Source of the DNA: Escherichia coli | GTDB taxonomy: Bacteria; Pseudomonadota; Gammaproteobacteria; Enterobacterales; Enterobacteriaceae | Assembly (NCBI RefSeq): GCF_003018115.1 | Contig: NZ_CP027457.1 | DNA length: 64,000 nt | Direction: 5' to 3' (one strand) | Part shown: piece by piece, positions 1 through 64,000 of the stretch | How the letters are laid out: each line of letters opens with the position of its first letter | Numbering within the stretch: position 1 is the first letter of the stretch | The notes under the pieces: model-generated | Database searches by the model: none | Seen by the model: the letters and a program-made list of their open reading frames with translations, nothing else | What the model was told of the DNA's origin: nothing | Made by a program: the position numbers and the translations under genes

Positions 1-10720: not shown

Positions 10721-13700
10721 TTAATCGGTGTTGCTTTTTTCCGCTTTTCCGGCCATTTGTGCCAGGAAGTCATAGCGTTTTTGCAAATCAGCTGCAGCAT
10801 CTTTCCATAACTGTTCTGCCACTTCTGGCTGCTGTGAATTCAGACGACGGAAACGTTGCTCATGAAGTAACGTTTCTTCCAGTGCTTCTGACGGCGGGCG
10901 TGAATCCAAGGCCAGCGGCAGTTTGCCTTCATCGGCACGACGCGGATCAAAGCGATATAGCGGCCAGAAGCCGGTAGCTGTGAGTTGGCGCATCTGGTCG
11001 TGGCTGAGTGCCAGATCGTAACCATGCTCTTCACATGGGCTATAAGCGATGATCAGCGATGGCCCCGGATACGCTTCCGCTTCCTGAATCGCTTTCACCG
11101 TCTGGTTGAGCTGCGCGCCGAGAGAAATCTGCGCCACATAAACATGACCGTACATCATCATACTGACGCCAAGATCTTTACGCGCTTTACGTTTGCCGTG
11201 CTCGCCAAATTTAGTTACTGCACCCAGCGGTGTCGCTTTCGACGCCTGGCCACCGGTGTTGGAATAGCATTGCGTATCCAGCACCAGAATGTTGACGTTT
11301 TCCGTCAAACTCAATACATGATCCAGACCGCCAAAGCCGATATCGTAAGCCCAGCCGTCGCCACCAATCAGCCAGATTGATTTTTCTACCAGTGCATCTG
11401 CGTCACGCAGCAGTTCATGTGCTTCGGCAACATCGTTGAGTTGCTGGCGTAAAGCTGCGACCTGTTCTCGACGAACCTCTGGCGTAGCGTCTGATTTCAA
11501 CGCCGTCAGTAATTCCGCCGGGATTTTATCGGCAAATTGATCCAGCAGACGCAGCACGCGGACACGGTGTTGATCGACCGTCAGGCGGAAACCAAGGCCA
11601 AATTCGGCATTATCTTCAAACAGAGAGTTCGCCCATGCCGGCCCACGACCGTTGGCATCGGTGGTATACGGTGTAGAGGGCAGGTTACCGCCATAAATTG
11701 AAGAACAGCCGGTGGCGTTAGCGATCAACATCCGGTCGCCATAGAGCTGAGTCAGCAATTTAATATACGGCGTCTCGCCACAACCGGAGCAAGCACCTGA
11801 ATATTCAAACAGCGGTGTAATCAGCTGCGATGTACGAATATCAATACGTTCCAGTTTGCTACGGTCGATTTCTGGCAGGTTGAGGAAGAAATCGTAATTG
11901 ATTTTCTCTTCTTCGACATGTTCCAGGCGAGACATCATATTGATGGCTTTAATCTCTGGATTCTGACGATCTTTCGCCGGGCAAACTTCGACGCACAGGT
12001 TACAACCGGTGCAATCTTCCGGTGCCACCTGCAAGACATATTTCTGCCCGCGCATATCACGCGATTTCACATCCAGCGAATGCAGGCTGGCAGGGGCGTT
12101 TTCCATCGCTTCAGGCGGCACCACTTTTGCGCGAATAGCTGAGTGTGGGCAAGCGGCAACGCAGTGGTTACATTGGGTACAGAGTTCCTCTTTCCAGATG
12201 GGGATCTCTTCGGCGATATTGCGTTTTTCCCAGCGCGTAGTGCCCATCGGCCAGGTGCCGTCTGGCGGCAGCGCCGAAACGGGGAGGGCATCACCAAGCC
12301 CGGCGAGCATCGCAGCGGTTACGGTTTTCACAAAATCAGGGGCGGCATCGGAAACCACTGGCGGTCGATTGGCGCTGTACGGATTAACCGGCTGCAACGG
12401 AACTTCTTCTACGGATTCACGCGCCAGCGCCAGAGCCTGCCAGTTGCGCTCCACCAGATCCTGACCTTTGCTACTGTAACTTTTGGCAATCGCACCCTGC
12501 AATTCTGCGAGGGCGCTATCGCCAGGCAGAATTTGCGTCAGATGGAAAAAAGCCATCTGCATGACGGTATTAATACGGGCCGCCAGGCCACATTCGCGGG
12601 CGATTTTCGCTGCGTTAATCACATAGAAGCGCGCTTTTTTCTGGTTTAACACGGCCTGAACTTCTTGCGGCAAGCGCGACCACACTTCATCTGCGCTGTA
12701 CGGCGTGTTGAGCAGGAAAATGCCGCCAGGTTTTAAACGCTCAGCCATCTGATATTTATCGATAAACTGCAACTGGTGGCAGCCAACAAAATCAGCCTGG
12801 GAAATGAGATAAGCGGAACGAATCGGCTGTTCGCTGACGCGAAGGTGAGAAACCGTCAGGCCGCCCGCCTTTTTGGAGTCGTAAACAAAATAGCCCTGTG
12901 CGTACCACGGCGTGGAATTACCGATAATCTTGATATTGTTTTTGGTCGCGGAAACGCTGCCATCACTACCAAGGCCATAAAACAAGGCTTCCAGTTTCGC
13001 CGAGTTTGGCAGGGTGTTTTCCGGCAACGGCAGTGACAGATTGGTCACATCATCGTAAATACCAACCGTAAAGCGCGCTTTCGGTTTAGCCGCGTTGAGC
13101 TCGGCAAATATCGCCAGTACACAGTCCGGGCCAAATTCTTTGGATGAAAGACCATAGCGCCCACCAATGACACGGGGCAGAGTTTCGCGCTCGCCATTAT
13201 TAAAGGCTTCTGCCAGTGCGGTCATTACATCCAGATAGAGCGGTTCTGCCTGGGCACCGGGTTCTTTGGTTCTGTCCAGTACCGCCACGCTGCGTACGGA
13301 TCCCGGCAGAGCTTGCAGCAAGTGTTTGGCGGAGAAGGGACGGTACAGGCGAACTTTCAGCACGCCAACTTTTTCGCCACGGGTTAGCAATTCATCAACC
13401 ACTTCTTCACAGGTGCCAATGGCAGAGCCCATCAGGATAATCACCCGTTCCGCTTGCGGATGCCCGTAATACTCAAACGGCTGATACTGACGACCTGTCG
13501 CGGCAGCGAAATCATTCATCGCCTGTTCAACATGGTCATAGACCGCGTTGTACCATGAGTTGGTGGCTTCGCGAGACTGGAAATAAGTGTCAGGATTGGC
13601 GGACGTACCGCGGATCACCGGATGTTCCGGGTTGAGCGCCCGGGCGCGATGAGCATCAATTTCGGCCTGCGGCATGAGATCAAGAATAGTGTCATCGGCC

Positions 13701-14245
13701 AGCGGGACAATTTTGTTGATTTCGTGGGACGTACGGAAACCATCAAAGAAATGAATAAATGGCACGCGGCTTTTCAGCGTCGCGATGTGCGAAATGAGAG
13801 CAAAGTCTTGCGCTTCCTGGACGTTTGCCGCACACAACATCGCGCAACCCGTCTGGCGCACCGCCATGACGTCGGAATGATCGCCAAAAATAGAGAGTGC
13901 ATGTGTGGCAACGGTACGTGCCGCTACATGCAGGACAAACGGTGTGAGTTCGCCTGCCAGTTTGTACAGCGTCGGGATCATCAGCAGCAAACCCTGCGAT
14001 GACGTAAACGATGTTGAAAGGGCACCCGTCTGCAAAGCGCCATGCACGGTAGCGATAGCACCCGCTTCCGACTGCATTTCAACCACGCGTGGTGTGTCTC
14101 CCCAAACGTTCTTCAAGCCGTTTCCGGCCCAGGCATCAGCCTGTTCTGCCATCGTGGAACTAGGGGTAATAGGGTAGATGGCGATAACTTCACTGGTGCG
14201 AAACGCCACCGAAGCAACCGCGCCATTACCGTCAATAGTAATCAT
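10721..14245 (-). CDS. ydbK: Pyruvate:flavodoxin oxidoreductase (PFOR)
   Basis: 1174-aa ORF; two 4Fe-4S ferredoxin motifs (CTQCNHCVAACP, CTGCNLCVEVCP) and TPP-binding C-terminal domain. Confidence 0.9.
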   Translation of the reverse strand: MITIDGNGAVASVAFRTSEVIAIYPITPSSTMAEQADAWAGNGLKNVWGDTPRVVEMQSEAGAIATVHGALQTGALSTSFTSSQGLLLMIPTLYKLAGELTPFVLHVAARTVATHALSIFGDHSDVMAVRQTGCAMLCAANVQEAQDFALISHIATLKSRVPFIHFFDGFRTSHEINKIVPLADDTILDLMPQAEIDAHRARALNPEHPVIRGTSANPDTYFQSREATNSWYNAVYDHVEQAMNDFAAATGRQYQPFEYYGHPQAERVIILMGSAIGTCEEVVDELLTRGEKVGVLKVRLYRPFSAKHLLQALPGSVRSVAVLDRTKEPGAQAEPLYLDVMTALAEAFNNGERETLPRVIGGRYGLSSKEFGPDCVLAIFAELNAAKPKARFTVGIYDDVTNLSLPLPENTLPNSAKLEALFYGLGSDGSVSATKNNIKIIGNSTPWYAQGYFVYDSKKAGGLTVSHLRVSEQPIRSAYLISQADFVGCHQLQFIDKYQMAERLKPGGIFLLNTPYSADEVWSRLPQEVQAVLNQKKARFYVINAAKIARECGLAARINTVMQMAFFHLTQILPGDSALAELQGAIAKSYSSKGQDLVERNWQALALARESVEEVPLQPVNPYSANRPPVVSDAAPDFVKTVTAAMLAGLGDALPVSALPPDGTWPMGTTRWEKRNIAEEIPIWKEELCTQCNHCVAACPHSAIRAKVVPPEAMENAPASLHSLDVKSRDMRGQKYVLQVAPEDCTGCNLCVEVCPAKDRQNPEIKAINMMSRLEHVEEEKINYDFFLNLPEIDRSKLERIDIRTSQLITPLFEYSGACSGCGETPYIKLLTQLYGDRMLIANATGCSSIYGGNLPSTPYTTDANGRGPAWANSLFEDNAEFGLGFRLTVDQHRVRVLRLLDQFADKIPAELLTALKSDATPEVRREQVAALRQQLNDVAEAHELLRDADALVEKSIWLIGGDGWAYDIGFGGLDHVLSLTENVNILVLDTQCYSNTGGQASKATPLGAVTKFGEHGKRKARKDLGVSMMMYGHVYVAQISLGAQLNQTVKAIQEAEAYPGPSLIIAYSPCEEHGYDLALSHDQMRQLTATGFWPLYRFDPRRADEGKLPLALDSRPPSEALEETLLHEQRFRRLNSQQPEVAEQLWKDAAADLQKRYDFLAQMAGKAEKSNTD

Positions 14246-14518
14246 ATGACACCCTTACATTGCGCAAATGAGGGGCGCACGAAATTGCTGCGCGCCCAGT
14301 AGTAATCCTTCAATTTTAGCAAATGGCTTTCTTCTGCATTTTCGCTTTTGTGTCCCCCACATCAGAGTAATGAATGTTTTGATCAAACAGAGGGCAAAAA
14401 AATAGCCATAAAAAAGTAAAAATGCGGGGCAACGCGCAGGACAGCTCTCGACGCCGCCCTCTGTGCTGCCTATTATTTATGGCGGTGTCGTTTGGCTTGA
14501 AGATTAGAGGAAGAAAAG

Positions 14519-14785
14519 ATGCGAGCAGCGTTTTGGGTAGGGTGTGCCGCTTTATTGTTGTCGGCGTGTAGTAGTGAGCCTGTTCAGCAGGCGACTGCGG
14601 CGCACGTAGCGCCAGGTTTAAAAGCGTCGATGTCCAGTAGTGGAGAAGCAAATTGTGCAATGATCGGCGGTTCGCTTTCTGTTGCCCGTCAACTGGATGG
14701 TACGGCGATTGGGATGTGTGCATTACCCAACGGCAAACGCTGTAGCGAACAGTCACTTGCCGCCGGGAGCTGTGGCAGCTATTAA
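14519..14785 (+). CDS. ydbJ: DUF333 lipoprotein YdbJ
   Basis: 88-aa ORF with lipobox LLSAC after signal peptide. Confidence 0.85.
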   Translation: MRAAFWVGCAALLLSACSSEPVQQATAAHVAPGLKASMSSSGEANCAMIGGSLSVARQLDGTAIGMCALPNGKRCSEQSLAAGSCGSY

Positions 14786-15204
14786 TTCATTAAATCCGCC
14801 AGCTTATAAGTTAATGTCTGTTTCGCGGTCGCCAGCGTTAACTGGTTCGCGGTCAGATCCACTTGTGCACCTTCTTTCAGCATTTCGCTAATGGTGTTAT
14901 CGAGTTCATTAAGCTGCGGGTTAGCGCACATCATACGGGTCATTGCCAGCCCTTTGGCTGTCAGTTCACCATTAGACAGTTTGCCTTCACCGCTAAAGCG
15001 GTTACACATGCTGCCGGAAATCATCATTTTTTCACCAAAGCTGATTTCTGGCGGATTTTTATCGCCGGTCACGGGCTTACCGTTTACGCTTTCCAGCACA
15101 AAGCGATGATGCTGTAGCTGTTCTGGCGTAACAGCAATTTTGTCGTTACTTACACATCCCGCCATCAGCAGGCTTAGCGCAACAAACGCGGCTACTTTCT
15201 TCAT
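14782..15204 (-). CDS. hslJ: Heat-shock lipoprotein HslJ
   Basis: 140-aa form starting MKKVAAFVALSLLMAGC (lipobox); the track ORF has a 4-codon upstream extension. Confidence 0.85.
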   Translation of the reverse strand: MKKVAAFVALSLLMAGCVSNDKIAVTPEQLQHHRFVLESVNGKPVTGDKNPPEISFGEKMMISGSMCNRFSGEGKLSNGELTAKGLAMTRMMCANPQLNELDNTISEMLKEGAQVDLTANQLTLATAKQTLTYKLADLMN

Positions 15205-15314
15205 TGTGGTTCTCAATTACAGTTTCTGACTCAGGACTATTTTAAGAATAGAGAATGAAAGGTCATTGGGGATTATCTGAATCAGCTCCCCTGGATTGCA
15301 GGGGAGCGGCAAGA

Positions 15315-16304
15315 TTAAACCAGTTCGTTCGGGCAGGTTTCACCTTTTTCCAGATTGCTTAAGTTTTGCAGCGTAGTCTGAGAAATACTGGTCAGAGCTT
15401 CTGCTGTCAGGAATGCCTGGTGTCCGGTAAACAGCACGTTGTGGCAGGCAGACAGGCGACGGAATACGTCATCCTGGATCACGTCGTTGGATTTATCTTC
15501 AAAGAACAGATCGCGTTCGTTCTCATACACGTCCATACCCAACGAACCAATTTTCTGATTTTTCAGCGCTTCAATTGCTGCCTGAGAATCAATCAATGCA
15601 CCGCGACTGGTATTGACGATCATCACGCCATTTTTCATCTGATCGAAGGCGGCTTCGTTCAACAGATGGTAGTTTTCCGGTGTCAGCGGGCAGTGCAGAG
15701 AGATAACGTCTGATTCAGAGAACAGGGTTGGCAGATCGACATACTCCACACCGAGTTCCAGCGCCGCTGCACTTGGATACGGATCGAACGCCAGCAGACG
15801 CATACCAAAACCTTTCAGAATGCGCAGCATCGCCACACCGATTTTACCGGTACCGATAACGCCTGCCGTTTTGCCATACATAGTAAAGCCGGTCAGACCT
15901 TCCAGAGAGAAGTTAGCGTCACGGGTACGCTGATACGCGCGGTGAATACGGCGGTTCAGCGTCATCATCATACCGATGGCGTGTTCAGCAACGGCCTCTG
16001 GATCATAGGCTGGAACACGGACTACTTTCAGCCCCAGTTCTTTTGCCGCGTCAAGGTCGACGTTATTGAAACCGGCACAGCGCAGGGCGATATATTTAAC
16101 GCCGTGCTTTTTCAGCTCTTCCAGCACCGGGCGGCTGCCGTCATCGTTTACGAAAATACATACCGCTTCGCAGCCATTGGCAGTTTTAGCGGTTTTTTCC
16201 GTCAGCAGAAAGTCAAAAAATTCCAGCTCAAAGCCAAAGGACTCGTTCACCTGTTGCAGGTACTTCTTGTCGTACTGTTTTGTGCTATAAACGGCGAGTT
16301 TCAT
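15315..16304 (-). CDS. ldhA: Fermentative D-lactate dehydrogenase
   Basis: 329-aa ORF MKLAVYSTKQYDKKYLQQVNESFGFELEFFD...; D-isomer 2-hydroxyacid dehydrogenase NAD-binding GxGxxG (GVIGTGKIG). Confidence 0.9.
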   Translation of the reverse strand: MKLAVYSTKQYDKKYLQQVNESFGFELEFFDFLLTEKTAKTANGCEAVCIFVNDDGSRPVLEELKKHGVKYIALRCAGFNNVDLDAAKELGLKVVRVPAYDPEAVAEHAIGMMMTLNRRIHRAYQRTRDANFSLEGLTGFTMYGKTAGVIGTGKIGVAMLRILKGFGMRLLAFDPYPSAAALELGVEYVDLPTLFSESDVISLHCPLTPENYHLLNEAAFDQMKNGVMIVNTSRGALIDSQAAIEALKNQKIGSLGMDVYENERDLFFEDKSNDVIQDDVFRRLSACHNVLFTGHQAFLTAEALTSISQTTLQNLSNLEKGETCPNELV

Positions 16305-16511
16305 AAGACTTTCTCCAGTGATGTTGAATCACATTTAAGCTACTAAAAATATTTTACAAAATTTCAAATTTAATTGAAAGCTATGGCGATATTGAAAAAT
16401 TCATCAACAACTATGCTTAGTGTAGGCGCAACCTTCAACTGAACGGTTAAACATGCCACAATACCCGTATTGAATGCTTAATTTTTCGCTAAATCAGGAT
16501 ATTAACTACCC

Positions 16512-19151
16512 ATGCTGGGTAAATATAAAGCCGTTCTCGCGCTGTTATTACTGATTATTCTTGTGCCGTTGACGCTGCTGATGACGCTCGGGCTGTGGGT
16601 TCCCACGCTGGCGGGCATCTGGCTACCGCTCGGGACACGTATTGCATTAGATGAAAGCCCACGCATTACGCGTAAAGGTTTAATCATTCCCGATCTCCGT
16701 TATCTGGTGGGAGATTGTCAGCTTGCGCATATCACCAACGCCAGCCTTTCACATCCCAGCCGCTGGTTATTGAACGTCGGCACGGTAGAACTTGATTCTG
16801 CTTGTCTGGCGAAATTGCCGCAGACGGAGCAATCGCCAGCTGCTCCAAAAACCCTCGCGCAGTGGCAGTCCATGCTGCCTAACACCTGGATCAATATCGA
16901 TAAACTGATTTTTTCTCCCTGGCAGGAATGGCAGGGAAAACTCTCTCTCGCATTAACCTCCGATATCCAGCAACTGCGTTATCAGGGCGAAAAAGTTAAA
17001 TTTCAAGGCCAGCTGAAAGGGCAACAACTTACAGTCAGCGAACTGGATGTCGTCGCGTTTGAAAATCAGCCGCCGGTTAAACTGGTGGGGGAATTTACTA
17101 TGCCGCTAGTGCCGGATGGACTTCCTGTAAGTGGGCATGCTACTGCGACGTTAAACTTGCCGCAGGAACCGTCACTGGTGGATGCAGAGCTGGACTGGCA
17201 GGAAAATAGCGGGCAATTGATCGTGCTGGCACGGGATAACGGCGATCCGTTGCTCGATTTGCCGTGGCAAATTACTCGTCAACAATTGACCGTAAGCGAT
17301 GGTCGCTGGAGCTGGCCGTATGCAGGTTTTCCTTTGAGTGGCCGACTGGGTGTCAAAGTCGACAACTGGCAGGCAGGGCTTGAGAACGCTCTGGTCAGCG
17401 GACGACTGAGTGTGCTGACCCAGGGGCAAGCGGGTAAGGGCAACGCGGTGCTTAATTTTGGCCCAGGAAAATTAAGCATGGATAACAGCCAGCTGCCTCT
17501 GCAGCTGACCGGTGAAGCGAAACAGGCGAACCTCATTTTATATGCCCGTTTACCTGCGCAGCTAAGTGGAAGTCTGTCTGACCCAACGCTGACCTTTGAG
17601 CCAGGCGCGTTACTTCGTTCAAAGGGAAGAGTCATCGATTCGCTGGACATCGATGAAATCCGCTGGCCTTTAGCGGGTGTAAAAGTCACCCAACGTGGTG
17701 TTGACGGACGTTTGCAGGCCATTTTGCAGGCGCATGAAAATGAACTGGGCGATTTCGTGCTGCATATGGATGGGCTGGCGAATGATTTTCTCCCTGACGC
17801 TGGCCGCTGGCAGTGGCGCTACTGGGGAAAAGGGAGTTTTACACCGATGAATGCCACCTGGGATGTCGCAGGAAAAGGTGAGTGGCATGACAGCACGATT
17901 ACGCTGACCGATCTCTCCACCGGTTTCGACCAGTTACAATACGGTACGATGACGGTAGAAAAGCCGCGATTAATTCTCGACAAGCCCGTCGTCTGGGTAC
18001 GTGACGCACAGCATCCCTCCTTCAGCGGCGCGCTGTCACTGGACGCCGGGCAAACGCTGTTCACTGGCGGCAGTGTGTTACCGCCATCAACCTTAAAATT
18101 TAGCGTCGATGGGCGCGATCCGACGTATTTCCTCTTTAAAGGCGATTTACATGCTGGTGAGATTGGCCCGGTTCGGGTAAATGGTCGCTGGGACGGTATT
18201 CGTCTGCGCGGTAATGCCTGGTGGCCTAAACAATCACTGACTGTATTCCAGCCGCTGGTGCCACCCGACTGGAAGATGAACTTACGCGATGGTGAACTGT
18301 ATGCTCAGGTTGCATTTTCTGCTGCGCCTGAACAAGGATTCCGCGCGGGAGGGCACGGCGTGTTGAAAGGCGGTAGTGCCTGGATGCCAGATAATCAGGT
18401 GAACGGTGTCGATTTTGTCCTGCCTTTCCGTTTTGCCGATGGAGCCTGGCATCTGGGGACTCGCGGCCCCGTTACGTTGCGAATTGCCGAAGTGATTAAT
18501 CTGGTGACAGCGAAAAATATTACGGCTGATTTGCAAGGGCGTTATCCGTGGACTGAAGAAGAACCCTTGCTGTTGACTGATGTTAGCGTCGATGTGTTAG
18601 GCGGTAACGTGCTGATGAAACAATTACGTATGCCGCAACATGACCCGGCGCTGTTGCGGCTGAATAATCTCTCATCCAGCGAACTGGTTAGCGCCGTCAA
18701 TCCGAAACAATTCGCCATGTCCGGGGCATTTAGTGGTGCATTGCCGTTATGGCTAAACAACGAAAAATGGATAGTGAAAGATGGTTGGCTGGCAAATAGC
18801 GGGCCAATGACCTTGCGGCTGGATAAAGACACCGCAGATGCGGTGGTGAAAGACAATATGACTGCGGGTTCAGCAATTAACTGGTTGCGCTATATGGAAA
18901 TTAGCCGTTCATCGACAAATATTAATTTAGATAATCTCGGTTTATTAACCATGCAGGCCAACATTACAGGTACCAGTCGCGTTGATGGTAAAAGCGGTAC
19001 GGTAAACCTTAATTACCATCATGAAGAGAATATTTTTACGCTGTGGCGCAGTTTACGCTTTGGCGATAATCTCCAGGCATGGTTGGAGCAGAACGCACGT
19101 CTGCCGGGAAATGACTGTCCGCAAGGAAAAGAGTGTGAGGAAAAACAATGA
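16512..19151 (+). CDS. ydbH: AsmA-like inner-membrane-anchored periplasmic protein YdbH
   Basis: 879-aa ORF with N-terminal TM anchor MLGKYKAVLALLLLIILVPLTLLMTL and long beta-rich body. Confidence 0.9.
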   Translation: MLGKYKAVLALLLLIILVPLTLLMTLGLWVPTLAGIWLPLGTRIALDESPRITRKGLIIPDLRYLVGDCQLAHITNASLSHPSRWLLNVGTVELDSACLAKLPQTEQSPAAPKTLAQWQSMLPNTWINIDKLIFSPWQEWQGKLSLALTSDIQQLRYQGEKVKFQGQLKGQQLTVSELDVVAFENQPPVKLVGEFTMPLVPDGLPVSGHATATLNLPQEPSLVDAELDWQENSGQLIVLARDNGDPLLDLPWQITRQQLTVSDGRWSWPYAGFPLSGRLGVKVDNWQAGLENALVSGRLSVLTQGQAGKGNAVLNFGPGKLSMDNSQLPLQLTGEAKQANLILYARLPAQLSGSLSDPTLTFEPGALLRSKGRVIDSLDIDEIRWPLAGVKVTQRGVDGRLQAILQAHENELGDFVLHMDGLANDFLPDAGRWQWRYWGKGSFTPMNATWDVAGKGEWHDSTITLTDLSTGFDQLQYGTMTVEKPRLILDKPVVWVRDAQHPSFSGALSLDAGQTLFTGGSVLPPSTLKFSVDGRDPTYFLFKGDLHAGEIGPVRVNGRWDGIRLRGNAWWPKQSLTVFQPLVPPDWKMNLRDGELYAQVAFSAAPEQGFRAGGHGVLKGGSAWMPDNQVNGVDFVLPFRFADGAWHLGTRGPVTLRIAEVINLVTAKNITADLQGRYPWTEEEPLLLTDVSVDVLGGNVLMKQLRMPQHDPALLRLNNLSSSELVSAVNPKQFAMSGAFSGALPLWLNNEKWIVKDGWLANSGPMTLRLDKDTADAVVKDNMTAGSAINWLRYMEISRSSTNINLDNLGLLTMQANITGTSRVDGKSGTVNLNYHHEENIFTLWRSLRFGDNLQAWLEQNARLPGNDCPQGKECEEKQ

Positions 19152-19333
19152 AAATTTTACTGGCTGCGTTGACGTCATCTTTTATGCTGGTTGGCTGTAC
19201 GCCTCGCATTGAAGTCGCTGCACCTAAGGAACCGATCACTATCAATATGAACGTTAAAATTGAGCATGAGATCATCATCAAGGCAGACAAAGATGTCGAA
19301 GAGCTGCTTGAAACTCGTAGCGATCTTTTCTGA
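19148..19333 (+). CDS. ynbE: Lipoprotein YnbE
   Basis: 61-aa ORF MKILLAALTSSFMLVGC (lipobox); start overlaps the ydbH stop (ATGA). Confidence 0.85.
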   Translation: MKILLAALTSSFMLVGCTPRIEVAAPKEPITINMNVKIEHEIIIKADKDVEELLETRSDLF

Positions 19334-19340
19334 GGCGATG

Positions 19341-19667
19341 ATGAAGAAAACATTACTTCTTTGTGCGTTTCTTGTTGGGCTGGTAAGCAGCAATGTAATG
19401 GCATTGACTCTGGATGAAGCCAGAACTCAGGGGCGGGTCGGGGAAACATTTTATGGTTATCTGGTTGCGCTGAAAACGGATGCTGAAACAGAGAAATTAG
19501 TAACCGACATTAATGCCGAACGTAAAGCGAGTTACCAACAACTGGCAAAGCAAAATAATGTGTCGGTAGATGATATCGCGAAACTCGCCGGGCAAAAGCT
19601 CGTAGCTCGGGCTAAACCGGGGGAATATGTACAAGGGATAAACGGTAAATGGGTGCGAAAATTTTAA
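19341..19667 (+). CDS. ydbL: Periplasmic DUF1318 protein YdbL
   Basis: 108-aa form MKKTLLLCAFLVGLVSSNVMA (signal peptide), SD GAGG upstream; track ORF has an unlikely upstream extension overlapping ynbE. Confidence 0.8.
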   Translation: MKKTLLLCAFLVGLVSSNVMALTLDEARTQGRVGETFYGYLVALKTDAETEKLVTDINAERKASYQQLAKQNNVSVDDIAKLAGQKLVARAKPGEYVQGINGKWVRKF

Positions 19668-19801
19668 TAGCAAAACCGCACTATCGGGATAACGCTACAG
19701 GAGAAAGCGATTGATCTATTTTCCTGAAACAAGGTGAATATTCAAAAACTCCTGTCAAATTGCCTTTTGCCCTGAAAAATGCATAGTCAAATATCTGTTT
19801 T

Positions 19802-19840
19802 AACTAATTGGCGTTGCAGTACATGCAACGCCAATTAGTT
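19802..19840. terminator. Long perfect palindrome between convergent ydbL and feaR (bidirectional terminator candidate)
   Basis: AACTAATTGGCGTTGC-AGTACAT-GCAACGCCAATTAGTT, 16-nt perfect arms. Confidence 0.6.
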
Positions 19841-20744
19841 AGCGGAATTTACGGCGATACTCGCCAGGCGTCATCCCAAAGCGTTGCTTAAATACCGTTG
19901 AAAAATGACTCTGGTCGGAAAATCCCCAATGAAAGCCAATGCCTGCCAGTTTTTCATCATCTGCGGCATGGCGAATCGCATCTGCACAAAAATCGAGACG
20001 ACGGTTACGAATATATTGCGCGACTACCAAACCTTTATCGGCAAACATTCGGTACAAACTACGTACTGACATACCTGTCTCTCCGGCTATCCACTCCGGG
20101 CGTAATATCTCTTCGCGAATATTATCGTCTATCAACGTAACCACTTTTTGAAACTGACGTTCACGGCGAGGTTGGACAGATTCCCGCTGATGAAGTACTG
20201 GGCGAAGCAGACACACCATCGCCTGTAGCGCAGCTTCACTTTCTGTTTCAGAAAGTGCCGGATTATTCATGCTCTCCTGTAACAGGCGATGACTGAGTTG
20301 CACCATGGGTAAGTCAGCGTCCAGTCTTTCTGCGCAGACAGGTTTTTGATGGGGAAAATATTGTTCCAGCAGAGTGCGTGGCAAAAGTAATGAAATCTGT
20401 TTAGAAGACTCCTGCCAGTAAAGCGAACAGGGGCGTGAGGCATCGAGTAACGTAATATCGCCTGCGCTAATCTGCACCTGACGCTCATCCTGCTCCATTA
20501 TCGCCTGACCACTAAGCTGAAAAACGGTGTAAAACCAGGCATCGTCACTGCCTTTTACCTCCTGCCAGGTGCGGTATAAATTCACTCCGTTGGTTGTCAC
20601 GGTGCTCAGCTTTAGTCCTTTGGCAAAATGCGTGTCCAGTACACCCGTGTAACGCTCAGTCAGCAGGCGTCCGGTAAAATTTCCGCATACCTGATTGATT
20701 TGGGAAAGCCATTGCTGAAACTCATTATCCACTGCGGGGTTCAT
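19839..20744 (-). CDS. feaR: AraC-family activator FeaR of the tynA/feaB genes
   Basis: 301-aa ORF with C-terminal AraC-type HTH (...GFHWGFSDQSHFSTVFKQRFGMTPGEYRRKF). Confidence 0.9.
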   Translation of the reverse strand: MNPAVDNEFQQWLSQINQVCGNFTGRLLTERYTGVLDTHFAKGLKLSTVTTNGVNLYRTWQEVKGSDDAWFYTVFQLSGQAIMEQDERQVQISAGDITLLDASRPCSLYWQESSKQISLLLPRTLLEQYFPHQKPVCAERLDADLPMVQLSHRLLQESMNNPALSETESEAALQAMVCLLRPVLHQRESVQPRRERQFQKVVTLIDDNIREEILRPEWIAGETGMSVRSLYRMFADKGLVVAQYIRNRRLDFCADAIRHAADDEKLAGIGFHWGFSDQSHFSTVFKQRFGMTPGEYRRKFR

Positions 20745-20976
20745 GGCACGTTTTCGCTCTGTGAAATATATTTTTATTGTTGCATTTGTGTTGCAATAAA
20801 CGAAGCTAATGAGCCTGACTATAGGAAATAAGTCTTGTCAGGCATAGAGACATAAGCGGTTATTGTCACGATTTGCGGAGCTTGTCACAGCTGACAAAGC
20901 GAATGTCACAGCGAAAAAAGTGACTTTTCTTGTCGCTGCGTACACTGAAATCACACTGGGTAAATGATAAGGAAAA

Positions 20977-22479
20977 GTGATGACAGAGCCGCATGTAGCA
21001 GTATTAAGCCAGGTCCAACAGTTTCTCGATCGTCAACACGGTCTTTATATTGATGGTCGTCCTGGCCCCGCACAAAGTGAAAAACGATTGGCGATCTTTG
21101 ATCCGGCCACCGGGCAAGAAATTGCGTCTACTGCTGATGCCAACGAAGCGGATGTAGATAACGCAGTCATGTCTGCCTGGCGGGCCTTTGTCTCGCGTCG
21201 CTGGGCCGGGCGATTACCCGCAGAGCGTGAACGTATTCTGCTACGTTTTGCTGATCTGGTGGAGCAGCACAGTGAGGAGCTGGCGCAACTGGAAACCCTG
21301 GAGCAAGGCAAGTCAATTGCCATTTCCCGTGCTTTTGAAGTGGGCTGTACGCTGAACTGGATGCGTTATACCGCCGGGTTAACGACCAAAATCGCGGGTA
21401 AAACGCTGGACTTGTCGATTCCCTTACCCCAGGGGGCGCGTTATCAGGCCTGGACGCGTAAAGAGCCGGTTGGCGTAGTGGCGGGAATTGTGCCATGGAA
21501 CTTTCCGTTGATGATTGGTATGTGGAAGGTGATGCCAGCACTGGCAGCAGGCTGTTCAATCGTGATTAAGCCTTCGGAAACCACGCCACTGACGATGTTG
21601 CGCGTGGCGGAACTGGCCAGCGAGGCTGGTATCCCTGATGGCGTTTTTAATGTGGTCACCGGGTCAGGTGCTGTATGCGGCGCGGCCCTGACGTCACATC
21701 CTCATGTTGCGAAAATCAGTTTTACCGGTTCAACCGCGACGGGAAAAGGTATTGCCAGAACTGCTGCTGATCACTTAACGCGTGTAACGCTGGAACTGGG
21801 CGGTAAAAACCCTGCAATTGTATTAAAAGATGCTGATCCGCAATGGGTTATTGAAGGCTTGATGACCGGAAGCTTCCTGAATCAAGGGCAAGTATGCGCC
21901 GCCAGTTCGCGAATTTATATTGAAGCGCCGTTGTTTGACACGCTGGTTAGTGGATTTGAGCAGGCGGTAAAATCGTTGCAAGTGGGACCGGGGATGTCAC
22001 CTGTTGCACAGATTAACCCTTTGGTTTCTCGTGCGCACTGCGACAAAGTGTGTTCATTCCTCGACGATGCGCAGGCACAGCAAGCAGAGCTGATTCGCGG
22101 GTCGAATGGACCAGCCGGAGAGGGGTATTATGTTGCGCCAACGCTGGTGGTAAATCCCGATGCTAAATTGCGCTTAACTCGTGAAGAGGTGTTTGGTCCG
22201 GTGGTAAACCTGGTGCGAGTAGCGGATGGAGAAGAGGCGTTACAACTGGCAAACGACACGGAATATGGCTTAACTGCCAGTGTCTGGACGCAAAATCTCT
22301 CCCAGGCTCTGGAATATAGCGATCGCTTACAGGCAGGGACGGTGTGGGTAAACAGCCATACCTTAATTGACGCTAACTTACCGTTTGGTGGGATGAAGCA
22401 GTCAGGAACGGGCCGTGATTTTGGCCCCGACTGGCTGGACGGTTGGTGTGAAACTAAGTCGGTGTGTGTACGGTATTAA
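20977..22479 (+). CDS. feaB: Phenylacetaldehyde dehydrogenase
   Basis: About 500-aa aldehyde dehydrogenase; catalytic Cys region GQVCAASSR and ELGGKNP motif. Confidence 0.9.
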
Positions 22480-22496
22480 TCTGGTTCGCTCATAAG

Positions 22497-22527
22497 TAAA
22501 AAACGGCACCTGGTGCCGTTTTTTTGT
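22497..22527. terminator. Bidirectional intrinsic terminator between convergent feaB and tynA
   Basis: AAAACGGCACC-T-GGTGCCGTTTTTTT hairpin with flanking A/T runs. Confidence 0.6.
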
Positions 22528-22536
22528 CTGAAACAA

Positions 22537-24810
22537 TCACTTATCTTTCTTCAGCGCCCCTAGCGTTGGCGTTTCGTCAAAGAAGTTCCATGGTTTAAGC
22601 AGAGTATGTACCCATTCGGTCGGCATAATCGGCCACTCTTCGGCGCGGGCCACATGTGTGGTGCCGGTGGTCATCCAGACAACGGCGTCGGTGTTGTCCA
22701 GCGACTCGTTATCTTTACTGTATTGTCCAAGACCGGTGTCATGATTAGAACGGTTCGGATATTTGCCTTCTGGGAAACGCTCGCCAGGATGATAACGCGT
22801 TACCCAAAGCTGCTTGTCCATAAAGCTTAAACGATGATAGATCCACTCGTCCGGCGCGAACTGGGCACCTTTTGCTACCGGGTGAGTACCACCTGCATAA
22901 GGAATAATTTGATAGGAAACTGGATTGCCCATGCGGTTCTCTTTGTTCGGGTTACTCAACAGACGAATCGTGCCCGGATCAAACTTCTGCGCGGCATCCT
23001 GTTCATTGCCGATGTTGTACTGATTAACTTGCATGGTACTGGTGCGTGGGCCACCGGCAGTATTCGGTTTTACCACCGGGTCCATCGCCACCAGGCTGTT
23101 ATTCTCGCCATCTACATCCAGATCGAGGCGGAAATTATAAATATGTTGGTGTGTAGTACCCACTATATTGTGATCGATAAGCGTGCCGTAGCGCGTGTCA
23201 TCTTTCGCCGTCTCATCGTGCATGGTTTTCGCTTTAACACCTTTCACCGCTTCGATGCCCGTAGCACCGGCATCAATGCCAATAGTGCCGTTTTCATGGA
23301 AGATCCAGTCAAAAATGTAGTCATAGTTACCCACTGTACTGATCCAGCGCACCACTAACTCCCGGCGTTCGGTACTGACGTTGGGCTGGCCCATTTCCTG
23401 ATGCTTATACTCAGGCCCGGCATAACGTTCAAATACCGCGATAGCACGAGGGATCTCCATCGGTACGCCAGTGTAGTCGGCGATGGTTTCATTCAGGAGC
23501 ACTGCGTTAGAGGGTGCATCTTTGCCACGTGCAATTGGCGAGGTTAGCGTGCCCATACCGTAGTCACCAGAGTCCAGATACGCTTTAAAGTACCAGCCAA
23601 TATCAGGATCACCGTAAGGCACAATCATGCCGCCGAGAGAACCTTCGTACATGACTTTGCGTTTGGTGCCATTGTCGTTATAAGTCACGGTGGAGATCAT
23701 CGGCCCGACGCGAGAGTTCATGCTGAGGTGAAAATCCCAGTTACGCCAGTGAATCATATCGCCAGTAATGGTGTAATTTTTACCTTCAGGCTCGATGATT
23801 TGCATAGGTTTAACTGCCGGAGCAACGCGGTCACGGCCATCAAATGGACGTGCGGTCATTGGCACCGGAACTACCGGACCTTCTTCAATCTTAACGATTT
23901 TTTTCTGTTCTAAATCAACGACCGCCACCAGGTTTTCGATGGGATGTGCCCAGTAGTTGCCATCACCGACATCAAGATAGCTGATGACTTTGAGCAACCG
24001 GGCATCTTGTTTCAGGCCATCTTTACCATCGAAATAACCTACGGTCAGCGGCGTGGTAATCACTTTCTTCGCATCAGTAATACCGCGCTTCTTCACGGCA
24101 GCGGTAAATTCTTCACTGTTGTTAATAATGTTCTGCACACTGGCGAAATCATCCAGCAACACCATTCCGTGGGCGTCTTTAATGGGTTGCCAGGAGAGCA
24201 ATTTGTTGTTTTGCAGATCCACCACCGCTTCGATGATATGTTTGCCGTCGAGCATAATGACGTCGGCTTTGCGTGGCTGCTCAACCGGTTTGTTTTCCAG
24301 CGCAAACGCCCAGACAGCTTCTTTATCTGGCGGTAGCAGGGAGATCTCAGTAAAACGGGTATTGGGTTTGAAGTCCGCGGAAGCTTTAACAATTTCAACG
24401 GCCTGTTTAATTTCGTCCGCAGTTAGCGCATTAAGTGGGTGAGGGCGCTTTTCTACCTGAAAGGTTTGATCCAGCCCGGACTGGAAAACATCGTTAATAA
24501 AGGTGTCAGAAACCCAGGCTTTATTGTCTTTCATCACTACCGGCACTTGCAGTGCCAGAGGCTGACCATTAACAATTGCTGTTTGCGCACCAGGCTTCAC
24601 TTTCACGTACGCGCCATCTTTAATCAGGGTAAAGAGCTGGGCGTAGTCGTCCCACTGCACATCGGCACCAAATTCTTTAAGCGTTTTATCCATTGGCACC
24701 ATATGCGCTTCGCCCCCGTGGGCAAATACTGGTGCTTGCCAGGCGAAACTTAAGGCGACTGCCAACGCCAGGGTTGTTTTACGGGCAGAATACAGAGAGG
24801 GGCTTCCCAT
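22537..24810 (-). CDS. tynA: Periplasmic copper/topaquinone amine oxidase (phenylethylamine oxidase)
   Basis: 757-aa form starting MGSPSLYSARKTTLALAVALSFAWQAPVFA (signal peptide); track ORF is 12 codons longer. Confidence 0.9.
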   Translation of the reverse strand: MGSPSLYSARKTTLALAVALSFAWQAPVFAHGGEAHMVPMDKTLKEFGADVQWDDYAQLFTLIKDGAYVKVKPGAQTAIVNGQPLALQVPVVMKDNKAWVSDTFINDVFQSGLDQTFQVEKRPHPLNALTADEIKQAVEIVKASADFKPNTRFTEISLLPPDKEAVWAFALENKPVEQPRKADVIMLDGKHIIEAVVDLQNNKLLSWQPIKDAHGMVLLDDFASVQNIINNSEEFTAAVKKRGITDAKKVITTPLTVGYFDGKDGLKQDARLLKVISYLDVGDGNYWAHPIENLVAVVDLEQKKIVKIEEGPVVPVPMTARPFDGRDRVAPAVKPMQIIEPEGKNYTITGDMIHWRNWDFHLSMNSRVGPMISTVTYNDNGTKRKVMYEGSLGGMIVPYGDPDIGWYFKAYLDSGDYGMGTLTSPIARGKDAPSNAVLLNETIADYTGVPMEIPRAIAVFERYAGPEYKHQEMGQPNVSTERRELVVRWISTVGNYDYIFDWIFHENGTIGIDAGATGIEAVKGVKAKTMHDETAKDDTRYGTLIDHNIVGTTHQHIYNFRLDLDVDGENNSLVAMDPVVKPNTAGGPRTSTMQVNQYNIGNEQDAAQKFDPGTIRLLSNPNKENRMGNPVSYQIIPYAGGTHPVAKGAQFAPDEWIYHRLSFMDKQLWVTRYHPGERFPEGKYPNRSNHDTGLGQYSKDNESLDNTDAVVWMTTGTTHVARAEEWPIMPTEWVHTLLKPWNFFDETPTLGALKKDK

Positions 24811-25057
24811 TATTAACCTCGTCAGATGTTGTGTTCTTGTTAGCAACCGCGCTCTGTGGGCGGTTTAGTCAGGTTCACATTATCAGTACTGATGTAAAGG
24901 GGATTGCCTGCACCTGCCAGGTTGTTTGGCAGGTGTGCCAGCTTTTCATACAGTGGGTGCCCTGAAAATACAGATACACATCATGCATAACGTGACAACG
25001 TCACAAAATTTGGTGAAATAAAAGGGCAACTATTCGCCGTTGCCCTTCATTCACCGA

Positions 25058-27103
25058 TTAATCGACAAAATCACCGTGCTGCCTGGCCACCAGCGTCAGA
25101 ATTGAATACAGCGCCACCGGGGTTTGATGCTGATTGAATACCTCTACCGCCCATTCCACCACACCTGTTGGTTTTTCTTCTGCGCTACGCTGTTTTTTCA
25201 GCGTCTTGCGCTTACAGGTGAGACGCACCTGGATGGTATCGCCTGGTTTTACTGGCTCGATAAAACGCAAGTTTTCCAGCCCGTAGTTAGCAATGACCGG
25301 ACCAACTCCGGCATCGACAAACAGACCCGCAGCCGCAGAAAGCACAAAATACCCATGCACCACACGCTCACCGAAAATAGATTCGGCAGCAGCAATCTTA
25401 TCCATATGCGCATAGAAATGATCGCCGCTGAGGCAAGCAAAGTTAACAATATCGGCCTCTGTCATTGTGCGGCGGGGAGTCAGCAGGCTGTCGCCTGGTT
25501 GCAGCTCCTCAAAATATTTGCGGAACGGATGAATACGATCTTCTTCGACTTTCGCACCACGCACCCACTGTTTACTGATAGCGGCAAGCATCGACGGACT
25601 ACCCTGTACAGCGGTTCGCTGCATGTAATGTTTTACCGCTCGTAAACCACCTAATTCTTCACCGCCTCCTGCGCGACCAGGCCCACCATGTACCAGTTGT
25701 GGCAGTGGGGAGCCATGCCCGGTGGATTCTTTTGCCGACTCTTCATTGAGGATCTGAATTCGCCCATGCGTACGCGCCGCGTCGGCAATAAACTGACGCG
25801 CAATTTGCGGATCAGCCGTCACCAGCGTTCCCGCAAGACTACCGCCACCTGCACAAGCCAGTTGCAGAGCATGTTGCTGGTTTTGTGCAGGCATCAGCGT
25901 TGCGACAGGGCCAAAGGCTTCTGTTGCATGTACCGCCGGTGTTTCATCCGGCTGCGGACAGTACAATAAGGTTGGCGGGAAGAAGGCACCCGCAGCAGAT
26001 AAATCCGCCTGACCACCGAGGCGAATCTCGCATCCTGCAGCCAGCAATATGTTCACTTTTTCCTGCACATCGGCACGCTGCTCAGCATTTACCAGTGCGC
26101 CCATTTTCACGCCTTCCTGAGCAGGATCACCGACCACGACTTTCTGTAATCGCGCAACCAGAGCATCACTGACAGCATTAACCAATGCCTGCGGCACAAT
26201 AATCCGCCGGATTGCCGTACATTTTTGCCCGGCTTTTGTGGTCATCTCACGCACAATTTCACGAATAAACAGCGCAAACTCCGGTTGATCCGGGGTGACA
26301 TCTTCGCCCAGTACGCAGCAGTTCAGGGAATCAGCTTCCATAGTGAAGGGGATAGATTTGGCGACGATATTTGGCTGAACTCGCAGCATCTGTCCGGTCG
26401 CCGCTGACCCCGTGAAAGTCACCACATCCTGGCTGTCCAGATGATCCAACAAGTCGCCAGCACTACCGCAGATCAGACTAATTGCGCCTTCGGGAACAAG
26501 ACCACTATCGACAATTGATTTCACCATCGCCTGAGTCAGTTGGGCCGTCGCGGTAGCTGGTTTGATGATGGCTGGCATTCCGCCCAGCCACGTTGGTGCC
26601 AGCTTTTCCAGCATTCCCCAGCAGGGGAAGTTAAAGGCGTTAATATGCACTGCCACGCCTGACTTTGAGGTCAGTACATGGCGCGCGGCAAATCCACCTT
26701 CTTTCGATAAGGGGATCAATTCATCTTCCGGCCACAGCGTATCGTCAGGCAGCTCCCGGCTACCGAGGCTGGCGTAAGTAAATAACGTCCCAATGCCACC
26801 TTCAATATCAACCCAACTGTCTGCCCGCGTTGCGCCTGTTTGCGCAGAAAGAGCATAGAAGCGCTCTTTTTCACTCAGCAGATGTTTAGCGACCGCTTTA
26901 AGCATCGCCGCACGTTCGATAAAGGTCATCGCGCGGAGGGCGGGGGCACCTTTTTCAATGGCAAACTGGCGGGCAGCCGCCATATCAAGACCTTCACTGG
27001 TCACTTCCCATAACGCCTCGCCGCTAATAGCGTGATGAATCAAACGGCTACGGCCCCGGCCAGACTGCCAGGTACCGGATAAGAAACTGGCTAACTGCTG
27101 CAT
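25058..27103 (-). CDS. paaZ: Bifunctional oxepin-CoA hydrolase / 3-oxo-5,6-dehydrosuberyl-CoA semialdehyde dehydrogenase
   Basis: 681-aa ORF; N-terminal aldehyde dehydrogenase domain plus C-terminal MaoC-like hydratase domain. Confidence 0.9.
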
Positions 27104-27117
27104 CGCTACTCTCCAGA

Positions 27118-27157
27118 TGTTTCACATTTCTGTTGCTAATAGTTAAATCACGAATCA
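27118..27157. promoter_or_regulatory. Candidate PaaX operator in the paaZ promoter (TGTTTC-N28-GAATCA)
   Basis: Imperfect match to the PaaX operator pattern TGATTC-N27-GAATCA (from memory), just upstream of the paaZ start. Confidence 0.4.
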
Positions 27158-27335
27158 TAAAAAGCAAGGCGTATTTTAACGAAATGTTAACTGCGCGATC
27201 TGTATATCAACTACTAAAAACATTAATACACTGATAAATAATGAGTTATAAAAATAGGGTGCGAAATCCGTCACAGTTCAAACATACAAAACTTGTGATT
27301 TCAGTTAACCATTGTGTAACTTTCATAAAACAACG

Positions 27336-27374
27336 TGATTCGTGTTTTTAATTAATTCACGAAAACTGGAATCG
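27336..27374. promoter_or_regulatory. Candidate PaaX operator in the paaA promoter (TGATTC-N27-GAATCG)
   Basis: TGATTCGTG...N27...GAATCG with the expected 27-nt spacing, 14-50 nt upstream of the paaA start. Confidence 0.45.
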
Positions 27375-27387
27375 TAAAGGTGATGAC

Positions 27388-28317
27388 GTGACCCAAGAAG
27401 AACGCTTTGAGCAACGGATAGCCCAGGAAACGGCTATCGAGCCGCAGGACTGGATGCCCGATGCTTACCGAAAGACACTGATCCGCCAGATTGGGCAGCA
27501 TGCGCACTCCGAGATTGTTGGTATGTTGCCTGAAGGTAACTGGATCACTCGTGCACCAACCTTGCGGCGTAAAGCCATTCTGTTGGCCAAAGTGCAGGAT
27601 GAAGCCGGTCATGGTCTGTATCTCTATAGCGCCGCCGAAACACTGGGCTGCGCCAGAGAAGACATCTACCAAAAAATGCTCGACGGACGGATGAAATATT
27701 CCTCCATCTTTAATTATCCGACATTGAGTTGGGCTGATATCGGTGTTATCGGCTGGCTGGTGGATGGCGCAGCGATCGTCAATCAGGTGGCGTTATGCCG
27801 CACTTCTTATGGCCCGTATGCCAGAGCAATGGTGAAAATCTGCAAAGAAGAGAGTTTTCACCAGCGTCAGGGGTTTGAAGCCTGCATGGCACTGGCGCAG
27901 GGCAGCAAAGCTCAAAAGCAGATGTTGCAAGACGCCATTAACCGTTTCTGGTGGCCAGCCTTAATGATGTTCGGGCCAAACGATGATAACTCGCCAAACA
28001 GCGCCAGAAGTCTCGCCTGGAAAATCAAACGTTTCACCAACGACGAACTCCGCCAGCGTTTCGTGGACAACACCGTTCCACAGGTTGAAATGCTCGGTAT
28101 GACCGTTCCTGACCCGGATCTGCATTTTGACACTGAAAGCGGTCACTACCGCTTTGGTGAGATCGACTGGCAGGAGTTTAACGAAGTAATTAACGGTCGC
28201 GGAATTTGTAATCAGGAGAGGCTCGACGCCAAACGTAAAGCCTGGGAAGAAGGTACCTGGGTACGGGAAGCAGCGCTGGCCCATGCACAAAAACAACATG
28301 CCCGTAAGGTCGCATAA
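27388..28317 (+). CDS. paaA: 1,2-phenylacetyl-CoA epoxidase subunit A
   Basis: 309-aa [17 protein letters not shown]...; di-iron oxygenase family; first gene of the paa operon. Confidence 0.9.
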
Positions 28318-28328
28318 GGAGATTCAAA

Positions 28329-28616
28329 ATGAGTAATGTTTACTGGCCGTTATACGAAGTTTTCGTGCGTGGCAAACAGGGCTTATCACACCGCCATGTT
28401 GGCAGTTTACATGCTGCCGATGAGCGGATGGCACTGGAAAATGCCCGTGATGCTTACACCCGTCGTAGCGAAGGATGTTCAATTTGGGTGGTGAAGGCGA
28501 GTGAAATTGTTGCCTCGCAACCGGAAGAACGCGGTGAATTTTTTGATCCGGCTGAAAGCAAGGTCTATCGCCATCCAACGTTTTACACCATCCCTGATGG
28601 CATTGAGCACATGTGA
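28329..28616 (+). CDS. paaB: 1,2-phenylacetyl-CoA epoxidase subunit B
   Basis: 95-aa ORF MSNVYWPLYEVFVRGKQGLSHRHVGSLHAAD... Confidence 0.9.
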   Translation: MSNVYWPLYEVFVRGKQGLSHRHVGSLHAADERMALENARDAYTRRSEGCSIWVVKASEIVASQPEERGEFFDPAESKVYRHPTFYTIPDGIEHM

Positions 28617-28624
28617 GGTCGGAA

Positions 28625-29371
28625 ATGAATCAGTTAACGGCTTACACCTTGCGCCTGGGCGATAACTGTCTGGTGCTCTCCCAGCGGTTGGGGGAATGGT
28701 GCGGTCACGCACCGGAACTGGAAATCGATCTCGCACTGGCAAACATTGGCCTCGATTTATTAGGTCAGGCACGTAACTTCTTATCGTATGCCGCTGAATT
28801 AGCGGGAGAAGGTGATGAAGATACCCTGGCCTTCACCCGAGACGAGCGCCAGTTCAGCAACTTATTGTTGGTTGAACAACCAAACGGCAATTTTGCCGAC
28901 ACCATTGTACGCCAGTATTTCATCGATGCATGGCATGTGGCGCTCTTTACCCGTCTGATGGAAAGCCGCGAGCCGCAACTGGCGGCGATTTCTGCCAAAG
29001 CAATTAAAGAAGCGCGTTATCACCTGCGTTTTAGTCGTGGTTGGCTGGAGCGACTGGGCAATGGTACTGACGTATCAGGGCAAAAGATGCAGCAGGCCAT
29101 CGACAAGTTGTGGCGTTTTACCGCCGAACTGTTCGATGCCGACGAGATTGATATTGCACTGAGTGAAGAGGGTATTGCGGTTGATCCACGCACTTTACGC
29201 GCAGCGTGGGAAGCCGAAGTTTTTGCCGGAATCAACGAAGCCACATTGAACGTACCGCAAGAGCAGGCGTATCGCACTGGCGGTAAAAAAGGACTGCATA
29301 CCGAACACCTTGGACCCATGCTGGCAGAAATGCAGTATCTCCAGCGTGTCTTGCCCGGTCAGCAATGGTAA
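28625..29371 (+). CDS. paaC: 1,2-phenylacetyl-CoA epoxidase subunit C
   Basis: 248-aa form starting MNQLTAYTLRLGDNCLVLSQRLGEW; track ORF is 4 codons longer. Confidence 0.9.
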   Translation: MNQLTAYTLRLGDNCLVLSQRLGEWCGHAPELEIDLALANIGLDLLGQARNFLSYAAELAGEGDEDTLAFTRDERQFSNLLLVEQPNGNFADTIVRQYFIDAWHVALFTRLMESREPQLAAISAKAIKEARYHLRFSRGWLERLGNGTDVSGQKMQQAIDKLWRFTAELFDADEIDIALSEEGIAVDPRTLRAAWEAEVFAGINEATLNVPQEQAYRTGGKKGLHTEHLGPMLAEMQYLQRVLPGQQW

Positions 29372-29385
29372 CAGAGGAGATGGGT

Positions 29386-29883
29386 ATGCAACGTCTGGCC
29401 ACCATTGCACCGCCACAGGTTCATGAGATATGGGCGCTACTCAGCCAGATCCCGGACCCGGAGATCCCGGTGCTGACCATTACCGATTTAGGCATGGTGC
29501 GTAATGTGACACAGATGGGAGAAGGATGGGTGATCGGCTTTACGCCGACTTATTCCGGTTGTCCGGCAACGGAACATTTGATTGGCGCGATACGTGAGGC
29601 AATGACAACCCACGGGTTTACCCCCGTTCAGGTTGTGCTGCAACTCGACCCGGCATGGACCACCGACTGGATGACCCCCGATGCCCGTGAGCGTCTGCGA
29701 CAGTATGGAATTAGCCCGCCCGCCGGACACAGTTGCCATGCCCATTTGCCGCCAGAAGTACGTTGCCCGCGTTGCGCCAGCGTCCATACCACACGTATCA
29801 GTGAATTTGGTTCCACGGCCTGCAAAGCATTGTATCGCTGCGATAGTTGCCGCGAACCTTTCGATTATTTCAAATGTATTTGA
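29386..29883 (+). CDS. paaD: Phenylacetate degradation protein PaaD (epoxidase maturation factor)
   Basis: 165-aa form starting MQRLATIAPPQVHEIWALL; C-terminal Cys cluster CPRCASVHT...CDSC. Confidence 0.85.
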   Translation: MQRLATIAPPQVHEIWALLSQIPDPEIPVLTITDLGMVRNVTQMGEGWVIGFTPTYSGCPATEHLIGAIREAMTTHGFTPVQVVLQLDPAWTTDWMTPDARERLRQYGISPPAGHSCHAHLPPEVRCPRCASVHTTRISEFGSTACKALYRCDSCREPFDYFKCI

Positions 29884-29890
29884 GGATGCC

Positions 29891-30961
29891 ATGACAACGT
29901 TTCATTCCTTAACGGTGGCAAAAGTGGAGCCGGAAACCCGTGATGCGGTGACCATTACCTTTGCGGTGCCCCAGCCTTTGCAGGAGGCGTATCGCTTTCG
30001 CCCTGGTCAACATTTGACCTTAAAAGCCAGCTTTGATGGTGAAGAATTACGCCGTTGTTACTCCATTTGCCGCAGCTACCTGCCTGGCGAAATTAGTGTG
30101 GCGGTGAAAGCCATTGAAGGCGGACGTTTCTCCCGCTATGCCCGCGAACACATCCGCCAGGGTATGACGCTGGAAGTCATGGTGCCGCAGGGGCATTTCG
30201 GCTATCAGCCGCAGGCCGAACGTCAGGGCCGCTATCTGGCAATTGCAGCAGGATCAGGTATTACGCCAATGCTGGCGATTATCGCCACCACTTTACAAAC
30301 CGAGTCTGAAAGTCAGTTCACCCTGATCTACGGTAACCGTACCAGCCAGAGCATGATGTTTCGCCAGGCACTGGCAGACCTGAAAGACAAATATCCTCAG
30401 CGTTTACAGTTGTTGTGCATTTTCAGTCAGGAAACTCTCGACAGCGATCTGCTTCACGGGCGTATTGACGGTGAAAAATTACAGTCACTTGGGGCCTCGC
30501 TCATTAATTTTCGTCTTTATGATGAAGCGTTTATTTGTGGTCCGGCGGTGATGATGGATGACGCGGAAACCGCCTTAAAAGCACTGGGAATGCCAGAAAA
30601 AGCGATTCATCTGGAGCGGTTTAATACGCCTGGCACGCGCGTCAAACGTAGCGTTAACGTGCAAAGTGACGGACAAAAAGTGACTGTACGTCAGGATGGG
30701 CGGGATCGGGAAATCGTGCTTAATGCCGACGATGAAAGCATTCTCGATGCGGCATTGCGCCAGGGGGCGGATCTGCCCTATGCCTGCAAAGGCGGCGTCT
30801 GTGCGACCTGCAAATGCAAAGTGCTGCGTGGCAAAGTGGCGATGGAAACCAATTACAGTCTGGAACCGGATGAACTGGCCGCAGGCTATGTGTTGAGTTG
30901 CCAGGCACTGCCGCTGACCAGCGATGTGGTGGTTGACTTTGACGCGAAGGGGATGGCATGA
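29891..30961 (+). CDS. paaE: 1,2-phenylacetyl-CoA epoxidase reductase subunit (FAD/NAD, 2Fe-2S ferredoxin)
   Basis: 356-aa form starting MTTFHSLTVAKVEPE; C-terminal plant-type ferredoxin Cys motif CKGGVCATCKC. Confidence 0.9.
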   Translation: MTTFHSLTVAKVEPETRDAVTITFAVPQPLQEAYRFRPGQHLTLKASFDGEELRRCYSICRSYLPGEISVAVKAIEGGRFSRYAREHIRQGMTLEVMVPQGHFGYQPQAERQGRYLAIAAGSGITPMLAIIATTLQTESESQFTLIYGNRTSQSMMFRQALADLKDKYPQRLQLLCIFSQETLDSDLLHGRIDGEKLQSLGASLINFRLYDEAFICGPAVMMDDAETALKALGMPEKAIHLERFNTPGTRVKRSVNVQSDGQKVTVRQDGRDREIVLNADDESILDAALRQGADLPYACKGGVCATCKCKVLRGKVAMETNYSLEPDELAAGYVLSCQALPLTSDVVVDFDAKGMA

Positions 30962-31725
30962 GCGAACTGATCGTCAGCCGTCAGCAACGAGTATTGTTGC
31001 TGACCCTTAACCGTCCCGCCGCACGTAATGCGCTGAATAATGCCCTGCTGACGCAACTGGTAAATGAGCTGGAAGCTGCGGCTATCGATACCAGCATTTC
31101 GGTCTGTGTGATTACCGGTAATGCACGCTTTTTTGCCGCCGGTGCCGATCTCAACGAAATGGCAGAAAAAGATCTCGCGGCCACCTTAAACGATACACGT
31201 CCGCAGCTATGGGCGCGATTGCAGGCCTTTAACAAACCACTCATCGCAGCCGTCAATGGTTACGCGCTTGGTGCAGGTTGCGAACTGGCATTGTTGTGCG
31301 ATGTGGTGGTTGCCGGAGAGAACGCGCGTTTTGGGTTGCCGGAAATCACTCTCGGCATCATGCCAGGCGCAGGCGGAACGCAACGTTTAATCCGTAGTGT
31401 TGGCAAATCGTTAGCCAGCAAAATGGTGCTGAGCGGAGAAAGTATCACCGCCCAGCAAGCGCAGCAGGCCGGGCTGGTTAGCGACGTCTTCCCCAGCGAT
31501 TTAACCCTCGAATACGCCTTACAGCTGGCATCGAAAATGGCACGTCACTCGCCGCTGGCCTTACAAGCGGCAAAGCAAGCGCTGCGCCAGTCGCAGGAAG
31601 TGGCTTTGCAAGCCGGACTTGCCCAGGAGCGGCAGTTATTCACCTTGCTGGCGGCAACAGAAGATCGTCATGAAGGCATCTCCGCTTTCTTACAAAAACG
31701 CACGCCCGACTTTAAAGGACGCTAA
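30958..31725 (+). CDS. paaF: 2,3-dehydroadipyl-CoA hydratase (crotonase family)
   Basis: 255-aa enoyl-CoA hydratase fold; start overlaps paaE stop. Confidence 0.9.
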   Translation: MSELIVSRQQRVLLLTLNRPAARNALNNALLTQLVNELEAAAIDTSISVCVITGNARFFAAGADLNEMAEKDLAATLNDTRPQLWARLQAFNKPLIAAVNGYALGAGCELALLCDVVVAGENARFGLPEITLGIMPGAGGTQRLIRSVGKSLASKMVLSGESITAQQAQQAGLVSDVFPSDLTLEYALQLASKMARHSPLALQAAKQALRQSQEVALQAGLAQERQLFTLLAATEDRHEGISAFLQKRTPDFKGR

Positions 31726-32513
31726 TGATGGAATTCATCCTCAGTCATGTAGAAAAGGGCGTGATGACACTAACGCTCAACCGCCCGGAACGCCTGAACA
31801 GTTTTAATGATGAGATGCATGCACAACTGGCAGAGTGCCTGAAACAGGTCGAGCGCGACGACACTATCCGTTGCCTGTTAATTACAGGTGCCGGACGTGG
31901 ATTTTGTGCTGGTCAGGATCTTAACGATCGTAATGTTGATCCCACAGGCCCCGCACCGGATTTAGGGATGTCAGTGGAGCGTTTCTATAACCCGCTGGTA
32001 CGTCGCTTGGCAAAACTGCCAAAACCGGTGATCTGTGCAGTCAATGGCGTGGCGGCAGGGGCTGGCGCAACACTGGCACTGGGTTGCGACATCGTTATTG
32101 CTGCCCGTTCAGCAAAATTCGTCATGGCTTTTAGTAAGTTAGGCTTAGTACCCGATTGCGGTGGAACCTGGTTACTGCCACGCGTTGCTGGGCGAGCGCG
32201 CGCCATGGGGCTGGCACTGCTGGGGAATCAACTGAGTGCTGAACAGGCGCACGAATGGGGGATGATCTGGCAGGTTGTTGATGATGAAACGCTGGCAGAT
32301 ACCGCGCAACAGCTGGCGCGGCATCTGGCGACACAACCGACATTTGGTCTTGGACTTATCAAGCAAGCGATAAATAGCGCTGAAACCAATACGCTTGATA
32401 CGCAACTGGATCTGGAACGCGACTATCAGCGACTTGCCGGACGGAGCGCAGATTATCGTGAAGGTGTCAGTGCGTTCCTGGCTAAACGCTCACCGCAGTT
32501 CACGGGGAAATAG
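31725..32513 (+). CDS. paaG: 1,2-epoxyphenylacetyl-CoA isomerase (crotonase family)
   Basis: 262-aa crotonase-fold ORF; start overlaps paaF stop. Confidence 0.9.
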   Translation: MMEFILSHVEKGVMTLTLNRPERLNSFNDEMHAQLAECLKQVERDDTIRCLLITGAGRGFCAGQDLNDRNVDPTGPAPDLGMSVERFYNPLVRRLAKLPKPVICAVNGVAAGAGATLALGCDIVIAARSAKFVMAFSKLGLVPDCGGTWLLPRVAGRARAMGLALLGNQLSAEQAHEWGMIWQVVDDETLADTAQQLARHLATQPTFGLGLIKQAINSAETNTLDTQLDLERDYQRLAGRSADYREGVSAFLAKRSPQFTGK

Positions 32514-32514
32514 C

Positions 32515-33942
32515 ATGATGATAAATGTGCAAACTGTGGCAGTGATTGGGAGCGGCACCATGGGGGCAGGCATTGCTGAAGTTGCTGCCAGTCATGGACA
32601 CCAGGTTTTACTGTATGACATTTCTGCTGAAGCGCTGACCCGCGCAATCGACGGGATACACGCGCGGCTAAATTCACGCGTGACGCGGGGAAAACTGACT
32701 GCTGAAACCTGTGAACGCACATTGAAACGCCTGATCCCGGTGACCGATATTCACGCGCTGGCAGCTGCGAATCTGGTTATTGAAGCGGCGTCTGAACGTC
32801 TGGAAGTCAAAAAAGCGCTCTTTGCACAGCTGGCGGAAGTTTGCCCGCCACAAACGCTATTGACCACTAACACTTCGTCAATCTCTATAACCGCGATTGC
32901 TGCGGAGGTAAAAAATCCTGAACGTGTTGCGGGGCTGCATTTTTTTAACCCGGCACCGGTGATGAAGTTGGTGGAGGTGGTCAGTGGGCTGGCAACGGCA
33001 GCGGAAGTTGTTGAGCAGTTGTGTGAACTGACATTGAGTTGGGGTAAGCAGCCTGTGCGCTGTCATTCGACTCCTGGATTTATCGTTAACCGTGTTGCGC
33101 GTCCTTATTATTCCGAGGCCTGGCGGGCACTGGAAGAGCAGGTTGCTACACCAGAAGTGATTGACGCTGCACTTCGCGATGGCGCTGGTTTCCCGATGGG
33201 GCCGCTGGAATTAACCGATCTGATTGGTCAGGACGTCAATTTTGCTGTCACCTGTTCGGTGTTTAACGCTTTCTGGCAGGAGCGTCGTTTTTTACCTTCG
33301 CTGGTGCAACAGGAACTGGTGATTGGTGGACGGTTGGGCAAGAAAAGTGGGCTGGGCGTGTACGACTGGCGCGCGGAACGTGAGGCAGTTGTTGGCCTGG
33401 AAGCGGTAAGCGACAGTTTTAGCCCAATGAAAGTAGAAAAGAAAAGTGACGGTGTCACAGAAATTGACGATGTTTTATTGATTGAGACACAAGGCGAGAC
33501 GGCACAGGCGCTGGCAATACGACTGGCACGCCCGGTGGTAGTAGTCGACAAAATGGCGGGCAAGGTGGTGACCATTGCTGCGGCAGCGGTGAACCCGGAC
33601 TCAGCGACCCGCAAGGCCATTTATTACCTGCAACAGCAGGGCAAAACAGTGCTGCAAATTGCAGATTACCCAGGAATGCTGATTTGGCGAACGGTAGCAA
33701 TGATCATCAATGAAGCCCTTGATGCGCTGCAAAAAGGCGTGGCCTCTGAACAGGATATCGATACCGCCATGCGTCTTGGGGTGAATTATCCATATGGCCC
33801 GCTTGCCTGGGGAGCGCAACTTGGCTGGCAGCGAATATTAAGGCTCCTGGAAAATCTACAACATCACTATGGCGAAGAACGCTATCGCCCATGTTCATTG
33901 CTGCGCCAACGGGCGCTTCTGGAGAGCGGTTATGAGTCATAA
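32515..33942 (+). CDS. paaH: 3-hydroxyadipyl-CoA dehydrogenase
   Basis: 475-aa form starting MMINVQTVAVIGSGTMGAGIA (Rossmann GxGxxG); track ORF extends 40 codons upstream into paaG. Confidence 0.9.
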   Translation: MMINVQTVAVIGSGTMGAGIAEVAASHGHQVLLYDISAEALTRAIDGIHARLNSRVTRGKLTAETCERTLKRLIPVTDIHALAAANLVIEAASERLEVKKALFAQLAEVCPPQTLLTTNTSSISITAIAAEVKNPERVAGLHFFNPAPVMKLVEVVSGLATAAEVVEQLCELTLSWGKQPVRCHSTPGFIVNRVARPYYSEAWRALEEQVATPEVIDAALRDGAGFPMGPLELTDLIGQDVNFAVTCSVFNAFWQERRFLPSLVQQELVIGGRLGKKSGLGVYDWRAEREAVVGLEAVSDSFSPMKVEKKSDGVTEIDDVLLIETQGETAQALAIRLARPVVVVDKMAGKVVTIAAAAVNPDSATRKAIYYLQQQGKTVLQIADYPGMLIWRTVAMIINEALDALQKGVASEQDIDTAMRLGVNYPYGPLAWGAQLGWQRILRLLENLQHHYGEERYRPCSLLRQRALLESGYES

Positions 33943-34354
33943 GGCCTGGCAAAATGCCCATGCAATGTATGAGAACGATGCCTGCGCCAAAGCGCTTGGC
34001 ATCGACATTATCTCAATGGATGAAGGCTTTGCTGTAGTGACCATGACCGTCACTGCACAAATGCTTAATGGTCATCAAAGTTGCCACGGCGGGCAGCTAT
34101 TTTCACTGGCTGATACTGCCTTTGCCTACGCCTGCAATAGCCAGGGGCTGGCAGCCGTCGCTTCTGCCTGCACGATTGATTTTTTGCGTCCAGGCTTTGC
34201 CGGAGACACCTTAACTGCTACTGCGCAGGTACGTCATCAGGGCAAGCAAACCGGTGTTTACGACATCGAAATTGTTAACCAACAACAAAAAACGGTTGCG
34301 CTGTTTCGCGGTAAATCTCACCGCATCGGCGGCACCATTACAGGAGAAGCCTGA
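33932..34354 (+). CDS. paaI: Hotdog-fold acyl-CoA thioesterase PaaI
   Basis: 140-aa form starting MSHKAWQNAHAMYEND; overlaps the paaH 3' end by about 11 nt. Confidence 0.85.
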   Translation: MSHKAWQNAHAMYENDACAKALGIDIISMDEGFAVVTMTVTAQMLNGHQSCHGGQLFSLADTAFAYACNSQGLAAVASACTIDFLRPGFAGDTLTATAQVRHQGKQTGVYDIEIVNQQQKTVALFRGKSHRIGGTITGEA

Positions 34355-35559
34355 TGCGTGAAGCCTTTATTTGTGACGGAATTCGTACGCCAATTGGTCG
34401 CTACGGTGGGGGATTATCAGGTGTTCGGGCTGATGATCTGGCTGCTATCCCTTTGCGGGAACTGCTGGTGCGAAACCCGCGTCTCGATGCGGAATGTATC
34501 GATGATGTGATCCTCGGCTGTGCTAATCAGGCGGGAGAAGATAACCGTAACGTAGCCCGGATGGCGACTTTACTGGCGGGGCTGCCGCAGAGTGTTTCCG
34601 GCACAACCATTAACCGCTTGTGTGGTTCCGGGCTGGACGCACTGGGGTTTGCCGCACGGGCGATTAAAGCGGGCGATGGCGACTTGCTGATCGCCGGTGG
34701 CGTGGAATCAATGTCACGAGCGCCGTTTGTTATGGGCAAGGCAGCCAGTGCATTTTCTCGTCAGGCTGAGATGTTCGATACCACTATTGGCTGGCGATTT
34801 GTGAACCCGCTCATGGCTCAACAATTTGGAACTGACAGCATGCCGGAAACGGCAGAAAATGTAGCTGAACTGTTAAAAATCTCACGAGAAGATCAAGATA
34901 GTTTTGCACTACGCAGTCAGCAACGTACGGCAAAAGCGCAATCCTCAGGCATTCTGGCTGAGGAGATTGTTCCGGTTGTGTTGAAAAACAAGAAAGGTGT
35001 TGTAACAGAAATACAACATGATGAGCATCTGCGCCCGGAAACGACACTGGAACAGTTACGTGGGCTGAAAGCACCGTTTCGTGCCAATGGGGTGATCACC
35101 GCAGGCAATGCCTCCGGGGTGAATGACGGAGCCGCTGCGTTGATTATTGCCAGTGAACAGATGGCAGCAGCGCAAGGACTGACACCGCGAGCGCGTATCG
35201 TAGCCATGGCAACCGCCGGGGTGGAACCGCGCCTGATGGGGCTTGGTCCGGTGCCTGCAACTCGCCGGGTGCTGGAACGCGCGGGGCTGAGTATTCACGA
35301 TATGGACGTGATTGAACTGAACGAAGCATTCGCGGCCCAGGCGTTGGGTGTACTACGCGAATTGGGGCTGCCTGATGATGCCCCACATGTTAACCCCAAC
35401 GGAGGCGCTATCGCCTTAGGCCATCCGTTGGGAATGAGTGGTGCCCGCCTGGCACTGGCTGCCAGCCATGAGCTGCATCGGCGTAACGGTCGTTACGCAT
35501 TGTGCACCATGTGCATCGGTGTCGGTCAGGGCATCGCCATGATTCTGGAGCGTGTTTGA
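34354..35559 (+). CDS. paaJ: 3-oxoadipyl-CoA / 3-oxo-5,6-dehydrosuberyl-CoA thiolase
   Basis: 401-aa thiolase; active-site region [10 protein letters not shown] and C-terminal GLGPV...CIGVGQG. Confidence 0.9.
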
Positions 35560-35585
35560 GCATATCAACCTGCGAGTACCCTACA

Positions 35586-36899
35586 ATGATAACCAATACA
35601 AAGCTTGACCCGATTGAAACCGCGTCTGTTGATGAGTTACAGGCGTTGCAAACACAGCGTCTGAAATGGACGCTCAAACACGCGTATGAAAATGTCCCGA
35701 TGTATCGGCGCAAATTCGACGCAGCAGGCGTACATCCTGATGATTTCAGGGAACTTTCAGACCTGCGTAAATTTCCCTGTACCACCAAACAGGATCTGCG
35801 CGACAACTATCCTTTCGACACCTTTGCCGTGCCGATGGAACAAGTGGTGCGCATTCATGCTTCTTCGGGAACCACAGGTAAACCGACAGTTGTCGGCTAT
35901 ACGCAAAACGATATTGATAACTGGGCCAATATTGTAGCGCGTTCGTTGCGTGCGGCGGGTGGCACGCCCAAAGACAAAATTCATGTCGCCTATGGTTACG
36001 GGCTGTTTACTGGTGGGCTGGGTGCGCACTATGGTGCCGAACGTCTGGGCGCTACGGTGATCCCGATGTCTGGCGGGCAGACAGAAAAACAAGCGCAACT
36101 GATCCGCGATTTTCAACCAGATATGATCATGGTTACGCCATCTTATTGCCTTAACCTGATTGAAGAGCTGGAGCGGCAGTTGGGCGGTGATGCCAGCGGT
36201 TGCTCGCTGCGGGTTGGCGTGTTTGGTGCTGAGCCGTGGACACAGGCCATGCGTAAAGAGATTGAACGGCGTCTGGGGATCACCGCACTGGATATTTATG
36301 GCCTGTCAGAAGTGATGGGGCCGGGGGTGGCGATGGAGTGTCTGGAAACTACCGACGGCCCAACTATTTGGGAAGATCATTTCTATCCTGAAATTGTTAA
36401 TCCTCATGACGGCACACCGCTTGCCGATGGCGAACATGGCGAACTGTTATTCACCACGCTGACCAAAGAAGCATTGCCGGTCATTCGTTACCGCACGCGT
36501 GATTTAACCCGACTGTTACCAGGAACGGCGCGGACTATGCGCCGTATGGATCGCATCAGCGGACGTAGCGATGACATGTTGATCATTCGCGGTGTAAATG
36601 TCTTCCCGTCACAACTGGAAGAAGAGATTGTCAAATTTGAACATTTATCGCCGCATTACCAACTGGAGGTGAACCGCCGGGGGCATCTTGATTCACTTTC
36701 TGTGAAAGTGGAGTTGAAAGAAAGTAGCCTGACATTGACGCATGAGCAGCGTTGCCAGGTGTGCCACCAGCTACGCCATCGGATTAAGTCGATGGTGGGG
36801 ATTTCTACCGATGTGATGATCGTTAACTGTGGCAGTATCCCGCGTTCAGAAGGCAAGGCGTGTCGGGTGTTTGATCTGCGCAATATTGTTGGTGCCTGA
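35586..36899 (+). CDS. paaK: Phenylacetate-CoA ligase
   Basis: 437-aa form starting MITNTKLDPIETASVDELQALQ; adenylate-forming motif SSGTTGKPT; track ORF has a spurious upstream extension overlapping paaJ. Confidence 0.9.
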   Translation: MITNTKLDPIETASVDELQALQTQRLKWTLKHAYENVPMYRRKFDAAGVHPDDFRELSDLRKFPCTTKQDLRDNYPFDTFAVPMEQVVRIHASSGTTGKPTVVGYTQNDIDNWANIVARSLRAAGGTPKDKIHVAYGYGLFTGGLGAHYGAERLGATVIPMSGGQTEKQAQLIRDFQPDMIMVTPSYCLNLIEELERQLGGDASGCSLRVGVFGAEPWTQAMRKEIERRLGITALDIYGLSEVMGPGVAMECLETTDGPTIWEDHFYPEIVNPHDGTPLADGEHGELLFTTLTKEALPVIRYRTRDLTRLLPGTARTMRRMDRISGRSDDMLIIRGVNVFPSQLEEEIVKFEHLSPHYQLEVNRRGHLDSLSVKVELKESSLTLTHEQRCQVCHQLRHRIKSMVGISTDVMIVNCGSIPRSEGKACRVFDLRNIVGA

Positions 36900-36999
36900 C
36901 GTGTCGTATGGCCCTGGTGGGGTAAAGCGCCAGGGCCAGAAGTCGATACGACCTGTGCTATGATTCATAAATCACAACAATAACAACAGACTGAATCGA

Positions 37000-37950
37000 A
37001 TGAGTAAACTTGATACTTTTATCCAACATGCTGTAAACGCTGTTCCGGTCAGTGGCACATCTTTGATCTCCTCTCTGTATGGTGATTCGCTTTCCCATCG
37101 TGGTGGTGAAATCTGGCTGGGTAGTCTGGCGGCTTTGCTGGAAGGGCTGGGATTTGGTGAGCGTTTCGTGCGCACCGCTTTGTTTCGTCTTAATAAAGAA
37201 GGCTGGCTGGATGTTTCCCGCATCGGGCGACGCAGTTTCTATAGCCTCAGTGATAAAGGCTTGCGCCTGACGCGACGGGCAGAAAGTAAAATTTATCGCG
37301 CAGAGCAACCTGCATGGGATGGTAAATGGCTCCTGTTGCTCTCGGAAGGTTTAGATAAAGCGACGCTGGCTGATGTCAAAAAGCAGTTGATCTGGCAAGG
37401 TTTTGGCGCACTGGCACCCAGCCTGATGGCATCGCCGTCGCAAAAACTGGCGGATGTACAGACACTTTTGCATGAAGCGGGTGTGGCGGATAACGTGATT
37501 TGTTTTGAAGCGCAAATACCACTGGCGCTTTCTCGTGCAGCACTGCGTGCCAGAGTGGAAGAGTGCTGGCATTTAACTGAACAAAATGCCATGTACGAAA
37601 CCTTTATTCAGTCATTCCGCCCGCTGATGCCGCTGTTAAAAGAGACGGCAGACGAGTTAACCCCGGAGCGTGCATTTCATATTCAGCTTTTACTGATCCA
37701 TTTTTATCGCCGTGTCGTCCTTAAAGACCCATTGTTGCCGGAGGAGTTGCTTCCGGCTCACTGGGCAGGGCATACGGCGCGTCAGCTGTGTATCAACATT
37801 TATCAGCGCGTAGCGCCTGCTGCTTTAGCGTTCGTTAGTGAAAAAGGTGAAACCTCGGTCGGTGAACTGCCTGCGCCGGGAAGCCTGTATTTTCAACGTT
37901 TTGGCGGCTTGAATATTGAACAGGAGGCGTTATGCCAATTTATCAGATAG
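37000..37950 (+). CDS. paaX: Transcriptional repressor PaaX of the paa operon
   Basis: 316-aa [52 protein letters not shown]... Confidence 0.9.
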
Positions 37951-38522
37951 ACGGTCTGACTCCAGTTGTGCCAGAAGAGAGTTTTGTCCATCCGACAGCG
38001 GTATTGATCGGCGATGTTATTCTCGGCAAGGGCGTTTACGTTGGGCCAAATGCCAGTCTGCGTGGCGATTTTGGTCGTATCGTGGTGAAAGATGGTGCGA
38101 ACATTCAGGATAATTGCGTTATGCACGGTTTTCCCGAGCAGGATACTGTCGTTGAAGAAGATGGACATATTGGTCATAGCGCTATCCTTCACGGCTGCAT
38201 TATCCGCCGCAATGCATTAGTGGGAATGAACGCGGTAGTGATGGACGGTGCGGTGATTGGCGAGAACAGCATTGTTGGCGCATCCACATTTGTGAAAGCC
38301 AAAGCAGAAATGCCTGCTAATTACCTGATTGTAGGCAGCCCGGCGAAAGCGATTCGTGAACTTAGTGAGCAGGAGCAGGCATGGAAAAAGCAGGGTACGC
38401 ATGAGTATCAGGTGCTGGTGACACGCTGTAAGCAGACGTTGCATCAAGTTGAGCCATTGCGGGAAGTTGAATCCGGCAGGAAACGCCTGGTATTTGATGA
38501 GAATCTGCGACCAAAACAGTAA
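37932..38522 (+). CDS. paaY: Hexapeptide-repeat thioesterase PaaY
   Basis: 196-aa left-handed beta-helix (gamma-carbonic-anhydrase-like) protein. Confidence 0.9.
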
Positions 38523-38564
38523 CGTCCAGATACTGAACATTCTAATTTTTAGCATGTGATCCCT

Positions 38565-38600
38565 AAACCGCAACGCTGATACAGGTTGCGGTTTATTATT
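38565..38600 (+). terminator. Intrinsic terminator after paaY
   Basis: AAACCGCAAC-GCTGATACAG-GTTGCGGTTT followed by ATTATT. Confidence 0.6.
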
Positions 38601-38764
38601 GCCGGATGCGGTGCTTGATGCGTCTTTTGCTGCCTAATGTTTTGGTGTCTTTCAGGATAACAGAGCAACTCATCCAGTAATCTTGTTTACGCCTTCGCAT
38701 TATTTATCTCTTTTCGTTTCTATACTGATTTTTCTTAATCCGTTTTATTACAGGGCAGGGTGCG

Positions 38765-39625
38765 ATGAGCAGCAATACATTTACTCTCGGTACTAAATCC
38801 GTTAACCGTCTTGGTTATGGCGCGATGCAACTGGCAGGTCCTGGGGTTTTTGGTCCCCCAAGAGATCGCCACGTCGCTATAACCGTGCTGCGTGAGGCGC
38901 TGGCATTGGGCGTCAATCACATTGATACCAGCGATTTTTATGGTCCGCACGTCACCAATCAGATTATCCGCGAAGCGCTTTATCCTTACTCTGACGACCT
39001 GACAATTGTCACTAAAATTGGTGCGCGGCGTGGAGAGGACGCTTCCTGGTTGCCCGCCTTTTCTTCGGCAGAGCTGCAAAAAGCGGTACACGATAATCTA
39101 CGTAATCTCGGCCTGGACGTACTGGATGTGGTTAACCTGCGCGTGATGATGGGGGATGGTCATGGCCCAGCGGAAGGATCGATTGAAGCCAGCCTGACCG
39201 TGCTGGCAGAGATGCAACAACAAGGCCTGGTAAAACATATTGGCCTGAGCAACGTCACACCGACGCAGGTTGCAGAGGCGCGTAAGATTACCGAAATTGT
39301 CTGTGTGCAAAACGAATACAACATTGCTCATCGTGCTGATGACGCAATGATTGATGCTTTGACCCGCGAAGGTATTGCCTATGTGCCGTTCTTCCCGCTC
39401 GGGGGCTTTACGCCGCTGCAATCCGCCACGCTTTCTGATGTTGCAGCGAGCCTGGGTGCAACACCCATGCAGGTGGCGCTGGCGTGGCTGTTACAACGTT
39501 CACCGAATATTTTGCTGATCCCAGGGACGTCTTCTGTTGCGCATTTACGGGAGAATATGGCTGCTGAAAAATTGCATCTTTCTGAGGATGTGTTGTCTAC
39601 GTTGGATAGTATTTCGCGAGAATAA
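38765..39625 (+). CDS. ydbC: Aldo-keto reductase YdbC
   Basis: 286-aa ORF MSSNTFTLGTKSVNRLGYGAMQLAGPGVFG...; AKR family. Confidence 0.9.
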   Translation: MSSNTFTLGTKSVNRLGYGAMQLAGPGVFGPPRDRHVAITVLREALALGVNHIDTSDFYGPHVTNQIIREALYPYSDDLTIVTKIGARRGEDASWLPAFSSAELQKAVHDNLRNLGLDVLDVVNLRVMMGDGHGPAEGSIEASLTVLAEMQQQGLVKHIGLSNVTPTQVAEARKITEIVCVQNEYNIAHRADDAMIDALTREGIAYVPFFPLGGFTPLQSATLSDVAASLGATPMQVALAWLLQRSPNILLIPGTSSVAHLRENMAAEKLHLSEDVLSTLDSISRE

Positions 39626-39639
39626 CGAATATACAAAAG

Positions 39640-39672
39640 GGAAAGATGCATTTCCCTTTTGTTTCTTTTTTA
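39640..39672 (+). terminator. Intrinsic terminator after ydbC
   Basis: AAAGGGAAA-GATGCA-TTTCCCTTT hairpin followed by a T-rich run. Confidence 0.55.
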
Positions 39673-39688
39673 ATGGCATGGAGTGCAT

Positions 39689-39790
39689 ATGTTTAAGCCC
39701 AGGATTTGCAGCTGGATAGGTTTACTTCTCCTGTTTATGCTGAGTACTTCCAGTACAGGCGGAACTTCGATGTGTTGCAAATGCAGTTGA
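39689..39790 (+). pseudogene. Truncated signal-peptide-bearing ORF fragment (33 codons), probable remnant of a secreted protein gene (ydbD-like?)
   Basis: GGAG SD then ATG; MFKPRICSWIGLLLLFMLSTSSTGGTSMCCKCS stop; protein-like coding continues downstream in two other frames. Confidence 0.4.
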
Positions 39791-39901
39791 TATTGAACCA
39801 TTTTTTTCTGCGGCTACCGCTGAAGATAAACAACAAGTTGAACAAGCTATCAACAGTAGCGTGAATCTTGTCCCTTCGGTTTATCTGCATCGGACTGGAA
39901 A

Positions 39902-41362
39902 GTGCATCGTGGCGATTTAGTGGTAGAAGGTAATATAGAGAGTAATCAAAAATTGATTGTTCTTGGCAATTTGACAGTCAAAGGTAATATTTCCACTTTC
40001 TCTCTTTCTAATCCATGGGTTATTCTCGGTAACGTGACGGCAACGAATATAGTTACGGATTCACCACTGTTAATTACCGGTTCGATAAATGCAAGTGGAC
40101 TGGTATTTATCGACTCATATTACGATAATCCGTCTACGATTAAGGGGAGTATTAATGCGCGTGGGATATTTATCAATGACATAATTGCACCTGTTGTTGC
40201 GTCTTCGACAAATAGTGAATTCATGGTCCGTGCGAGTGACAAAAATGACACTGAAAATGTCAAAAAAGCGCTGATGATAATAAATCCTGATGCATATTAT
40301 TGGGGTCTAATTAATGATGAAGATGCTCTGAAAGAAATTTTTAAGCGAAGCAATATTCGCATGGCAGGGAATGTCTGTAATCAGATGAAAAAAGAAGCGC
40401 TGTTTCGCCCTAAGCCTTCTCCTGAGTTAGTGCAGGAATTGCAAATGCTGGATGAAGGCAACGTTGCTGCATTTGAAGGACGAGATATTGCGACATTTGA
40501 TCTTGCCATAATGCGAACTCTCCCAAGGCTTAAAGGAATTTCAGCTAACCTACGCAAACAACTTATTGTTACATTACGTATTCGTACCTGGTGGGGTATC
40601 GTCATTTGTTTTTCACTGGTGATTTCAGGTCCACGCTGGATGACGTTGACGTTTTTTGCGCTGATAAGTTTTCTGGCATTGAAAGAATATTGTACGCTTA
40701 TATCCGTACATTTTCCGCGTTGGTTATATTTGGTTATTCCTCTTAACTATTTGCTTATCGGTTTTAATTGCTTTGAGCTGTTTCTGTTATTTATACCTTT
40801 GACTGGGTTTCTGATATTAGCCACCTGGCGAGTTTTTGTGGGTGATCCCTCCGGTTTTCTGCATATCGTGAGCGCCATTTTTTGGGGCTGGATAATGACC
40901 GTTTTCGCCTTGAGTCATACCGCCTGGCTATTAATGTTGCCAACCATAAATATCCAGGGCGGGGCGTTACTGGTGTTATTTCTTTTGGCGTTAACCGGGT
41001 CAAACAATATTGCACAGTATTTATGGGGGAAATCCTGCGGCAGAAGAAAAGTGGTCCCCAAAGTCAGCCCGGGAAAAACGCTGGAAGGTCTGGTGGGGGG
41101 CGTCATCACCACCATGATTGCGTCACTGATTATTGGGCCGTTGCTGACACCGCTAAATACATTACAGGCATTATTAGCGGGTTTGTTAATTGGTATTAGT
41201 GGTTTTTGCGGCGATGTAGTGATGTCAGCCATCAAACGAGATATTGGTGTTAAAGATAGTGGAAAACTATTACCAGGACATGGCGGACTCCTTGACAGGA
41301 TTGACTCATTAATTTTCACCGCTACGGTATTTTTTTATTTTATTCGCTACTGCTGTTACTGA
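39902..41362 (+). CDS. ynbB: 486-aa protein: N-terminal beta-helical repeat domain fused to a CdsA-family (phosphatidate cytidylyltransferase-like) membrane domain; C-terminal part corresponds to YnbB
   Basis: C-terminal ~285 aa multi-TM with CdsA signature KVSPGKTLEGLVGG...LLPGHGGLLDRIDSL; N-terminal ~100 aa of G/N-punctuated beta-strand repeats (LIVLGNLTVKGNIS, ILGNVTATNIV, ITGSINASGLVFI, KGSINARGIFIN). Confidence 0.7.
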   Translation: MHRGDLVVEGNIESNQKLIVLGNLTVKGNISTFSLSNPWVILGNVTATNIVTDSPLLITGSINASGLVFIDSYYDNPSTIKGSINARGIFINDIIAPVVASSTNSEFMVRASDKNDTENVKKALMIINPDAYYWGLINDEDALKEIFKRSNIRMAGNVCNQMKKEALFRPKPSPELVQELQMLDEGNVAAFEGRDIATFDLAIMRTLPRLKGISANLRKQLIVTLRIRTWWGIVICFSLVISGPRWMTLTFFALISFLALKEYCTLISVHFPRWLYLVIPLNYLLIGFNCFELFLLFIPLTGFLILATWRVFVGDPSGFLHIVSAIFWGWIMTVFALSHTAWLLMLPTINIQGGALLVLFLLALTGSNNIAQYLWGKSCGRRKVVPKVSPGKTLEGLVGGVITTMIASLIIGPLLTPLNTLQALLAGLLIGISGFCGDVVMSAIKRDIGVKDSGKLLPGHGGLLDRIDSLIFTATVFFYFIRYCCY

Positions 41363-41377
41363 AGGAAAATAGAGAAA

Positions 41378-44441
<3,064 letters not shown>

Positions 44442-44494
44442 GTGGATTGAGATGTGGACTGAATATCTACAGTCCACATCAAGACCGTGTCCGG

Positions 44495-45109
<615 letters not shown>

Positions 45110-45300
45110 TTATAGATATTTGAATGGGCGATGCCCCGTTGCTTGTTGACACTTTATTCACAATCCTGCCACAGAGATAGCGCAATAAATCGAAGCCTAT
45201 GTTCGAATTTATTGAACAACGCATAGAAAGCTGCGATGTGGTACTCTATATCTATCATTTAAAAGAAAATTAATCAGGCAGCCTACTGCCCACTAACGTT

Positions 45301-48300
45301 ATGACAGAACAACAAAAATTGACCTTTACTGCCTTGCAGCAGCGGCTGGATTCGCTGATGCTGCGTGACAGGCTGCGTTTTTCTCGCCGTCTGCACGGTG
45401 TGAAGAAGGTTAAAAATCCTGATGCACAACAGGCCATTTTCCAGGAGATGGCGAAAGAGATTGACCAGGCGGTAGGGAAAGTCCTGCTACGTGAAGCGGC
45501 ACGTCCGGAAATCACTTATCCGGACAATTTGCCGGTTAGTCAGAAAAAACAGGACATTCTCGAAGCGATTCGTGATCACCAGGTGGTAATCGTCGCCGGG
45601 GAAACGGGTTCTGGTAAAACGACTCAGTTACCGAAAATCTGTATGGAGCTGGGGCGCGGGATTAAAGGGCTGATCGGCCATACCCAGCCGCGTCGCCTGG
45701 CGGCAAGAACGGTGGCGAACCGTATTGCGGAAGAGCTGAAAACGGAGCCGGGCGGTTGCATCGGTTACAAAGTGCGTTTCAGCGATCACGTAAGTGATAA
45801 CACGATGGTCAAGCTGATGACCGACGGTATCCTGCTGGCGGAGATCCAGCAAGACCGCCTGCTGATGCAGTACGACACCATCATTATTGACGAAGCGCAC
45901 GAACGCAGCCTGAATATCGATTTTCTGCTCGGCTATTTGAAAGAGTTGCTGCCGCGGCGTCCTGACCTAAAAATCATTATCACTTCCGCGACTATCGACC
46001 CGGAACGCTTTTCGCGCCACTTTAATAATGCGCCGATTATTGAAGTCTCCGGTCGGACCTATCCGGTGGAAGTGCGCTATCGCCCGATTGTTGAAGAAGC
46101 CGATGACACCGAGCGCGATCAGTTGCAGGCGATTTTTGACGCCGTAGACGAACTAAGCCAGGAAAGCCCCGGCGACATTCTGATCTTTATGAGCGGCGAG
46201 CGGGAAATTCGCGATACCGCCGATGCGCTGAACAAGCTGAACTTACGCCATACCGAAATCTTGCCGCTTTATGCGCGGCTTTCGAATAGCGAACAGAACC
46301 GCGTGTTCCAGTCGCACAGCGGGCGACGCATTGTGCTGGCGACCAACGTCGCGGAAACCTCGCTGACTGTACCGGGGATTAAATACGTTATCGACCCCGG
46401 TACGGCGCGTATCAGCCGCTACAGCTATCGCACCAAAGTGCAGCGTTTGCCGATTGAGCCCATTTCGCAGGCGTCTGCCAATCAGCGTAAAGGCCGCTGT
46501 GGTCGTGTGTCCGAAGGGATCTGTATTCGTCTCTATTCCGAAGACGATTTCCTTTCGCGCCCGGAGTTTACCGATCCGGAGATTCTGCGTACCAACCTGG
46601 CCTCGGTTATTTTGCAGATGACCGCGCTGGGGTTGGGCGATATCGCCGCGTTCCCGTTTGTAGAAGCACCGGATAAACGCAATATCCAGGATGGCGTGCG
46701 TCTGCTCGAAGAGCTGGGCGCGATCACCACGGATGAACAGGCCAGCGCCTATAAACTGACACCGCTCGGTCGCCAGCTCTCGCAGTTGCCTGTCGACCCA
46801 CGTTTGGCGCGTATGGTGCTGGAAGCGCAAAAACATGGCTGCGTGCGTGAGGCGATGATTATCACGTCCGCGCTCTCCATTCAGGATCCGCGCGAGCGTC
46901 CGATGGATAAACAGCAGGCGTCGGACGAAAAACATCGCCGCTTCCACGACAAAGAATCCGACTTCCTCGCGTTTGTAAATCTGTGGAATTATCTTGGCGA
47001 GCAGCAAAAGGCGCTTTCTTCCAACGCCTTCCGTCGCCTGTGTCGTACCGATTATCTCAACTATCTGCGCGTGGGCGAATGGCAGGATATCTACACTCAG
47101 TTGCGCCAGGTGGTGAAAGAGCTTGGCATTCCGGTTAACAGCGAACCGGCGGAGTATCGCGAAATTCACATCGCCTTACTGACCGGTTTGCTTTCCCATA
47201 TCGGCATGAAAGATGCCGATAAACAAGAATATACCGGCGCACGTAACGCGCGTTTCTCCATCTTCCCCGGTTCTGGTTTATTCAAAAAACCGCCGAAATG
47301 GGTAATGGTGGCGGAACTGGTAGAAACCAGCCGCCTGTGGGGACGTATTGCGGCACGCATCGATCCAGAATGGGTGGAACCCGTCGCTCAGCATTTGATT
47401 AAACGTACCTACAGCGAACCGCACTGGGAACGGGCGCAGGGCGCGGTGATGGCAACGGAAAAAGTCACTGTTTATGGTTTGCCGATTGTTGCCGCGCGCA
47501 AGGTCAACTACAGCCAGATCGATCCGGCGTTATGTCGTGAACTCTTTATTCGCCACGCGCTGGTGGAAGGTGACTGGCAGACGCGTCACGCATTCTTTCG
47601 TGAAAACCTGAAACTGCGTGCCGAAGTGGAAGAGCTGGAACACAAATCACGTCGCCGCGATATTCTGGTGGATGACGAAACGCTGTTTGAGTTCTACGAC
47701 CAGCGCATCAGCCACGATGTAATCTCCGCTCGTCACTTCGACAGCTGGTGGAAAAAAGTCAGCCGCGAAACGCCTGATTTGCTCAACTTTGAAAAGAGCA
47801 TGTTGATCAAAGAAGGGGCGGAAAAAATCAGCAAGCTGGATTATCCGAACTTCTGGCATCAGGGCAATCTCAAGCTGCGTTTGAGCTATCAGTTTGAGCC
47901 AGGCGCGGACGCGGACGGTGTGACCGTACATATTCCGCTGCCGTTACTTAACCAGGTTGAGGAAAACGGGTTTGAATGGCAGATCCCCGGTCTGCGCCGC
48001 GAATTGGTGATTGCTCTGATTAAATCGTTGCCGAAACCGGTACGCCGTAATTTTGTGCCTGCACCAAACTACGCCGAAGCGTTTTTAGGCCGCGTCACAC
48101 CGCTGGAGTTACCGTTGCTCGACAGCCTTGAGCGCGAGTTACGGCGGATGACCGGTGTTACCGTTGACCGCGAAGACTGGCACTGGGATCAGGTGCCCGA
48201 TCACCTGAAAATCACCTTCCGCGTGGTGGATGACAAAAACAAGAAGCTAAAAGAAGGGCGCTCTCTACAAGATCTGAAAGATGCGCTGAAAGGCAAAGTG

Positions 48301-49203
48301 CAGGAAACGCTGTCTGCGGTGGCGGATGACGGTATCGAGCAGAGCGGCTTACATATCTGGAGTTTTGGTCAGCTGCCGGAAAGCTACGAACAGAAGCGTG
48401 GCAACTACAAAGTGAAGGCGTGGCCAGCGCTGGTGGATGAGCGCGACAGCGTGGCGATCAAACTGTTTGATAATCCGCTGGAACAAAAGCAGGCAATGTG
48501 GAACGGTCTTCGCCGTCTACTGCTGCTGAATATTCCATCGCCGATCAAGTATTTACATGAGAAGTTACCAAACAAAGCCAAGCTTGGACTGTACTTTAAC
48601 CCGTATGGCAAAGTGCTGGAGCTGATCGACGACTGTATCTCCTGCGGTGTGGATAAATTGATCGACGCCAATGGTGGCCCGGTCTGGACGGAAGAAGGCT
48701 TTGCTGCGCTGCATGAAAAAGTGCGCGCCGAACTGAATGACACGGTGGTGGATATTGCGAAGCAGGTCGAGCAAATCCTTACGGCGGTGTTCAATATCAA
48801 CAAACGCCTGAAGGGGCGGGTGGATATGACGATGGCGCTGGGGCTTTCTGACATTAAAGCGCAGATGGGCGGGCTGGTGTATCGCGGTTTTGTGACTGGT
48901 AACGGCTTCAAACGGCTGGGCGACACGCTGCGTTATTTGCAGGCGATTGAAAAACGGCTGGAAAAACTGGCGGTTGATCCACATCGCGATCGTGCACAGA
49001 TGCTGAAAGTCGAAAACGTCCAGCAGGCGTGGCAGCAATGGATCAACAAACTGCCGCCTGCACGTCGTGAGGATGAAGACGTGAAAGAGATCCGTTGGAT
49101 GATAGAAGAGCTGCGCGTTAGTTACTTCGCTCAACAACTCGGTACACCTTATCCGATTTCAGATAAGCGTATTTTGCAGGCGATGGAGCAGATTAGCGGT
49201 TAA
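45301..49203 (+). CDS. hrpA: ATP-dependent RNA helicase HrpA (DEAH-box)
   Basis: 1300-aa ORF; Walker A GETGSGKTTQ, DEAH box IIIDEAHERS. Confidence 0.9.
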   Translation: MTEQQKLTFTALQQRLDSLMLRDRLRFSRRLHGVKKVKNPDAQQAIFQEMAKEIDQAVGKVLLREAARPEITYPDNLPVSQKKQDILEAIRDHQVVIVAGETGSGKTTQLPKICMELGRGIKGLIGHTQPRRLAARTVANRIAEELKTEPGGCIGYKVRFSDHVSDNTMVKLMTDGILLAEIQQDRLLMQYDTIIIDEAHERSLNIDFLLGYLKELLPRRPDLKIIITSATIDPERFSRHFNNAPIIEVSGRTYPVEVRYRPIVEEADDTERDQLQAIFDAVDELSQESPGDILIFMSGEREIRDTADALNKLNLRHTEILPLYARLSNSEQNRVFQSHSGRRIVLATNVAETSLTVPGIKYVIDPGTARISRYSYRTKVQRLPIEPISQASANQRKGRCGRVSEGICIRLYSEDDFLSRPEFTDPEILRTNLASVILQMTALGLGDIAAFPFVEAPDKRNIQDGVRLLEELGAITTDEQASAYKLTPLGRQLSQLPVDPRLARMVLEAQKHGCVREAMIITSALSIQDPRERPMDKQQASDEKHRRFHDKESDFLAFVNLWNYLGEQQKALSSNAFRRLCRTDYLNYLRVGEWQDIYTQLRQVVKELGIPVNSEPAEYREIHIALLTGLLSHIGMKDADKQEYTGARNARFSIFPGSGLFKKPPKWVMVAELVETSRLWGRIAARIDPEWVEPVAQHLIKRTYSEPHWERAQGAVMATEKVTVYGLPIVAARKVNYSQIDPALCRELFIRHALVEGDWQTRHAFFRENLKLRAEVEELEHKSRRRDILVDDETLFEFYDQRISHDVISARHFDSWWKKVSRETPDLLNFEKSMLIKEGAEKISKLDYPNFWHQGNLKLRLSYQFEPGADADGVTVHIPLPLLNQVEENGFEWQIPGLRRELVIALIKSLPKPVRRNFVPAPNYAEAFLGRVTPLELPLLDSLERELRRMTGVTVDREDWHWDQVPDHLKITFRVVDDKNKKLKEGRSLQDLKDALKGKVQETLSAVADDGIEQSGLHIWSFGQLPESYEQKRGNYKVKAWPALVDERDSVAIKLFDNPLEQKQAMWNGLRRLLLLNIPSPIKYLHEKLPNKAKLGLYFNPYGKVLELIDDCISCGVDKLIDANGGPVWTEEGFAALHEKVRAELNDTVVDIAKQVEQILTAVFNINKRLKGRVDMTMALGLSDIKAQMGGLVYRGFVTGNGFKRLGDTLRYLQAIEKRLEKLAVDPHRDRAQMLKVENVQQAWQQWINKLPPARREDEDVKEIRWMIEELRVSYFAQQLGTPYPISDKRILQAMEQISG

Positions 49204-49474
49204 CGCGGCTATTTGCCTGATAAATATAAAACCCGGTAAGCATTTAGCGCCGGGTTTTTTATTAATTCTAAAACGGTAAGGGCAAAAATTCAGGAATTCA
49301 GAAAAATACAATTCTCTGCTGCAAGATGAATAATGTTTATCTACAGCATTTCCTTAAAAGATATGTCAGGCTTGCGGAGTGGCGGTTAAGGAAATACGAC
49401 TTCCTCCTTTCAGAGTGCTCCGCTTCTCACTATTATCTCACGCAGTATTCTTAAGGGAACGATAAGGAGGAACC

Positions 49475-50275
49475 ATGAACATTACCCCGTTTCCGACGCT
49501 TTCGACGGCAACTATAGATGCCATAAATGTTATCGGACAGTGGCTGGCGCAGGATGATTTCTCCGGTGAGGTGCCGTATCAGGCCGATTGCGTCATACTT
49601 GCAGGCAATGCGGTTATGCCGACTATAGATGCGGCATGTAAGATTGCCCGCGATCAGCAAATTCCTTTACTGATTAGTGGTGGTATCGGTCACTCGACAA
49701 CTTTTTTGTATAGCGCCATCGCACAGCATCCGCACTACAACACTATCCGCACCACTGGCAGAGCAGAAGCGACCATCCTGGCGGATATCGCTCATCAGTT
49801 CTGGCACATTCCGCATGAAAAAATCTGGATTGAAGATCAGTCAACAAACTGCGGTGAAAACGCACGCTTTAGCATCGCGCTATTGAATCAGGCCGTAGAA
49901 CGAGTTCATACGGCTATCGTTGTTCAGGACCCCACCATGCAGCGACGCACGATGGCGACGTTCCGCCGTATGACTGGGGACAATCCCGATGCACCACGCT
50001 GGTTAAGTTATCCCGGATTCGTTCCTCAGTTAGGAAATAACGCAGACAGTGTAATCTTTGTTAATCCGTTGCAAGGATTATGGCCGGTTGAGCGTTATCT
50101 CTCACTACTCACTGGCGAGCTGCCGCGTTTACGCGATGATAGCGATGGCTACGGTCCCCGCGGGCGAGATTTTATCGTTCACGTTGATTTTCCGGCAGAA
50201 GTCATTCAGGCATGGCAAACGCTTAAACACGATGCGGTGCTCATCGAGGCGATGGAAAGTCGCTCGTTACGTTAA
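49475..50275 (+). CDS. ydcF: DUF218-domain protein YdcF
   Basis: 266-aa [32 protein letters not shown]...; AAGGAGG SD upstream. Confidence 0.85.
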
Positions 50276-50471
50276 AAATTGCCCGTTTGTGAACCACTTG
50301 TTTGCAAACGGGCATGACTCCTGACTTTTATTTCTGCCTTTTATTCCTTTTACACTTGTTTTTATGAAGCCCTTCACAGAATTGTCCTTTCACGATGCCG
50401 TCTCTCTGATGATTGATGTTAATTAACAATGTATTCACCGAAAACAAACATATAAATCACAGGAGTCGCCC

Positions 50472-51911
50472 ATGTCAGTACCCGTTCAACATCCTATGTA
50501 TATCGATGGACAGTTTGTTACCTGGCGTGGAGACGCATGGATTGATGTGGTAAACCCTGCTACAGAGGCTGTCATTTCCCGCATACCCGATGGTCAGGCC
50601 GAGGATGCCCGTAAGGCAATCGATGCAGCAGAACGTGCACAACCAGAATGGGAAGCGTTGCCTGCTATTGAACGCGCCAGTTGGTTGCGCAAAATCTCCG
50701 CCGGGATCCGCGAACGCGCCAGTGAAATCAGTGCGCTGATTGTTGAAGAAGGGGGCAAGATCCAGCAGCTGGCTGAAGTCGAAGTGGCTTTTACTGCCGA
50801 CTATATCGATTACATGGCGGAGTGGGCACGGCGTTACGAGGGCGAGATTATTCAAAGCGATCGTCCAGGAGAAAATATTCTTCTGTTTAAACGTGCGCTT
50901 GGTGTGACTACCGGCATTCTGCCGTGGAACTTCCCGTTCTTCCTCATTGCACGCAAAATGGCTCCCGCTCTTTTGACCGGTAATACCATCGTCATTAAAC
51001 CCAGTGAATTTACGCCAAACAATGCGATTGCATTCGCCAAAATCGTCGATGAAATAGGCCTTCCGCGCGGCGTGTTTAACCTTGTACTGGGGCGTGGTGA
51101 AACCGTTGGGCAAGAACTGGCGGGTAACCCAAAGGTCGCAATGGTCAGTATGACAGGCAGCGTCTCTGCAGGTGAGAAGATCATGGCGACTGCGGCGAAA
51201 AACATCACCAAAGTGTGTCTGGAATTGGGTGGTAAAGCACCAGCTATCGTAATGGACGATGCCGATCTTGAACTGGCAGTCAAAGCCATCGTTGATTCAC
51301 GCGTCATTAATAGTGGGCAAGTGTGTAACTGTGCAGAACGTGTTTATGTACAGAAAGGCATTTATGATCAGTTCGTCAATCGGCTGGGTGAAGCGATGCA
51401 GGCGGTTCAATTTGGTAACCCCGCTGAACGCAACGACATTGCGATGGGGCCGTTGATTAACGCCGCGGCGCTGGAAAGGGTCGAGCAAAAAGTGGCGCGC
51501 GCAGTAGAAGAAGGGGCGAGAGTGGCGTTGGGTGGCAAAGCGGTAGAGGGGAAAGGATATTATTATCCGCCGACATTGCTGCTGGATGTTCGCCAGGAAA
51601 TGTCGATTATGCATGAGGAAACCTTTGGCCCGGTGCTGCCAGTTGTCGCATTCGACACGCTGGAAGATGCTATCTCAATGGCTAATGACAGTGATTACGG
51701 CCTGACCTCATCAATCTATACCCAAAATCTGAACGTCGCGATGAAAGCCATTAAAGGGCTGAAGTTTGGTGAAACTTACATCAACCGTGAAAACTTCGAA
51801 GCTATGCAAGGCTTCCACGCCGGATGGCGTAAATCCGGTATTGGCGGCGCAGATGGTAAACATGGTCTGCATGAATATCTGCAGACCCAGGTGGTTTATT
51901 TACAGTCTTAA
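50472..51911 (+). CDS. aldA: Lactaldehyde / glycolaldehyde dehydrogenase
   Basis: 479-aa aldehyde dehydrogenase; LELGGKAP and catalytic GQVCNCAER motifs. Confidence 0.9.
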   Translation: MSVPVQHPMYIDGQFVTWRGDAWIDVVNPATEAVISRIPDGQAEDARKAIDAAERAQPEWEALPAIERASWLRKISAGIRERASEISALIVEEGGKIQQLAEVEVAFTADYIDYMAEWARRYEGEIIQSDRPGENILLFKRALGVTTGILPWNFPFFLIARKMAPALLTGNTIVIKPSEFTPNNAIAFAKIVDEIGLPRGVFNLVLGRGETVGQELAGNPKVAMVSMTGSVSAGEKIMATAAKNITKVCLELGGKAPAIVMDDADLELAVKAIVDSRVINSGQVCNCAERVYVQKGIYDQFVNRLGEAMQAVQFGNPAERNDIAMGPLINAAALERVEQKVARAVEEGARVALGGKAVEGKGYYYPPTLLLDVRQEMSIMHEETFGPVLPVVAFDTLEDAISMANDSDYGLTSSIYTQNLNVAMKAIKGLKFGETYINRENFEAMQGFHAGWRKSGIGGADGKHGLHEYLQTQVVYLQS

Positions 51912-51919
51912 TGAGTGAA

Positions 51920-51948
51920 AGAGGCGGAGGTTTTTTCCTCCGCCTGTG
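51920..51948. terminator. Bidirectional intrinsic terminator between convergent aldA and gapC
   Basis: AGAGGCGGAGG-TTTTT-TCCTCCGCCTGT hairpin. Confidence 0.6.
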
Positions 51949-51952
51949 CGCG

Positions 51953-52954
51953 TCAGAGTTTAGCGAATTTTTCGAGGGTGCGAATAAGCTGCGTGACGAA
52001 GCCATATTCGTTATCGTACCAGGCGACCGTTTTCACCAGTTGTAAATCGCCCACGGCGGTAATTTCCGTTTGCGTGGCATCAAACACCGAACCGAAATGG
52101 CTGCCAATGATATCGGAAGAGACTATTTCTTCATCGGTATAACCAAATGACTCGTTATTGGTGGTTGCTTGTTTAAGTGCGTTATTCACCTCTTCGGCAG
52201 TCACTTTTTTTCCGAGAATCGATACCAGTTCAGTGACCGAACCTGTTTTCACCGGCACGCGTTGCGCATGACCTTTCAGTTTGCCGCTCAGTTCCGGGAT
52301 CACCAGACCAATGGCTTTTGCCGCGCCCGTAGTGTGGGGGATGATATTTTCTGCCGCTGCGCGTGAAGCACGTAAATCTTTACCACGCGGGCCATCCACC
52401 AGTGACTGGGTGCCAGTATAGGCATGAATGGTCGTCATCGTGCCGACTTCTATCCCGAAACTGTCATGCAAGGCTTTGGCCATCGGCGCAAGGCAGTTAG
52501 TGGTGCATGACGCCACGGAAACAATGGTATCGTTGCCATCCAGAGTGTCGTCATTGACGTTATAAACGATAGTTTTCATTTCACCGGCAGGGGCGGAAAT
52601 CAACACCTTCTTCGCGCCAGCATCGAGATGCGCCTGCGATTTCTCGGCGGAGGTATAAAAGCCAGTACATTCGACAATGATTTCTGCACCTTTCGCTTTC
52701 CACGGAATATTTTTAGCCTCTTTTTCGGCGTAAACCGCGATACTTTTCCCATTAACGATAAGTGAATCTTCCGTAAAATCAACGCTCCAGGGGAACGGTC
52801 CGTAGTTTGAATCATGTTTGAGCAGGTAGGCGAGAATTTTTGGAGAAGTGAGATCATTAATAGCGACAACGTCTATGTTGCTTTTGACTTCAAGTAATCG
52901 ACGCAACACCAGTCGACCGATACGACCAAAACCGTTAATACCAACTTTACTCAT
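51953..52954 (-). CDS. gapC: Glyceraldehyde-3-phosphate dehydrogenase GapC, intact reading frame
   Basis: Uninterrupted 333-aa ORF; NAD-binding NGFGRIGR and catalytic [10 protein letters not shown] motifs. Confidence 0.85.
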
Positions 52955-53142
52955 GGTTTTCTCCTGTCAGGAACGTTCGGATGAAAATTGATCCTTTCCA
53001 GGCTTAGACCAGGATTGTGGGATGGGCAATCTCCATTCTTACAGTGAAACGTAACGTACTGAAAACGGGTGAACAATATTTAATGAAATTTTGAGAAAAG
53101 CCCGTTATGTTAACGGAAAATTATGTTGAAGCAGGAAATGTT

Positions 53143-53673
53143 ATGGAAAATAAATACTCAAGGTTACAAATCGGCATTCACTGGCTGGTCTTTTTGCTGG
53201 TTATCGCAGCGTATTGCGCAATGGAGTTTCGTGGTTTCTTCCCACGTAGCGAACGGCCGCTCATCAACATGATTCATGTTTCCTGTGGCATCTCAATTCT
53301 CGTGCTGATGGTGGTTCGTCTTTTGTTAAGACTGAAATACCCAACCCCGCCGATTATACCTAAGCCGAAACCGATGATGACGGGACTGGCGCATTTGGGA
53401 CATTTGGTGATTTATCTCCTGTTTATTGCGCTGCCAGTGATTGGTTTGGTGATGATGTATAACCGGGGCAACCCGTGGTTTGCGTTTGGTTTGACGATGC
53501 CTTACGCTTCAGAGGCCAATTTCGAACGGGTAGATAGCTTAAAGTCGTGGCATGAAACGCTGGCGAATCTGGGATATTTTGTCATCGGTTTGCACGCTGC
53601 GGCTGCACTGGCACACCACTATTTCTGGAAGGACAACACACTTCTACGCATGATGCCGCGTAAACGTTCCTGA
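53143..53673 (+). CDS. cybB: Cytochrome b561
   Basis: 176-aa form starting MENKYSRLQIGIHWLVFLLVIAAY; four TM helices with conserved His; track ORF has a 12-codon upstream extension. Confidence 0.85.
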   Translation: MENKYSRLQIGIHWLVFLLVIAAYCAMEFRGFFPRSERPLINMIHVSCGISILVLMVVRLLLRLKYPTPPIIPKPKPMMTGLAHLGHLVIYLLFIALPVIGLVMMYNRGNPWFAFGLTMPYASEANFERVDSLKSWHETLANLGYFVIGLHAAAALAHHYFWKDNTLLRMMPRKRS

Positions 53674-53917
53674 AGAATATTTAAAGAAAACGCCTGTACT
53701 AAAACCGACCCGTGGTACAGGCGAAGAATACGGGTCTACATCGGAAGCGCCTATTATATTTATTTGTATGACAAATAAAACCATAATCCTTGCCCATACG
53801 TCTATCTGGCTTATTTTTAATCAATTCACCCGATCTTTGATCTCATCAACGGTATCAAAATAAACCAGCGTATAACGTTCAAATCGAACATAAGATTCGA
53901 TAAACCATGGAGGTTAT

Positions 53918-54091
53918 ATGAAAAAACTAGCACTTATTTTGTTTATGGGAACGCTTGTTTCCTTTTATGCCGATGCCGGGCGCAAACCCTGTTCTGGTTC
54001 GAAAGGGGGGATCTCACACTGTACGGCAGGCGGCAAATTTGTCTGTAATGATGGTTCTATTAGTGCATCGAAAAAAACATGCACTAACTGA
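53918..54091 (+). CDS. ydcA: Small secreted Cys-rich protein YdcA (57 aa)
   Basis: GGAGG SD then ATG; MKKLALILFMGTLVSFYADAGRKPCSGSKGGISHCTAGGKFVCNDGSISASKKTCTN; below the track length cutoff. Confidence 0.7.
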   Translation: MKKLALILFMGTLVSFYADAGRKPCSGSKGGISHCTAGGKFVCNDGSISASKKTCTN

Positions 54092-54162
54092 AGTGTAAAA
54101 GGGGTGCCATGAGAAAATGAATCTGCTAGTCAGATGCGCGGGGAAAATCCCCGCGCTTGCCC

Positions 54163-54370
<208 letters not shown>

Positions 54371-54710
54371 TCGTTGGCCTCGGTTGATAGAAATATCGGT
54401 CGGGGCCTTCGTCTTTCTGATTCCCGGTTAGCCTGAAAACAGAAAGTCTCAGGCACCCGCAGGCATCCTATGAGGTTTCCTTAGGGACGAAAATAATCAC
54501 TTCACGAAATTGCGTGCTGTTTTCCAGAATTTTTCGTCATTCGGGTTAGCCAGTTTAGCCATTCGTTACTCTCTTCATTCCAATAGCATTAATTTTCTCT
54601 GCAATAATTGTTGTAAAAATGTGACGCAAAGAGGTTTTTGGTCATAAGTAATTACCGTCAAGTGCCGATGACTTTCTATCAGGAGTAAACCTGGACGAGA
54701 GACAACGGTA

Positions 54711-56351
54711 ATGAATACAACTCCCTCACAGCGATTAGGTTTTTTGCATCACATCAGGCTGGTTCCGTTATTTGCCTGCATTCTTGGCGGTATCTTAGTT
54801 CTATTCGCATTAAGTTCTGCTCTGGCTGGCTATTTCCTCTGGCAGGCCGATCGCGATCAGCGTGATGTTACTGCGGAGATTGAGATTCGGACCGGGTTAG
54901 CGAACAGTTCAGATTTTTTGCGTTCAGCCCGGATCAATATGATTCAGGCCGGGGCTGCGAGTCGTATTGCGGAAATGGAAGCAATGAAGCGAAATATTGC
55001 GCAAGCCGAATCGGAGATTAAACAGTCGCAGCAAGGGTATCGTGCTTATCAGAATCGGCCGGTGAAAACACCTGCTGATGAAGCCCTCGACACTGAATTA
55101 AATCAACGCTTTCAGGCTTATATCACGGGTATGCAACCTATGTTGAAATATGCCAAAAATGGCATGTTTGAAGCGATTATCAATCATGAAAGTGAGCAGA
55201 TCCGACCGCTGGATAATGCTTATACCGATATTTTGAACAAAGCCGTTAAGATACGTAGCACCAGAGCCAACCAACTGGCGGAACTGGCCCATCAGCGCAC
55301 CCGCCTGGGTGGGATGTTTATGATTGGCGCGTTTGTGCTTGCCCTGGTCATGACGCTGATAACATTTATGGTGCTACGTCGGATCGTCATTCGTCCACTG
55401 CAACATGCCGCACTACGGATTGAAAAAATCGCCAGTGGCGATCTGACGATGAATGATGAACCGGCGGGTCGTAATGAAATCGGTCGCTTAAGTCGTCATT
55501 TACAGCAAATGCAGCATTCACTGGGGATGACAGTAGGGACTGTTCGACAGGGCGCGGAAGAGATTTATCGTGGCACCAGCGAAATTTCCGCTGGCAATGC
55601 GGACCTTTCATCTCGCACCGAAGAACAAGCGGCGGCTATCGAACAAACTGCCGCCAGCATGGAGCAACTCACTGCGACGGTGAAACAGAATGCGGATAAC
55701 GCGCATCATGCCAGCAAACTGGCGCAAGAGGCTTCTATTAAAGCCAGCGATGGCGGGCAGACGGTTTCCGGGGTAGTAAAAACGATGGGCGCTATCTCCA
55801 CGAGTTCGAAGAAAATTTCTGAGATCACCGCCGTCATCAACAGTATTGCTTTCCAGACGAATATTCTGGCACTGAATGCTGCCGTTGAAGCTGCGCGAGC
55901 GGGTGAGCAAGGGCGTGGATTTGCCGTTGTCGCCAGCGAAGTACGGACACTCGCAAGCCGCAGCGCTCAGGCGGCGAAAGAGATTGAAGGCTTGATCAGT
56001 GAATCAGTCAGGTTAATTGACCTGGGGTCGGATGAGGTGGCAACGGCAGGGAAAACCATGAGCACTATTGTTGATGCCGTCGCGAGTGTCACACATATCA
56101 TGCAGGAAATCGCCGCCGCCTCGGATGAACAAAGTAGAGGCATAACGCAGGTTAGCCAGGCGATTTCTGAAATGGATAAGGTGACGCAACAGAATGCTTC
56201 TCTGGTAGAAGAGGCCTCAGCAGCGGCGGTGTCCCTTGAAGAACAGGCGGCACGATTAACTGAGGCGGTGGACGTATTCCGTCTGAACAAACATTCTGTG
56301 TCGGCAGAACCTCGCGGAGCGGGTGAACAAGTTAGTTTCGCTACGGTGTGA
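54711..56351 (+). CDS. trg: Methyl-accepting chemotaxis protein III (ribose/galactose sensor)
   Basis: 546-aa ORF; two TM helices, HAMP domain and conserved MCP signalling domain (...[44 protein letters not shown]...). Confidence 0.9.
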
Positions 56352-56361
56352 AAATGTTCAA

Positions 56362-56385
56362 GGAGGGATCGACAGATCCCTTCAC
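56362..56385. terminator. Bidirectional terminator hairpin between convergent trg and ydcI
   Basis: GGAGGGATC-GACA-GATCCCTTC inverted repeat. Confidence 0.5.
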
Positions 56386-56388
56386 CTT

Positions 56389-57312
56389 TCAGAACGGCAT
56401 TGATTTTCGAATAGCGTTAATCATCAACTGGCAACCAGAAGAGAACGTCGCATCTACGCGGGTCAGTATTCCAATCGGTTCGCCTGCACCATGTCCCGGA
56501 ACAGGCAGGGCCACCAGCGTGGCATGACGCAGGTCGTCTTTTACCGCGCCAGAAGGGACAAACCACACGTAGTCGTATTCAACCGTAAGTTGACGAGATA
56601 GCGAAGCAGACAGCGTTTCGATACAACCCGAAGGAATTTTACAGCCCTGGCTCTGCACTAATGCATCTGAATGCTGGCGTGGCGCAGTGCCTTCTGGCGA
56701 TACAACGACCGGCCATTCCAGCACCCGGCTTAGCGTTACGTTCTCCTGAAGTAGCGGGTGATTAGGGCGGACAACCAGCTTCAGCGATTCAAGAAACAGC
56801 AGTTCGTAATTAAGCCCGGTCATCAGTTCAGGATCTGACATCCGACCAATGCCGATATCGATTTCCCCGGTTTTTAAACCCGCCAGAATCATAGGGTTAC
56901 TCATTGTCGCAACTTGCAAGGTCGTCTCTTTTTGTTGCTGATGAAACTGACCTATAACCGAAGGTAATATCCCCAGTGCCGCAGTAGGTAGTGCACCAAC
57001 CCTGACGACATCATTATTAAGACCTTCTTTACGATGAAGCGACTGTCCGGCAGTGTTGATGGCGTCAAGAACTCTGACTGCATGCGTTAAAAATTGTTCG
57101 CCGGGTAAGGTAAGTTGCGCCCCCTGACGGCCACGCTCAAACAAGCGAGCGCCAGTCAGCTGCTCCAGTTCATTCAATGTCTTAGAGAGCGCAGGTTGAC
57201 TCAAATTAAGGGTTTCAGCCGCGCGCCCCAAAGTTCCTTGTTGTGCGACAGCTACGAATGTATGAAGGTGGCGCAAACGGATGCGCTGACTAAACAGACT
57301 ATTTTTTTCCAT
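56389..57312 (-). CDS. ydcI: LysR-type transcriptional regulator YdcI
   Basis: 307-aa form starting MEKNSLFSQRIRLRHLHTFVAVAQQG with LysR HTH (NLSQPALSKTLNELE); track ORF has an unlikely 47-codon upstream extension. Confidence 0.85.
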   Translation of the reverse strand: MEKNSLFSQRIRLRHLHTFVAVAQQGTLGRAAETLNLSQPALSKTLNELEQLTGARLFERGRQGAQLTLPGEQFLTHAVRVLDAINTAGQSLHRKEGLNNDVVRVGALPTAALGILPSVIGQFHQQQKETTLQVATMSNPMILAGLKTGEIDIGIGRMSDPELMTGLNYELLFLESLKLVVRPNHPLLQENVTLSRVLEWPVVVSPEGTAPRQHSDALVQSQGCKIPSGCIETLSASLSRQLTVEYDYVWFVPSGAVKDDLRHATLVALPVPGHGAGEPIGILTRVDATFSSGCQLMINAIRKSMPF

Positions 57313-57528
57313 AAGCGATGTTAAAAACGAAGCGGTGTCGCTGACAAGTGAAGTTGTTTGATTATGATAACTTGATTGCAAAATATTATTAACAATTAAA
57401 GCAATTATGTTACAGCAAAATGGATAATATTGATGTTTTCGCGGCGAGATCACAGTTTGTAAATTCTTCCCGCCAGAGTGAATGCGGTTACCTACACTCC
57501 AGATTACTGACCACTGGAGGCAGACACT

Positions 57529-58550
57529 ATGGCGAACAGCATCACGGCGGATGAGATTCGGGAACAGTTTTCGCAGGCAATGTCAGCCATGTACCAGCAA
57601 GAAGTTCCGCAATATGGCACGCTGCTGGAACTGGTAGCTGATGTGAATCTGGCTGTGCTGGAAAACAATCCTCAACTGCACGAAAAAATGGTAAATGCAG
57701 ACGAGCTGGCGCGACTGAATGTTGAACGTCATGGGGCGATTCGTGTTGGGACTGCACAAGAGCTTGCTACTCTTCGGCGGATGTTTGCCATTATGGGGAT
57801 GTACCCGGTGAGCTATTACGATCTCTCGCAGGCGGGGGTGCCGGTACATTCGACAGCATTTCGGCCCATTGATGATCCTTCTCTGGCGCGTAATCCCTTC
57901 CGCGTTTTTACCTCGTTACTCCGCCTTGAGCTTATCGAGAACGAAATTTTGCGCCAGAAAGCGGCGGAGATTCTGCGTCAGCGCGATATCTTCACCCCAC
58001 GTTGTCGACAACTGTTAGAGGAATATGAGCAGCAGGGCGGTTTTAACGAAACACAGGCACAGGAGTTTGTGCAGGAAGCCCTGGAAACGTTTCGCTGGCA
58101 CCAGTCAGCAACGGTAGATGAAGAAACCTATCGCGCCTTGCACAACGAACATCGGTTGATTGCTGATGTGGTCTGTTTTCCTGGATGCCATATCAACCAC
58201 CTGACGCCACGTACGCTGGATATTGACCGGGTGCAGTCGATGCATGGTTCCGGTACCGTCTGACGCCTTCGGGTGAGGCGCATCGTCAGGCGATTCATCC
58301 TGGAGACGATCCACAGCCCTTAATTGAACGTGGTTGGGTAATGGCGCAACCCATCACCTATGAAGATTTCTTGCCCGTTAGCGCGGCGGGGATCTTCCAG
58401 TCAAATCTGGGTAATGAAACGCAGGCACGCAGCCACGGTAATGCCAGTCGCGAAGCATTTGAGCAGGCGTTGGGTTGTCCGGTTTTGGATGAGTTCCAGC
58501 TTTATCAGGAAGCGGAAGAACGCAGTAAACGTCGCTGTGGTTTGCTTTAA
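57529..58550 (+). pseudogene. ydcJ: ydcJ (DUF1338) disrupted: 244-aa N-terminal ORF, frame change, then ~100 aa C-terminal frame
   Basis: ORF 57529-58263 ends ...RVQSMHGSGTV; coding continues in another frame from about 58227 (...AVDAWFRYRLTPSGEAHRQAIHPGDD...) to 58550; total span 1022 nt versus 1344 nt expected for the 447-aa K-12 protein (from memory). Confidence 0.55.
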
Positions 58551-58774
58551 ATTCTGACCATCCGCCTTTGCAAAAATTTGCCTGATTTTACAAACGAATC
58601 AGGCTCATCCCATCGACATAAAAAAAATGCCGATTTATGCATATTCTCTCAGTTCAACAATTGGATTATTAATAAATATTGTCTAGAGTGAGCGGTCATA
58701 AATAAGCACTTTCTTGCCGCTGAAAACGACCAGCGCGGGACCATTCACAACACCAGAAGGACTCACTTTCAGGT

Positions 58775-60430
58775 ATGGATCGTAGACGATTTATTAAAGG
58801 TTCAATGGCTATGGCCGCCGTGTGCGGTACCAGCGGCATTGCTTCTCTTTTTTCTCAGGCGGCATTCGCGGCAGATTCTGATATTGCCGACGGACAAACC
58901 CAGCGTTTTGACTTCTCCATTCTACAGTCAATGGCGCATGACTTAGCGCAAACAGCGTGGCGTGGTGCGCCTCGTCCGTTACCTGACACGCTGGCGACAA
59001 TGACGCCGCAGGCTTATAACAGTATTCAATACGACGCCGAGAAATCGCTCTGGCATAACGTTGAGAACCGTCAACTGGACGCTCAGTTCTTCCATATGGG
59101 AATGGGATTCCGTCGCCGCGTTCGTATGTTTTCTGTAGATCCAGCAACACATCTGGCGCGTGAAATTCACTTTCGCCCGGAGTTGTTCAAATACAACGAT
59201 GCAGGTGTTGATACCAAACAATTAGAAGGGCAAAGCGATCTCGGCTTTGCCGGTTTTCGCGTGTTTAAAGCCCCCGAACTGGCGCGCCGTGATGTAGTAT
59301 CATTTCTCGGCGCGAGTTATTTCCGCGCCGTTGATGATACATATCAATACGGTTTGTCGGCCCGCGGCCTGGCGATCGACACTTACACCGACAGTAAAGA
59401 AGAGTTCCCCGACTTTACCGCCTTCTGGTTTGATACGGTAAAACCGGGGGCAACTACCTTTACCGTTTATGCGTTGCTCGATAGTGCCAGCATTACTGGT
59501 GCCTATAAGTTCACTATCCATTGTGAGAAAAGTCAGGTGATTATGGATGTGGAAAATCACCTGTATGCGCGCAAAGACATTAAACAGCTGGGCATTGCGC
59601 CGATGACCAGTATGTTCAGCTGCGGTACTAATGAACGTCGGATGTGCGACACCATTCATCCGCAAATTCATGACTCTGATCGTCTGTCCATGTGGCGGGG
59701 CAACGGCGAGTGGATTTGCCGTCCGCTGAATAATCCGCAAAAATTGCAGTTCAATGCTTACACCGACAACAACCCGAAAGGGTTTGGTTTATTGCAACTG
59801 GATCGTGATTTCTCCCATTATCAGGACATTATGGGCTGGTATAACAAACGCCCAAGTCTGTGGGTGGAACCGCGTAACAAGTGGGGTAAGGGCACCATCG
59901 GCCTGATGGAAATCCCAACAACGGGCGAAACGCTGGATAACATTGTCTGCTTCTGGCAGCCAGAAAAAGCTGTAAAGGCGGGTGATGAGTTTGCATTCCA
60001 GTATCGTCTGTACTGGAGTGCGCAACCGCCTGTTCATTGCCCATTAGCGCGCGTTATGGCGACGCGTACCGGCATGGGCGGTTTCCCGGAAGGTTGGGCA
60101 CCAGGTGAACACTATCCCGAAAAATGGGCGCGTCGTTTTGCCGTCGATTTCGTTGGTGGTGATCTGAAAGCTGCCGCACCAAAAGGCATTGAGCCGGTGA
60201 TTACGCTTTCCAGTGGGGAAGCGAAGCAAATCGAAATTCTCTATATTGAACCCATTGATGGTTATCGTATTCAGTTTGACTGGTATCCGACTTCGGACTC
60301 CACTGATCCGGTCGATATGCGGATGTATCTGCGTTGTCAGGGCGACGCTATCAGTGAAACATGGCTGTATCAGTATTTCCCGCCAGCGCCGGATAAACGT
60401 CAGTATGTTGACGACCGCGTGATGAGTTAA
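58775..60430 (+). CDS. opgD: Osmoregulated periplasmic glucan biosynthesis protein OpgD (MdoD), Tat-secreted
   Basis: 551-aa ORF with twin-arginine signal [32 protein letters not shown]. Confidence 0.9.
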
Positions 60431-60569
60431 TCGTTTTTTCTTCGGCACCTTCTTCGGGAGGTGCCGTCTGGTTAAACACGATCCCGCTCGCATTTTTCCC
60501 TAAGTTAAATGAGTAATCTGATGGTGTGTATTTCAGATACACCTTGTCAGCCACTAACAGGGAGTGCGT

Positions 60570-60794
60570 ATGTTTCCAGAATATCGAGATTTAATATCCC
60601 GTCTGAAAAACGAAAATCCTCGCTTTATGTCCTTGTTCGATAAACACAATAAACTTGATCATGAAATTGCCAGAAAGGAAGGTTCCGACGGTCGAGGGTA
60701 CAATGCGGAAGTGGTCCGCATGAAAAAACAAAAGCTACAGTTAAAAGATGAGATGCTCAAAATCCTGCAGCAGGAGAGCGTCAAAGAGGTGTAA
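60570..60794 (+). CDS. ydcH: DUF465 small protein YdcH
   Basis: 74-aa form MFPEYRDLISRLKNENPRFMSLFDKHNKLDHEIARKEG...; followed by an intrinsic terminator (AAGCCGCC-AGCC-AGGCGGCTTTTTT). Confidence 0.85.
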   Translation: MFPEYRDLISRLKNENPRFMSLFDKHNKLDHEIARKEGSDGRGYNAEVVRMKKQKLQLKDEMLKILQQESVKEV

Positions 60795-60856
60795 ACTTTC
60801 CTAAGCCGCCAGCCAGGCGGCTTTTTTAACAACTGCATGGATTGACTGGAGATAAG

Positions 60857-61393
60857 ATGACTGAAACGATAAAAGTAAGCGAATCACTTGAATTACATGC
60901 TGTTGCAGAAAATCACGTCACTCCTCTTTATCAGTTAATCTGTAAAAATAAAACCTGGTTACAGCAGTCGCTAAACTGGCCGCAGTTCGTTCAGAGTGAA
61001 GAGGACACGCGAAAAACGGTGCAGGGTAATGTGATGTTGCATCAACGCGGCTATGCCAAAATGTTCATGATTTTCAAAGAAGATGAACTTATCGGCGTTA
61101 TCTCGTTTAATCGTATTGAACCACTGAATAAAACCGCTGAAATTGGCTACTGGCTGGACGAATCTCATCAGGGGCAGGGGATCATTTCTCAGGCGCTGCA
61201 GGCATTGATTCATCATTACGCCCAGTCTGGTGAACTTAGACGCTTCGTGATCAAATGTCGGGTGGACAATCCGCAAAGCAACCAGGTCGCTTTGCGCAAT
61301 GGTTTTATCCTTGAAGGTTGCCTGAAACAGGCTGAGTTCCTGAATGATGCCTATGATGATGTGAACTTATACGCGCGTATTATCGATTCATAA
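60857..61393 (+). CDS. rimL: Ribosomal protein L7/L12-serine N-acetyltransferase (GNAT)
   Basis: 179-aa form starting [25 protein letters not shown] fold. Confidence 0.85.
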
Positions 61394-62368
61394 TAACCCT
61401 GCCAGCGGCGTTCGCGTAATGCGCTCCTCGCCGTTAATGACTTTTGGACCACGGACATGAACCGTGTCGCCATCAAAGGCTTCAACGACGGCATGGTCGG
61501 TTAACTCCACATGGTTTTCAATTATCACCGCACCTGTAATACGGCTCTCACCTTGTATTACAACGTGCTCGTCGAGCAGAATCGGTCCACCACGTACCAC
61601 GGCATTTCCGCCAATCAAGACATGATGTTTTAACACACAATTACCTTCCACAATGGCATATTCCGCCACCTGCGAACTGTAATGAATCGTTGGAATGGCA
61701 TCTTCTTCTATGCCAGCTTTCACCTGCGCGTGACCGTAGACTTTAGCGCAATCGCATAGCCAGACGTTGTTCTCTTCATTACCTTCAATACTGGCAAAAT
61801 CAAAAACTTCGGCGCGATGTTCAATAAAAGCATACCGGATGACGGCATCGCCATAAATTTGTGCCTGGTGGACAATACGCGAGGCGCTAACCCTTGCGCG
61901 ATCATAAATTTGTAGCAGGAGTTGATGGTCAGGCGTTAAGCCTTGTGCTGCGACGATCATAGAATGTTGATTAATTAAGGCGTGACCAAATATTCTACAT
62001 TGCCCGCAAACCAGTGAGTCATGAATGGTGACACTGTCACTTATATATGCACCCTGGCTGATTTCACTATTATCGATCCAGACATTATCCGTTGCGTAAA
62101 CCTCTCCCCACAGTACGCTGGTGCCGGTGATGCGCGTATTACCGGAAATCACCGTTCCGCCGAACGCAATAGCATTCTGGTCGTAAATCCAGCAATTTCC
62201 TTCCTGTGCTAACACCGTTTCGCGATCGATCCAGCCGCCAGCGGTTCCTGCTATCACATCGTTAAAATCGCTAATGGCGATAATCTGCCGTAATAACACA
62301 TTTTTTTTAGTGCCATCTTCCTGATAACTAAAGGCTCGCTGTTCTTCACTTAGACGATATTTGCGCAT
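61388..62368 (-). CDS. ydcK: Hexapeptide-repeat (left-handed beta-helix) protein YdcK
   Basis: 326-aa ORF with repeated hexapeptide-like units. Confidence 0.85.
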
Positions 62369-62491
62369 AGCGTTTTCCCACAGGTGACTTACTATAACCG
62401 TAGCAAATTCTGCGGCTCTGGCTATGCTCGAGAAAATTCCATAAAATGCATTTCAAATATACTTTATAAATTAAACAAAATGAGTAAGAAG

Positions 62492-63484
62492 ATGCAGAGC
62501 GATAAAGTGCTCAATTTGCCGGCAGGCTACTTTGGTATTGTGTTGGGGACGATAGGGATGGGATTTGCCTGGCGCTATGCCAGCCAGGTTTGGCAGGTCA
62601 GCCACTGGTTAGGGGATGGGCTGGTGATTCTGGCGATGATCATCTGGGGATTATTGACTAGCGCATTTATTGCCCGACTCATACGCTTTCCGCATAGCGT
62701 GCTGGCGGAAGTTCGCCATCCAGTGCTGAGCAGTTTTGTGAGTTTGTTTCCGGCAACGACGATGCTGGTGGCGATTGGTTTTGTTCCGTGGTTTCGCCCA
62801 CTGGCGGTGTGCCTGTTCAGTTTTGGTGTCGTGGTTCAGTTGGCTTATGCCGCCTGGCAAACTGCGGGATTATGGCGCGGATCTCACCCTGAAGAAGCTA
62901 CCACGCCTGGACTGTATCTGCCGACAGTTGCCAACAACTTTATCAGCGCAATGGCCTGTGGTGCGTTGGGCTACACCGACGCCGGTCTGGTGTTTTTAGG
63001 CGCAGGCGTTTTCTCATGGCTAAGCCTTGAACCTGTGATCTTGCAGCGTCTGCGCAGTTCGGGAGAATTACCCACGGCACTGCGGACATCACTCGGCATT
63101 CAGCTCGCTCCTGCGCTGGTGGCCTGTAGTGCCTGGCTGAGCGTCAACGGCGGCGAGGGTGACACGCTGGCGAAAATGCTTTTCGGTTATGGGCTGCTGC
63201 AACTGCTGTTTATGCTACGTCTGATGCCATGGTATCTCTCCCAGCCATTTAATGCTTCATTCTGGAGTTTCTCGTTCGGCGTATCTGCACTGGCAACCAC
63301 CGGTTTGCATCTGGGGAGTGGCAGCGATAATGGATTTTTCCATACGCTGGCGGTGCCGCTGTTTATCTTTACCAATTTTATTATTGCAATACTGCTCATC
63401 CGTACTTTTGCGCTTCTGATGCAGGGAAAATTGTTAGTCAGAACTGAGCGCGCCGTTTTAATGAAAGCAGAGGACAAAGAATGA
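62492..63484 (+). CDS. tehA: Tellurite resistance / TDT-family membrane transporter TehA
   Basis: 330-aa form starting [31 protein letters not shown]; ten predicted TM helices; track ORF has a 36-codon upstream extension. Confidence 0.85.
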
Positions 63485-64000
63485 TCATTCGTGACGAAAA
63501 CTATTTTACTGATAAATATGAATTAACCCGCACACACTCTGAAGTACTGGAAGCGGTGAAAGTGGTTAAACCGGGTAAAACGCTGGATCTGGGCTGTGGC
63601 AATGGTCGTAACAGTCTTTACCTGGCAGCCAATGGTTATGATGTTGACGCATGGGATAAAAATGCCATGAGTATCGCCAACGTCGAGCGCATTAAATCTA
63701 TTGAAAATCTGGATAATTTACACACCCGGGTCGTTGATCTGAATAACCTCACATTTGATGGACAGTACGATTTTATTCTTTCGATTGTGGTACTGATGTT
63801 CCTTGAGGCTAAAACCATCCCAGGGCTGATTGCCAATATGCAACGTTGCACGAAACCTGGTGGTTACAACCTGATTGTGGCGGCGATGGATACCGCTGAT
63901 TATCCATGTACCGTCGGCTTCCCGTTTGCCTTCAAAGAGGGAGAATTACGTCGATATTACGAAGACTGGGAGATGGTGAAATACAATGAGGACGTCGGCG
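63481..64000 (+). CDS. tehB: Tellurite methyltransferase TehB (SAM-dependent), 3' end truncated by window
   Basis: ATG overlapping tehA stop; [55 protein letters not shown]... (SAM motif I LDLGCGNG); runs to window end. Confidence 0.85.

Follow-up and report, generated by a model that had tools for sequence, protein, structure and literature searches.

[quoted passage not shown]

In a 64,000-nucleotide stretch of Escherichia coli DNA (the window), the gene for a large AsmA-like protein is followed almost without interruption by genes for two small proteins. Does this compact arrangement reflect functional dependence, and are both small proteins obligate partners of the large one, as an earlier note made from the sequence alone had proposed? 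The three genes run in tandem on the + strand within positions 16512-19667, and the features on which the argument depends are the following:

16305..16511, no strand: divergent ldhA-ydbH intergenic region of 207 bp, the presumed operon promoter region, identical to K-12
16493..16497, +: weak Shine-Dalgarno-like CAGGA, about 14 nt before the ydbH ATG (anti-SD duplex only -4.1 kcal/mol)
16512..19151, +: ydbH, 879-aa inner-membrane-anchored AsmA-like (repeating beta-groove) protein (ORF, PF11739, NF007971)
19137..19141, +: ynbE Shine-Dalgarno GAGGA in the 3' end of ydbH, 6 nt before the ynbE ATG (anti-SD duplex -6.2 kcal/mol)
19148..19151, +: ATGA overlap of the ynbE start (ATG 19148-19150) and the ydbH stop (TGA 19149-19151), 4 nt, context caATGAaa
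19148..19333, +: ynbE, 61-aa outer-membrane lipoprotein, mature form 45 aa (PF13617, lipobox)
19332..19335, +: ydbL Shine-Dalgarno GAGG, overlapping the ynbE stop codon (anti-SD duplex -5.6 kcal/mol)
19341..19667, +: ydbL, 108-aa periplasmic DUF1318 protein, chaperone-like modulator of YnbE (PF07027, signal peptide, 28oj_A)

The identity of the genes is clear. Each of the three proteins scores far beyond the cut-off of its curated family: YdbH matches PF11739 with 966.6 bits (cut-off 26.3; E 2.8e-290) over residues 14-862 and profile positions 1-892 of 893, as well as the NCBIfam equivalog NF007971 (1400.5 bits, cut-off 824), YnbE matches PF13617 with 59.3 bits (cut-off 25.8; E 3e-16), and YdbL matches PF07027 with 108.3 bits (cut-off 27; E 2.8e-31). 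The block is collinear with K-12 b1381-b1383 at 98.8% nucleotide identity (42 mismatches in 3534 nt, 0 indels), and it is the same locus as the K-12 ydbH-ynbE-ydbL operon (Kumar, Davis and Ruiz 2024, PMC11126948). Only strain-level polymorphisms separate the two: five amino-acid differences in YdbH (A120S, A196T, D340N, I493V, K803N) and one in YdbL (A55T), with ynbE 100% identical to b1382 in nucleotide sequence. As in K-12, ldhA and feaR flank the operon, with the same junctions, and 5417 of the 5426 complete E. coli genomes carry the block. The family and equivalog matches, together with collinearity with K-12, indicate that the arrangement is not due to chance. Thus, the names given to the genes in the earlier note are correct, the ORF coordinates bear out its sizes of 879, 61 and 108 aa, and the locus is an ordinary, previously characterised E. 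coli operon, accurately described but not new.

Signals for transcription proved less informative. A simple sigma-70 scan returned no site in the 207-bp ldhA-ydbH region, and scans for sigma-70 sites and terminators in and around the operon gave nothing above chance. Inside the block, the scan returned no terminator-like site on the + strand, and the 4-nt overlap and 7-nt spacer leave no space for internal promoters. Initiation at ydbH itself is probably weak.

At the first junction, the ydbH stop overlaps the ynbE start as ATGA, an arrangement identical in K-12. The second junction reads cTGAGGcgATGATG, with the ynbE stop at 19331-19333 and a spacer of 7 nt when ydbL starts at 19341, 8 nt beyond the end of ynbE and behind its own Shine-Dalgarno; this spacer differs from that of K-12 by one base (GAGGCG here, GAGGTG in K-12). 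Both junctions were described in this way in the earlier note. Two in-frame ATGs could serve ydbL, at 19338 (109 aa; the choice of NCBI PGAP) and at 19341 (108 aa; the curated K-12 start), within a longer ORF at 19260-19667 that encloses the gene. We favour 19341 because its Shine-Dalgarno spacing is 5 nt, as against 2 nt for 19338.

Both junctions have the layout of termination-reinitiation sites, an overlap or a short spacer accompanied by a Shine-Dalgarno sequence. For ydbH-ynbE, coupling has been measured directly with reporters: ynbE is no longer translated once ydbH carries a premature stop, there is a strict need for the Shine-Dalgarno (PMC6728339), and the coupling depends on distance (PMC10666635). 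The translational coupling claimed for this pair is therefore borne out by published data, and coupling of ydbL to ynbE across the 7-nt spacer is plausible from the sequence. It was also proposed in PMC6728339 that a stable RNA structure masks the ynbE initiation region. The predicted fold of positions -99 to +30 at this junction (-27.4 kcal/mol) is not more stable than shuffled sequences (z +1.2) and so does not reproduce a local structural block of de novo initiation; we have dropped this element as unsupported by that fold.

A different explanation for the compact layout would be incidental packing through genome streamlining, with no functional coupling behind it. To weigh this, we turn to related loci. 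The sample comprised 80 loci, one per species, from gamma-, beta- and alphaproteobacteria and Desulfobulbia, picked solely through YdbL. Since no stretch of the full 77-sequence YdbL alignment was conserved enough for a genome scan, the scan used the motif AK[SAQ]QGLVGE from a 20-sequence subset, and the sample is biased toward that motif. A YnbE-like ORF lies next to ydbL in all 80 of these loci and a YdbH-like ORF is present in 79, the sole exception being cut by a contig end; all ten of the distant large ORFs that we checked belong to PF11739. Order and strand are the same in 78 loci. Co-conservation, suggested in the earlier note as a check, thus holds in nearly all YdbL-selected loci. Protein homologue searches with YdbH and YnbE returned, among the matches listed, only close Enterobacteriaceae.

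The spacing of the genes is more variable than their order. Between ynbE and ydbL, the spacer has a median of 10 nt and is at most 30 nt in 69 of 78 loci, and ydbH and ynbE overlap in 30 of 78, roughly 40% (by 4 nt in 28 and by 1 nt in 2). The remaining 48 show no overlap, with spacers up to about 230 nt, which would suit incidental packing, as would the observation that ATGA overlaps are common in bacteria (PMC6728339). Against it, the genes stay neighbours in a conserved order from one proteobacterial class to another and in Desulfobulbia, the translation of ynbE relies on that of ydbH in reporter assays (PMC6728339), and the relative levels of the proteins affect phenotype (PMC11126948; 10.64898/2026.03.16.712125). 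As an account of adjacency, incidental packing is refuted, and we give it almost no credence.

What, then, do the proteins do together? Strong Kyte-Doolittle hydrophobicity in YdbH is confined to the N-terminal ~40 residues, and 19-residue windows exceed 1.6 only at starts 1-22 of 879, consistent with a single N-terminal transmembrane anchor. An AF2 model of the C-terminal third (residues 580-879) contains 17 successive beta-strands with pLDDT of about 90; in this modelled part, YdbH is predicted to form the extended repeated-strand sheet that characterises RBG proteins. The earlier note was also right to call YdbH AsmA-like and implicated in phospholipid transport, as both have been published (PMC8593681, PMC11126948). 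A comparison of sequence profiles with hhalign gave no significant link of YdbH to TamB or YhdP (18.7% and 0.3% probability, respectively).

YnbE carries the lipobox L14-V-G-C17 (LVGC) with lipidated Cys17, and the Thr at +2 means that there is no Asp retention signal. Its Cys is invariant in 81 homologues, and the core P29-K48 is nearly invariant in the same set. Hydrophobic and polar residues alternate strictly over residues 30-46, with conserved hydrophobic positions at 30, 32, 34, 36, 38, 42, 44 and 46. When YdbH(580-879) was fused through a linker to YnbE(17-61) and modelled with AF2, residues 339-347 of the fusion, corresponding to YnbE 30-38, were assigned as a strand by DSSP with moderate pLDDT (62-71), and YnbE 48-56 formed a helix, matching the published prediction. 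This model was read from strand assignments rather than coordinates, so that the partner strand of YnbE and its register are not visible. Modelled alone with AlphaFold, YnbE has no strand and forms a helix at 34-56. For the YdbH-YnbE part, the structure prediction proposed as a check thus agrees with the idea of a complex: I30-I38 is predicted to become a beta-strand only together with the YdbH C-terminus.

[quoted passage not shown] The best local hhalign match between the two proteins is this very pair, but with E 0.25 over 7 columns. In a PSSM scan of 76 YdbH-like proteins the last-strand site was the top match in only 9-11, other strands matched similarly, and scores did not exceed those of shuffles. 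The resemblance appears to be a generic strand pattern, and we rejected the idea.

In the mechanism that we propose, one N-terminal helix would anchor YdbH in the inner membrane, from which a long curved beta-sheet groove would reach into the periplasm, too short alone to arrive at the outer membrane. Mature YnbE (45 residues), anchored in the outer membrane through lipidated Cys17 and disordered on its own, would add its I30-I38 strand to the C-terminal end of the YdbH sheet, so that the hydrophobic groove is prolonged and the bridge completed; YnbE may also stack on itself. Soluble periplasmic YdbL would bind the C-terminal helix of YnbE and limit runaway multimerisation, being helpful rather than required and poisonous in excess. 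The gene layout would then serve stoichiometry, with the translation of ynbE left almost entirely to ribosomes that have reached the ydbH stop immediately before, through Shine-Dalgarno-dependent reinitiation at the ATGA, and ydbL following 7 nt later.

Much of this has experimental backing. From synthetic lethality, photo-crosslinking and proline mutants, inner-membrane-anchored YdbH and the lipoprotein YnbE were concluded to form an intermembrane bridge through beta-strand augmentation, and both genes become essential once tamB and yhdP are deleted (PMC11126948); PA5307/PA5306 of P. aeruginosa show the same dependence on a lipoprotein partner (PMC12447247). The YdbH-YnbE interaction, the tamB/yhdP-dependent essentiality, the ydbH/ynbE coupling and the binding of YdbL to YnbE are thus established in published experiments; the travel of lipids along the groove, the number of YnbE copies per bridge and the coupling of ydbL to ynbE are what we infer.

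The bridge could be real and yet have a cargo or role other than bulk phospholipid, as a tether or as a channel through which lipoproteins or other molecules of the envelope pass, in which case the lipid phenotypes would be indirect. According to PMC11126948, lipid transfer lacks a biochemical demonstration, a direct transport assay is absent from the literature, and a 1:1 YdbH-YnbE model leaves about 70 Angstrom of the periplasm unspanned. Other AsmA-like proteins have been linked to other cargo (PMC12802150): TamB to outer-membrane protein assembly and GspN to lipoprotein surface transport. Several observations weigh against such a role: in keeping outer-membrane lipids in balance, YdbH is redundant with TamB and YhdP (PMC8593681), a continuous hydrophobic face is predicted and the hydrophobic positions of YnbE are conserved, and a fusion of YdbH to the YhdP C-terminus bypasses YnbE (PMC12447247). 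We regard a different cargo as improbable, and we put at roughly nine in ten the probability that the operon, alongside TamB-TamA and YhdP, belongs to a set of three mutually redundant AsmA-like systems supplying the outer membrane with phospholipid.

The place of YdbL requires a correction. Its signal peptide is cleaved at VMA21|L22, and PDB 28oj_A ('Probable chaperone-like protein YdbL') aligns to residues 22-108 (E 3e-52); that this chain begins at residue 22 supports cleavage after A21. YdbL binds the YnbE C-terminal helix, is lethal when overproduced, and has a fold reported to resemble the ClpP handle region (bioRxiv 10.64898/2026.03.16.712125). Were YdbL instead an obligate structural subunit of the bridge, one could explain why ydbL adjoins ynbE in 79 of the 80 loci, with a median spacer of 10 nt, why AlphaFold-Multimer puts YdbL on the YdbH C-terminus (PMC11126948 / 10.64898/2026.03.16.712125), why W104 and K107 are functionally important though outside the YnbE interface, and why YdbH levels drop without YdbL (PMC11126948). 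However, depletion of YhdP does not stop the growth of a tamB ydbL strain, and in that background ydbH and ynbE on a plasmid are necessary and sufficient for growth (PMC11126948). Surplus YdbL in a tamB yhdP background is lethal and reduces YnbE multimers (10.64898/2026.03.16.712125), and at one of our loci (L082) ydbL is divergent from ydbH-ynbE. An obligate role for YdbL is thus largely refuted and, in our judgement, very improbable. The earlier proposal of two obligate partners holds for YnbE (PMC11126948; in P. aeruginosa, PMC12447247) and fails for YdbL. Dispensability for YdbH function, which the earlier note had regarded as evidence against its proposal, therefore applies to ydbL and not to ynbE.

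The most constrained part of the system is not the large YdbH groove but the 20-residue core of YnbE. P29, I30, N33, N35, K37, H40 and E41 of YnbE vary little or not at all among gamma-, beta- and alphaproteobacteria and Desulfobulbia. This set includes polar residues that lie on the solvent side in the published model and outside the YdbL-binding helix. The C-terminus of YdbH has diverged to about 20% identity over these loci. We raise, tentatively, the idea that the outer-membrane-proximal section of the bridge is a defined homo-oligomer of YnbE, stacked in register through Asn ladders and a His/Glu pair. YdbL and the coupled translation ratio would set its length, so that self-stacking rather than contact with YdbH would be the dominant selective constraint, a reading that we hold as doubtful.

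Comparison with other envelope systems places the operon in context. TamA-TamB likewise pairs an inner-membrane AsmA-like beta-groove protein with an adjacently encoded outer-membrane partner that it needs; their genes share a 4-nt overlap in K-12 as well, and the system is functionally redundant with that of YdbH (PMC8593681). Unlike YdbH, which depends on a 45-residue lipoprotein encoded downstream, TamB (1259 aa) depends on an Omp85 beta-barrel whose gene lies upstream; a third gene resembling ydbL is absent, and hhalign showed no significant YdbH-TamB sequence similarity. YhdP is also a redundant AsmA-like bridge protein for which phospholipid transport has been proposed (PMC8593681; PMC12447247), but it is 1266 aa long, has no dedicated small partners and is thought to span the periplasm alone via C-terminal hydrophobic helices, and hhalign found no similarity to YdbH. 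For YdbL, the authors of PMC11126948 drew an analogy with CsgC, a periplasmic protein that restrains runaway beta-strand polymerisation of its partner CsgA in curli; this is an analogy only, with no relationship in sequence or fold. The Lpt bridge (LptC-LptA-LptD) is likewise transenvelope, a lipid-carrying beta-jellyroll groove of separate proteins joined edge-to-edge (background in PMC11126948), but it belongs to another fold family, is driven by ATP through LptB2FG and carries LPS.

The earlier interpretation is thus partly supported: it was largely right, though already published, and needs one correction, on YdbL. The importance of the system belongs to work published from 2021 to 2026, and we add only a little to it: independent confirmation that the three genes stay together in distant phyla, a count of how often the stop/start overlap recurs (the roughly 40% of lineages given above), and the finding that conservation is much stronger in the tiny core of YnbE than in its large partner YdbH. 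The way in which phospholipids arrive at the Gram-negative outer membrane was the last large unanswered question about how the envelope is built, and this operon would be one of three redundant routes.

The ydbH-ynbE-ydbL locus is known and ordinary for E. coli. A 3.55-kb stretch containing it occurs in 5417 of 5426 complete E. coli genomes, annotated as ydbH, ynbE and ydbL between ldhA and feaR, and is collinear with b1381-b1383 of K-12 MG1655 (42 mismatches in 3534 nt, zero indels). YnbE is encoded by an identical gene in K-12; there are five residue differences in YdbH and one in YdbL. ORF calling of the window found the three reading frames where the earlier note had placed them:

16512-19151, plus strand: ydbH, 879 aa
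19148-19333, plus strand: ynbE, 61 aa
19260-19667, plus strand: longer ORF within which ydbL lies

At the first junction, caATGAaa, the ynbE ATG (19148) overlaps the ydbH TGA (19149-19151), and GAGGA lies six bases 5' of this ATG. The ynbE/ydbL junction reads cTGAGGcgATGATG, in which GAGG contains the ynbE stop, and ydbL begins with a tandem in-frame ATGATG (19338-19343). PGAP (NCBI) starts ydbL at the first ATG, 19338, giving 109 aa, whereas the curated K-12 record uses the second, 19341, giving 108 aa and a 7-nt spacer. Because the Shine-Dalgarno (SD) spacing is 5 nt to 19341 versus 2 nt to 19338, the sequence favours the curated start, which is also the one the earlier note had chosen. Spacer base 19336, a T in K-12, is C in the window, and this change weakens the extended SD (GAGGTGAT in K-12). 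RNA folding of the ydbH/ynbE junction was no better than that of shuffled sequence, and a scan for promoter-like or plus-strand terminator-like sites found none above chance in or beside the operon.

Beyond the operon, 134 nt past the ydbL stop, lies a perfect 18-bp inverted repeat (19801-19841; loop GTACA) that shares bases with the feaR stop codon (19839-19841, minus strand) and is identical in K-12. The fold of this region beats shuffled sequence by a wide margin (z -5.9). Since no U-run follows the stem on either strand, the repeat does not qualify as a canonical intrinsic terminator for the convergent ydbL and feaR transcripts. Strain 33F4 is the best match at the ydbH region, with 100% identity there. 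At the left end of the window (1-2491), which has abgA-abgR-smrA as in most E. coli, 33F4 instead has HlyD and an MFS efflux gene with a frameshift; thus, the window is a mosaic relative to 33F4. At about 40567 (query 39600-41600), roughly 2.3 kb is missing relative to 33F4, a segment that takes in ynbA together with the 3' part of ydbD and the beginning of ynbB. Of 5426 complete E. coli genomes, only 83 run through this point without a break. Rfam gathering-score matches identified five RNAs, all expected in this part of the E. coli chromosome:

2179-2274, minus strand: McaS
5652-5769, plus strand: FnrS
10580-10700, plus strand: MicC
53684-53747, minus strand: RydC
54307-54458, minus strand: Sok antitoxin RNA

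Each of the three proteins belongs to a named family. YdbH matches PF11739 (YdbH-like, 966 bits) and the NCBIfam YdbH equivalog (1400 bits), and has one hydrophobic segment, at its N-terminus. YnbE is a YnbE-like lipoprotein (PF13617) with lipobox LVGC, Cys17 and Thr at +2, and YdbL (PF07027, DUF1318) has a signal peptide ending VMA|L. PDB entry 28oj_A, titled 'probable chaperone-like protein YdbL', covers YdbL residues 22-108; a sequence search of the PDB returned no YdbH entry. No link from YdbH to TamB or YhdP emerged from sequence profiles, and Foldseek returned zero solved structures at E <= 0.001, so membership of YdbH in the AsmA-like superfamily rests on architecture and the literature. 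In E. coli K-12, tamA and tamB, which encode the other AsmA-like system with a partner in the outer membrane, also overlap by 4 nt (L085, 8113-8116), like ydbH and ynbE, but the gene for the outer-membrane partner lies upstream of tamB and downstream of ydbH.

How widely do the three genes travel together? An exhaustive HMMER search with YdbL gave 1248 clusters at 50% identity, an alignment too diverse for a pattern scan. We instead scanned 100,044 species genomes with a 20-sequence subset sharing AK[SAQ]QGLVGE, which yielded 394 confirmed loci; the best 80 were kept. These span Enterobacterales, Alteromonadales, Vibrionales, Oceanospirillales-type gammaproteobacteria, Neisseriales, Burkholderiales, an alphaproteobacterial MAG and Desulfobulbia. 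When ORFs were called in these best YdbL loci and compared by phmmer and an iterated HMM, 80/80 had a YnbE-like ORF and 79/80 a YdbH-like one; the sequence of the sole exception (L034) ends about 100 nt upstream of ynbE. All ten distant large ORFs checked were PF11739 (E 1e-55 to 1e-128). As the sample was picked via YdbL and one motif, it shows that having YdbL entails having YnbE and YdbH, and not the converse.

The E. coli gene order and strand were kept in 78 of the best 80 loci. In Xenorhabdus innexi (L014), the only locus with ydbH and ynbE split, a 394-aa class-II aminoacyl-tRNA-synthetase-like ORF (5232-6416; PF00587 and PF03129) lies between them on the opposite strand. In a gammaproteobacterial MAG (L082, 4766-7348), ydbH-ynbE, with a short YdbH-like gene (620 aa), is divergent from ydbL about 100 nt away on the opposite strand; the three genes are thus neighbours yet not one transcript. 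Among 78 scorable loci, the ydbH stop and the plausible ynbE start overlap by 4 nt in 28 and by 1 nt in 2, and are separated by up to 30 nt in 20, 31-250 nt in 23 and >250 nt in 1 (4 ambiguous). Between ynbE and ydbL the median spacer is 10 nt, and 69/78 loci have one of <=30 nt. On these counts, three-gene adjacency is close to universal in the sample, and overlap of ydbH and ynbE is frequent but not universal. Shewanella and Photobacterium loci (L020, L022, L029, L039, L049, L052, L055, L056, L071, L079) encode YdbH-like proteins of 1050-1210 aa, versus about 880, mostly with a ydbH-ynbE gap of 75-230 nt and no overlap (10 nt in L079; ambiguous in L056). Some DUF1318 proteins of about 220 aa have two matched stretches (P0250, P0256, P0260), which suggests a tandem domain duplication.

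We joined YdbH 580-879 to mature YnbE by a 25-residue Gly-Ser linker and modelled the fusion with AlphaFold2 and a paired alignment from 26 loci. The YdbH part forms successive strands (pLDDT ~90), followed in YnbE by a strand at 30-38 (pLDDT 62-71) and a helix at 48-56, the same YnbE elements as in the AlphaFold-Multimer model of Kumar et al. (PMC11126948). YnbE modelled alone (45-sequence alignment) has zero strand and a helix at 34-56. Because DSSP calls strand for hydrogen-bonded residues only, the YnbE segment is predicted to be paired with something in the fusion. That YnbE is a copy of the last YdbH strand was also considered, and dropped after testing.

The YnbE core, P29-I-x-I-N-[LM]-N-V-K-I-[ED]-H-E-I-x-[VIL]-K-V-[DE]-K48, varies little or not at all in 81 sequences (75 distinct), and its even positions 30-46 are all hydrophobic except a conserved His at 40. 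Outside Enterobacterales, the C-terminal 300 residues of YdbH in the same loci share only about 20% identity with the E. coli protein. Polar N33, N35, K37, H40 and E41 (residues 30-48, window 19235-19294) show little or no variation across four bacterial classes and lie outside the YdbL-bound helix; the published model puts several of them on the solvent face.

Published studies cover the proposal in the earlier note as well as all its suggested checks (co-conservation, complex prediction and synthetic lethality), so all of these were already in the literature. In vivo crosslinks join YnbE to the YdbH C-terminal domain, YnbE forms multimers, double prolines in its strand abolish function, and YdbH and YnbE are essential in a tamB yhdP background (PMC11126948). 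YdbL restrains YnbE multimerisation, and excess YdbL is dominant-negative (PMC11126948). A 2026 preprint reports a YdbL crystal structure and shows experimentally that YdbL binds YnbE, mapping binding to the YnbE C-terminal helix (10.64898/2026.03.16.712125). P. aeruginosa PA5307/PA5306 show the same need of YdbH for YnbE (PMC12447247). Termination-reinitiation was demonstrated with five native E. coli gene pairs, ydbH/ynbE among them (Huber et al. 2019, PMC6728339; 2023 follow-up, PMC10666635): a premature ydbH stop eliminates ynbE translation, the SD is strictly essential, and efficiency drops as distance grows. The interpretation in the earlier note is partly supported: YnbE as partner and translational coupling stand, and calling YdbL an obligate partner overstated its role.

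The best explanation of the locus is the published one; to it belong phospholipid passage along the YdbH groove, the copy number of YnbE and ynbE/ydbL coupling, all of which are inferred. In this account, YdbH is an inner-membrane-anchored beta-groove whose outer-membrane end is completed by the YnbE lipoprotein through strand augmentation, and periplasmic, chaperone-like YdbL stops YnbE from over-polymerising. Co-transcription and termination-reinitiation tie together the relative amounts of the proteins.

Follow-up and report, generated by a model that had tools for sequence, protein, structure and literature searches.

The genes ydbL and feaR of Escherichia coli converge on a short spacer that carries a long DNA palindrome, and the question is what such an element does at the 3' ends of two opposed transcription units and how it came to be there. 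It was studied in a window of 64 kb, the whole stretch of DNA that was analysed, whose closest complete genome is that of strain 33F4 and whose identity to K-12 is 98.3%. Past feaR, which converges on ydbL, the gene order continues with feaB (+) and then tynA (-). A preliminary description, made from the letters alone, had placed a perfect palindrome with 16-nt arms and a 7-nt loop here, overlapping the feaR stop codon. The palindrome is real and lies where it was placed, and the overlap with the stop codon was borne out, while the arms proved to be 18 nt each (100% complementary) and the loop 5 nt. The features of the junction are collected in Table 1.

Table 1. Features of the ydbL/feaR junction, in window coordinates.
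Feature	Position	Strand	Description
ydbH	16512-19151	+	Followed by ynbE and ydbL
ydbL	19341..19667	+	Last gene of ydbH-ynbE-ydbL; its transcripts cross the dyad
orfX-loss junction	19663..19682		Apparent loss of ~330 bp; YdbL C-terminus changes from ...VRK-stop to ...VRKF-stop
orfX remnant	19683..19727	+	Last 14 codons and stop (IGITLQEKAIDLFS-stop) of a 101-aa Rhs-immunity-like gene
orfX 3' region	19728..19800	+	73 nt from remnant stop to dyad; common to E. coli and the E. fergusonii-labelled contig L143, missing from Rhs-locus copies
Dyad left arm	19801..19818		TAACTAATTGGCGTTGCA; 5' arm in + sense RNA, 3' arm in feaR-sense RNA
GC-rich 9-bp core stem	19810..19832		GGCGTTGCA / TGCAACGCC; dG ~-15 kcal/mol; outer 9 bp AT-rich
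Covarying pair	19810 with 19832		G:C, C:G, A:T, also G.G
Dyad loop	19819..19823		GTACA; T at 19818 widens it to 7 nt
Dyad right arm	19824..19841		TGCAACGCCAATTAGTTA
feaR stop codon TAA	19839..19841	-	Outermost 3 bp of dyad right arm
feaR	19839..20744	-	AraC-family activator of tynA and feaB; the dyad is the first structure 3' of its CDS
Rho-region peak (MG1655 1446501)	19962	+	121 nt downstream of dyad; K-12 alignment gap-free

No other perfect close-spaced inverted repeat in the whole window is as long as the dyad, and by our own arithmetic a perfect hairpin with 18-nt arms is expected by chance about 1e-5 times per 64 kb. Its RNA alone has a fold energy of about -27 kcal/mol, and in an 81-nt context it folds at -29 kcal/mol in the - sense and -35 kcal/mol in the + sense (z = -6.2 and -7.3, respectively), with none of 200 shuffles equally stable. 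RefSeq annotates nothing at the corresponding position of MG1655. A genome search for other copies of the arm sequence, recommended beforehand as a check, returned one locus per genome across 5,426 complete E. coli genomes, and no further copies of the arms were found within the 64-kb window or elsewhere in those genomes. The two places per genome given by the arm search itself probably reflect the palindrome matching itself on both strands, since asymmetric alleles give only one. An Rfam scan at E <= 10 assigned the dyad to no family, the microRNA-type hairpin matches being far below their gathering scores and meaningless. Plasmids, phages and viral contigs yielded no relatives, the matches, where there were any, being chromosomal E. 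coli records under a wrong label, and the literature on the arm sequence consists of unrelated PCR primers.

A promoter and terminator scan of positions 19200-20900 found no terminator-like site and no convincing promoter in the spacer. On the + strand, Adams et al. 2021 (PMC7815308, Supplementary file 2) list MG1655 1446501, a position antisense to feaR, as a Rho termination region with a Rho score of 4.03. Upstream and downstream reads at this position were 54 and 14 in untreated cells, and 87 and 91 with bicyclomycin. Since the reads downstream match those upstream once Rho is inhibited, there is little Rho-independent termination of the + strand at the dyad. Transcripts of the + strand cross the dyad and are then stopped by Rho, with no residual drop once Rho is blocked. 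In the curated Term-seq tables of the same study no 3' end is called at 14461xx-14464xx, coverage there being low and feaR uninduced in the media used. Downstream of the dyad, C-rich and G-poor stretches occur on both strands, with a C/G ratio of up to 2.3. Rho-dependent transcripts have been described to end just past stable stem-loops without U-rich tails, which protect them against PNPase and RNase II and have rut sites just downstream (Dar & Sorek 2018, PMC6061677). The dyad is likewise a stable stem-loop that no U-rich sequence follows; when this class is applied to the feaR-sense transcript, Rho dependence is putative.

The reading that we prefer, held at slightly less than even confidence, is that the dyad, as a stem-loop in RNA without a U-tract, keeps 3' exonucleases off two converging, Rho-terminated transcripts. 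The stem-loop would be common to the ydbH-ynbE-ydbL (+) and feaR (-) units, both apparently without an intrinsic terminator, since a perfect palindrome in DNA gives the same hairpin in both converging RNAs. RNA polymerase would pass the dyad and be halted by Rho further on; the published data show this for the + strand about 120 nt downstream, in antisense feaR. Then 3'-to-5' exonucleases would presumably trim the RNA back to the 18-bp hairpin, which would both set and protect the mature 3' end. Two features of the published data count against this exonuclease-blocking stem-loop: the peak of the Rho region is 121 nt off and not at the hairpin, and the curated Term-seq tables (PMC7815308) contain no mapped RNA 3' end at the dyad.

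The origin of the dyad was approached through the spacer in which it lies. On an E. fergusonii-labelled contig (L143), ydbL is followed by 70 nt, an intact 101-aa open reading frame (orfX, +, L143 2381-2686), 73 nt, the dyad and feaR. The C-terminus of this orfX is IGITLQEKAINLFS before the stop, where the window reads IGITLQEKAIDLFS before the stop, and no more than the last ~60 nt of orfX are left in any of the 5,426 complete E. coli genomes. The remnant is unannotated in MG1655. YdbL ends in ...RK in L143, in Pseudocitrobacter and in the divergent Escherichia lineage L010, and in ...RKF in E. coli; the left edge of the orfX loss falls in the ydbL stop, and the extra Phe of E. coli comes from the junction. 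That these relatives end in ...RK suggests a derivation of the E. coli form by deletion.

Pfam holds no family for orfX. A homolog that is 63% identical (P0242) occurs on 221 contigs, where it starts 17 nt downstream of a full-length PAAR-Rhs toxin (1376 aa) and ahead of orphan Rhs-CT fragments, and is thus a small ORF directly after an Rhs C-terminal toxin domain, the arrangement of Rhs-associated immunity genes. Another homolog (53%) lies in a small-gene array beside DUF4274 genes. As judged from the 63% homolog, the remnant appears to be that of an orphan Rhs-type putative immunity gene. At the DNA level, orfX and the Rhs-locus copy are homologous as far as the stop codon and not beyond, and neither the Rhs-locus copy nor the third homolog has an inverted repeat after it, so that the dyad is not a feature of the orfX family; the idea of the hairpin as a part of the orfX cassette was rejected on these grounds. 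A small RNA in the spacer was rejected as well. A second predicted stem at 19697-19755 (ACAGGAG / CTCCTGT around an inner hairpin), which overlaps the orfX remnant, is probably not functional, since B2 alleles break it (T19750G) without compensation. The small ORFs of the spacer are just 21-27 aa long and have no support.

Related genera show the junction in a simpler form. In Raoultella, Pluralibacter and two species of Pseudocitrobacter, the synteny of ydbH-ynbE-ydbL with feaR-feaB is kept and the stops of ydbL and feaR abut (...TGA TTA...), with neither spacer nor hairpin. The feaR stop is TGA in the lineages without the dyad and TAA where the dyad is present. Escherichia albertii, E. marmotae and E. 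ruysiae have neither feaR nor the dyad, and their homology to the window stops at 19662, at the ydbL stop; two divergent ydbL types labelled E. coli also lack feaR, and there homology stops at 19652. In all of these feaR-less lineages ydbL is followed by pdxI or by a ydbA-like autotransporter. In lineage L010, feaR is present and encodes the same C-terminus; it has a TGA stop, followed by an unrelated 73-bp spacer and no dyad. The homology of this lineage to the window breaks off precisely at 19843, in the last sense codon of feaR, and its type of spacer was found in no complete E. coli genome. Since lineages exist that carry feaR without the dyad, the dyad is dispensable. On the genomes compared, it is confined to the fea module of E. 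coli and E. fergusonii and is lineage-specific.

Taken from these comparisons, the dyad is the distal edge of what appears to be a segment inserted between ydbL and feaR, and as such provides the new stop codon of feaR. It would have arrived in a segment of about 0.5 kb together with the orphan Rhs-type immunity gene, placed stop-to-stop between the two genes, and would not have evolved in place from a terminator. Most of orfX would later have been deleted in E. coli, leaving its last 14 codons, the 3' region and the dyad.

The junction is also a boundary of the fea module, as the preliminary description had proposed; the ends of homology at 19662 in the sister species and at 19843 in L010 agree with it. 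Identity of L143 to the window is 97.4% on the fea side (19682-21350) and 85.7% on the ydbH-ydbL side (17347-19662), and that of L010 is 94.4% (19843-23743) and 87.3% (16877-19662), respectively. Such a sharp asymmetry at the junction indicates that the fea module was exchanged horizontally or that ydbH-ynbE-ydbL evolved unusually fast. It implies that the module has probably moved between Escherichia lineages, with its left boundary in the ydbL-feaR spacer. In YdbL itself, variation among genomes labelled E. coli is unusually high, with types at 99%, 88%, 85% and ~77% identity, each on many contigs.

Within E. coli, the dyad is present in approximately 4,195 of the 5,426 complete genomes. Around 500 genomes, or ~10% of those that keep ydbL, lack it through deletions of the fea/paa block or IS1 events, and this loss together with the block counts against a role as an exonuclease-blocking stem-loop. 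In ETEC1706 (6069-6135 of its contig L002) the spacer is cut at ~19731, a few bases past the stop of the orfX remnant (TTTTCCTGAAAC), and joined to the interior of ydbA; the deletion class seen in this strain is recurrent, with roughly 500 genomes matching the ydbL side only, and there is no IS at the junction. In strains of the B2/ST131 type (L004, U12A, 3240-3818), only the last 252 bp of feaR are left, fused to what remains of paaY. This fusion joins window position 20090 to 38182, and the 5' part of feaR, feaB, tynA and paaZ through paaX are gone. The dyad is kept in the B2 strains despite the truncated feaR. That it appears to have outlasted both this truncation and the deletion of the adjoining gene argues for the exonuclease-blocking stem-loop.

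Allelic variation was examined in 129 copies of the dyad, from 120 metagenome loci together with genome loci. The dyad is 41 nt long in all 129 sequences and occurs as six alleles. The perfect 18-bp stem (allele 1) was found 42 times. Allele 2 (n = 39) carries TG>CA at 19824-25, which gives two G.U pairs in the feaR sense and two mismatches in the + sense, and allele 6 (n = 1) adds C19812T to it. Allele 3 (n = 28), which is the allele of L143, has C19810:G19832 and T19818; allele 4 (n = 16) has G.G at 19810/19832; and allele 5 (n = 3) has A19810:T19832 and T19818. Every allele retains at least 16 Watson-Crick pairs. The pair 10:32 (19810/19832) is found in three Watson-Crick states, G:C, C:G and A:T, 14 of the 18 pairs are invariant, and 93.5% of the cells are paired. 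No indels were found in the dyad among the 129 sequences, whereas the adjoining spacer contains them.

Two statistics count against the exonuclease-blocking stem-loop. The covariation score was equalled or exceeded by 30 of 500 shuffles and, with six distinct rows and one covarying pair, is suggestive only. Nucleotide diversity (pi) is 0.050 in the dyad, 0.038 in the spacer and 0.023 in ydbL, and is therefore not below that of the flanks; as diversity is not reduced and pairing is kept, it is pairing rather than sequence that persists. In favour of the stem-loop, the predicted stem is kept in all six alleles, and the TG>CA allele keeps its two G.U pairs in the feaR sense. As to the strand of action, the wobble pairs divide, with one common allele favouring the feaR sense and one singleton the + sense. 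As the haplotypes are mosaic, recombination may have produced the G.G allele. The comparison of the site across strains, also recommended beforehand, has two sides: the stem is kept in every allele and sequence, and the element is lineage-specific, absent from related genera and sister species.

Hairpin-templated strand switching (quasipalindrome correction) is a known mutational mechanism in E. coli, and the allele pattern fits it as well as it fits selection on the hairpin. The dyad could then be a neutral relic without a present function, the outer end of the cassette that was inserted, whether as a junction scar or as the former 3' hairpin of the cassette; its near-perfect stem would be due to its youth and to strand switching copying changes between the arms. 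We regard this as possible and somewhat less likely than the stem-loop. The repeated complementary changes at a single pair and the stem-extending T18>A are what templated correction is expected to leave, and recombination between mosaic haplotypes can also make the G.G allele. The dyad sits in the decaying orfX remnant, its diversity is at least that of the flanks, it has been lost in many strains and is missing from other feaR-bearing lineages, and no 3' end is mapped at it. A relic is harder to reconcile with 129 sequences that hold no indel and at most two unpaired positions in the dyad beside a spacer that has indels, with survival of the deletion of the neighbouring gene, and with the lack of any other 3' structure with a U-tract at either convergent gene.

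The dyad may instead be a weak bidirectional intrinsic terminator, in which the 9-bp GC core forms the hairpin, with degenerate A- and U-tracts in the outer arms (UAACUAAUU / AAUUAGUUA). This is improbable. The position between convergent genes would suit it, and the architecture is that of the terminator 2.7 kb away between the convergent feaB and tynA, a textbook bidirectional intrinsic terminator at 22498-22524 (AAAAAACGGCACC-G-GGTGCCGTTTTTT) that served as an internal control. The GC-rich stem-loop of a canonical terminator is also present, a 9-bp core within the 18-bp stem, with dG from -15 kcal/mol for the core to -27 kcal/mol. There is, however, no U-rich tract directly 3' of the stem. 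With U-tract weighting after d'Aubenton-Carafa, the tail score of the full stem was 0.11 in the + sense and 0.06 in the - sense, with 1-2 U in the first 8 nt. When the core alone was taken as the stem and the outer AT-rich arm as the tail, the score was 0.8 in either sense; of the 8 nt in this tail (AAUUAGUU), 4 are U, one fewer than the scan requires, and the two bases next to the stem are A. The control terminator scored 5.09 and 4.63, and the paaY terminator 3.55. The flanks (TAACTAATT / AATTAGTTA) are not homopolymeric and do not form the A-tract and U-tract of a bidirectional terminator. The published data add the match of downstream to upstream + strand reads under Rho inhibition, and the lack of a Rho-independent 3' end or of any Term-seq call at the dyad, at low coverage and with feaR uninduced. 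The remark in the preliminary description that the dyad is longer and more perfect than typical terminators and lacks a U-run is in line with these scores and with the empty scan.

The paaY terminator (AAACCGCAAC...GTTGCGGTTT followed by TTATTATT) lies in the gap between paaY and pdxI (window 38523-38764), where this strain is without ydbA. A short REP-like fragment, GCCGGATGCGGTG, was noted at ~38602 within the same gap.

That the palindrome might be a protein-binding dyad had been raised at the outset, which would make it an operator for a dimeric DNA-binding protein acting on feaR, on the ydbH operon or on the structure of the local chromosome. The perfect two-fold symmetry would suit such a site, and the changes at 19810/19832 keep the half-sites symmetric. 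We consider it very improbable: half-sites of 18 bp far exceed known operators in length, both genes have it at their 3' ends, not where it would be relevant to a promoter, conservation is no higher than in the flanks, and an allele found in ~30% of the sequences breaks the central symmetry. The site is also absent from other feaR-bearing lineages, and the arm sequence has no relevant literature. FeaR recognizes the motif TGNCA-N8-AAA; compared by eye, the dyad fitted neither this motif nor those of sigma-54, PdhR/LldR, SlmA or IHF.

There is hardly more reason to see a DNA-level recombination element, whether this is a hotspot formed by a cruciform, a cassette site of the attC type, or the terminus of an island or mobile element. 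The dyad does lie at the edge of a horizontally exchanged block and adjoins a promoterless, orphan, cassette-like gene, its outer AAC...GTT recalls the R''/R' boxes of attC, and one IS1 junction falls exactly at the stem-loop border. Yet it is single-copy in the 5,426 E. coli genomes, has no plasmid, phage or viral relatives, is absent beside other members of the orfX family, and has no adjacent integrase or transposase. It has no extrahelical bases, its 41 bp are below the size range of attC, and its R''/R' matches are 6/7 and 5/7. The 19-kb block (19663 to ~38712) has no partner repeat at its far junction. A role of the dyad as an island-bounding repeat was rejected, the left and right junctions (19640-19880 and 38480-38800) having only chance 8-mers in common, and there is no sign of the dyad mediating the movement of the fea module.

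Three different IS1 junctions were observed within ~210 bp around the ydbL stop, the dyad and the 3' end of feaR. That of ETEC1739 (L007, ~5019-5026) is at the border of stem and loop (19818/19819), with a deletion through to pdxI; that of ETEC1716 (L008, 4073-4125) is inside the 3' end of feaR, at ~19872; and that of GmM062 (L003, ~6063-6120) is at the ydbL stop, ~19662, with a deletion through to azoR. At most 4 of ~4,200 genomes have the one at the border of stem and loop, and support for the recombination-prone cruciform suggested earlier is anecdotal. A further reading, to which we give scant credence, is that the dyad is no RNA element at all but a hairpin in DNA by which a single cassette with an immunity gene entered stop-to-stop between abutting convergent genes; if true, it would mark, outside integrons and Rhs loci, an attC-like or fold-back mode of recombination for the orphan immunity cassettes of polymorphic toxins, and template switching would later have kept it perfect.

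Most likely, the dyad is an ordinary kind of element, a U-less 3' stem-loop where two Rho-terminated units converge, with an unexpected origin beside an Rhs-type immunity remnant. One unannotated 3' stem-loop would thus be added to the K-12 map (MG1655 1446340-1446380), and it would account for the missing recognizable terminators at ydbL and feaR. Beyond the preliminary description, the spacer is seen as a decayed gene remnant and the dyad as limited to the fea module of E. coli and E. fergusonii; a seemingly featureless K-12 spacer would be the tail of a lost Rhs-type immunity gene. Movement of the fea module with its spacer between Escherichia lineages would help to account for the recurrent loss and gain of the fea/paa block. 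The locus also offers a clean natural test of the hairpin-trimming idea, since one palindrome would serve both transcripts and the alleles supply one-sided, compensated and wobble variants.

Among known systems, integron attC sites resemble the dyad in being a hairpin 3' of a small promoterless accessory gene, with outer AAC...GTT, from which the dyad differs in its perfection, its 41 bp without extrahelical bases, the lack of an integrase, its single copy and its absence beside homologous cassettes. REP/BIME elements are stabilizers of mRNA 3' ends that can block 3' exonucleases. Like them, the dyad is extragenic, hairpin-forming, free of a U-tract and located at gene 3' ends; unlike them, it has no REP consensus and no Rfam family, occurs once per genome rather than in hundreds of copies, and has a perfect instead of an imperfect stem. 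With quasipalindrome template-switch hotspots it shares the mirroring of a change in one arm by the other, as seen in the three complementary states and the one-sided state of pair 10:32, although at the dyad this pattern could also come from allelic recombination or from selection for pairing in the RNA. Bidirectional terminators such as that of feaB/tynA are also palindromes between convergent genes that give the same hairpin in both transcripts, and the dyad has their GC-rich core and AT-rich outer arms; its arms, however, are of mixed A/T (tail score 0.8 against 4.6-5.1), and the bicyclomycin data indicate read-through. From the protective stem-loops of Dar & Sorek 2018, the dyad differs in having no mapped steady-state 3' end, in its unusual length and perfection (18 bp), in being a DNA palindrome that serves two converging units and overlaps a stop codon, and in having apparently come with foreign DNA in a single lineage. 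It resembles them in being stable and U-less at genes without an intrinsic terminator, with Rho termination documented downstream on the + strand and with C-rich stretches downstream.

Follow-up and report, generated by a model that had tools for sequence, protein, structure and literature searches.

The 284-bp intergenic region at positions 27104 to 27387 of the Escherichia coli DNA analysed here (a stretch of 64 kb, hereafter the window) is almost certainly the standard E. coli divergent Pz/Pa control region for phenylacetate (paa) catabolism, with two PaaX operators. The region is already known and has been characterised previously to a textbook level. Nothing new is learned about its mechanism, and the modest added value of the analysis is a coordinate-level map of the control region in the window. 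Judged by its genes and sites, the strain would carry an intact and normally wired phenylacetate catabolic switch comprising the repressor gene, three operators, a CRP site and ArcA sites.

Open reading frame coordinates confirmed the divergent gap proposed by the initial annotation, which runs from the ATG of paaZ (27103, minus strand) to the GTG of paaA (27388) and measures exactly 284 bp. PaaZ and PaaA both scored above their NCBIfam equivalog cut-offs (Table 1). The K-12/W Pz-Pa region (Ferrandez et al. 2000; Kim et al. 2004; Fernandez et al. 2014; summarised in PMC9493321) is the orthologous locus: it has the same 284-bp gap, aligns without gaps at 97% identity over 324 bases, and lies within the same gene order, tynA-paaZ | paaABCDEFGHIJK-paaXY. 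The window and K-12 do not differ in any of the four half-sites of the two operators, in the CRP-type site or in the Shine-Dalgarno sequences. Of 5426 complete E. coli genomes, 3131 contain a 484-bp stretch that includes the gap; over its 484 bp this stretch shares 95.7% identity with K-12. From position 8422 onward, and leaving aside a deletion in hglS, the window aligns collinearly with the closest complete E. coli genome, sharing 99.4-99.9% identity.

Table 1. Positions of genes, regulatory elements, conservation blocks and small RNAs in the 64-kb window. Conservation is given in bits per column of an alignment of 27 Enterobacteriaceae gaps.
Feature	Position	Strand	Evidence or value
paaZ coding sequence, 681 aa	25058..27103	-	ORF; TIGR02278, 1212 bits; same annotation in closest genome
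paaA coding sequence, 309 aa, GTG start	27388..28317	+	ORF; TIGR02156, 517 bits; same annotation in closest genome
paaX, PaaX repressor, 316 aa	37000..37950	+	TIGR02277, 409 bits; PDB 8A39 match
paaZ Shine-Dalgarno GGAGAG	27109..27114	-	Sequence reading; columns conserved in 27-sequence alignment
paaA Shine-Dalgarno AAGGTGA	27377..27383	+	Sequence reading; GGTG invariant in alignment
PaaX operator of Pz, TGATTC (27157-52)-N28-GAAACA (27123-18)	27118..27161	-	Motif scan, conservation; consensus from the literature
PaaX operator of Pa, TGATTC (27336-41)-N27-GAATCG (27369-74)	27332..27374	+	Motif scan, conservation; consensus from the literature
Third PaaX operator (Px), TGATTC-N26-GAATCG	36961..36998	+	Pattern scan
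Putative Pz core promoter	27131..27167	-	Start site from mapped ArcA box; hexamers from conserved blocks
ArcA box upstream of Pz	27173..27193	-	PMC3798270 supplement; mapping, 19/21 identical; block 1.45 bits
Multi-repeat ArcA site overlapping Pa core promoter	27280..27333	-	PMC3798270; mapping, 50/54 identical
CRP-type site TGCGA-N6-TCACA, centre 27267.5	27260..27275		Scan; conservation
Best IHF-consensus candidate TATCAGTGTATTA, 1 mismatch	27224..27236	-	Pattern scan; kept in K-12
Pz strong half	27152-57		2.0 bits, invariant in 27 sequences
Pz spacer	27124-51		0.95 bits
Pz distal half	27118-23		1.43 bits
Pa half-sites	27336-41, 27369-74		1.89 and 1.90 bits
Pa spacer	27342-68		0.53 bits
CRP-type half-sites	27260-64, 27271-75		1.6 and 2.0 bits
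CRP-type spacer	27265-70		0.29 bits
Gap middle	27201-56		0.39 bits
McaS	2179-2274	-	Rfam
FnrS	5652-5769	+	Rfam
MicC	10580-10700	+	Rfam
RydC	53684-53747	-	Rfam
Sok	54307-54458	-	Rfam

For E. coli, a published review lists TGATTC(N27)GAATCA as the sequence bound by PaaX (PMC9493321), and the two motifs put forward in the initial annotation as PaaX operators each fit it with one mismatch. At Pa, the predicted N27...GAATCG element is present upstream of paaA, with the 27-nt spacer counting from TGATTC and not from TGATTCGTG. The TGTTTC-N28-GAATCA element described beside the paaZ start was likewise found, reading on the plus strand as TGTTTC at 27118-27123, a 28-nt spacer and GAATCA at 27152-27157; the GAATCA end is the strong half and TGTTTC a degenerate distal half. 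Both strong halves sit within 15-bp motifs, TTTATGATTCGTGAT at Pz (27161-27147, minus strand) and AACGTGATTCGTGTT at Pa (27332-46), and together they form a 13-nt inverted repeat, 178 nt apart, in which each is oriented toward its own gene. A further operator, also one mismatch from TGATTC-N26-28-GAATCA, ends one base before the paaX ATG (37000). A GC-rich hairpin lies upstream of this Px operator, after paaK (36910-36937).

The original description of the PaaX operator is said to have comprised a 15-bp motif only, reportedly WWTRTGATTCGYGWT (Ferrandez 2000). This 15-mer matches without mismatch at Pz (27147-27161, minus strand) and with one mismatch at Pa (27332-27346, plus strand), and the Px site does not fit it within two mismatches. 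Taken alone, with up to two mismatches, it showed no enrichment (four matches against 3.5 expected); only the bipartite pattern was enriched. Exact matches to TGATTC-N26-28-GAATCR numbered two in the 64-kb window against 0.04 expected, and four sites lay within one mismatch of TGATTC-N26-28-GAATCA, against 0.43 ± 0.69 in shuffled sequences. Three of these four lie at the paa promoters Pz, Pa and Px. The fourth, TGATTC-N27-AAATCA at 42418-42456, falls within the ynbC coding sequence and is probably a chance match. The hexamers are short and the region has a G+C content of only 32%, so the operators themselves might be suspected of arising by chance in an AT-rich spacer; given the enrichment at paa promoters, and half-sites that are near-invariant in 27 sequences while their spacers drift, we consider this exceedingly improbable.

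That conservation was assessed by a PaaA-based scan of one genome per species, which returned 80 loci spanning 3 kb either side of paaA. The divergent paaZ|paaA order is kept in Enterobacterales and also in Acinetobacter and Psychrobacter. Alignment of 27 Enterobacteriaceae gaps of 282-291 bp revealed that the half-sites of both operators are more conserved than the spacers between them (Table 1), the Pz spacer itself including a conserved AACTAT block. A PaaX that recognises two half-sites far apart, with no regard to the sequence separating them, would be expected to leave conserved halves and a drifting spacer, and this cross-genus footprint is an independent sign that both operator halves, and not the spacer, are under selection. 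The Pa operators of other Enterobacteriaceae (Enterobacter, Leclercia, Lelliottia, Klebsiella, Kluyvera, Cedecea and others) have the same half-sites in the same place, just upstream of the paaA ribosome-binding site, and these gaps share the CRP, TTAAC and TGTAAC blocks of the window. In Providencia, Xenorhabdus and Serratia, a perfect TGATTC-N26-28-GAATCA precedes paaA in a longer gap (322-377 bp) that is without a Pz operator of the enterobacterial type; at several Xenorhabdus loci, a solitary TGATTC half-site stands immediately upstream of the ribosome-binding site of paaZ.

The distal halves deserve separate consideration, particularly TGTTTC/GAAACA at Pz. Were only the 15-bp strong halves true PaaX contacts and the distal halves incidental, the N28 inverted repeat at Pz would be over-interpreted. 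Such a reading would agree with the 15-bp motif reportedly defined at the outset, and with a Pz distal half that has one mismatch here (GAAACA) and two in most relatives (GTAACA); lying at +9 to +14, beside the ribosome-binding site, this element might also be conserved for other reasons. Against this, 23 of the 25 relatives with no more than two mismatches in the distal half keep a spacing of N28 at Pz, and the columns of this element retain appreciable information; the distal halves of Pa and Px are near-perfect GAATC[A/G]; and the bipartite consensus is that cited in PMC9493321. We thus regard incidental distal halves as unlikely, and treat both operators as bipartite.

Within the E. coli lineage the operators vary in detail. 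Across relatives the Pa spacing is either N27 or N28, and most possess a perfect TGATTC-N28-GAATCA, whereas N27 with GAATCG is the form in E. coli, in Citrobacter sp. R56 and also in Rosenbergiella. Compared with K-12, the window has 15 substitutions within the gap, two of them inside the 15-bp motifs: a G-to-A change at 27151, which still fits the 15-bp consensus (GYG), and a T-to-C change at 27334, which introduces one mismatch at a column weakly conserved across genera. Additionally, the distal half of Px is GAATCG in the window and GAAGCG in K-12, the window being closer to consensus. It is conceivable, though in our estimation decidedly improbable, that the E. coli lineage weakened all three PaaX operators relative to an ancestral enterobacterial form, that strain variants tune expression, and that positions 27173-27200 bind a factor beyond ArcA. 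The weakened forms would then be N27 with GAATCG in place of N28 with GAATCA at Pa, GAAACA at Pz and GAAGCG at the K-12 Px, and C27334, A27151 and the better Px half-site would adjust the basal expression of paa and the autoregulation of PaaX.

The window has an intact paaX. The gene lies within the paa cluster, 9.6 kb downstream of the gap, and its product matches the crystallised PaaX (PDB 8A39) over all 316 residues (684 bits). According to PMC9493321, PaaX represses Pz, Pa and its own promoter Px, and its inducer is phenylacetyl-CoA; at Pz and Px the repressor competes with RNA polymerase, and at Pa it acts by a different mechanism. The claim that phenylacetyl-CoA-responsive PaaX represses both divergent promoters is thus supported by published work, by orthology with K-12, by the footprint of conservation over the half-sites and by the intact paaX gene.

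Other regulators are known to bind the same region, and neither SlyA binding nor the two published ArcA sites had figured in the initial annotation. SlyA shifts a paaA-paaZ intergenic fragment in gel-shift assays, and among the SlyA sites proposed, TTAAATCGCGAA shares bases with the strong half of Pz (PMC5797941); ArcA, for its part, binds at other places in the region (PMC3798270). The TGATTC elements might accordingly be bound mainly by SlyA, ArcA or some other factor instead of PaaX. However, the same bipartite motif directly precedes paaX, the elements match the published PaaX consensus (PMC9493321), the ArcA sites map to different coordinates, and the SlyA sites, proposed from a pattern search, match weakly. 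This possibility we judge very unlikely, and the assignment of the TGATTC elements to PaaX is retained.

Promoter positions, and with them the operator positions relative to the start sites, were derived indirectly from the ArcA sites reported for K-12 by Park et al. 2013 (PMC3798270), in which ArcA prevents anaerobic induction of paa. The supplement to that study places an ArcA box at -62 to -42 of the paaZ start site and a 54-bp multi-repeat site at -46 to +11 of paaA (K-12 1451843-1451896), where DNase footprinting revealed 57 bp of ArcA protection. Both K-12 strings could be located in the window, at a shared coordinate offset. The box upstream of Pz is TAGTTAACATTTCGTTAAAAG in K-12, from which the window differs at both end bases; on this mapping, the putative ArcA sites of the strain carry four substitutions at paaA and two at paaZ, and ArcA-type TGTTA direct repeats with 11-bp spacing are predicted to lie over the promoter. 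The box coincides with a block (27173-27200) that is nearly invariant in the 27 Enterobacteriaceae, TTTTAAC-N5-TGTTAAC...GATC, containing the palindrome TTAAC-N5-GTTAA. This is seemingly more conservation than a single ArcA box would call for, and a second role involving IHF or another factor is possible.

From the mapped ArcA box, the Pz start site would be 27131 (A, minus strand), with a probable -10 region AACTATTAG at 27144-27136 and a -35-like TTGCTT at 27167-27162, the latter separated from AACTAT by 17 bp. The Pa start is placed at about 27323-27326 (plus strand), to within about 3 nt either way since the listed -46 to +11 spans 57 positions and the mapped site 54 bp. Position 27326 also fits if the footprint fragment (-132 from the start site) and the lacZ fusion (-194 from the GTG) of PMC3798270 share an upstream end, as we infer. 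The probable Pa core consists of a -35-like TTGTGA (27293-98) and a -10-like TGTAAC (27315-20); its TTG, TTAAC and TGTAAC elements are invariant in the alignment, and the core doubles as the ArcA repeats. A sigma-70 consensus scan of 27050-27450 returned no promoters, as would be expected for weak, activator-dependent and regulated promoters.

This geometry places the two operators differently. The Pz operator spans about -30 to +14, between TTGCTT and the AACTATTAG -10 region and across +1, while that of Pa spans about +7 to +49, wholly within the transcribed leader and downstream of the TTG...TGTAAC core. An operator over the core promoter at Pz and one in the leader at Pa fit the published contrast in PaaX action. 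A reading of the Pa operator at the RNA level, as a hairpin masking the ribosome-binding site in the leader, was rejected: the segment 27326-27400 folds at -10.7 kcal/mol (z = 0.03), and the spacer is unconserved.

The initial annotation took the AT-richness of the region as consistent with CRP and IHF input. The base composition is as described (32.4% G+C in the gap against 50.2% in the whole window), but does not serve as evidence for either factor. A CRP-type site does lie at 27260-75; no other good match of this type occurs in the gap, and the site is conserved. Canonical class I CRP sites are of the TGTGA-N6-TCACA type and are centred near -61.5. Here the centre lies at -58.5 from a Pa start at 27326, and at -61.5 only if the start is 27329; the 3-bp departure is covered by the uncertainty in the start site. 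CRP activation of paaA has been described (PMC6469107, PMC3798270). For IHF, sequence alone did not fix a site. The pattern scanned, WATCAANNNNTTR, which an IHF-dependent promoter would carry upstream of its activator site, is non-discriminating, with 77 matches in the 64-kb window against 61 expected and hence no enrichment. In addition to the best candidate (Table 1), a second with one mismatch at 27205-27217 (plus strand) is not kept in K-12, and both lie in a stretch that is poorly conserved across genera.

Taken with the published work, these positions suggest how the switch may operate. When phenylacetyl-CoA is lacking, PaaX would occupy both operators. At Pz, its position over -30 to +14 would be expected to keep RNA polymerase off the promoter by occlusion; at Pa, the leader position of the operator suggests that repression may follow polymerase binding, or act as a roadblock. 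Phenylacetyl-CoA would release PaaX, with Pa presumably needing CRP (at 27260-75) and IHF as well. Anaerobically, ArcA-P would shut off Pa at the multi-repeat site that overlies the core promoter; upstream of Pz, a second ArcA box is predicted.

Several features elsewhere in the window were also observed. The ttcA gene (7536-8471, minus strand) is intact, with uspF directly after it (region 7536-9080). NZ_CP024269.1, the closest complete genome, has a Rac-type prophage some 46 kb long (intR, xisR, ralR, recT ... tail fibre genes) at the point equivalent to window position 8421 or thereabouts. With ttcA intact and no Rac-type prophage beside it, the window thus presents an empty Rac attachment site. 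The hglS (ydcJ) gene (57529-58263) is truncated to 244 aa by an internal deletion of about 322 bp relative to all top-scoring complete E. coli genomes, in which a 501-bp query aligns as two pieces spanning 823 bp; the junction lies near 58246, and the deletion is probably strain-specific and predicted to inactivate the gene. Finally, five known small RNAs scored above the Rfam gathering threshold, McaS, FnrS, MicC, RydC and Sok (of the hokB/sokB locus), and are those expected in this part of the E. coli chromosome.

Follow-up and report, generated by a model that had tools for sequence, protein, structure and literature searches.

The paaY-pdxI interval

The stretch of Escherichia coli DNA analyzed here (64 kb; referred to as the window) brings the end of the phenylacetate degradation cluster directly next to pdxI, formerly ydbC. 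paaX (37000-37950), which scores above the cut-off of the NCBIfam PaaX equivalog model, is followed by paaY (37932-38522, plus strand), the final gene of the cluster. paaY is intact, encodes 196 amino acids and reaches 372.7 bits against the TIGR02287 PaaY equivalog in a profile search (cut-off, 319.6; E=3e-112), and RefSeq genomes give the name paaY to the gene under this match. pdxI (38765-39625, plus strand) is also intact; its 286-amino-acid product is a pyridoxine 4-dehydrogenase of the aldo-keto reductase type that scores 553 bits against NF007695 (PRK10376 oxidoreductase), and it is named pdxI in RefSeq. The ORF positions place the spacer between the two genes at 38523-38764 and its length at 242 bp, exactly as a preliminary description of this DNA had it, while the K-12 counterpart is 9,159 bp. 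In K-12 MG1655, the order is paaY, ynbG, a ydbA pseudogene that IS2D and IS30C break into three fragments, and pdxI (b1400-b1406), in agreement with the statement in the preliminary description that IS2 and IS30 interrupt K-12 ydbA between paaY and ydbC. Its central observation, that paaY is here followed directly by ydbC with neither ydbA nor an IS element in between, was borne out by the ORFs and by blastn and tblastn searches of the window. These searches found no ydbA-like or IS sequence within the 242-bp spacer, and the queries used (K-12 ydbA, the paaY-ydbA intergenic region and Pseudocitrobacter YdbA) gave no ydbA match across the 64 kb. A 118-amino-acid minus-strand ORF (38217-38573) lies nearly wholly antisense to paaY, with its end in the spacer, and was considered fortuitous.

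The gene that is missing from the window can be characterized from other genomes. In silico excision of the IS elements turns K-12 ydbA into an uninterrupted ORF of 2,020 codons (6,063 nt), and because this IS-free frame is intact, ydbA was a real gene. Its homologues carry the C-terminal autotransporter beta-domain PF03797 (70.6 bits; cut-off, 26; 2e-19) as well as BigA_N and BigA_beta (PF25784 and PF25783), both above cut-off; NF033178 (auto_BigA) matches them partially, under its exception-level cut-off. Judged on these homologues outside the window, the absent gene is a genuine type Va autotransporter of the BigA/YdbA family. E. coli alleles range in length from 5.9 to 8.9 kb and in identity from 100% to about 77% (in the beta-barrel region). 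The length of 8 to 9 kb first suggested for intact ydbA therefore suits JJ1886 (8,517 nt) and A21 (8,898 nt) but is too long for LF82 (7,581 nt) and for the IS-free K-12 frame. In strain 5270 (L090 1992-3457), an IS3-family element lies near the 5' end of ydbA, at a position unlike those of IS2 and IS30 in K-12, and in LR-50 (H126) an IS1 lies within the beta-domain; ydbA appears to have been inactivated repeatedly by independent IS insertions. In RefSeq, several ydbA homologues of 8 to 9 kb (H36, H81, H88, H91, H156, H160, H163 and H164; for example, L094 1-2774) are labeled "EntS/YbdA MFS transporter", which is evidently a propagated confusion of the names YdbA and YbdA. Other RefSeq names for the gene are "pectate lyase-fold domain-containing protein", "beta strand repeat-containing protein" and "hypothetical protein".

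The window departs from other genomes at further places. The Rac prophage had been described as absent, leaving the window shorter than K-12 there, and the K-12 alignment agrees: positions 1-8464 match K-12 up to ttcA, positions 8422-18461 match from the right end of Rac, and the 43-bp overlap (8422-8464) is the unoccupied attachment site. Downstream of pdxI, window positions 39689-41362 show a clean deletion of 2,305 bp relative to O157:H7 (L003 14033-16337), with the junction at about 40567/40568, by which ydbD loses its 3' two thirds, ynbA disappears entirely and ynbB is shortened by its first 100 nt or so. What is left is a ydbD'-'ynbB fusion ORF (39902-41362; 486 amino acids), annotated likewise in F9792, and the 5' part of ydbD includes a frameshifted stretch with several stops at about codons 20 to 60. 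After Rac and ydbA, this is the third place where the window is shorter than K-12. In JJ1886 (L093 7230-8741) and A21 (L094 2991-4234), azoR comes directly after pdxI and ydbD-ynbABCD is missing; in LF82 (L092 7229-8993), ydbD alone is missing. By these comparisons, the interval from pdxI to azoR appears as variable as that from paa to ydbA.

Anatomy of the junction

The blastn alignment to K-12 on the paaY side stops at ...CAGTAAC, that is, at the paaY stop codon TAA plus one C (38520-38523, plus strand), which we designate the left breakpoint. From this point K-12 continues with AGATGTAAAATT into paaY's own terminator, which is missing in the window. On the other side, collinearity with the ydbA-pdxI interval of all ydbA-bearing genomes starts at 38536. 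The first 10 nt of this collinear stretch (38536-38545, plus strand; AACATTCTAA) read A ACA TTC TAA, or ..T-F-stop, and represent the last 10 nt of ydbA with its stop codon, which are AACGTTCTAA in K-12, O157, LF82, JJ1886, A21 and strain 5270. All ydbA alleles compared end in ..KKTF*, and their tails are nearly identical. The 12 nt between the two points (38524-38535, plus strand) read GTCCAGATACTG in the window and GTCCTGATGCTG in a second type of ydbA-less genome (B-type), to be compared with GGCGTGATGCTG (codons G-V-M-L) in ydbA. The intact tail reads GGCGTGATGCTG, then AACTTCAAGAA, then AACGTTCTAA; the 11 nt of AACTTCAAGAA are lost immediately to the right of the 12-nt remnant. We aligned the spacers of eight ydbA-less sequences (the window, F9792 and six more) with four ydbA-bearing 3' ends, and both breakpoints were identical in 8/8 of the former, all of which share the 11-nt loss.

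The assignment of the 12 nt to ydbA comes from the B-type sequence. The B-type 12-mer and the ydbA tail agree at 10/12 positions, TGATGCTG being an exact match (p about 0.002; 0.17% of random 12-mers reach 10/12 within the stretch from 60 to 10 nt before the end of ydbA). The window's own 12-mer, of the A-type, agrees at 8/12 (p about 0.11) and was assigned as a ydbA remnant because it is homologous to the B-type 12-mer. Among the alleles compared, we found no divergent ydbA allele with a tail closer to the scar than that of K-12. Read in this way, the junction would retain about 22 nt of the 3' end of ydbA. Later changes, consisting of three substitutions (alternatively, a 3-nt insertion) and the 11-nt loss, have blurred the original breakpoint. 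In K-12 coordinates the missing segment measures 8,918 bp, or 6,359 bp without IS2D, IS30C and their target duplications. The preliminary description had called this a clean allele, a term that no longer fits a spacer with the final 10 nt of ydbA and a degraded 12-nt piece of its tail; the check for ydbA remnants that it proposed for the interval turned up this 3'-end remnant, which favors deletion over ancestral absence.

The aligned junctions fall into two types that differ at 4/22 scar positions. A-type scars (TAAC GTCCAGATACTG AACATTCTAA) occur in the window, F9792, 1919D62, 2012EL-2448 and EC10, and B-type scars (TAAC GTCCTGATGCTG GACGTTCTAA) in PCN033, CH4793 and no107 (L084, L087 and L088). 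As a rough estimate from the identity ranks of evenly spaced rows, verified on six genomes, the A-type makes up about four fifths of scars. The B-type junction forms a perfect 7-bp inverted repeat, AACGTCC-TGATGCT-GGACGTT (AACGTCC-N7-GGACGTT), with a chance probability of about 0.2 to 0.5%. In the window, the A-type junction (38520-38545) forms an imperfect 9-bp version with a 3-nt loop, which a terminator scan listed on the minus strand. The B-type inverted repeat may reflect a templated mutation at a quasi-palindrome.

Shortly 3' of the ydbA stop codon lies an intrinsic-terminator-like hairpin with a T-rich tail (38564-38600, plus strand; stem AAACCGCAAC/GTTGCGGTTT), recognized by its fold and its position. 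RNA folding gives the hairpin proper (38564-38595) an 11-bp main stem with a free energy of -19.8 kcal/mol (z=-3.0), followed by TTATT. With a G+C-rich stem-loop, a U-tract and a location downstream of a stop codon, it agrees with what is expected of a rho-independent terminator, and we predict that it acts as one. The T tract reads TTTATTATT in the window versus TTTTTTTATT in most genomes, so that the U-tract of the predicted terminator would be slightly weaker here. The consensus scan did not list this hairpin, whose loop exceeds the 8 nt that the scan allows; its output comprised the minus-strand hairpin of the junction and, within the REP sequence described below, a weak hairpin. The hairpin had previously been called the paaY terminator, an assignment that does not survive comparison, since the same hairpin stands at an equal distance 3' of the ydbA stop in every ydbA-bearing genome, K-12 and O157 included. 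paaY's own terminator hairpin (AAAGCAGAG...CTCTGCTTTATTTATT) is present in K-12 and Pseudocitrobacter and absent from the window. The comparison identifies the hairpin as the terminator of ydbA, not of paaY; it would now be the first terminator 3' of paaY, and paaY's own terminator and ynbG were probably removed together with the deleted segment.

The remainder of the spacer consists of a repeat remnant and the region upstream of pdxI. REP sequences are imperfect palindromes of about 35 nt of the GCCGGATGCG...CTTATCCGGCCTAC type that occur outside genes in inverted pairs, known as BIMEs. A REP-like motif had been noticed in the spacer, and it is indeed present: GCCGGATGCGGTG at 38601-38613 is a good match that opens the first unit (about 38601-38638) of a decayed pair spanning 38601-38677, with the 3' half of this unit and its inverted partner (about 38653-38677) degraded. 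Column by column, the region aligns with an inverted REP pair that is still intact in a divergent Escherichia representative (L005) and in Pseudocitrobacter (L006), and the repeat would best be called a decayed BIME. A conserved block (38713-38764, plus strand) precedes pdxI; it contains TATACT (38722-38727) and a purine-rich stretch ahead of the ATG. Even E. albertii is 94% identical over the 50 nt that lead up to the ATG, and TTTCTATACTG is kept in Pseudocitrobacter. Presumably this block holds the predicted promoter and 5' untranslated region of pdxI, untouched by the deletion. A consensus scan for sigma-70 promoters gave no match in 38400-38900. An Rfam search of 38300-38950 at E<=1 was likewise empty, which indicates no known sRNA or riboswitch in the spacer.

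Frequency and origin of the ydbA-less allele

The scar junction is present in 2,041 of 5,426 complete E. coli genomes (38%). This count was made with a 143-nt query centered on the junction, at least 80% of which had to match in one place, and the match was a single piece in every row listed; eight junctions were read base by base, and the other 2,030 or so are inferred from coverage of the query. Every ydbA-bearing genome matches the query only from position 74, which corresponds to window position 38536. An independent count of genomes with paaY and pdxI in one place gave 2,034. By megablast, the ydbA beta-domain is detectable in 2,538 genomes (2,540 places; at most two per genome), once each in all but two, a number compatible with mutual exclusivity between the domain and the 2,041 scars. 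The allele is not unusual, given this frequency and the variable ydbA carriage already on record in the part of a published survey that concerns this region (PMC4951805).

The spacer in the window is a variant of this common allele. A 12-nt segment 3' of the terminator (about 38625-38637) is present in the window and in O157-type spacers and absent from K-12-type spacers and from the other ydbA-less genomes sampled. Three genomes of the 33F4 type (33F4, 32F4 and 33E) match the full 242 nt and probably carry the 12-nt segment too; no complete genome matched the full 242 bp at more than about 92%. Because of the O157-type segment and the lack of a full match above about 92%, we regard the window spacer as a mosaic variant. 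The segment from paaY to pdxI (37932-39625) is 95 to 98% identical to other E. coli genomes, mostly 95 to 96%, with F9792 the best at 97.8%, and divergence among E. coli pdxI alleles reaches about 7%. A cryptic Escherichia clade was suspected from the 95 to 96% identity and was ruled out by the flanks, which are 98.5 to 99.4% identical to many ordinary E. coli strains over 22.5 kb downstream (closest, O169:H41 strains and F9792) and 99.0 to 99.1% identical to K-12. The paaY-pdxI segment is a mosaic, fast-diverging spot, with nothing to suggest a new kind of element.

We conclude, with a probability of roughly 90%, that the 242-bp spacer is the scar of one old deletion of ydbA. The ancestral order would have been paaY with its own terminator, ynbG, the ydbA promoter region, ydbA, the ydbA terminator, the REP pair and pdxI. 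We infer that recombination fused the nucleotide following the paaY stop codon with a site about 33 nt short of the 3' end of ydbA, removing about 6.4 kb relative to an IS-free K-12-type allele. With little or no homology between the breakpoints (TAA or a single C at most), the event resembles illegitimate recombination. The 11-nt loss and several substitutions would then have degraded the leftover ydbA tail, and the allele would have risen to its present share of about 38% of complete genomes while splitting into at least two haplotypes. As a consequence, paaY transcripts would now meet the former ydbA terminator, the region upstream of pdxI would be unchanged, and the cell would be without the ydbA surface adhesin.

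The order inferred for the ancestor is found outside E. coli. Pseudocitrobacter faecalis has paaX, paaY, ydbA (1,982 amino acids) and pdxI in the same order, with a uniform DNA identity of 76 to 81% over all four genes and a ydbA match that reaches the last base of the gene, and in the divergent Escherichia representative L005, ydbA is the gene immediately 5' of pdxI. These outgroups came from a search of contigs with PdxI, in which the matches listed were mostly distant aldo-keto reductases (from Rhizobiales, Burkholderia and others); among them, L004 to L007 were informative, two of these (Pseudocitrobacter L006 and Escherichia L005) as outgroups. E. albertii has neither paa nor ydbA, and its ydbL adjoins pdxI; because the cluster and the gene are absent together, it is uninformative on polarity. 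No mobile-element signature flanks ydbA. Since the alleles range from 100% to about 77% identity and vary in length, ydbA appears to have resided at this site for a long time.

A broader proposal goes beyond the single deletion: presence and absence of ydbA could be an old, selectively maintained adhesin polymorphism, with the scar reshaped by quasi-palindrome templated mutation. The null allele at about 38%, the two or more scar haplotypes and the co-occurrence of ydbA alleles with identities down to about 77% hint in this direction, as does the apparent recombination of the scar spacer with ydbA-bearing haplotypes. If it were true, loss of ydbA would be favored under immune or phage pressure and retention favored for colonization. 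We consider this unlikely.

Among the accounts that compete with a single deletion, the most serious holds that the junction of paaY and pdxI is original and that ydbA was inserted in other lineages. It can draw on E. albertii, which lacks ydbA upstream of pdxI, on the very common ydbA-less state and on the variable DNA that flanks ydbA in a region known to be heterogeneous. An ancestral spacer, however, would hardly contain the final codons and stop of ydbA, T-F-stop, the aromatic C-terminal end of all alleles, with the ydbA terminator directly after them, nor would it lack the paaY terminator that K-12 and the outgroup have in common. In Pseudocitrobacter, ydbA stands between paaY and pdxI with a divergence uniform with that of the flanking genes, the gene shows no flanking mobile-element signature, and the allele of E. 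albertii, from which the whole paa cluster is gone, is a different and larger structural one. Deletion rather than ancestral absence is thus the reading supported by these comparisons, and we regard ancestral absence as very unlikely.

Marginally less likely still is a site-specific deletion that arises again and again, for example by way of a hairpin or quasi-palindrome. In its favor, the junction is a quasi-palindrome, with the perfect 7-bp inverted repeat of the B-type (p about 0.002 to 0.005), and the allele is found in strains of widely different sources and pathotypes. But a hypothetical scar without the later changes would lack the palindrome (longest arm, 3 bp), which makes the palindrome a property of the product and not of the substrate; between the breakpoints of ydbA-bearing genomes there is no repeat long enough to drive recurrence; and the 11-nt loss and shared substitutions in 8/8 sampled scars are not reproducible by repeated events. 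An assembly collapse or mis-join that removed ydbA is scarcely credible: the internal passenger repeats of the gene (repeated matches within fragment 1) can confuse assemblers, but the identical junction recurs in 2,041 complete, mostly long-read-closed genomes, and the breakpoints lie outside the repeats, one of them outside ydbA altogether.

Significance and comparison with known systems

With the single deletion as the preferred reading, the preliminary description is partly supported as a whole, its observation being confirmed. The ydbA-null allele is common, its existence was already known at the level of gene content, and the feature is well explained; the absence of ydbA here would reflect a derived deletion allele that is common across the species, not a peculiarity of one lineage. 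The main value lies in correct annotation, with little beyond. The terminator now serving paaY would be one inherited from ydbA, next to an untouched pdxI upstream region. With the 22-nt scar as a marker, ydbA-null haplotypes can conveniently be typed at base resolution and assigned to the A or B variant, and for pan-genome studies of adhesins, the IS-disrupted ydbA of K-12 is only one of several inactive states.

The deletion may also bear on an intragenic sigma-54 site reported within K-12 paaY (TTGGCATGGAAAAAGCA), in sense orientation and 464 nt upstream of ydbA (PMC4591121, site IS16). The corresponding sequence in the window (38376-38392) is CAGGCATGGAAAAAGCA, in which the T of the -24 TGGCA element is lost; F9792 has CGGGCATGG, and most of the remaining ydbA-less genomes retain an intact site. 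Should the site once have driven ydbA, no scar genome has kept that target.

The giant autotransporters BigA of Salmonella and YdbA of E. coli represent the family of the missing gene. Intact homologues from E. coli and Pseudocitrobacter carry all three domains, whereas the window retains no recognizable coding sequence beyond the final two codons and the stop. The region from ydbL to ynbC, comprising the paa cluster through ydbA and beyond, has been described as heterogeneous in E. coli (Sci Rep 2016, PMC4951805); among genomes of phylogroup A, about 42% carry a full-length ydbA (PMC4951805). The sections of that study that deal with this region report gene presence and absence, and the base-level junction, the retained ydbA tail and the polarity of the event do not figure in them (PMC4951805). 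K-12 MG1655 has the same flanking genes in the same order and orientation and is collinear with the window from 38536 onward (ydbA terminator, REP remnant and pdxI upstream region) at 92% identity; it keeps the whole ydbA frame, inactivated only by the two IS elements, together with ynbG and the paaY terminator, whereas the window is without all of these. Other ydbA-less E. coli genomes are the closest counterparts. Those sampled are without the 12-nt segment that the window carries 3' of the terminator, and they (F9792, 1919D62, 2012EL-2448, EC10, UMNK88 and ECC-1470, along with the B-type PCN033, CH4793 and no107) share with it identical breakpoints and the same 11-nt loss.

Follow-up and report, generated by a model that had tools for sequence, protein, structure and literature searches.

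Intact gapC in a non-K-12 Escherichia coli: a probable second GAPDH and the wild distribution of the K-12 pseudogene allele

We analysed a 64,000-nucleotide stretch of Escherichia coli DNA (the window) and found that its gapC is an uninterrupted open reading frame. Taken together, the evidence makes it very probable that this frame is the ancestral, intact allele of gapC and that it encodes a second glyceraldehyde-3-phosphate dehydrogenase (GAPDH) with conditional expression. The K-12 pseudogene would then be derived, an allele of one natural lineage with the changes R18G, K39* and delA744. That E. coli can carry an intact gapC is already known from a report of 1998, from the annotation of a 'gap' CDS in thousands of genomes and from biochemistry and crystal structures published in 2020-21. 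The features of the window that enter the argument are as follows.

51953..52954, minus strand: gapC, predicted type I NAD-dependent glyceraldehyde-3-phosphate dehydrogenase (ORF, TIGR01534, Pfam, PDB 7C5F and strain F9792; stop codon included)
50472..51911, plus strand: aldA (aldehyde dehydrogenase A), convergent neighbour of gapC (ORF list and annotation of the syntenic locus)
52507..52509 (approximate), minus strand: codon of the catalytic Cys150 of gapC (codon 149-150 region; codon 150 is gene nt 448-450)
52838..52840, minus strand: gapC codon 39, AAA (Lys), site of the K-12 nonsense codon TAA (from the alignment, nt 115)
52211..52217, minus strand: A7 run of gapC (T7 on the plus strand), gene nt 738-744; A6 in K-12, which shifts the frame at codon 248
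51922..51945, no strand assigned: GC-rich hairpin AGGCGGAGG-N6-CCTCCGCCT in the aldA/gapC spacer (from folding energy and stem conservation)
52955..53142, minus strand: gapC-cybB divergent intergenic region, with the gapC Shine-Dalgarno sequence and a presumed sigmaS-dependent promoter

The gapC locus and the aldA/gapC hairpin

The preliminary description of this DNA had presented gapC as an intact gene of 333 codons convergent with aldA, and both points hold. In the ORF listing of the window, the frame runs from ATG to TGA over 333 amino acids with zero internal stops, and neither this list nor the alignment to K-12 revealed an overlooked in-frame stop or frameshift in the window gene. A Shine-Dalgarno sequence, AGGAG, lies at 52961-52965 on the minus strand, 6 nt 5' of the ATG, and 41 nt separate the stop codons of aldA and gapC. 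The gene order of the window matches that of K-12 (hrpA-ydcF-aldA-gapC-cybB-rydC-ydcA-hokB-trg), with gapC convergent to aldA and divergent from cybB, and the order aldA-gapC-cybB is common to the window, K-12, strain F9792 and eight other genomes.

Some neighbouring features were recorded in passing. The mechanically called cybB ORF spans 53107-53673 on the plus strand (188 aa, ATG at 53107); annotated cybB in K-12 and relatives has 531 nt (176 aa) and an equivalent start at 53143, and the upstream in-frame ATG at 53107 is probably not the start used. Beyond cybB, as in K-12, lie the RydC sRNA (53684..53747, minus strand, 92.5 bits) and the sok antitoxin RNA of the hokB/sokB locus (54307-54458, minus strand, 111.5 bits).

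Do aldA and gapC share a bidirectional terminator, as had been proposed? The spacer between them contains a hairpin with a 9-bp GC-rich stem and a 6-nt loop. Folding energies are -24.3 kcal/mol for the plus strand (aldA sense, z -3.8) and -19.1 kcal/mol for the minus strand (gapC sense, z -3.7), no shuffle folds as well on either strand, and the stem is invariant in alleles that are up to 5% different elsewhere. Thus, the part of the proposal that stands is a strong and conserved hairpin in the spacer. The canonical bidirectional form is not supported by the sequence: a consensus terminator scan of 51700-53300 called the hairpin on neither strand, and the 3' flank in the aldA sense (GUGCGCG) has no U-tract. 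In the gapC sense the flank is CUCUUUCA, a weak U-tract with 4 U in 8. Because the scan did not call the hairpin, we downgraded the term 'bidirectional terminator'. As read from its sequence and folding, the hairpin is most plausibly a putative terminator of gapC that also serves aldA as a 3'-end stabiliser or non-canonical terminator, and its action as a 3'-end or terminator element is probably stronger in the gapC sense.

GapC as a type I GAPDH

Against TIGR01534, the NCBI GAPDH-I equivalog, the gapC product scored 447.7 bits (cutoff 367.2) over profile positions 1-330 of 330, and Pfam placed Gp_dh_N (PF00044) on residues 3-102 (124 bits) and Gp_dh_C (PF02800) on residues 155-313 (195 bits). 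The two motifs named in the preliminary description were located, NGFGRIGR at residues 7-14 and the GAPDH catalytic motif at residues 148-157. Window GapC also has C150, H177, T180, T182, R232, T209, D34, R11, I12 and S120. The window ORF is a member of the type I GAPDH family, and NAD-dependent phosphorylating activity is predicted for this exact allele.

A nearly identical protein has been characterised. Window GapC matches the chains of PDB 7C5F/7C5H/7C5P/7C7K at 332 of 333 residues, N68D being the sole difference. This protein, EcGAPDH1 (Zhang et al., Biomolecules 2021, PMC8615399), is the product of the gene that, at this same locus, carries a 'gap' CDS annotation in about 79% of complete E. 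coli genomes. It shares with window GapC Cys150, His177 and the residues of the NAD and phosphate sites, and differs at residue 68, which is Asn in window GapC and Asp in the crystallised enzyme. Asn68 is also found in the gapC of strain 10035004-3, and GapA has Asn at the aligned position; judged from these sequences, N68/D68 is a natural polymorphism. EcGAPDH1 was purified and crystallised and is active and NAD-dependent, with a Km for G3P of 0.73 mM (PMC8615399). Its activity was abolished by C150A and reduced about 10^4-fold by C150S and by H177A; NAD is contacted by R11, I12, D34 and S120, and the phosphate-site residues are T180, T182, R232 and T209 (PMC8615399).

On this basis, window GapC would be a homotetrameric, NAD-dependent, phosphorylating type I GAPDH (EC 1.2.1.12), a paralogue of GapA. 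In the mechanism taken over from the one-residue-different protein, (i) the Cys150 thiolate, activated by His177, would attack the aldehyde of G3P; (ii) hydride would pass to NAD+, with Asp34 specifying NAD; and (iii) phosphate held near T180/T182/R232 and T209 would resolve the thioacyl intermediate to give 1,3-bisphosphoglycerate.

Could a GAPDH fold serve another main job here, as an Epd-like enzyme, an ArsJ partner, an NADP-dependent gluconeogenic enzyme of the GapB type or a moonlighting surface or secreted protein? GAPDH paralogues elsewhere in bacteria often divide glycolytic and gluconeogenic roles, as GapA and GapB of B. subtilis do, and window GapC does have sub-threshold similarity to the Epd and ArsJ-associated models. 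This similarity falls far under the curated cutoffs, and the score for GAPDH-I is over its own. Window GapC scored 277.5 bits with TIGR01532 (cutoff 530.55) and 280 with NF010058 (cutoff 539), the two Epd models (E about 1e-83), and 306.5 bits with the ArsJ-associated GAPDH model NF033735 (cutoff 450). Because the Epd scores are so far below their cutoffs, GapC is not an Epd, although it belongs to the same superfamily as Epd (GapB) and resembles it significantly; Epd itself is an erythrose-4-phosphate dehydrogenase and not a glycolytic GAPDH, being non-phosphorylating, using E4P and acting in PLP biosynthesis. Within the window, arsJ is not adjacent to gapC, which is flanked by aldA and cybB, and the NAD-specifying Asp34 is present. 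Moreover, EcGAPDH1 has a high turnover of G3P with NAD as cofactor (PMC8615399). We therefore consider a different main job very improbable and retain the GAPDH assignment; Epd, ArsJ-associated GAPDH and type II GAPDH identities were rejected on the curated cutoffs.

The K-12 allele and the distribution of intact and broken gapC

In MG1655, gapC (b4493, 1489713..1490713, 1001 bp) is annotated as a pseudogene, and in the K-12 derivative EC600 the PGAP annotation reads 'frameshifted; internal stop'. K-12 gapC, formerly gapC_1 (b1417) and gapC_2 (b1416), occupies the orthologous aldA-cybB locus, where it shares the hairpin with the window and has a nearly identical upstream sequence. We aligned it to the window gene, as the preliminary description had proposed, and counted 14 differences (98.6% nucleotide identity). 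Two of them disable the K-12 gene: A115T, which turns Lys39 (AAA) into TAA, and a one-base shortening of the A7 run (nt 738-744) at codon 248. K-12 gapC also has R18G, and the window allele carries none of the three changes. Thus, K-12 gapC is broken, not intact, and the account of it as split by a premature stop was right (K39*) but incomplete, since there is a frameshift at codon 248 as well. The old gapC_1/gapC_2 split is due to this frameshift in the A7 run.

How common is each state? A megablast search of 5426 complete E. coli genomes found gapC in 5417, with at least 80% coverage in 5409. We counted the K-12 stop allele by a 31-mer that matches only that allele and the frameshift by an A6-specific 38-mer, and obtained 1154 of 5426 genomes (21%) and 1049 of 5426 (19%), respectively. 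The difference may reflect about 105 genomes with the stop alone, making the stop the first lesion; possible causes of the gap between the counts are this stop-first order, polymorphism in the context of the 38-mer and assembly errors in the homopolymer. Every non-K-12-type copy retrieved, from F9792, O157:H7 Balcarce_14.2, 10035004-3, 1517k, DG351-2 and TC24, has the annotation of an intact 333-aa CDS. Intact gapC is the majority and ancestral state, found in roughly 75-79% of complete genomes, and the idea that it is an unusual trait was rejected. Conversely, about 21% of E. coli do without gapC, and the gene is therefore dispensable in at least some niches.

Other lesions of gapC are sporadic: delG418, an IS1A-associated deletion and an ISEc23 insertion. 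The first is an independent frameshift in ST648 (NZ_CP008697.1, 301-1301) that may be an assembly error. In NZ_CP144926.1 (2501-4678), an IS1A element stands in place of the 3' ends of gapC and aldA, and in NZ_CP041110.1 (1402-3031) ISEc23, of the IS66 family, is inserted in a K-12-type gapC pseudogene.

The window had been taken for non-K-12 sequence, and its relatives bear this out. Among the 5426 genomes, the best matches to window positions 40001-64000 are F6326-C1, 2014EL-1345-2, F8111-1SC3 and F9792, of the O169:H41 ETEC lineage (99.4%), and the window gapC DNA is 100% identical to the 'gap' CDS of F9792 (WP_000048684.1). Intact gapC is itself only weakly diagnostic of a non-K-12 strain because the K-12 stop allele is absent from about 79% of complete E. 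coli genomes. The match to the O169:H41 relatives is split in two, the relatives having about 324 bp more DNA, which marks an indel within these 24 kb.

Did the lesions of K-12 arise in the laboratory? Alleles with both lesions that are identical or nearly identical to that of K-12 occur in an ESBL strain from Tokyo wastewater and in Czech and German human isolates, and these wild alleles have 14-15 differences from the window, against 14 for K-12. Of the 1154 stop-allele genomes, 60 were sampled at even spacing; about two thirds of these have a recorded source in humans, pigs, poultry, cattle, dogs, frogs, fish, sewage or seawater, and their genome sizes, 4.7-5.5 Mb, are unlike that of K-12. 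With identical alleles in wild isolates, we rejected acquisition in the laboratory: the pseudogene allele is not of laboratory origin because it is widespread in human, animal and environmental isolates.

The intact allele of the bovine strain TC24 (NZ_CP171637.1, 301-1302) gives the direction of change. It differs from the K-12 allele at only three positions, R18G, K39* and delA744, all of them protein-altering and none synonymous, and K-12 gapC is for this reason the derived state. Such a pattern is consistent with an inactivation that is recent and after which constraint was relaxed. The aldA gene that adjoins gapC in TC24 is annotated with an internal stop. A separate observation concerns strain 'EcN_Sk' (NZ_CP172017.1, human stool, 5.06-Mb genome), whose name suggests Nissle 1917 and whose gapC pseudogene is identical to that of K-12; genome size and allele together point away from a typical B2 Nissle genome, or else to an exchange of the gapC locus.

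Selection, expression and the role of GapC

GapA (b1779), the housekeeping GAPDH, has the same fold, catalytic and NGFGRIGR motifs and chemistry as GapC, but the two share 47% amino-acid identity and are encoded at different loci. Reportedly (Doolittle et al. 1990), gapA belongs to a 'eukaryote-like' lineage and gapC to the typical bacterial one. The gapA gene is universal and nearly invariant (present in 5425 of 5426 genomes, with at least 99% identity in 5424); gapC, by contrast, is polymorphic, at 95-99% identity, and about a fifth of genomes have lost it. Since gapA is near-universal, strains like that of the window would have two true phosphorylating GAPDHs plus Epd. The preliminary description had suggested a third functional GAPDH besides gapA and epd. 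The additional GAPDH is supported, as a prediction for this allele, by its residues, its score above the family cutoff, its dN/dS and the activity of the N68D protein; the word 'third' applies to family members, and a second true phosphorylating GAPDH is the better count.

Selection was gauged by pairwise dN/dS between five intact gapC alleles from divergent lineages. The values lie between 0.016 and 0.056 at dS of up to 0.21, and the proteins differ by only 2-5 amino acids, which indicates that intact gapC is under strong purifying selection.

When would GapC be made? Promoter-like matches in a consensus sigma70-type scan of 51700-53300 were at chance level only, including a weak match at 53149..53120, 5' of gapC, and no promoter position was assigned because the matches are not above chance. 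The region upstream of gapC is almost invariant between K-12 and strains with intact alleles. Reportedly, Espinosa-Urgel and Kolter described in 1998 an intact gapC in natural isolates and its preferential expression in water. A passage by Espinosa-Urgel in PMC2949598 on his 1998 paper (Mol Microbiol 28:325) states that environmental isolates have an intact gapC, expressed preferentially in fresh water, and the same work is cited in a passage of PMC1796617. In K-12, ChIP-seq of sigmaS-RNA polymerase gave a peak between gapC_1 and cybB (PMC4447067), and an rpoS mutant grown in glucose-limited chemostats had 5.6-fold less gapC_1 mRNA (PMC4512719, Table 2). Literature searching for E. coli gapC expression at low temperature turned up plant papers only. 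Drawing on the K-12 transcripts and the 1998 report, we propose a conditional sigmaS-dependent promoter in the gapC-cybB region that would be on in starvation, low-temperature or aquatic conditions. GapC would then be an accessory isozyme, glycolytic or gluconeogenic, for life outside the host, and not the main GAPDH. One property of the enzyme counts against this explanation: the in vitro optimum of EcGAPDH1, near 50-55 C and pH 10 under the assay conditions of PMC8615399, is no obvious fit to the role of a 'cold-water isozyme'. The chance-level promoter matches and the dispensability of gapC in about 21% of E. coli weigh on the same side.

Alternatively, intact gapC could be cryptic, a relic that is transcriptionally silent or without physiological relevance, is heading for loss as in K-12 and is intact only because there has been too little time for decay. 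The repeated losses (the K-12-type allele in 1154 of 5426 genomes, the ST648 frameshift and the IS1A and ISEc23 events) are what such a relic would leave, as are the lack of a strong consensus promoter upstream and the universality and far higher conservation of gapA. However, the dN/dS values at the observed dS are incompatible with neutral drift across the divergence of the E. coli phylogroups, and even K-12 has an active, RpoS-dependent gapC promoter. In addition, the enzyme is fully active in vitro as the N68D variant (PMC8615399), and the secondary literature, in the passages cited above, reports preferential expression in water. We thus regard a cryptic gapC as very improbable and return to the intact gene as the probable template of a conditionally expressed second GAPDH.

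A wider reading appears to us somewhat better than even: that GapC is a condition-specific GAPDH (sigmaS, starvation, outside the host) that strong purifying selection preserves in some four fifths of E. coli; that the K-12 pseudogene (R18G + K39* + delA744) is a natural allele fixed in a large wild lineage that reaches humans, livestock, frogs, sewage and seawater; and that gapC loss is an ongoing natural polymorphism, possibly tied to lifestyle, and not the domestication decay that the literature phrases it as.

What follows for E. coli biology? As a discovery, the intact gene matters little. K-12 is atypical at gapC, and most E. coli encode a second bona fide GAPDH. The population data correct the idea that the K-12 lesions arose in laboratory passage. 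The Keio 'delta-gapC' strain JW1413, made in K-12, has been used as a glycolysis-enzyme mutant under the label EC 1.2.1.9 (PMC3080795), and any phenotype it has is not attributable to loss of GAPDH activity because K-12 gapC is a pseudogene. More generally, K-12-based metabolic models, assumptions on gapA essentiality and Keio-type inferences may not transfer to wild or B-lineage strains with an active GapC.

Follow-up and report, generated by a model that had tools for sequence, protein, structure and literature searches.

In the stretch of Escherichia coli DNA analysed here (64,000 nucleotides, hereafter the window), positions 57529-58550 lie between ydcI and opgD, which is the usual E. coli context of ydcJ. 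Judged from its sequence, this locus is ydcJ, whose current name is hglS and which belongs to Pfam family PF07063/DUF1338. The matching locus in RefSeq E. coli genomes is annotated as hglS, 2-oxoadipate dioxygenase/decarboxylase. Five neighbours of the gene, trg, ydcI, opgD, ydcH and rimL, are intact and encode proteins identical to the reference. ydcJ itself is present as two remnants separated by a deletion junction. The features of the region are as follows.

56389..57312, minus strand: ydcI (LysR-type regulator), divergent upstream neighbour, intact; its protein is identical to WP_000414564.1 as annotated in F9792.
57529..58263, plus strand: 5' remnant of ydcJ/hglS; 238 native codons (57529-58242) are followed by six codons read in the wrong frame (HGSGTV) and by a premature stop codon, TGA, at 58261-58263.
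58241..58242, plus strand: deletion junction in ydcJ/hglS; 322 bp of the intact gene are gone between these two bases.
58242..58550, plus strand: 3' remnant of ydcJ/hglS, containing codons 346-447 and the stop codon of the intact gene, no longer in the frame set by the start codon.
58775..60430, plus strand: opgD (glucan biosynthesis protein), downstream neighbour, intact; its protein is identical to WP_000375956.1 as annotated in F9792.

The original prediction had proposed that the start and the C-terminal end of ydcJ are both present in different frames, and the open reading frames bear this out. The first one, 57529..58263, codes for 244 amino acids; it begins MANSITADEIREQFSQ... and ends ...RVQSMHGSGTV, directly followed by the stop codon at 58261-58263 that had been predicted. 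The second frame, which had been thought to be open from about 58227, is open from exactly that position to the stop codon at 58548-58550 (tail ...QLYQEAEERSKRRCGLL). The sole ORF starting at an internal ATG in the frame of the 3' remnant is 58341..58550 (69 aa).

In strain F9792 as well as in DH5alpha, a K-12 derivative, intact ydcJ measures 1344 nt (447 aa), the length that the prediction had expected, whereas the locus analysed here measures 1022 nt, a shortfall of exactly 322 nt. The pairwise alignment that had been suggested as a check was run against intact orthologues. Aligned with the F9792 gene, the locus shows a single gap of 322 bp corresponding to gene nt 714-1035 (codons 238-345), and the 1022 nucleotides that remain match the intact F9792 allele without a single difference. 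The closest complete genomes, of the O169:H41 lineage, carry an intact allele with which these 1022 nt are likewise identical. For this reason the match to ydcJ is unambiguous and cannot be put down to chance. Since one G is common to both endpoints, gene nt 715-1036 is an equally valid description of the deletion. The junction reads CCGGGTGCAGTCGATGCATGGTTCCGGTAC, and the endpoints in the intact gene (slash, point of rupture) are CCGGGTGCAGTCGAT / GATGCC... and ...CAAGGGTTG / GCATGGTTCC, with a microhomology of 1 nt (G). A loss of 322 nt (1 mod 3) changes the reading frame after Met238, and a stop codon is reached six codons further on, as the predicted frame change implied. The inactivation of ydcJ by an internal deletion combined with a frameshift is thus supported by the alignment and by the premature stop codon.

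A megablast search with positions 57400-58700 as the query was performed against 5,426 complete RefSeq E. coli genomes, a set that does not include the source record. Matches were obtained in 5,417 of them, and each of the best 40 of these 5,417 matches is split into two pieces that extend over 1623 bp in the record against 1301 bp in the query, a difference of 322 bp. The deleted segment is present, once per genome, in 5,412 of the 5,426 genomes; orthologues with the same length and frame as the window allele, which would have argued against a deletion, are therefore not the rule, and ydcJ appears as a near-core gene that is normally intact over this segment. The missing 322-bp segment was also searched for elsewhere in the window and was not found. 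In the complete E. coli assemblies, five of the hits to the ydcJ locus fall on plasmid-labelled records, which are probably chromosomal fragments or mislabelled replicons.

The effect of the deletion on the protein was evaluated with the Pfam HGLS profile (PF07063, score cut-off of 25 bits). Intact YdcJ scores 536 bits and covers profile positions 1-386 out of 386. The 244-aa product still scores 327 bits, with its residues 14-237 matching profile positions 1-221 of 386 (57% of the profile), and the 69-aa ORF 58341..58550 matches positions 366-386 only. A complete HGLS domain is absent from any single frame, positions ~222-330 being deleted and the remainder being out of frame. The 244-aa product is expected to be inactive, because only 57% of the domain profile is present, and it is probably unstable. 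Since 43% of a single-domain enzyme has been lost, inactivation would be the only reasonable reading even without considering individual residues. By descent the locus belongs to the HGLS/DUF1338 family; with only positions 1-221 in frame, positions ~222-330 deleted and the rest out of frame, its coding capacity is that of a pseudogene of this family, not of a functional member.

Examination of individual residues points in the same direction. The match of the intact protein to the solved YdcJ structure 2RJB extends over residues 1-447 (E = 1.4e-301), and the protein can be aligned end to end with Pseudomonas putida HglS (6W1G, E = 2.3e-158); distant DUF1338 structures were not reached by phmmer against the PDB at E <= 10. 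We take the metal triad to be His70/His226/Glu294 in HglS numbering, which corresponds to His68/His224/Glu290 in YdcJ. In the alignment, HglS positions 70, 226 and 294 face H, H and E in YdcJ, respectively. By this alignment the His-His-Glu triad would be incomplete in the 244-aa product, with H68 and H224 kept and E290 located within the deleted codons 238-345. Likewise, Arg74, Val402 and Ser403 of HglS align with Arg72, Val391 and Ser392 of YdcJ; Arg72 is kept in the 244-aa product, and Val391/Ser392 are coded only in the out-of-frame 3' remnant. We infer that this product cannot form the vicinal-oxygen-chelate active site.

Thompson et al. 2020 (PMC7286885) showed that HglS belongs to the vicinal-oxygen-chelate superfamily; it is an oxygenase that depends on Fe(II) and carries a His-His-Glu metal triad. 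Its Arg74 and its Val402/Ser403 loop bind the substrate, and the R74A substitution abolishes activity (PMC7286885). Residue numbers for the triad were not found in the main text of PMC7286885 or in bioRxiv 450254. The hydroxyglutarate synthases of the DUF1338/PF07063 family have the P. putida enzyme (PP_5260; 6W1G/6W1H) as their characterised founding member. The intact E. coli orthologue, which aligns with it over its whole length, has the same activity in vitro, the conversion of 2-oxoadipate into 2-hydroxyglutarate (PMC7286885). In contrast, the window allele cannot encode the full active site. With respect to the YdcJ protein of E. coli and Shigella (b1423; 2RJB; NCBI name hglS), the window allele occupies the same ydcI-opgD locus and its 1022 nt are identical to the intact allele, but it lacks codons 238-345, is frameshifted after residue 238 and codes for 244 instead of 447 aa. 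P. putida hglS is needed for growth on lysine, while E. coli YdcJ has no established physiological role (PMC7286885), so that no phenotype can be predicted for the ydcJ deletion.

We examined the deletion endpoints for features that could have promoted the event. A search of the intact ydcJ region for repeats found none in direct orientation at the endpoints; imperfect direct repeats do exist in the vicinity, with spacings of 40, 147, 250 and 381 nt, and none of them coincides with the endpoints. A repeat-mediated (slipped-strand) deletion was rejected on these grounds, with 1 nt (G) common to the endpoints and the nearby repeats located elsewhere. A hairpin was also considered as a promoter of the deletion; the candidate, an inverted pair of 15 nt with 80% complementarity lying ~35-42 nt outside each endpoint, was judged to be at chance level and rejected. 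Because the segment is unique and its endpoints are devoid of repeats, both slippage between repeats and repeat collapse in assembly are excluded. The 322-bp deletion thus has the signature of an illegitimate, near-homology-independent joining.

Illegitimate joining in E. coli can occur by gyrase/topoisomerase-mediated illegitimate recombination or by RecBCD/LigA-dependent alternative end-joining. Codons 238-345 of ydcJ would have been removed by illegitimate recombination or end-joining at the 1-nt microhomology. The route could be a short-homology-independent recombination of the gyrase/topoisomerase type or the RecBCD/LigA-dependent pathway, and the sequence cannot tell which. The frameshift after Met238 would then bring a stop codon six codons later and yield a 244-aa product that keeps His68, Arg72 and His224. 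According to the alignment with P. putida HglS, this product would be deprived of the third metal ligand Glu290 and of the substrate-closing loop Val391/Ser392. The locus resembles the ordinary pseudogenes produced in Bacteria by illegitimate deletion, in which unique sequence is lost at minimal microhomology with a frameshift and a premature stop codon, the neighbouring genes remaining intact and no further decay being visible. It does not differ from them in kind; it is merely not shared with any genome searched.

The distribution of the allele was determined by searching for its junction, a survey of other isolates having been suggested in the original prediction. The junction was absent from all three collections: a 44-mer spanning it has no match in the 5,426 complete RefSeq E. 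coli genomes, and a 30-mer has 0 matches in GTDB species representatives and 0 in JGI metagenomes. The exact 244-aa product is on record once, in a single NCBI contig of 5,001,754 bp that is presumably the source chromosome. From these sequence searches, the ydcJ deletion allele appears to be private to one genome. Other, independent truncations of YdcJ are found on long contigs (P0002, P0010 and P0011), with a frameshift tail after residue 249 in P0002 and a 338-aa protein on a 5.28-Mb chromosome in P0011. It follows that E. coli can do without ydcJ well enough for the gene to be lost sporadically. A literature search for recurrent or selected loss of ydcJ found no report; what it retrieved for this gene were expression changes and one laboratory deletion of 5.6 kb (gapC-ydcJ), listed with the mutations of an isolate of a chemotaxis evolution experiment.

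Window positions 8422-64000 are collinear with the O169:H41 strain F6326-C1, the closest complete relative over this part, with 99.4% identity. Between 48 and 64 kb, the window differs from relatives carrying the intact allele by ~5 SNPs besides the deletion. The deletion event is likely recent, because the ydcJ remnants carry no further changes and the neighbouring proteins are identical to the reference.

The comparison with F6326-C1 also provided several observations on the remainder of the window. Positions 1-8421 correspond to ordinary backbone (abgA, dgcM, zntB, dbpA, ttcA) running straight into uspF. F6326-C1 carries prophage tail and baseplate genes directly upstream of uspF and the window carries none, so that the window genome would represent the unoccupied prophage site, with the break at 8421/8422. 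The ydbD-ynbA-ynbB region (~39680-41362) is a remnant with a fused ORF (39902..41362), annotated as partial or frameshifted pseudogenes in the O169:H41 reference; in most other E. coli, this region is ~2.6 kb longer, with an intact ydbD. The corresponding deletion is older and common to the O169:H41 lineage, unlike the apparently private ydcJ deletion. Conversely, feaB (20977-22479) and ynbD (43050-44441) are full-length open ORFs in the window, whereas F6326-C1 annotates them as pseudogenes, with an internal stop in feaB and a frameshift in ynbD. Compared to F6326-C1, the window ynbD has an extra A at 44340 and misses 6 bp (GCGCGT) at 43801. The density of SNPs with respect to the O169:H41 reference reaches 46-51 per 2 kb between 42000 and 46000, as compared to <=5 per 2 kb between 48 and 64 kb, and this mosaic around ynbC/ynbD/azoR/hrpA is a pattern typical of recombination. 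At the 3' end of paaY (38472-38477), a +1/-1 pair of indels located 5 nt apart results in a compensated local frame change relative to F6326-C1, and small insertions totalling 13 bp are present in the paaY-pdxI intergenic region (38624-38649).

We consider, with a probability of about 90%, that the locus is a recent, spontaneous and strain-private loss-of-function allele of ydcJ/hglS, the gene for 2-oxoadipate dioxygenase/decarboxylase, an Fe(II)-dependent enzyme whose product is D-2-hydroxyglutarate. The deletion may date from laboratory passage of the sequenced clone. The alternative that survives best is an artefact of assembly or consensus, in which ydcJ would really be intact and the 322 bp would have been dropped during assembly or polishing. 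The window is known as assembled sequence, and its source record lies outside the set of complete RefSeq genomes that was searched. Nevertheless, the collapse of an assembly needs repeats, whereas the deleted segment is unique and its endpoints share 1 nt. Nor does the window show the scattered homopolymer indels that a poor long-read consensus would leave. The 49.8-kb alignment block contains 16 gap openings, most of them clustered near 38.6 kb and few beside homopolymer runs; most are intergenic or fall in already pseudogenised sequence, and the 48-64 kb region has none but the ydcJ deletion. Finally, the chromosome is a single 5.0-Mb contig. We therefore regard an artefact as unlikely.

A selected, adaptive loss of hglS, for instance one that halts D-2-hydroxyglutarate formation or removes a pathway useless in the niche of the strain, is less probable still. 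The independent truncations P0002, P0010 and P0011 and the lack of an established physiological role for YdcJ in E. coli (PMC7286885) would be in line with such a loss. On the other hand, the conservation of the segment in 5,412 of the 5,426 genomes points to purifying selection and not to recurrent loss, the deletion allele was seen in one genome only, its remnants lack the further mutations that would betray a long history, and our literature search retrieved no report of selected ydcJ loss. We attach the same slight probability to a broader proposal, namely that either the 244-aa fragment (with His68, Arg72 and His224) is a stable product that retains some function or has gained one, such as binding of 2-oxoadipate or metal without turnover, or the loss of hglS is adaptive by removing a source of D-2-hydroxyglutarate.

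Deliberate engineering, by restriction and ligation or by a recombineering deletion of ydcJ, is hardly credible: a palindromic ATGCAT (NsiI) at 58240-58245 does span the junction, with a KpnI site 10 nt downstream of it, but ATGCAT occurs at neither wild-type endpoint, by a rough estimate several percent of random junctions should be spanned by some palindromic hexamer, there is no FRT or loxP scar, cassette, vector or other foreign sequence at the junction, an out-of-frame internal deletion with arbitrary endpoints would be an abnormal design, and the backbone is that of a natural mosaic isolate ~99.4% identical to O169:H41 strains. Use of the KpnI or NsiI sites was specifically rejected, the sites of the intact gene being off the endpoints: the deleted part contains its sole NsiI site (nt 970) and one of its two KpnI sites (nt 771), and neither this KpnI site nor the other, at nt 1046, falls on the endpoints 713/714 and 1035/1036. 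The GGTACC motif that the original prediction had placed at the junction does exist, but it is found at 58252-58257, not at the junction; the prediction was right in not taking it as a sign of engineering, since it is native sequence (position 1046 of the wild-type gene).

The spontaneous loss-of-function allele of ydcJ/hglS is a textbook pseudogene of a gene with published biochemistry, and involves no new mechanism, family or system. For annotation purposes, the locus should be recorded as an hglS pseudogene with an internal deletion and a frameshift, instead of being listed as two hypothetical ORFs. For the biology of E. coli, one isolate, related to O169:H41 over the stretch covered by the window, would be a natural hglS/ydcJ null. 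Such a natural null could serve as a knockout for establishing the role of the conversion of 2-oxoadipate into D-2-hydroxyglutarate in this organism.
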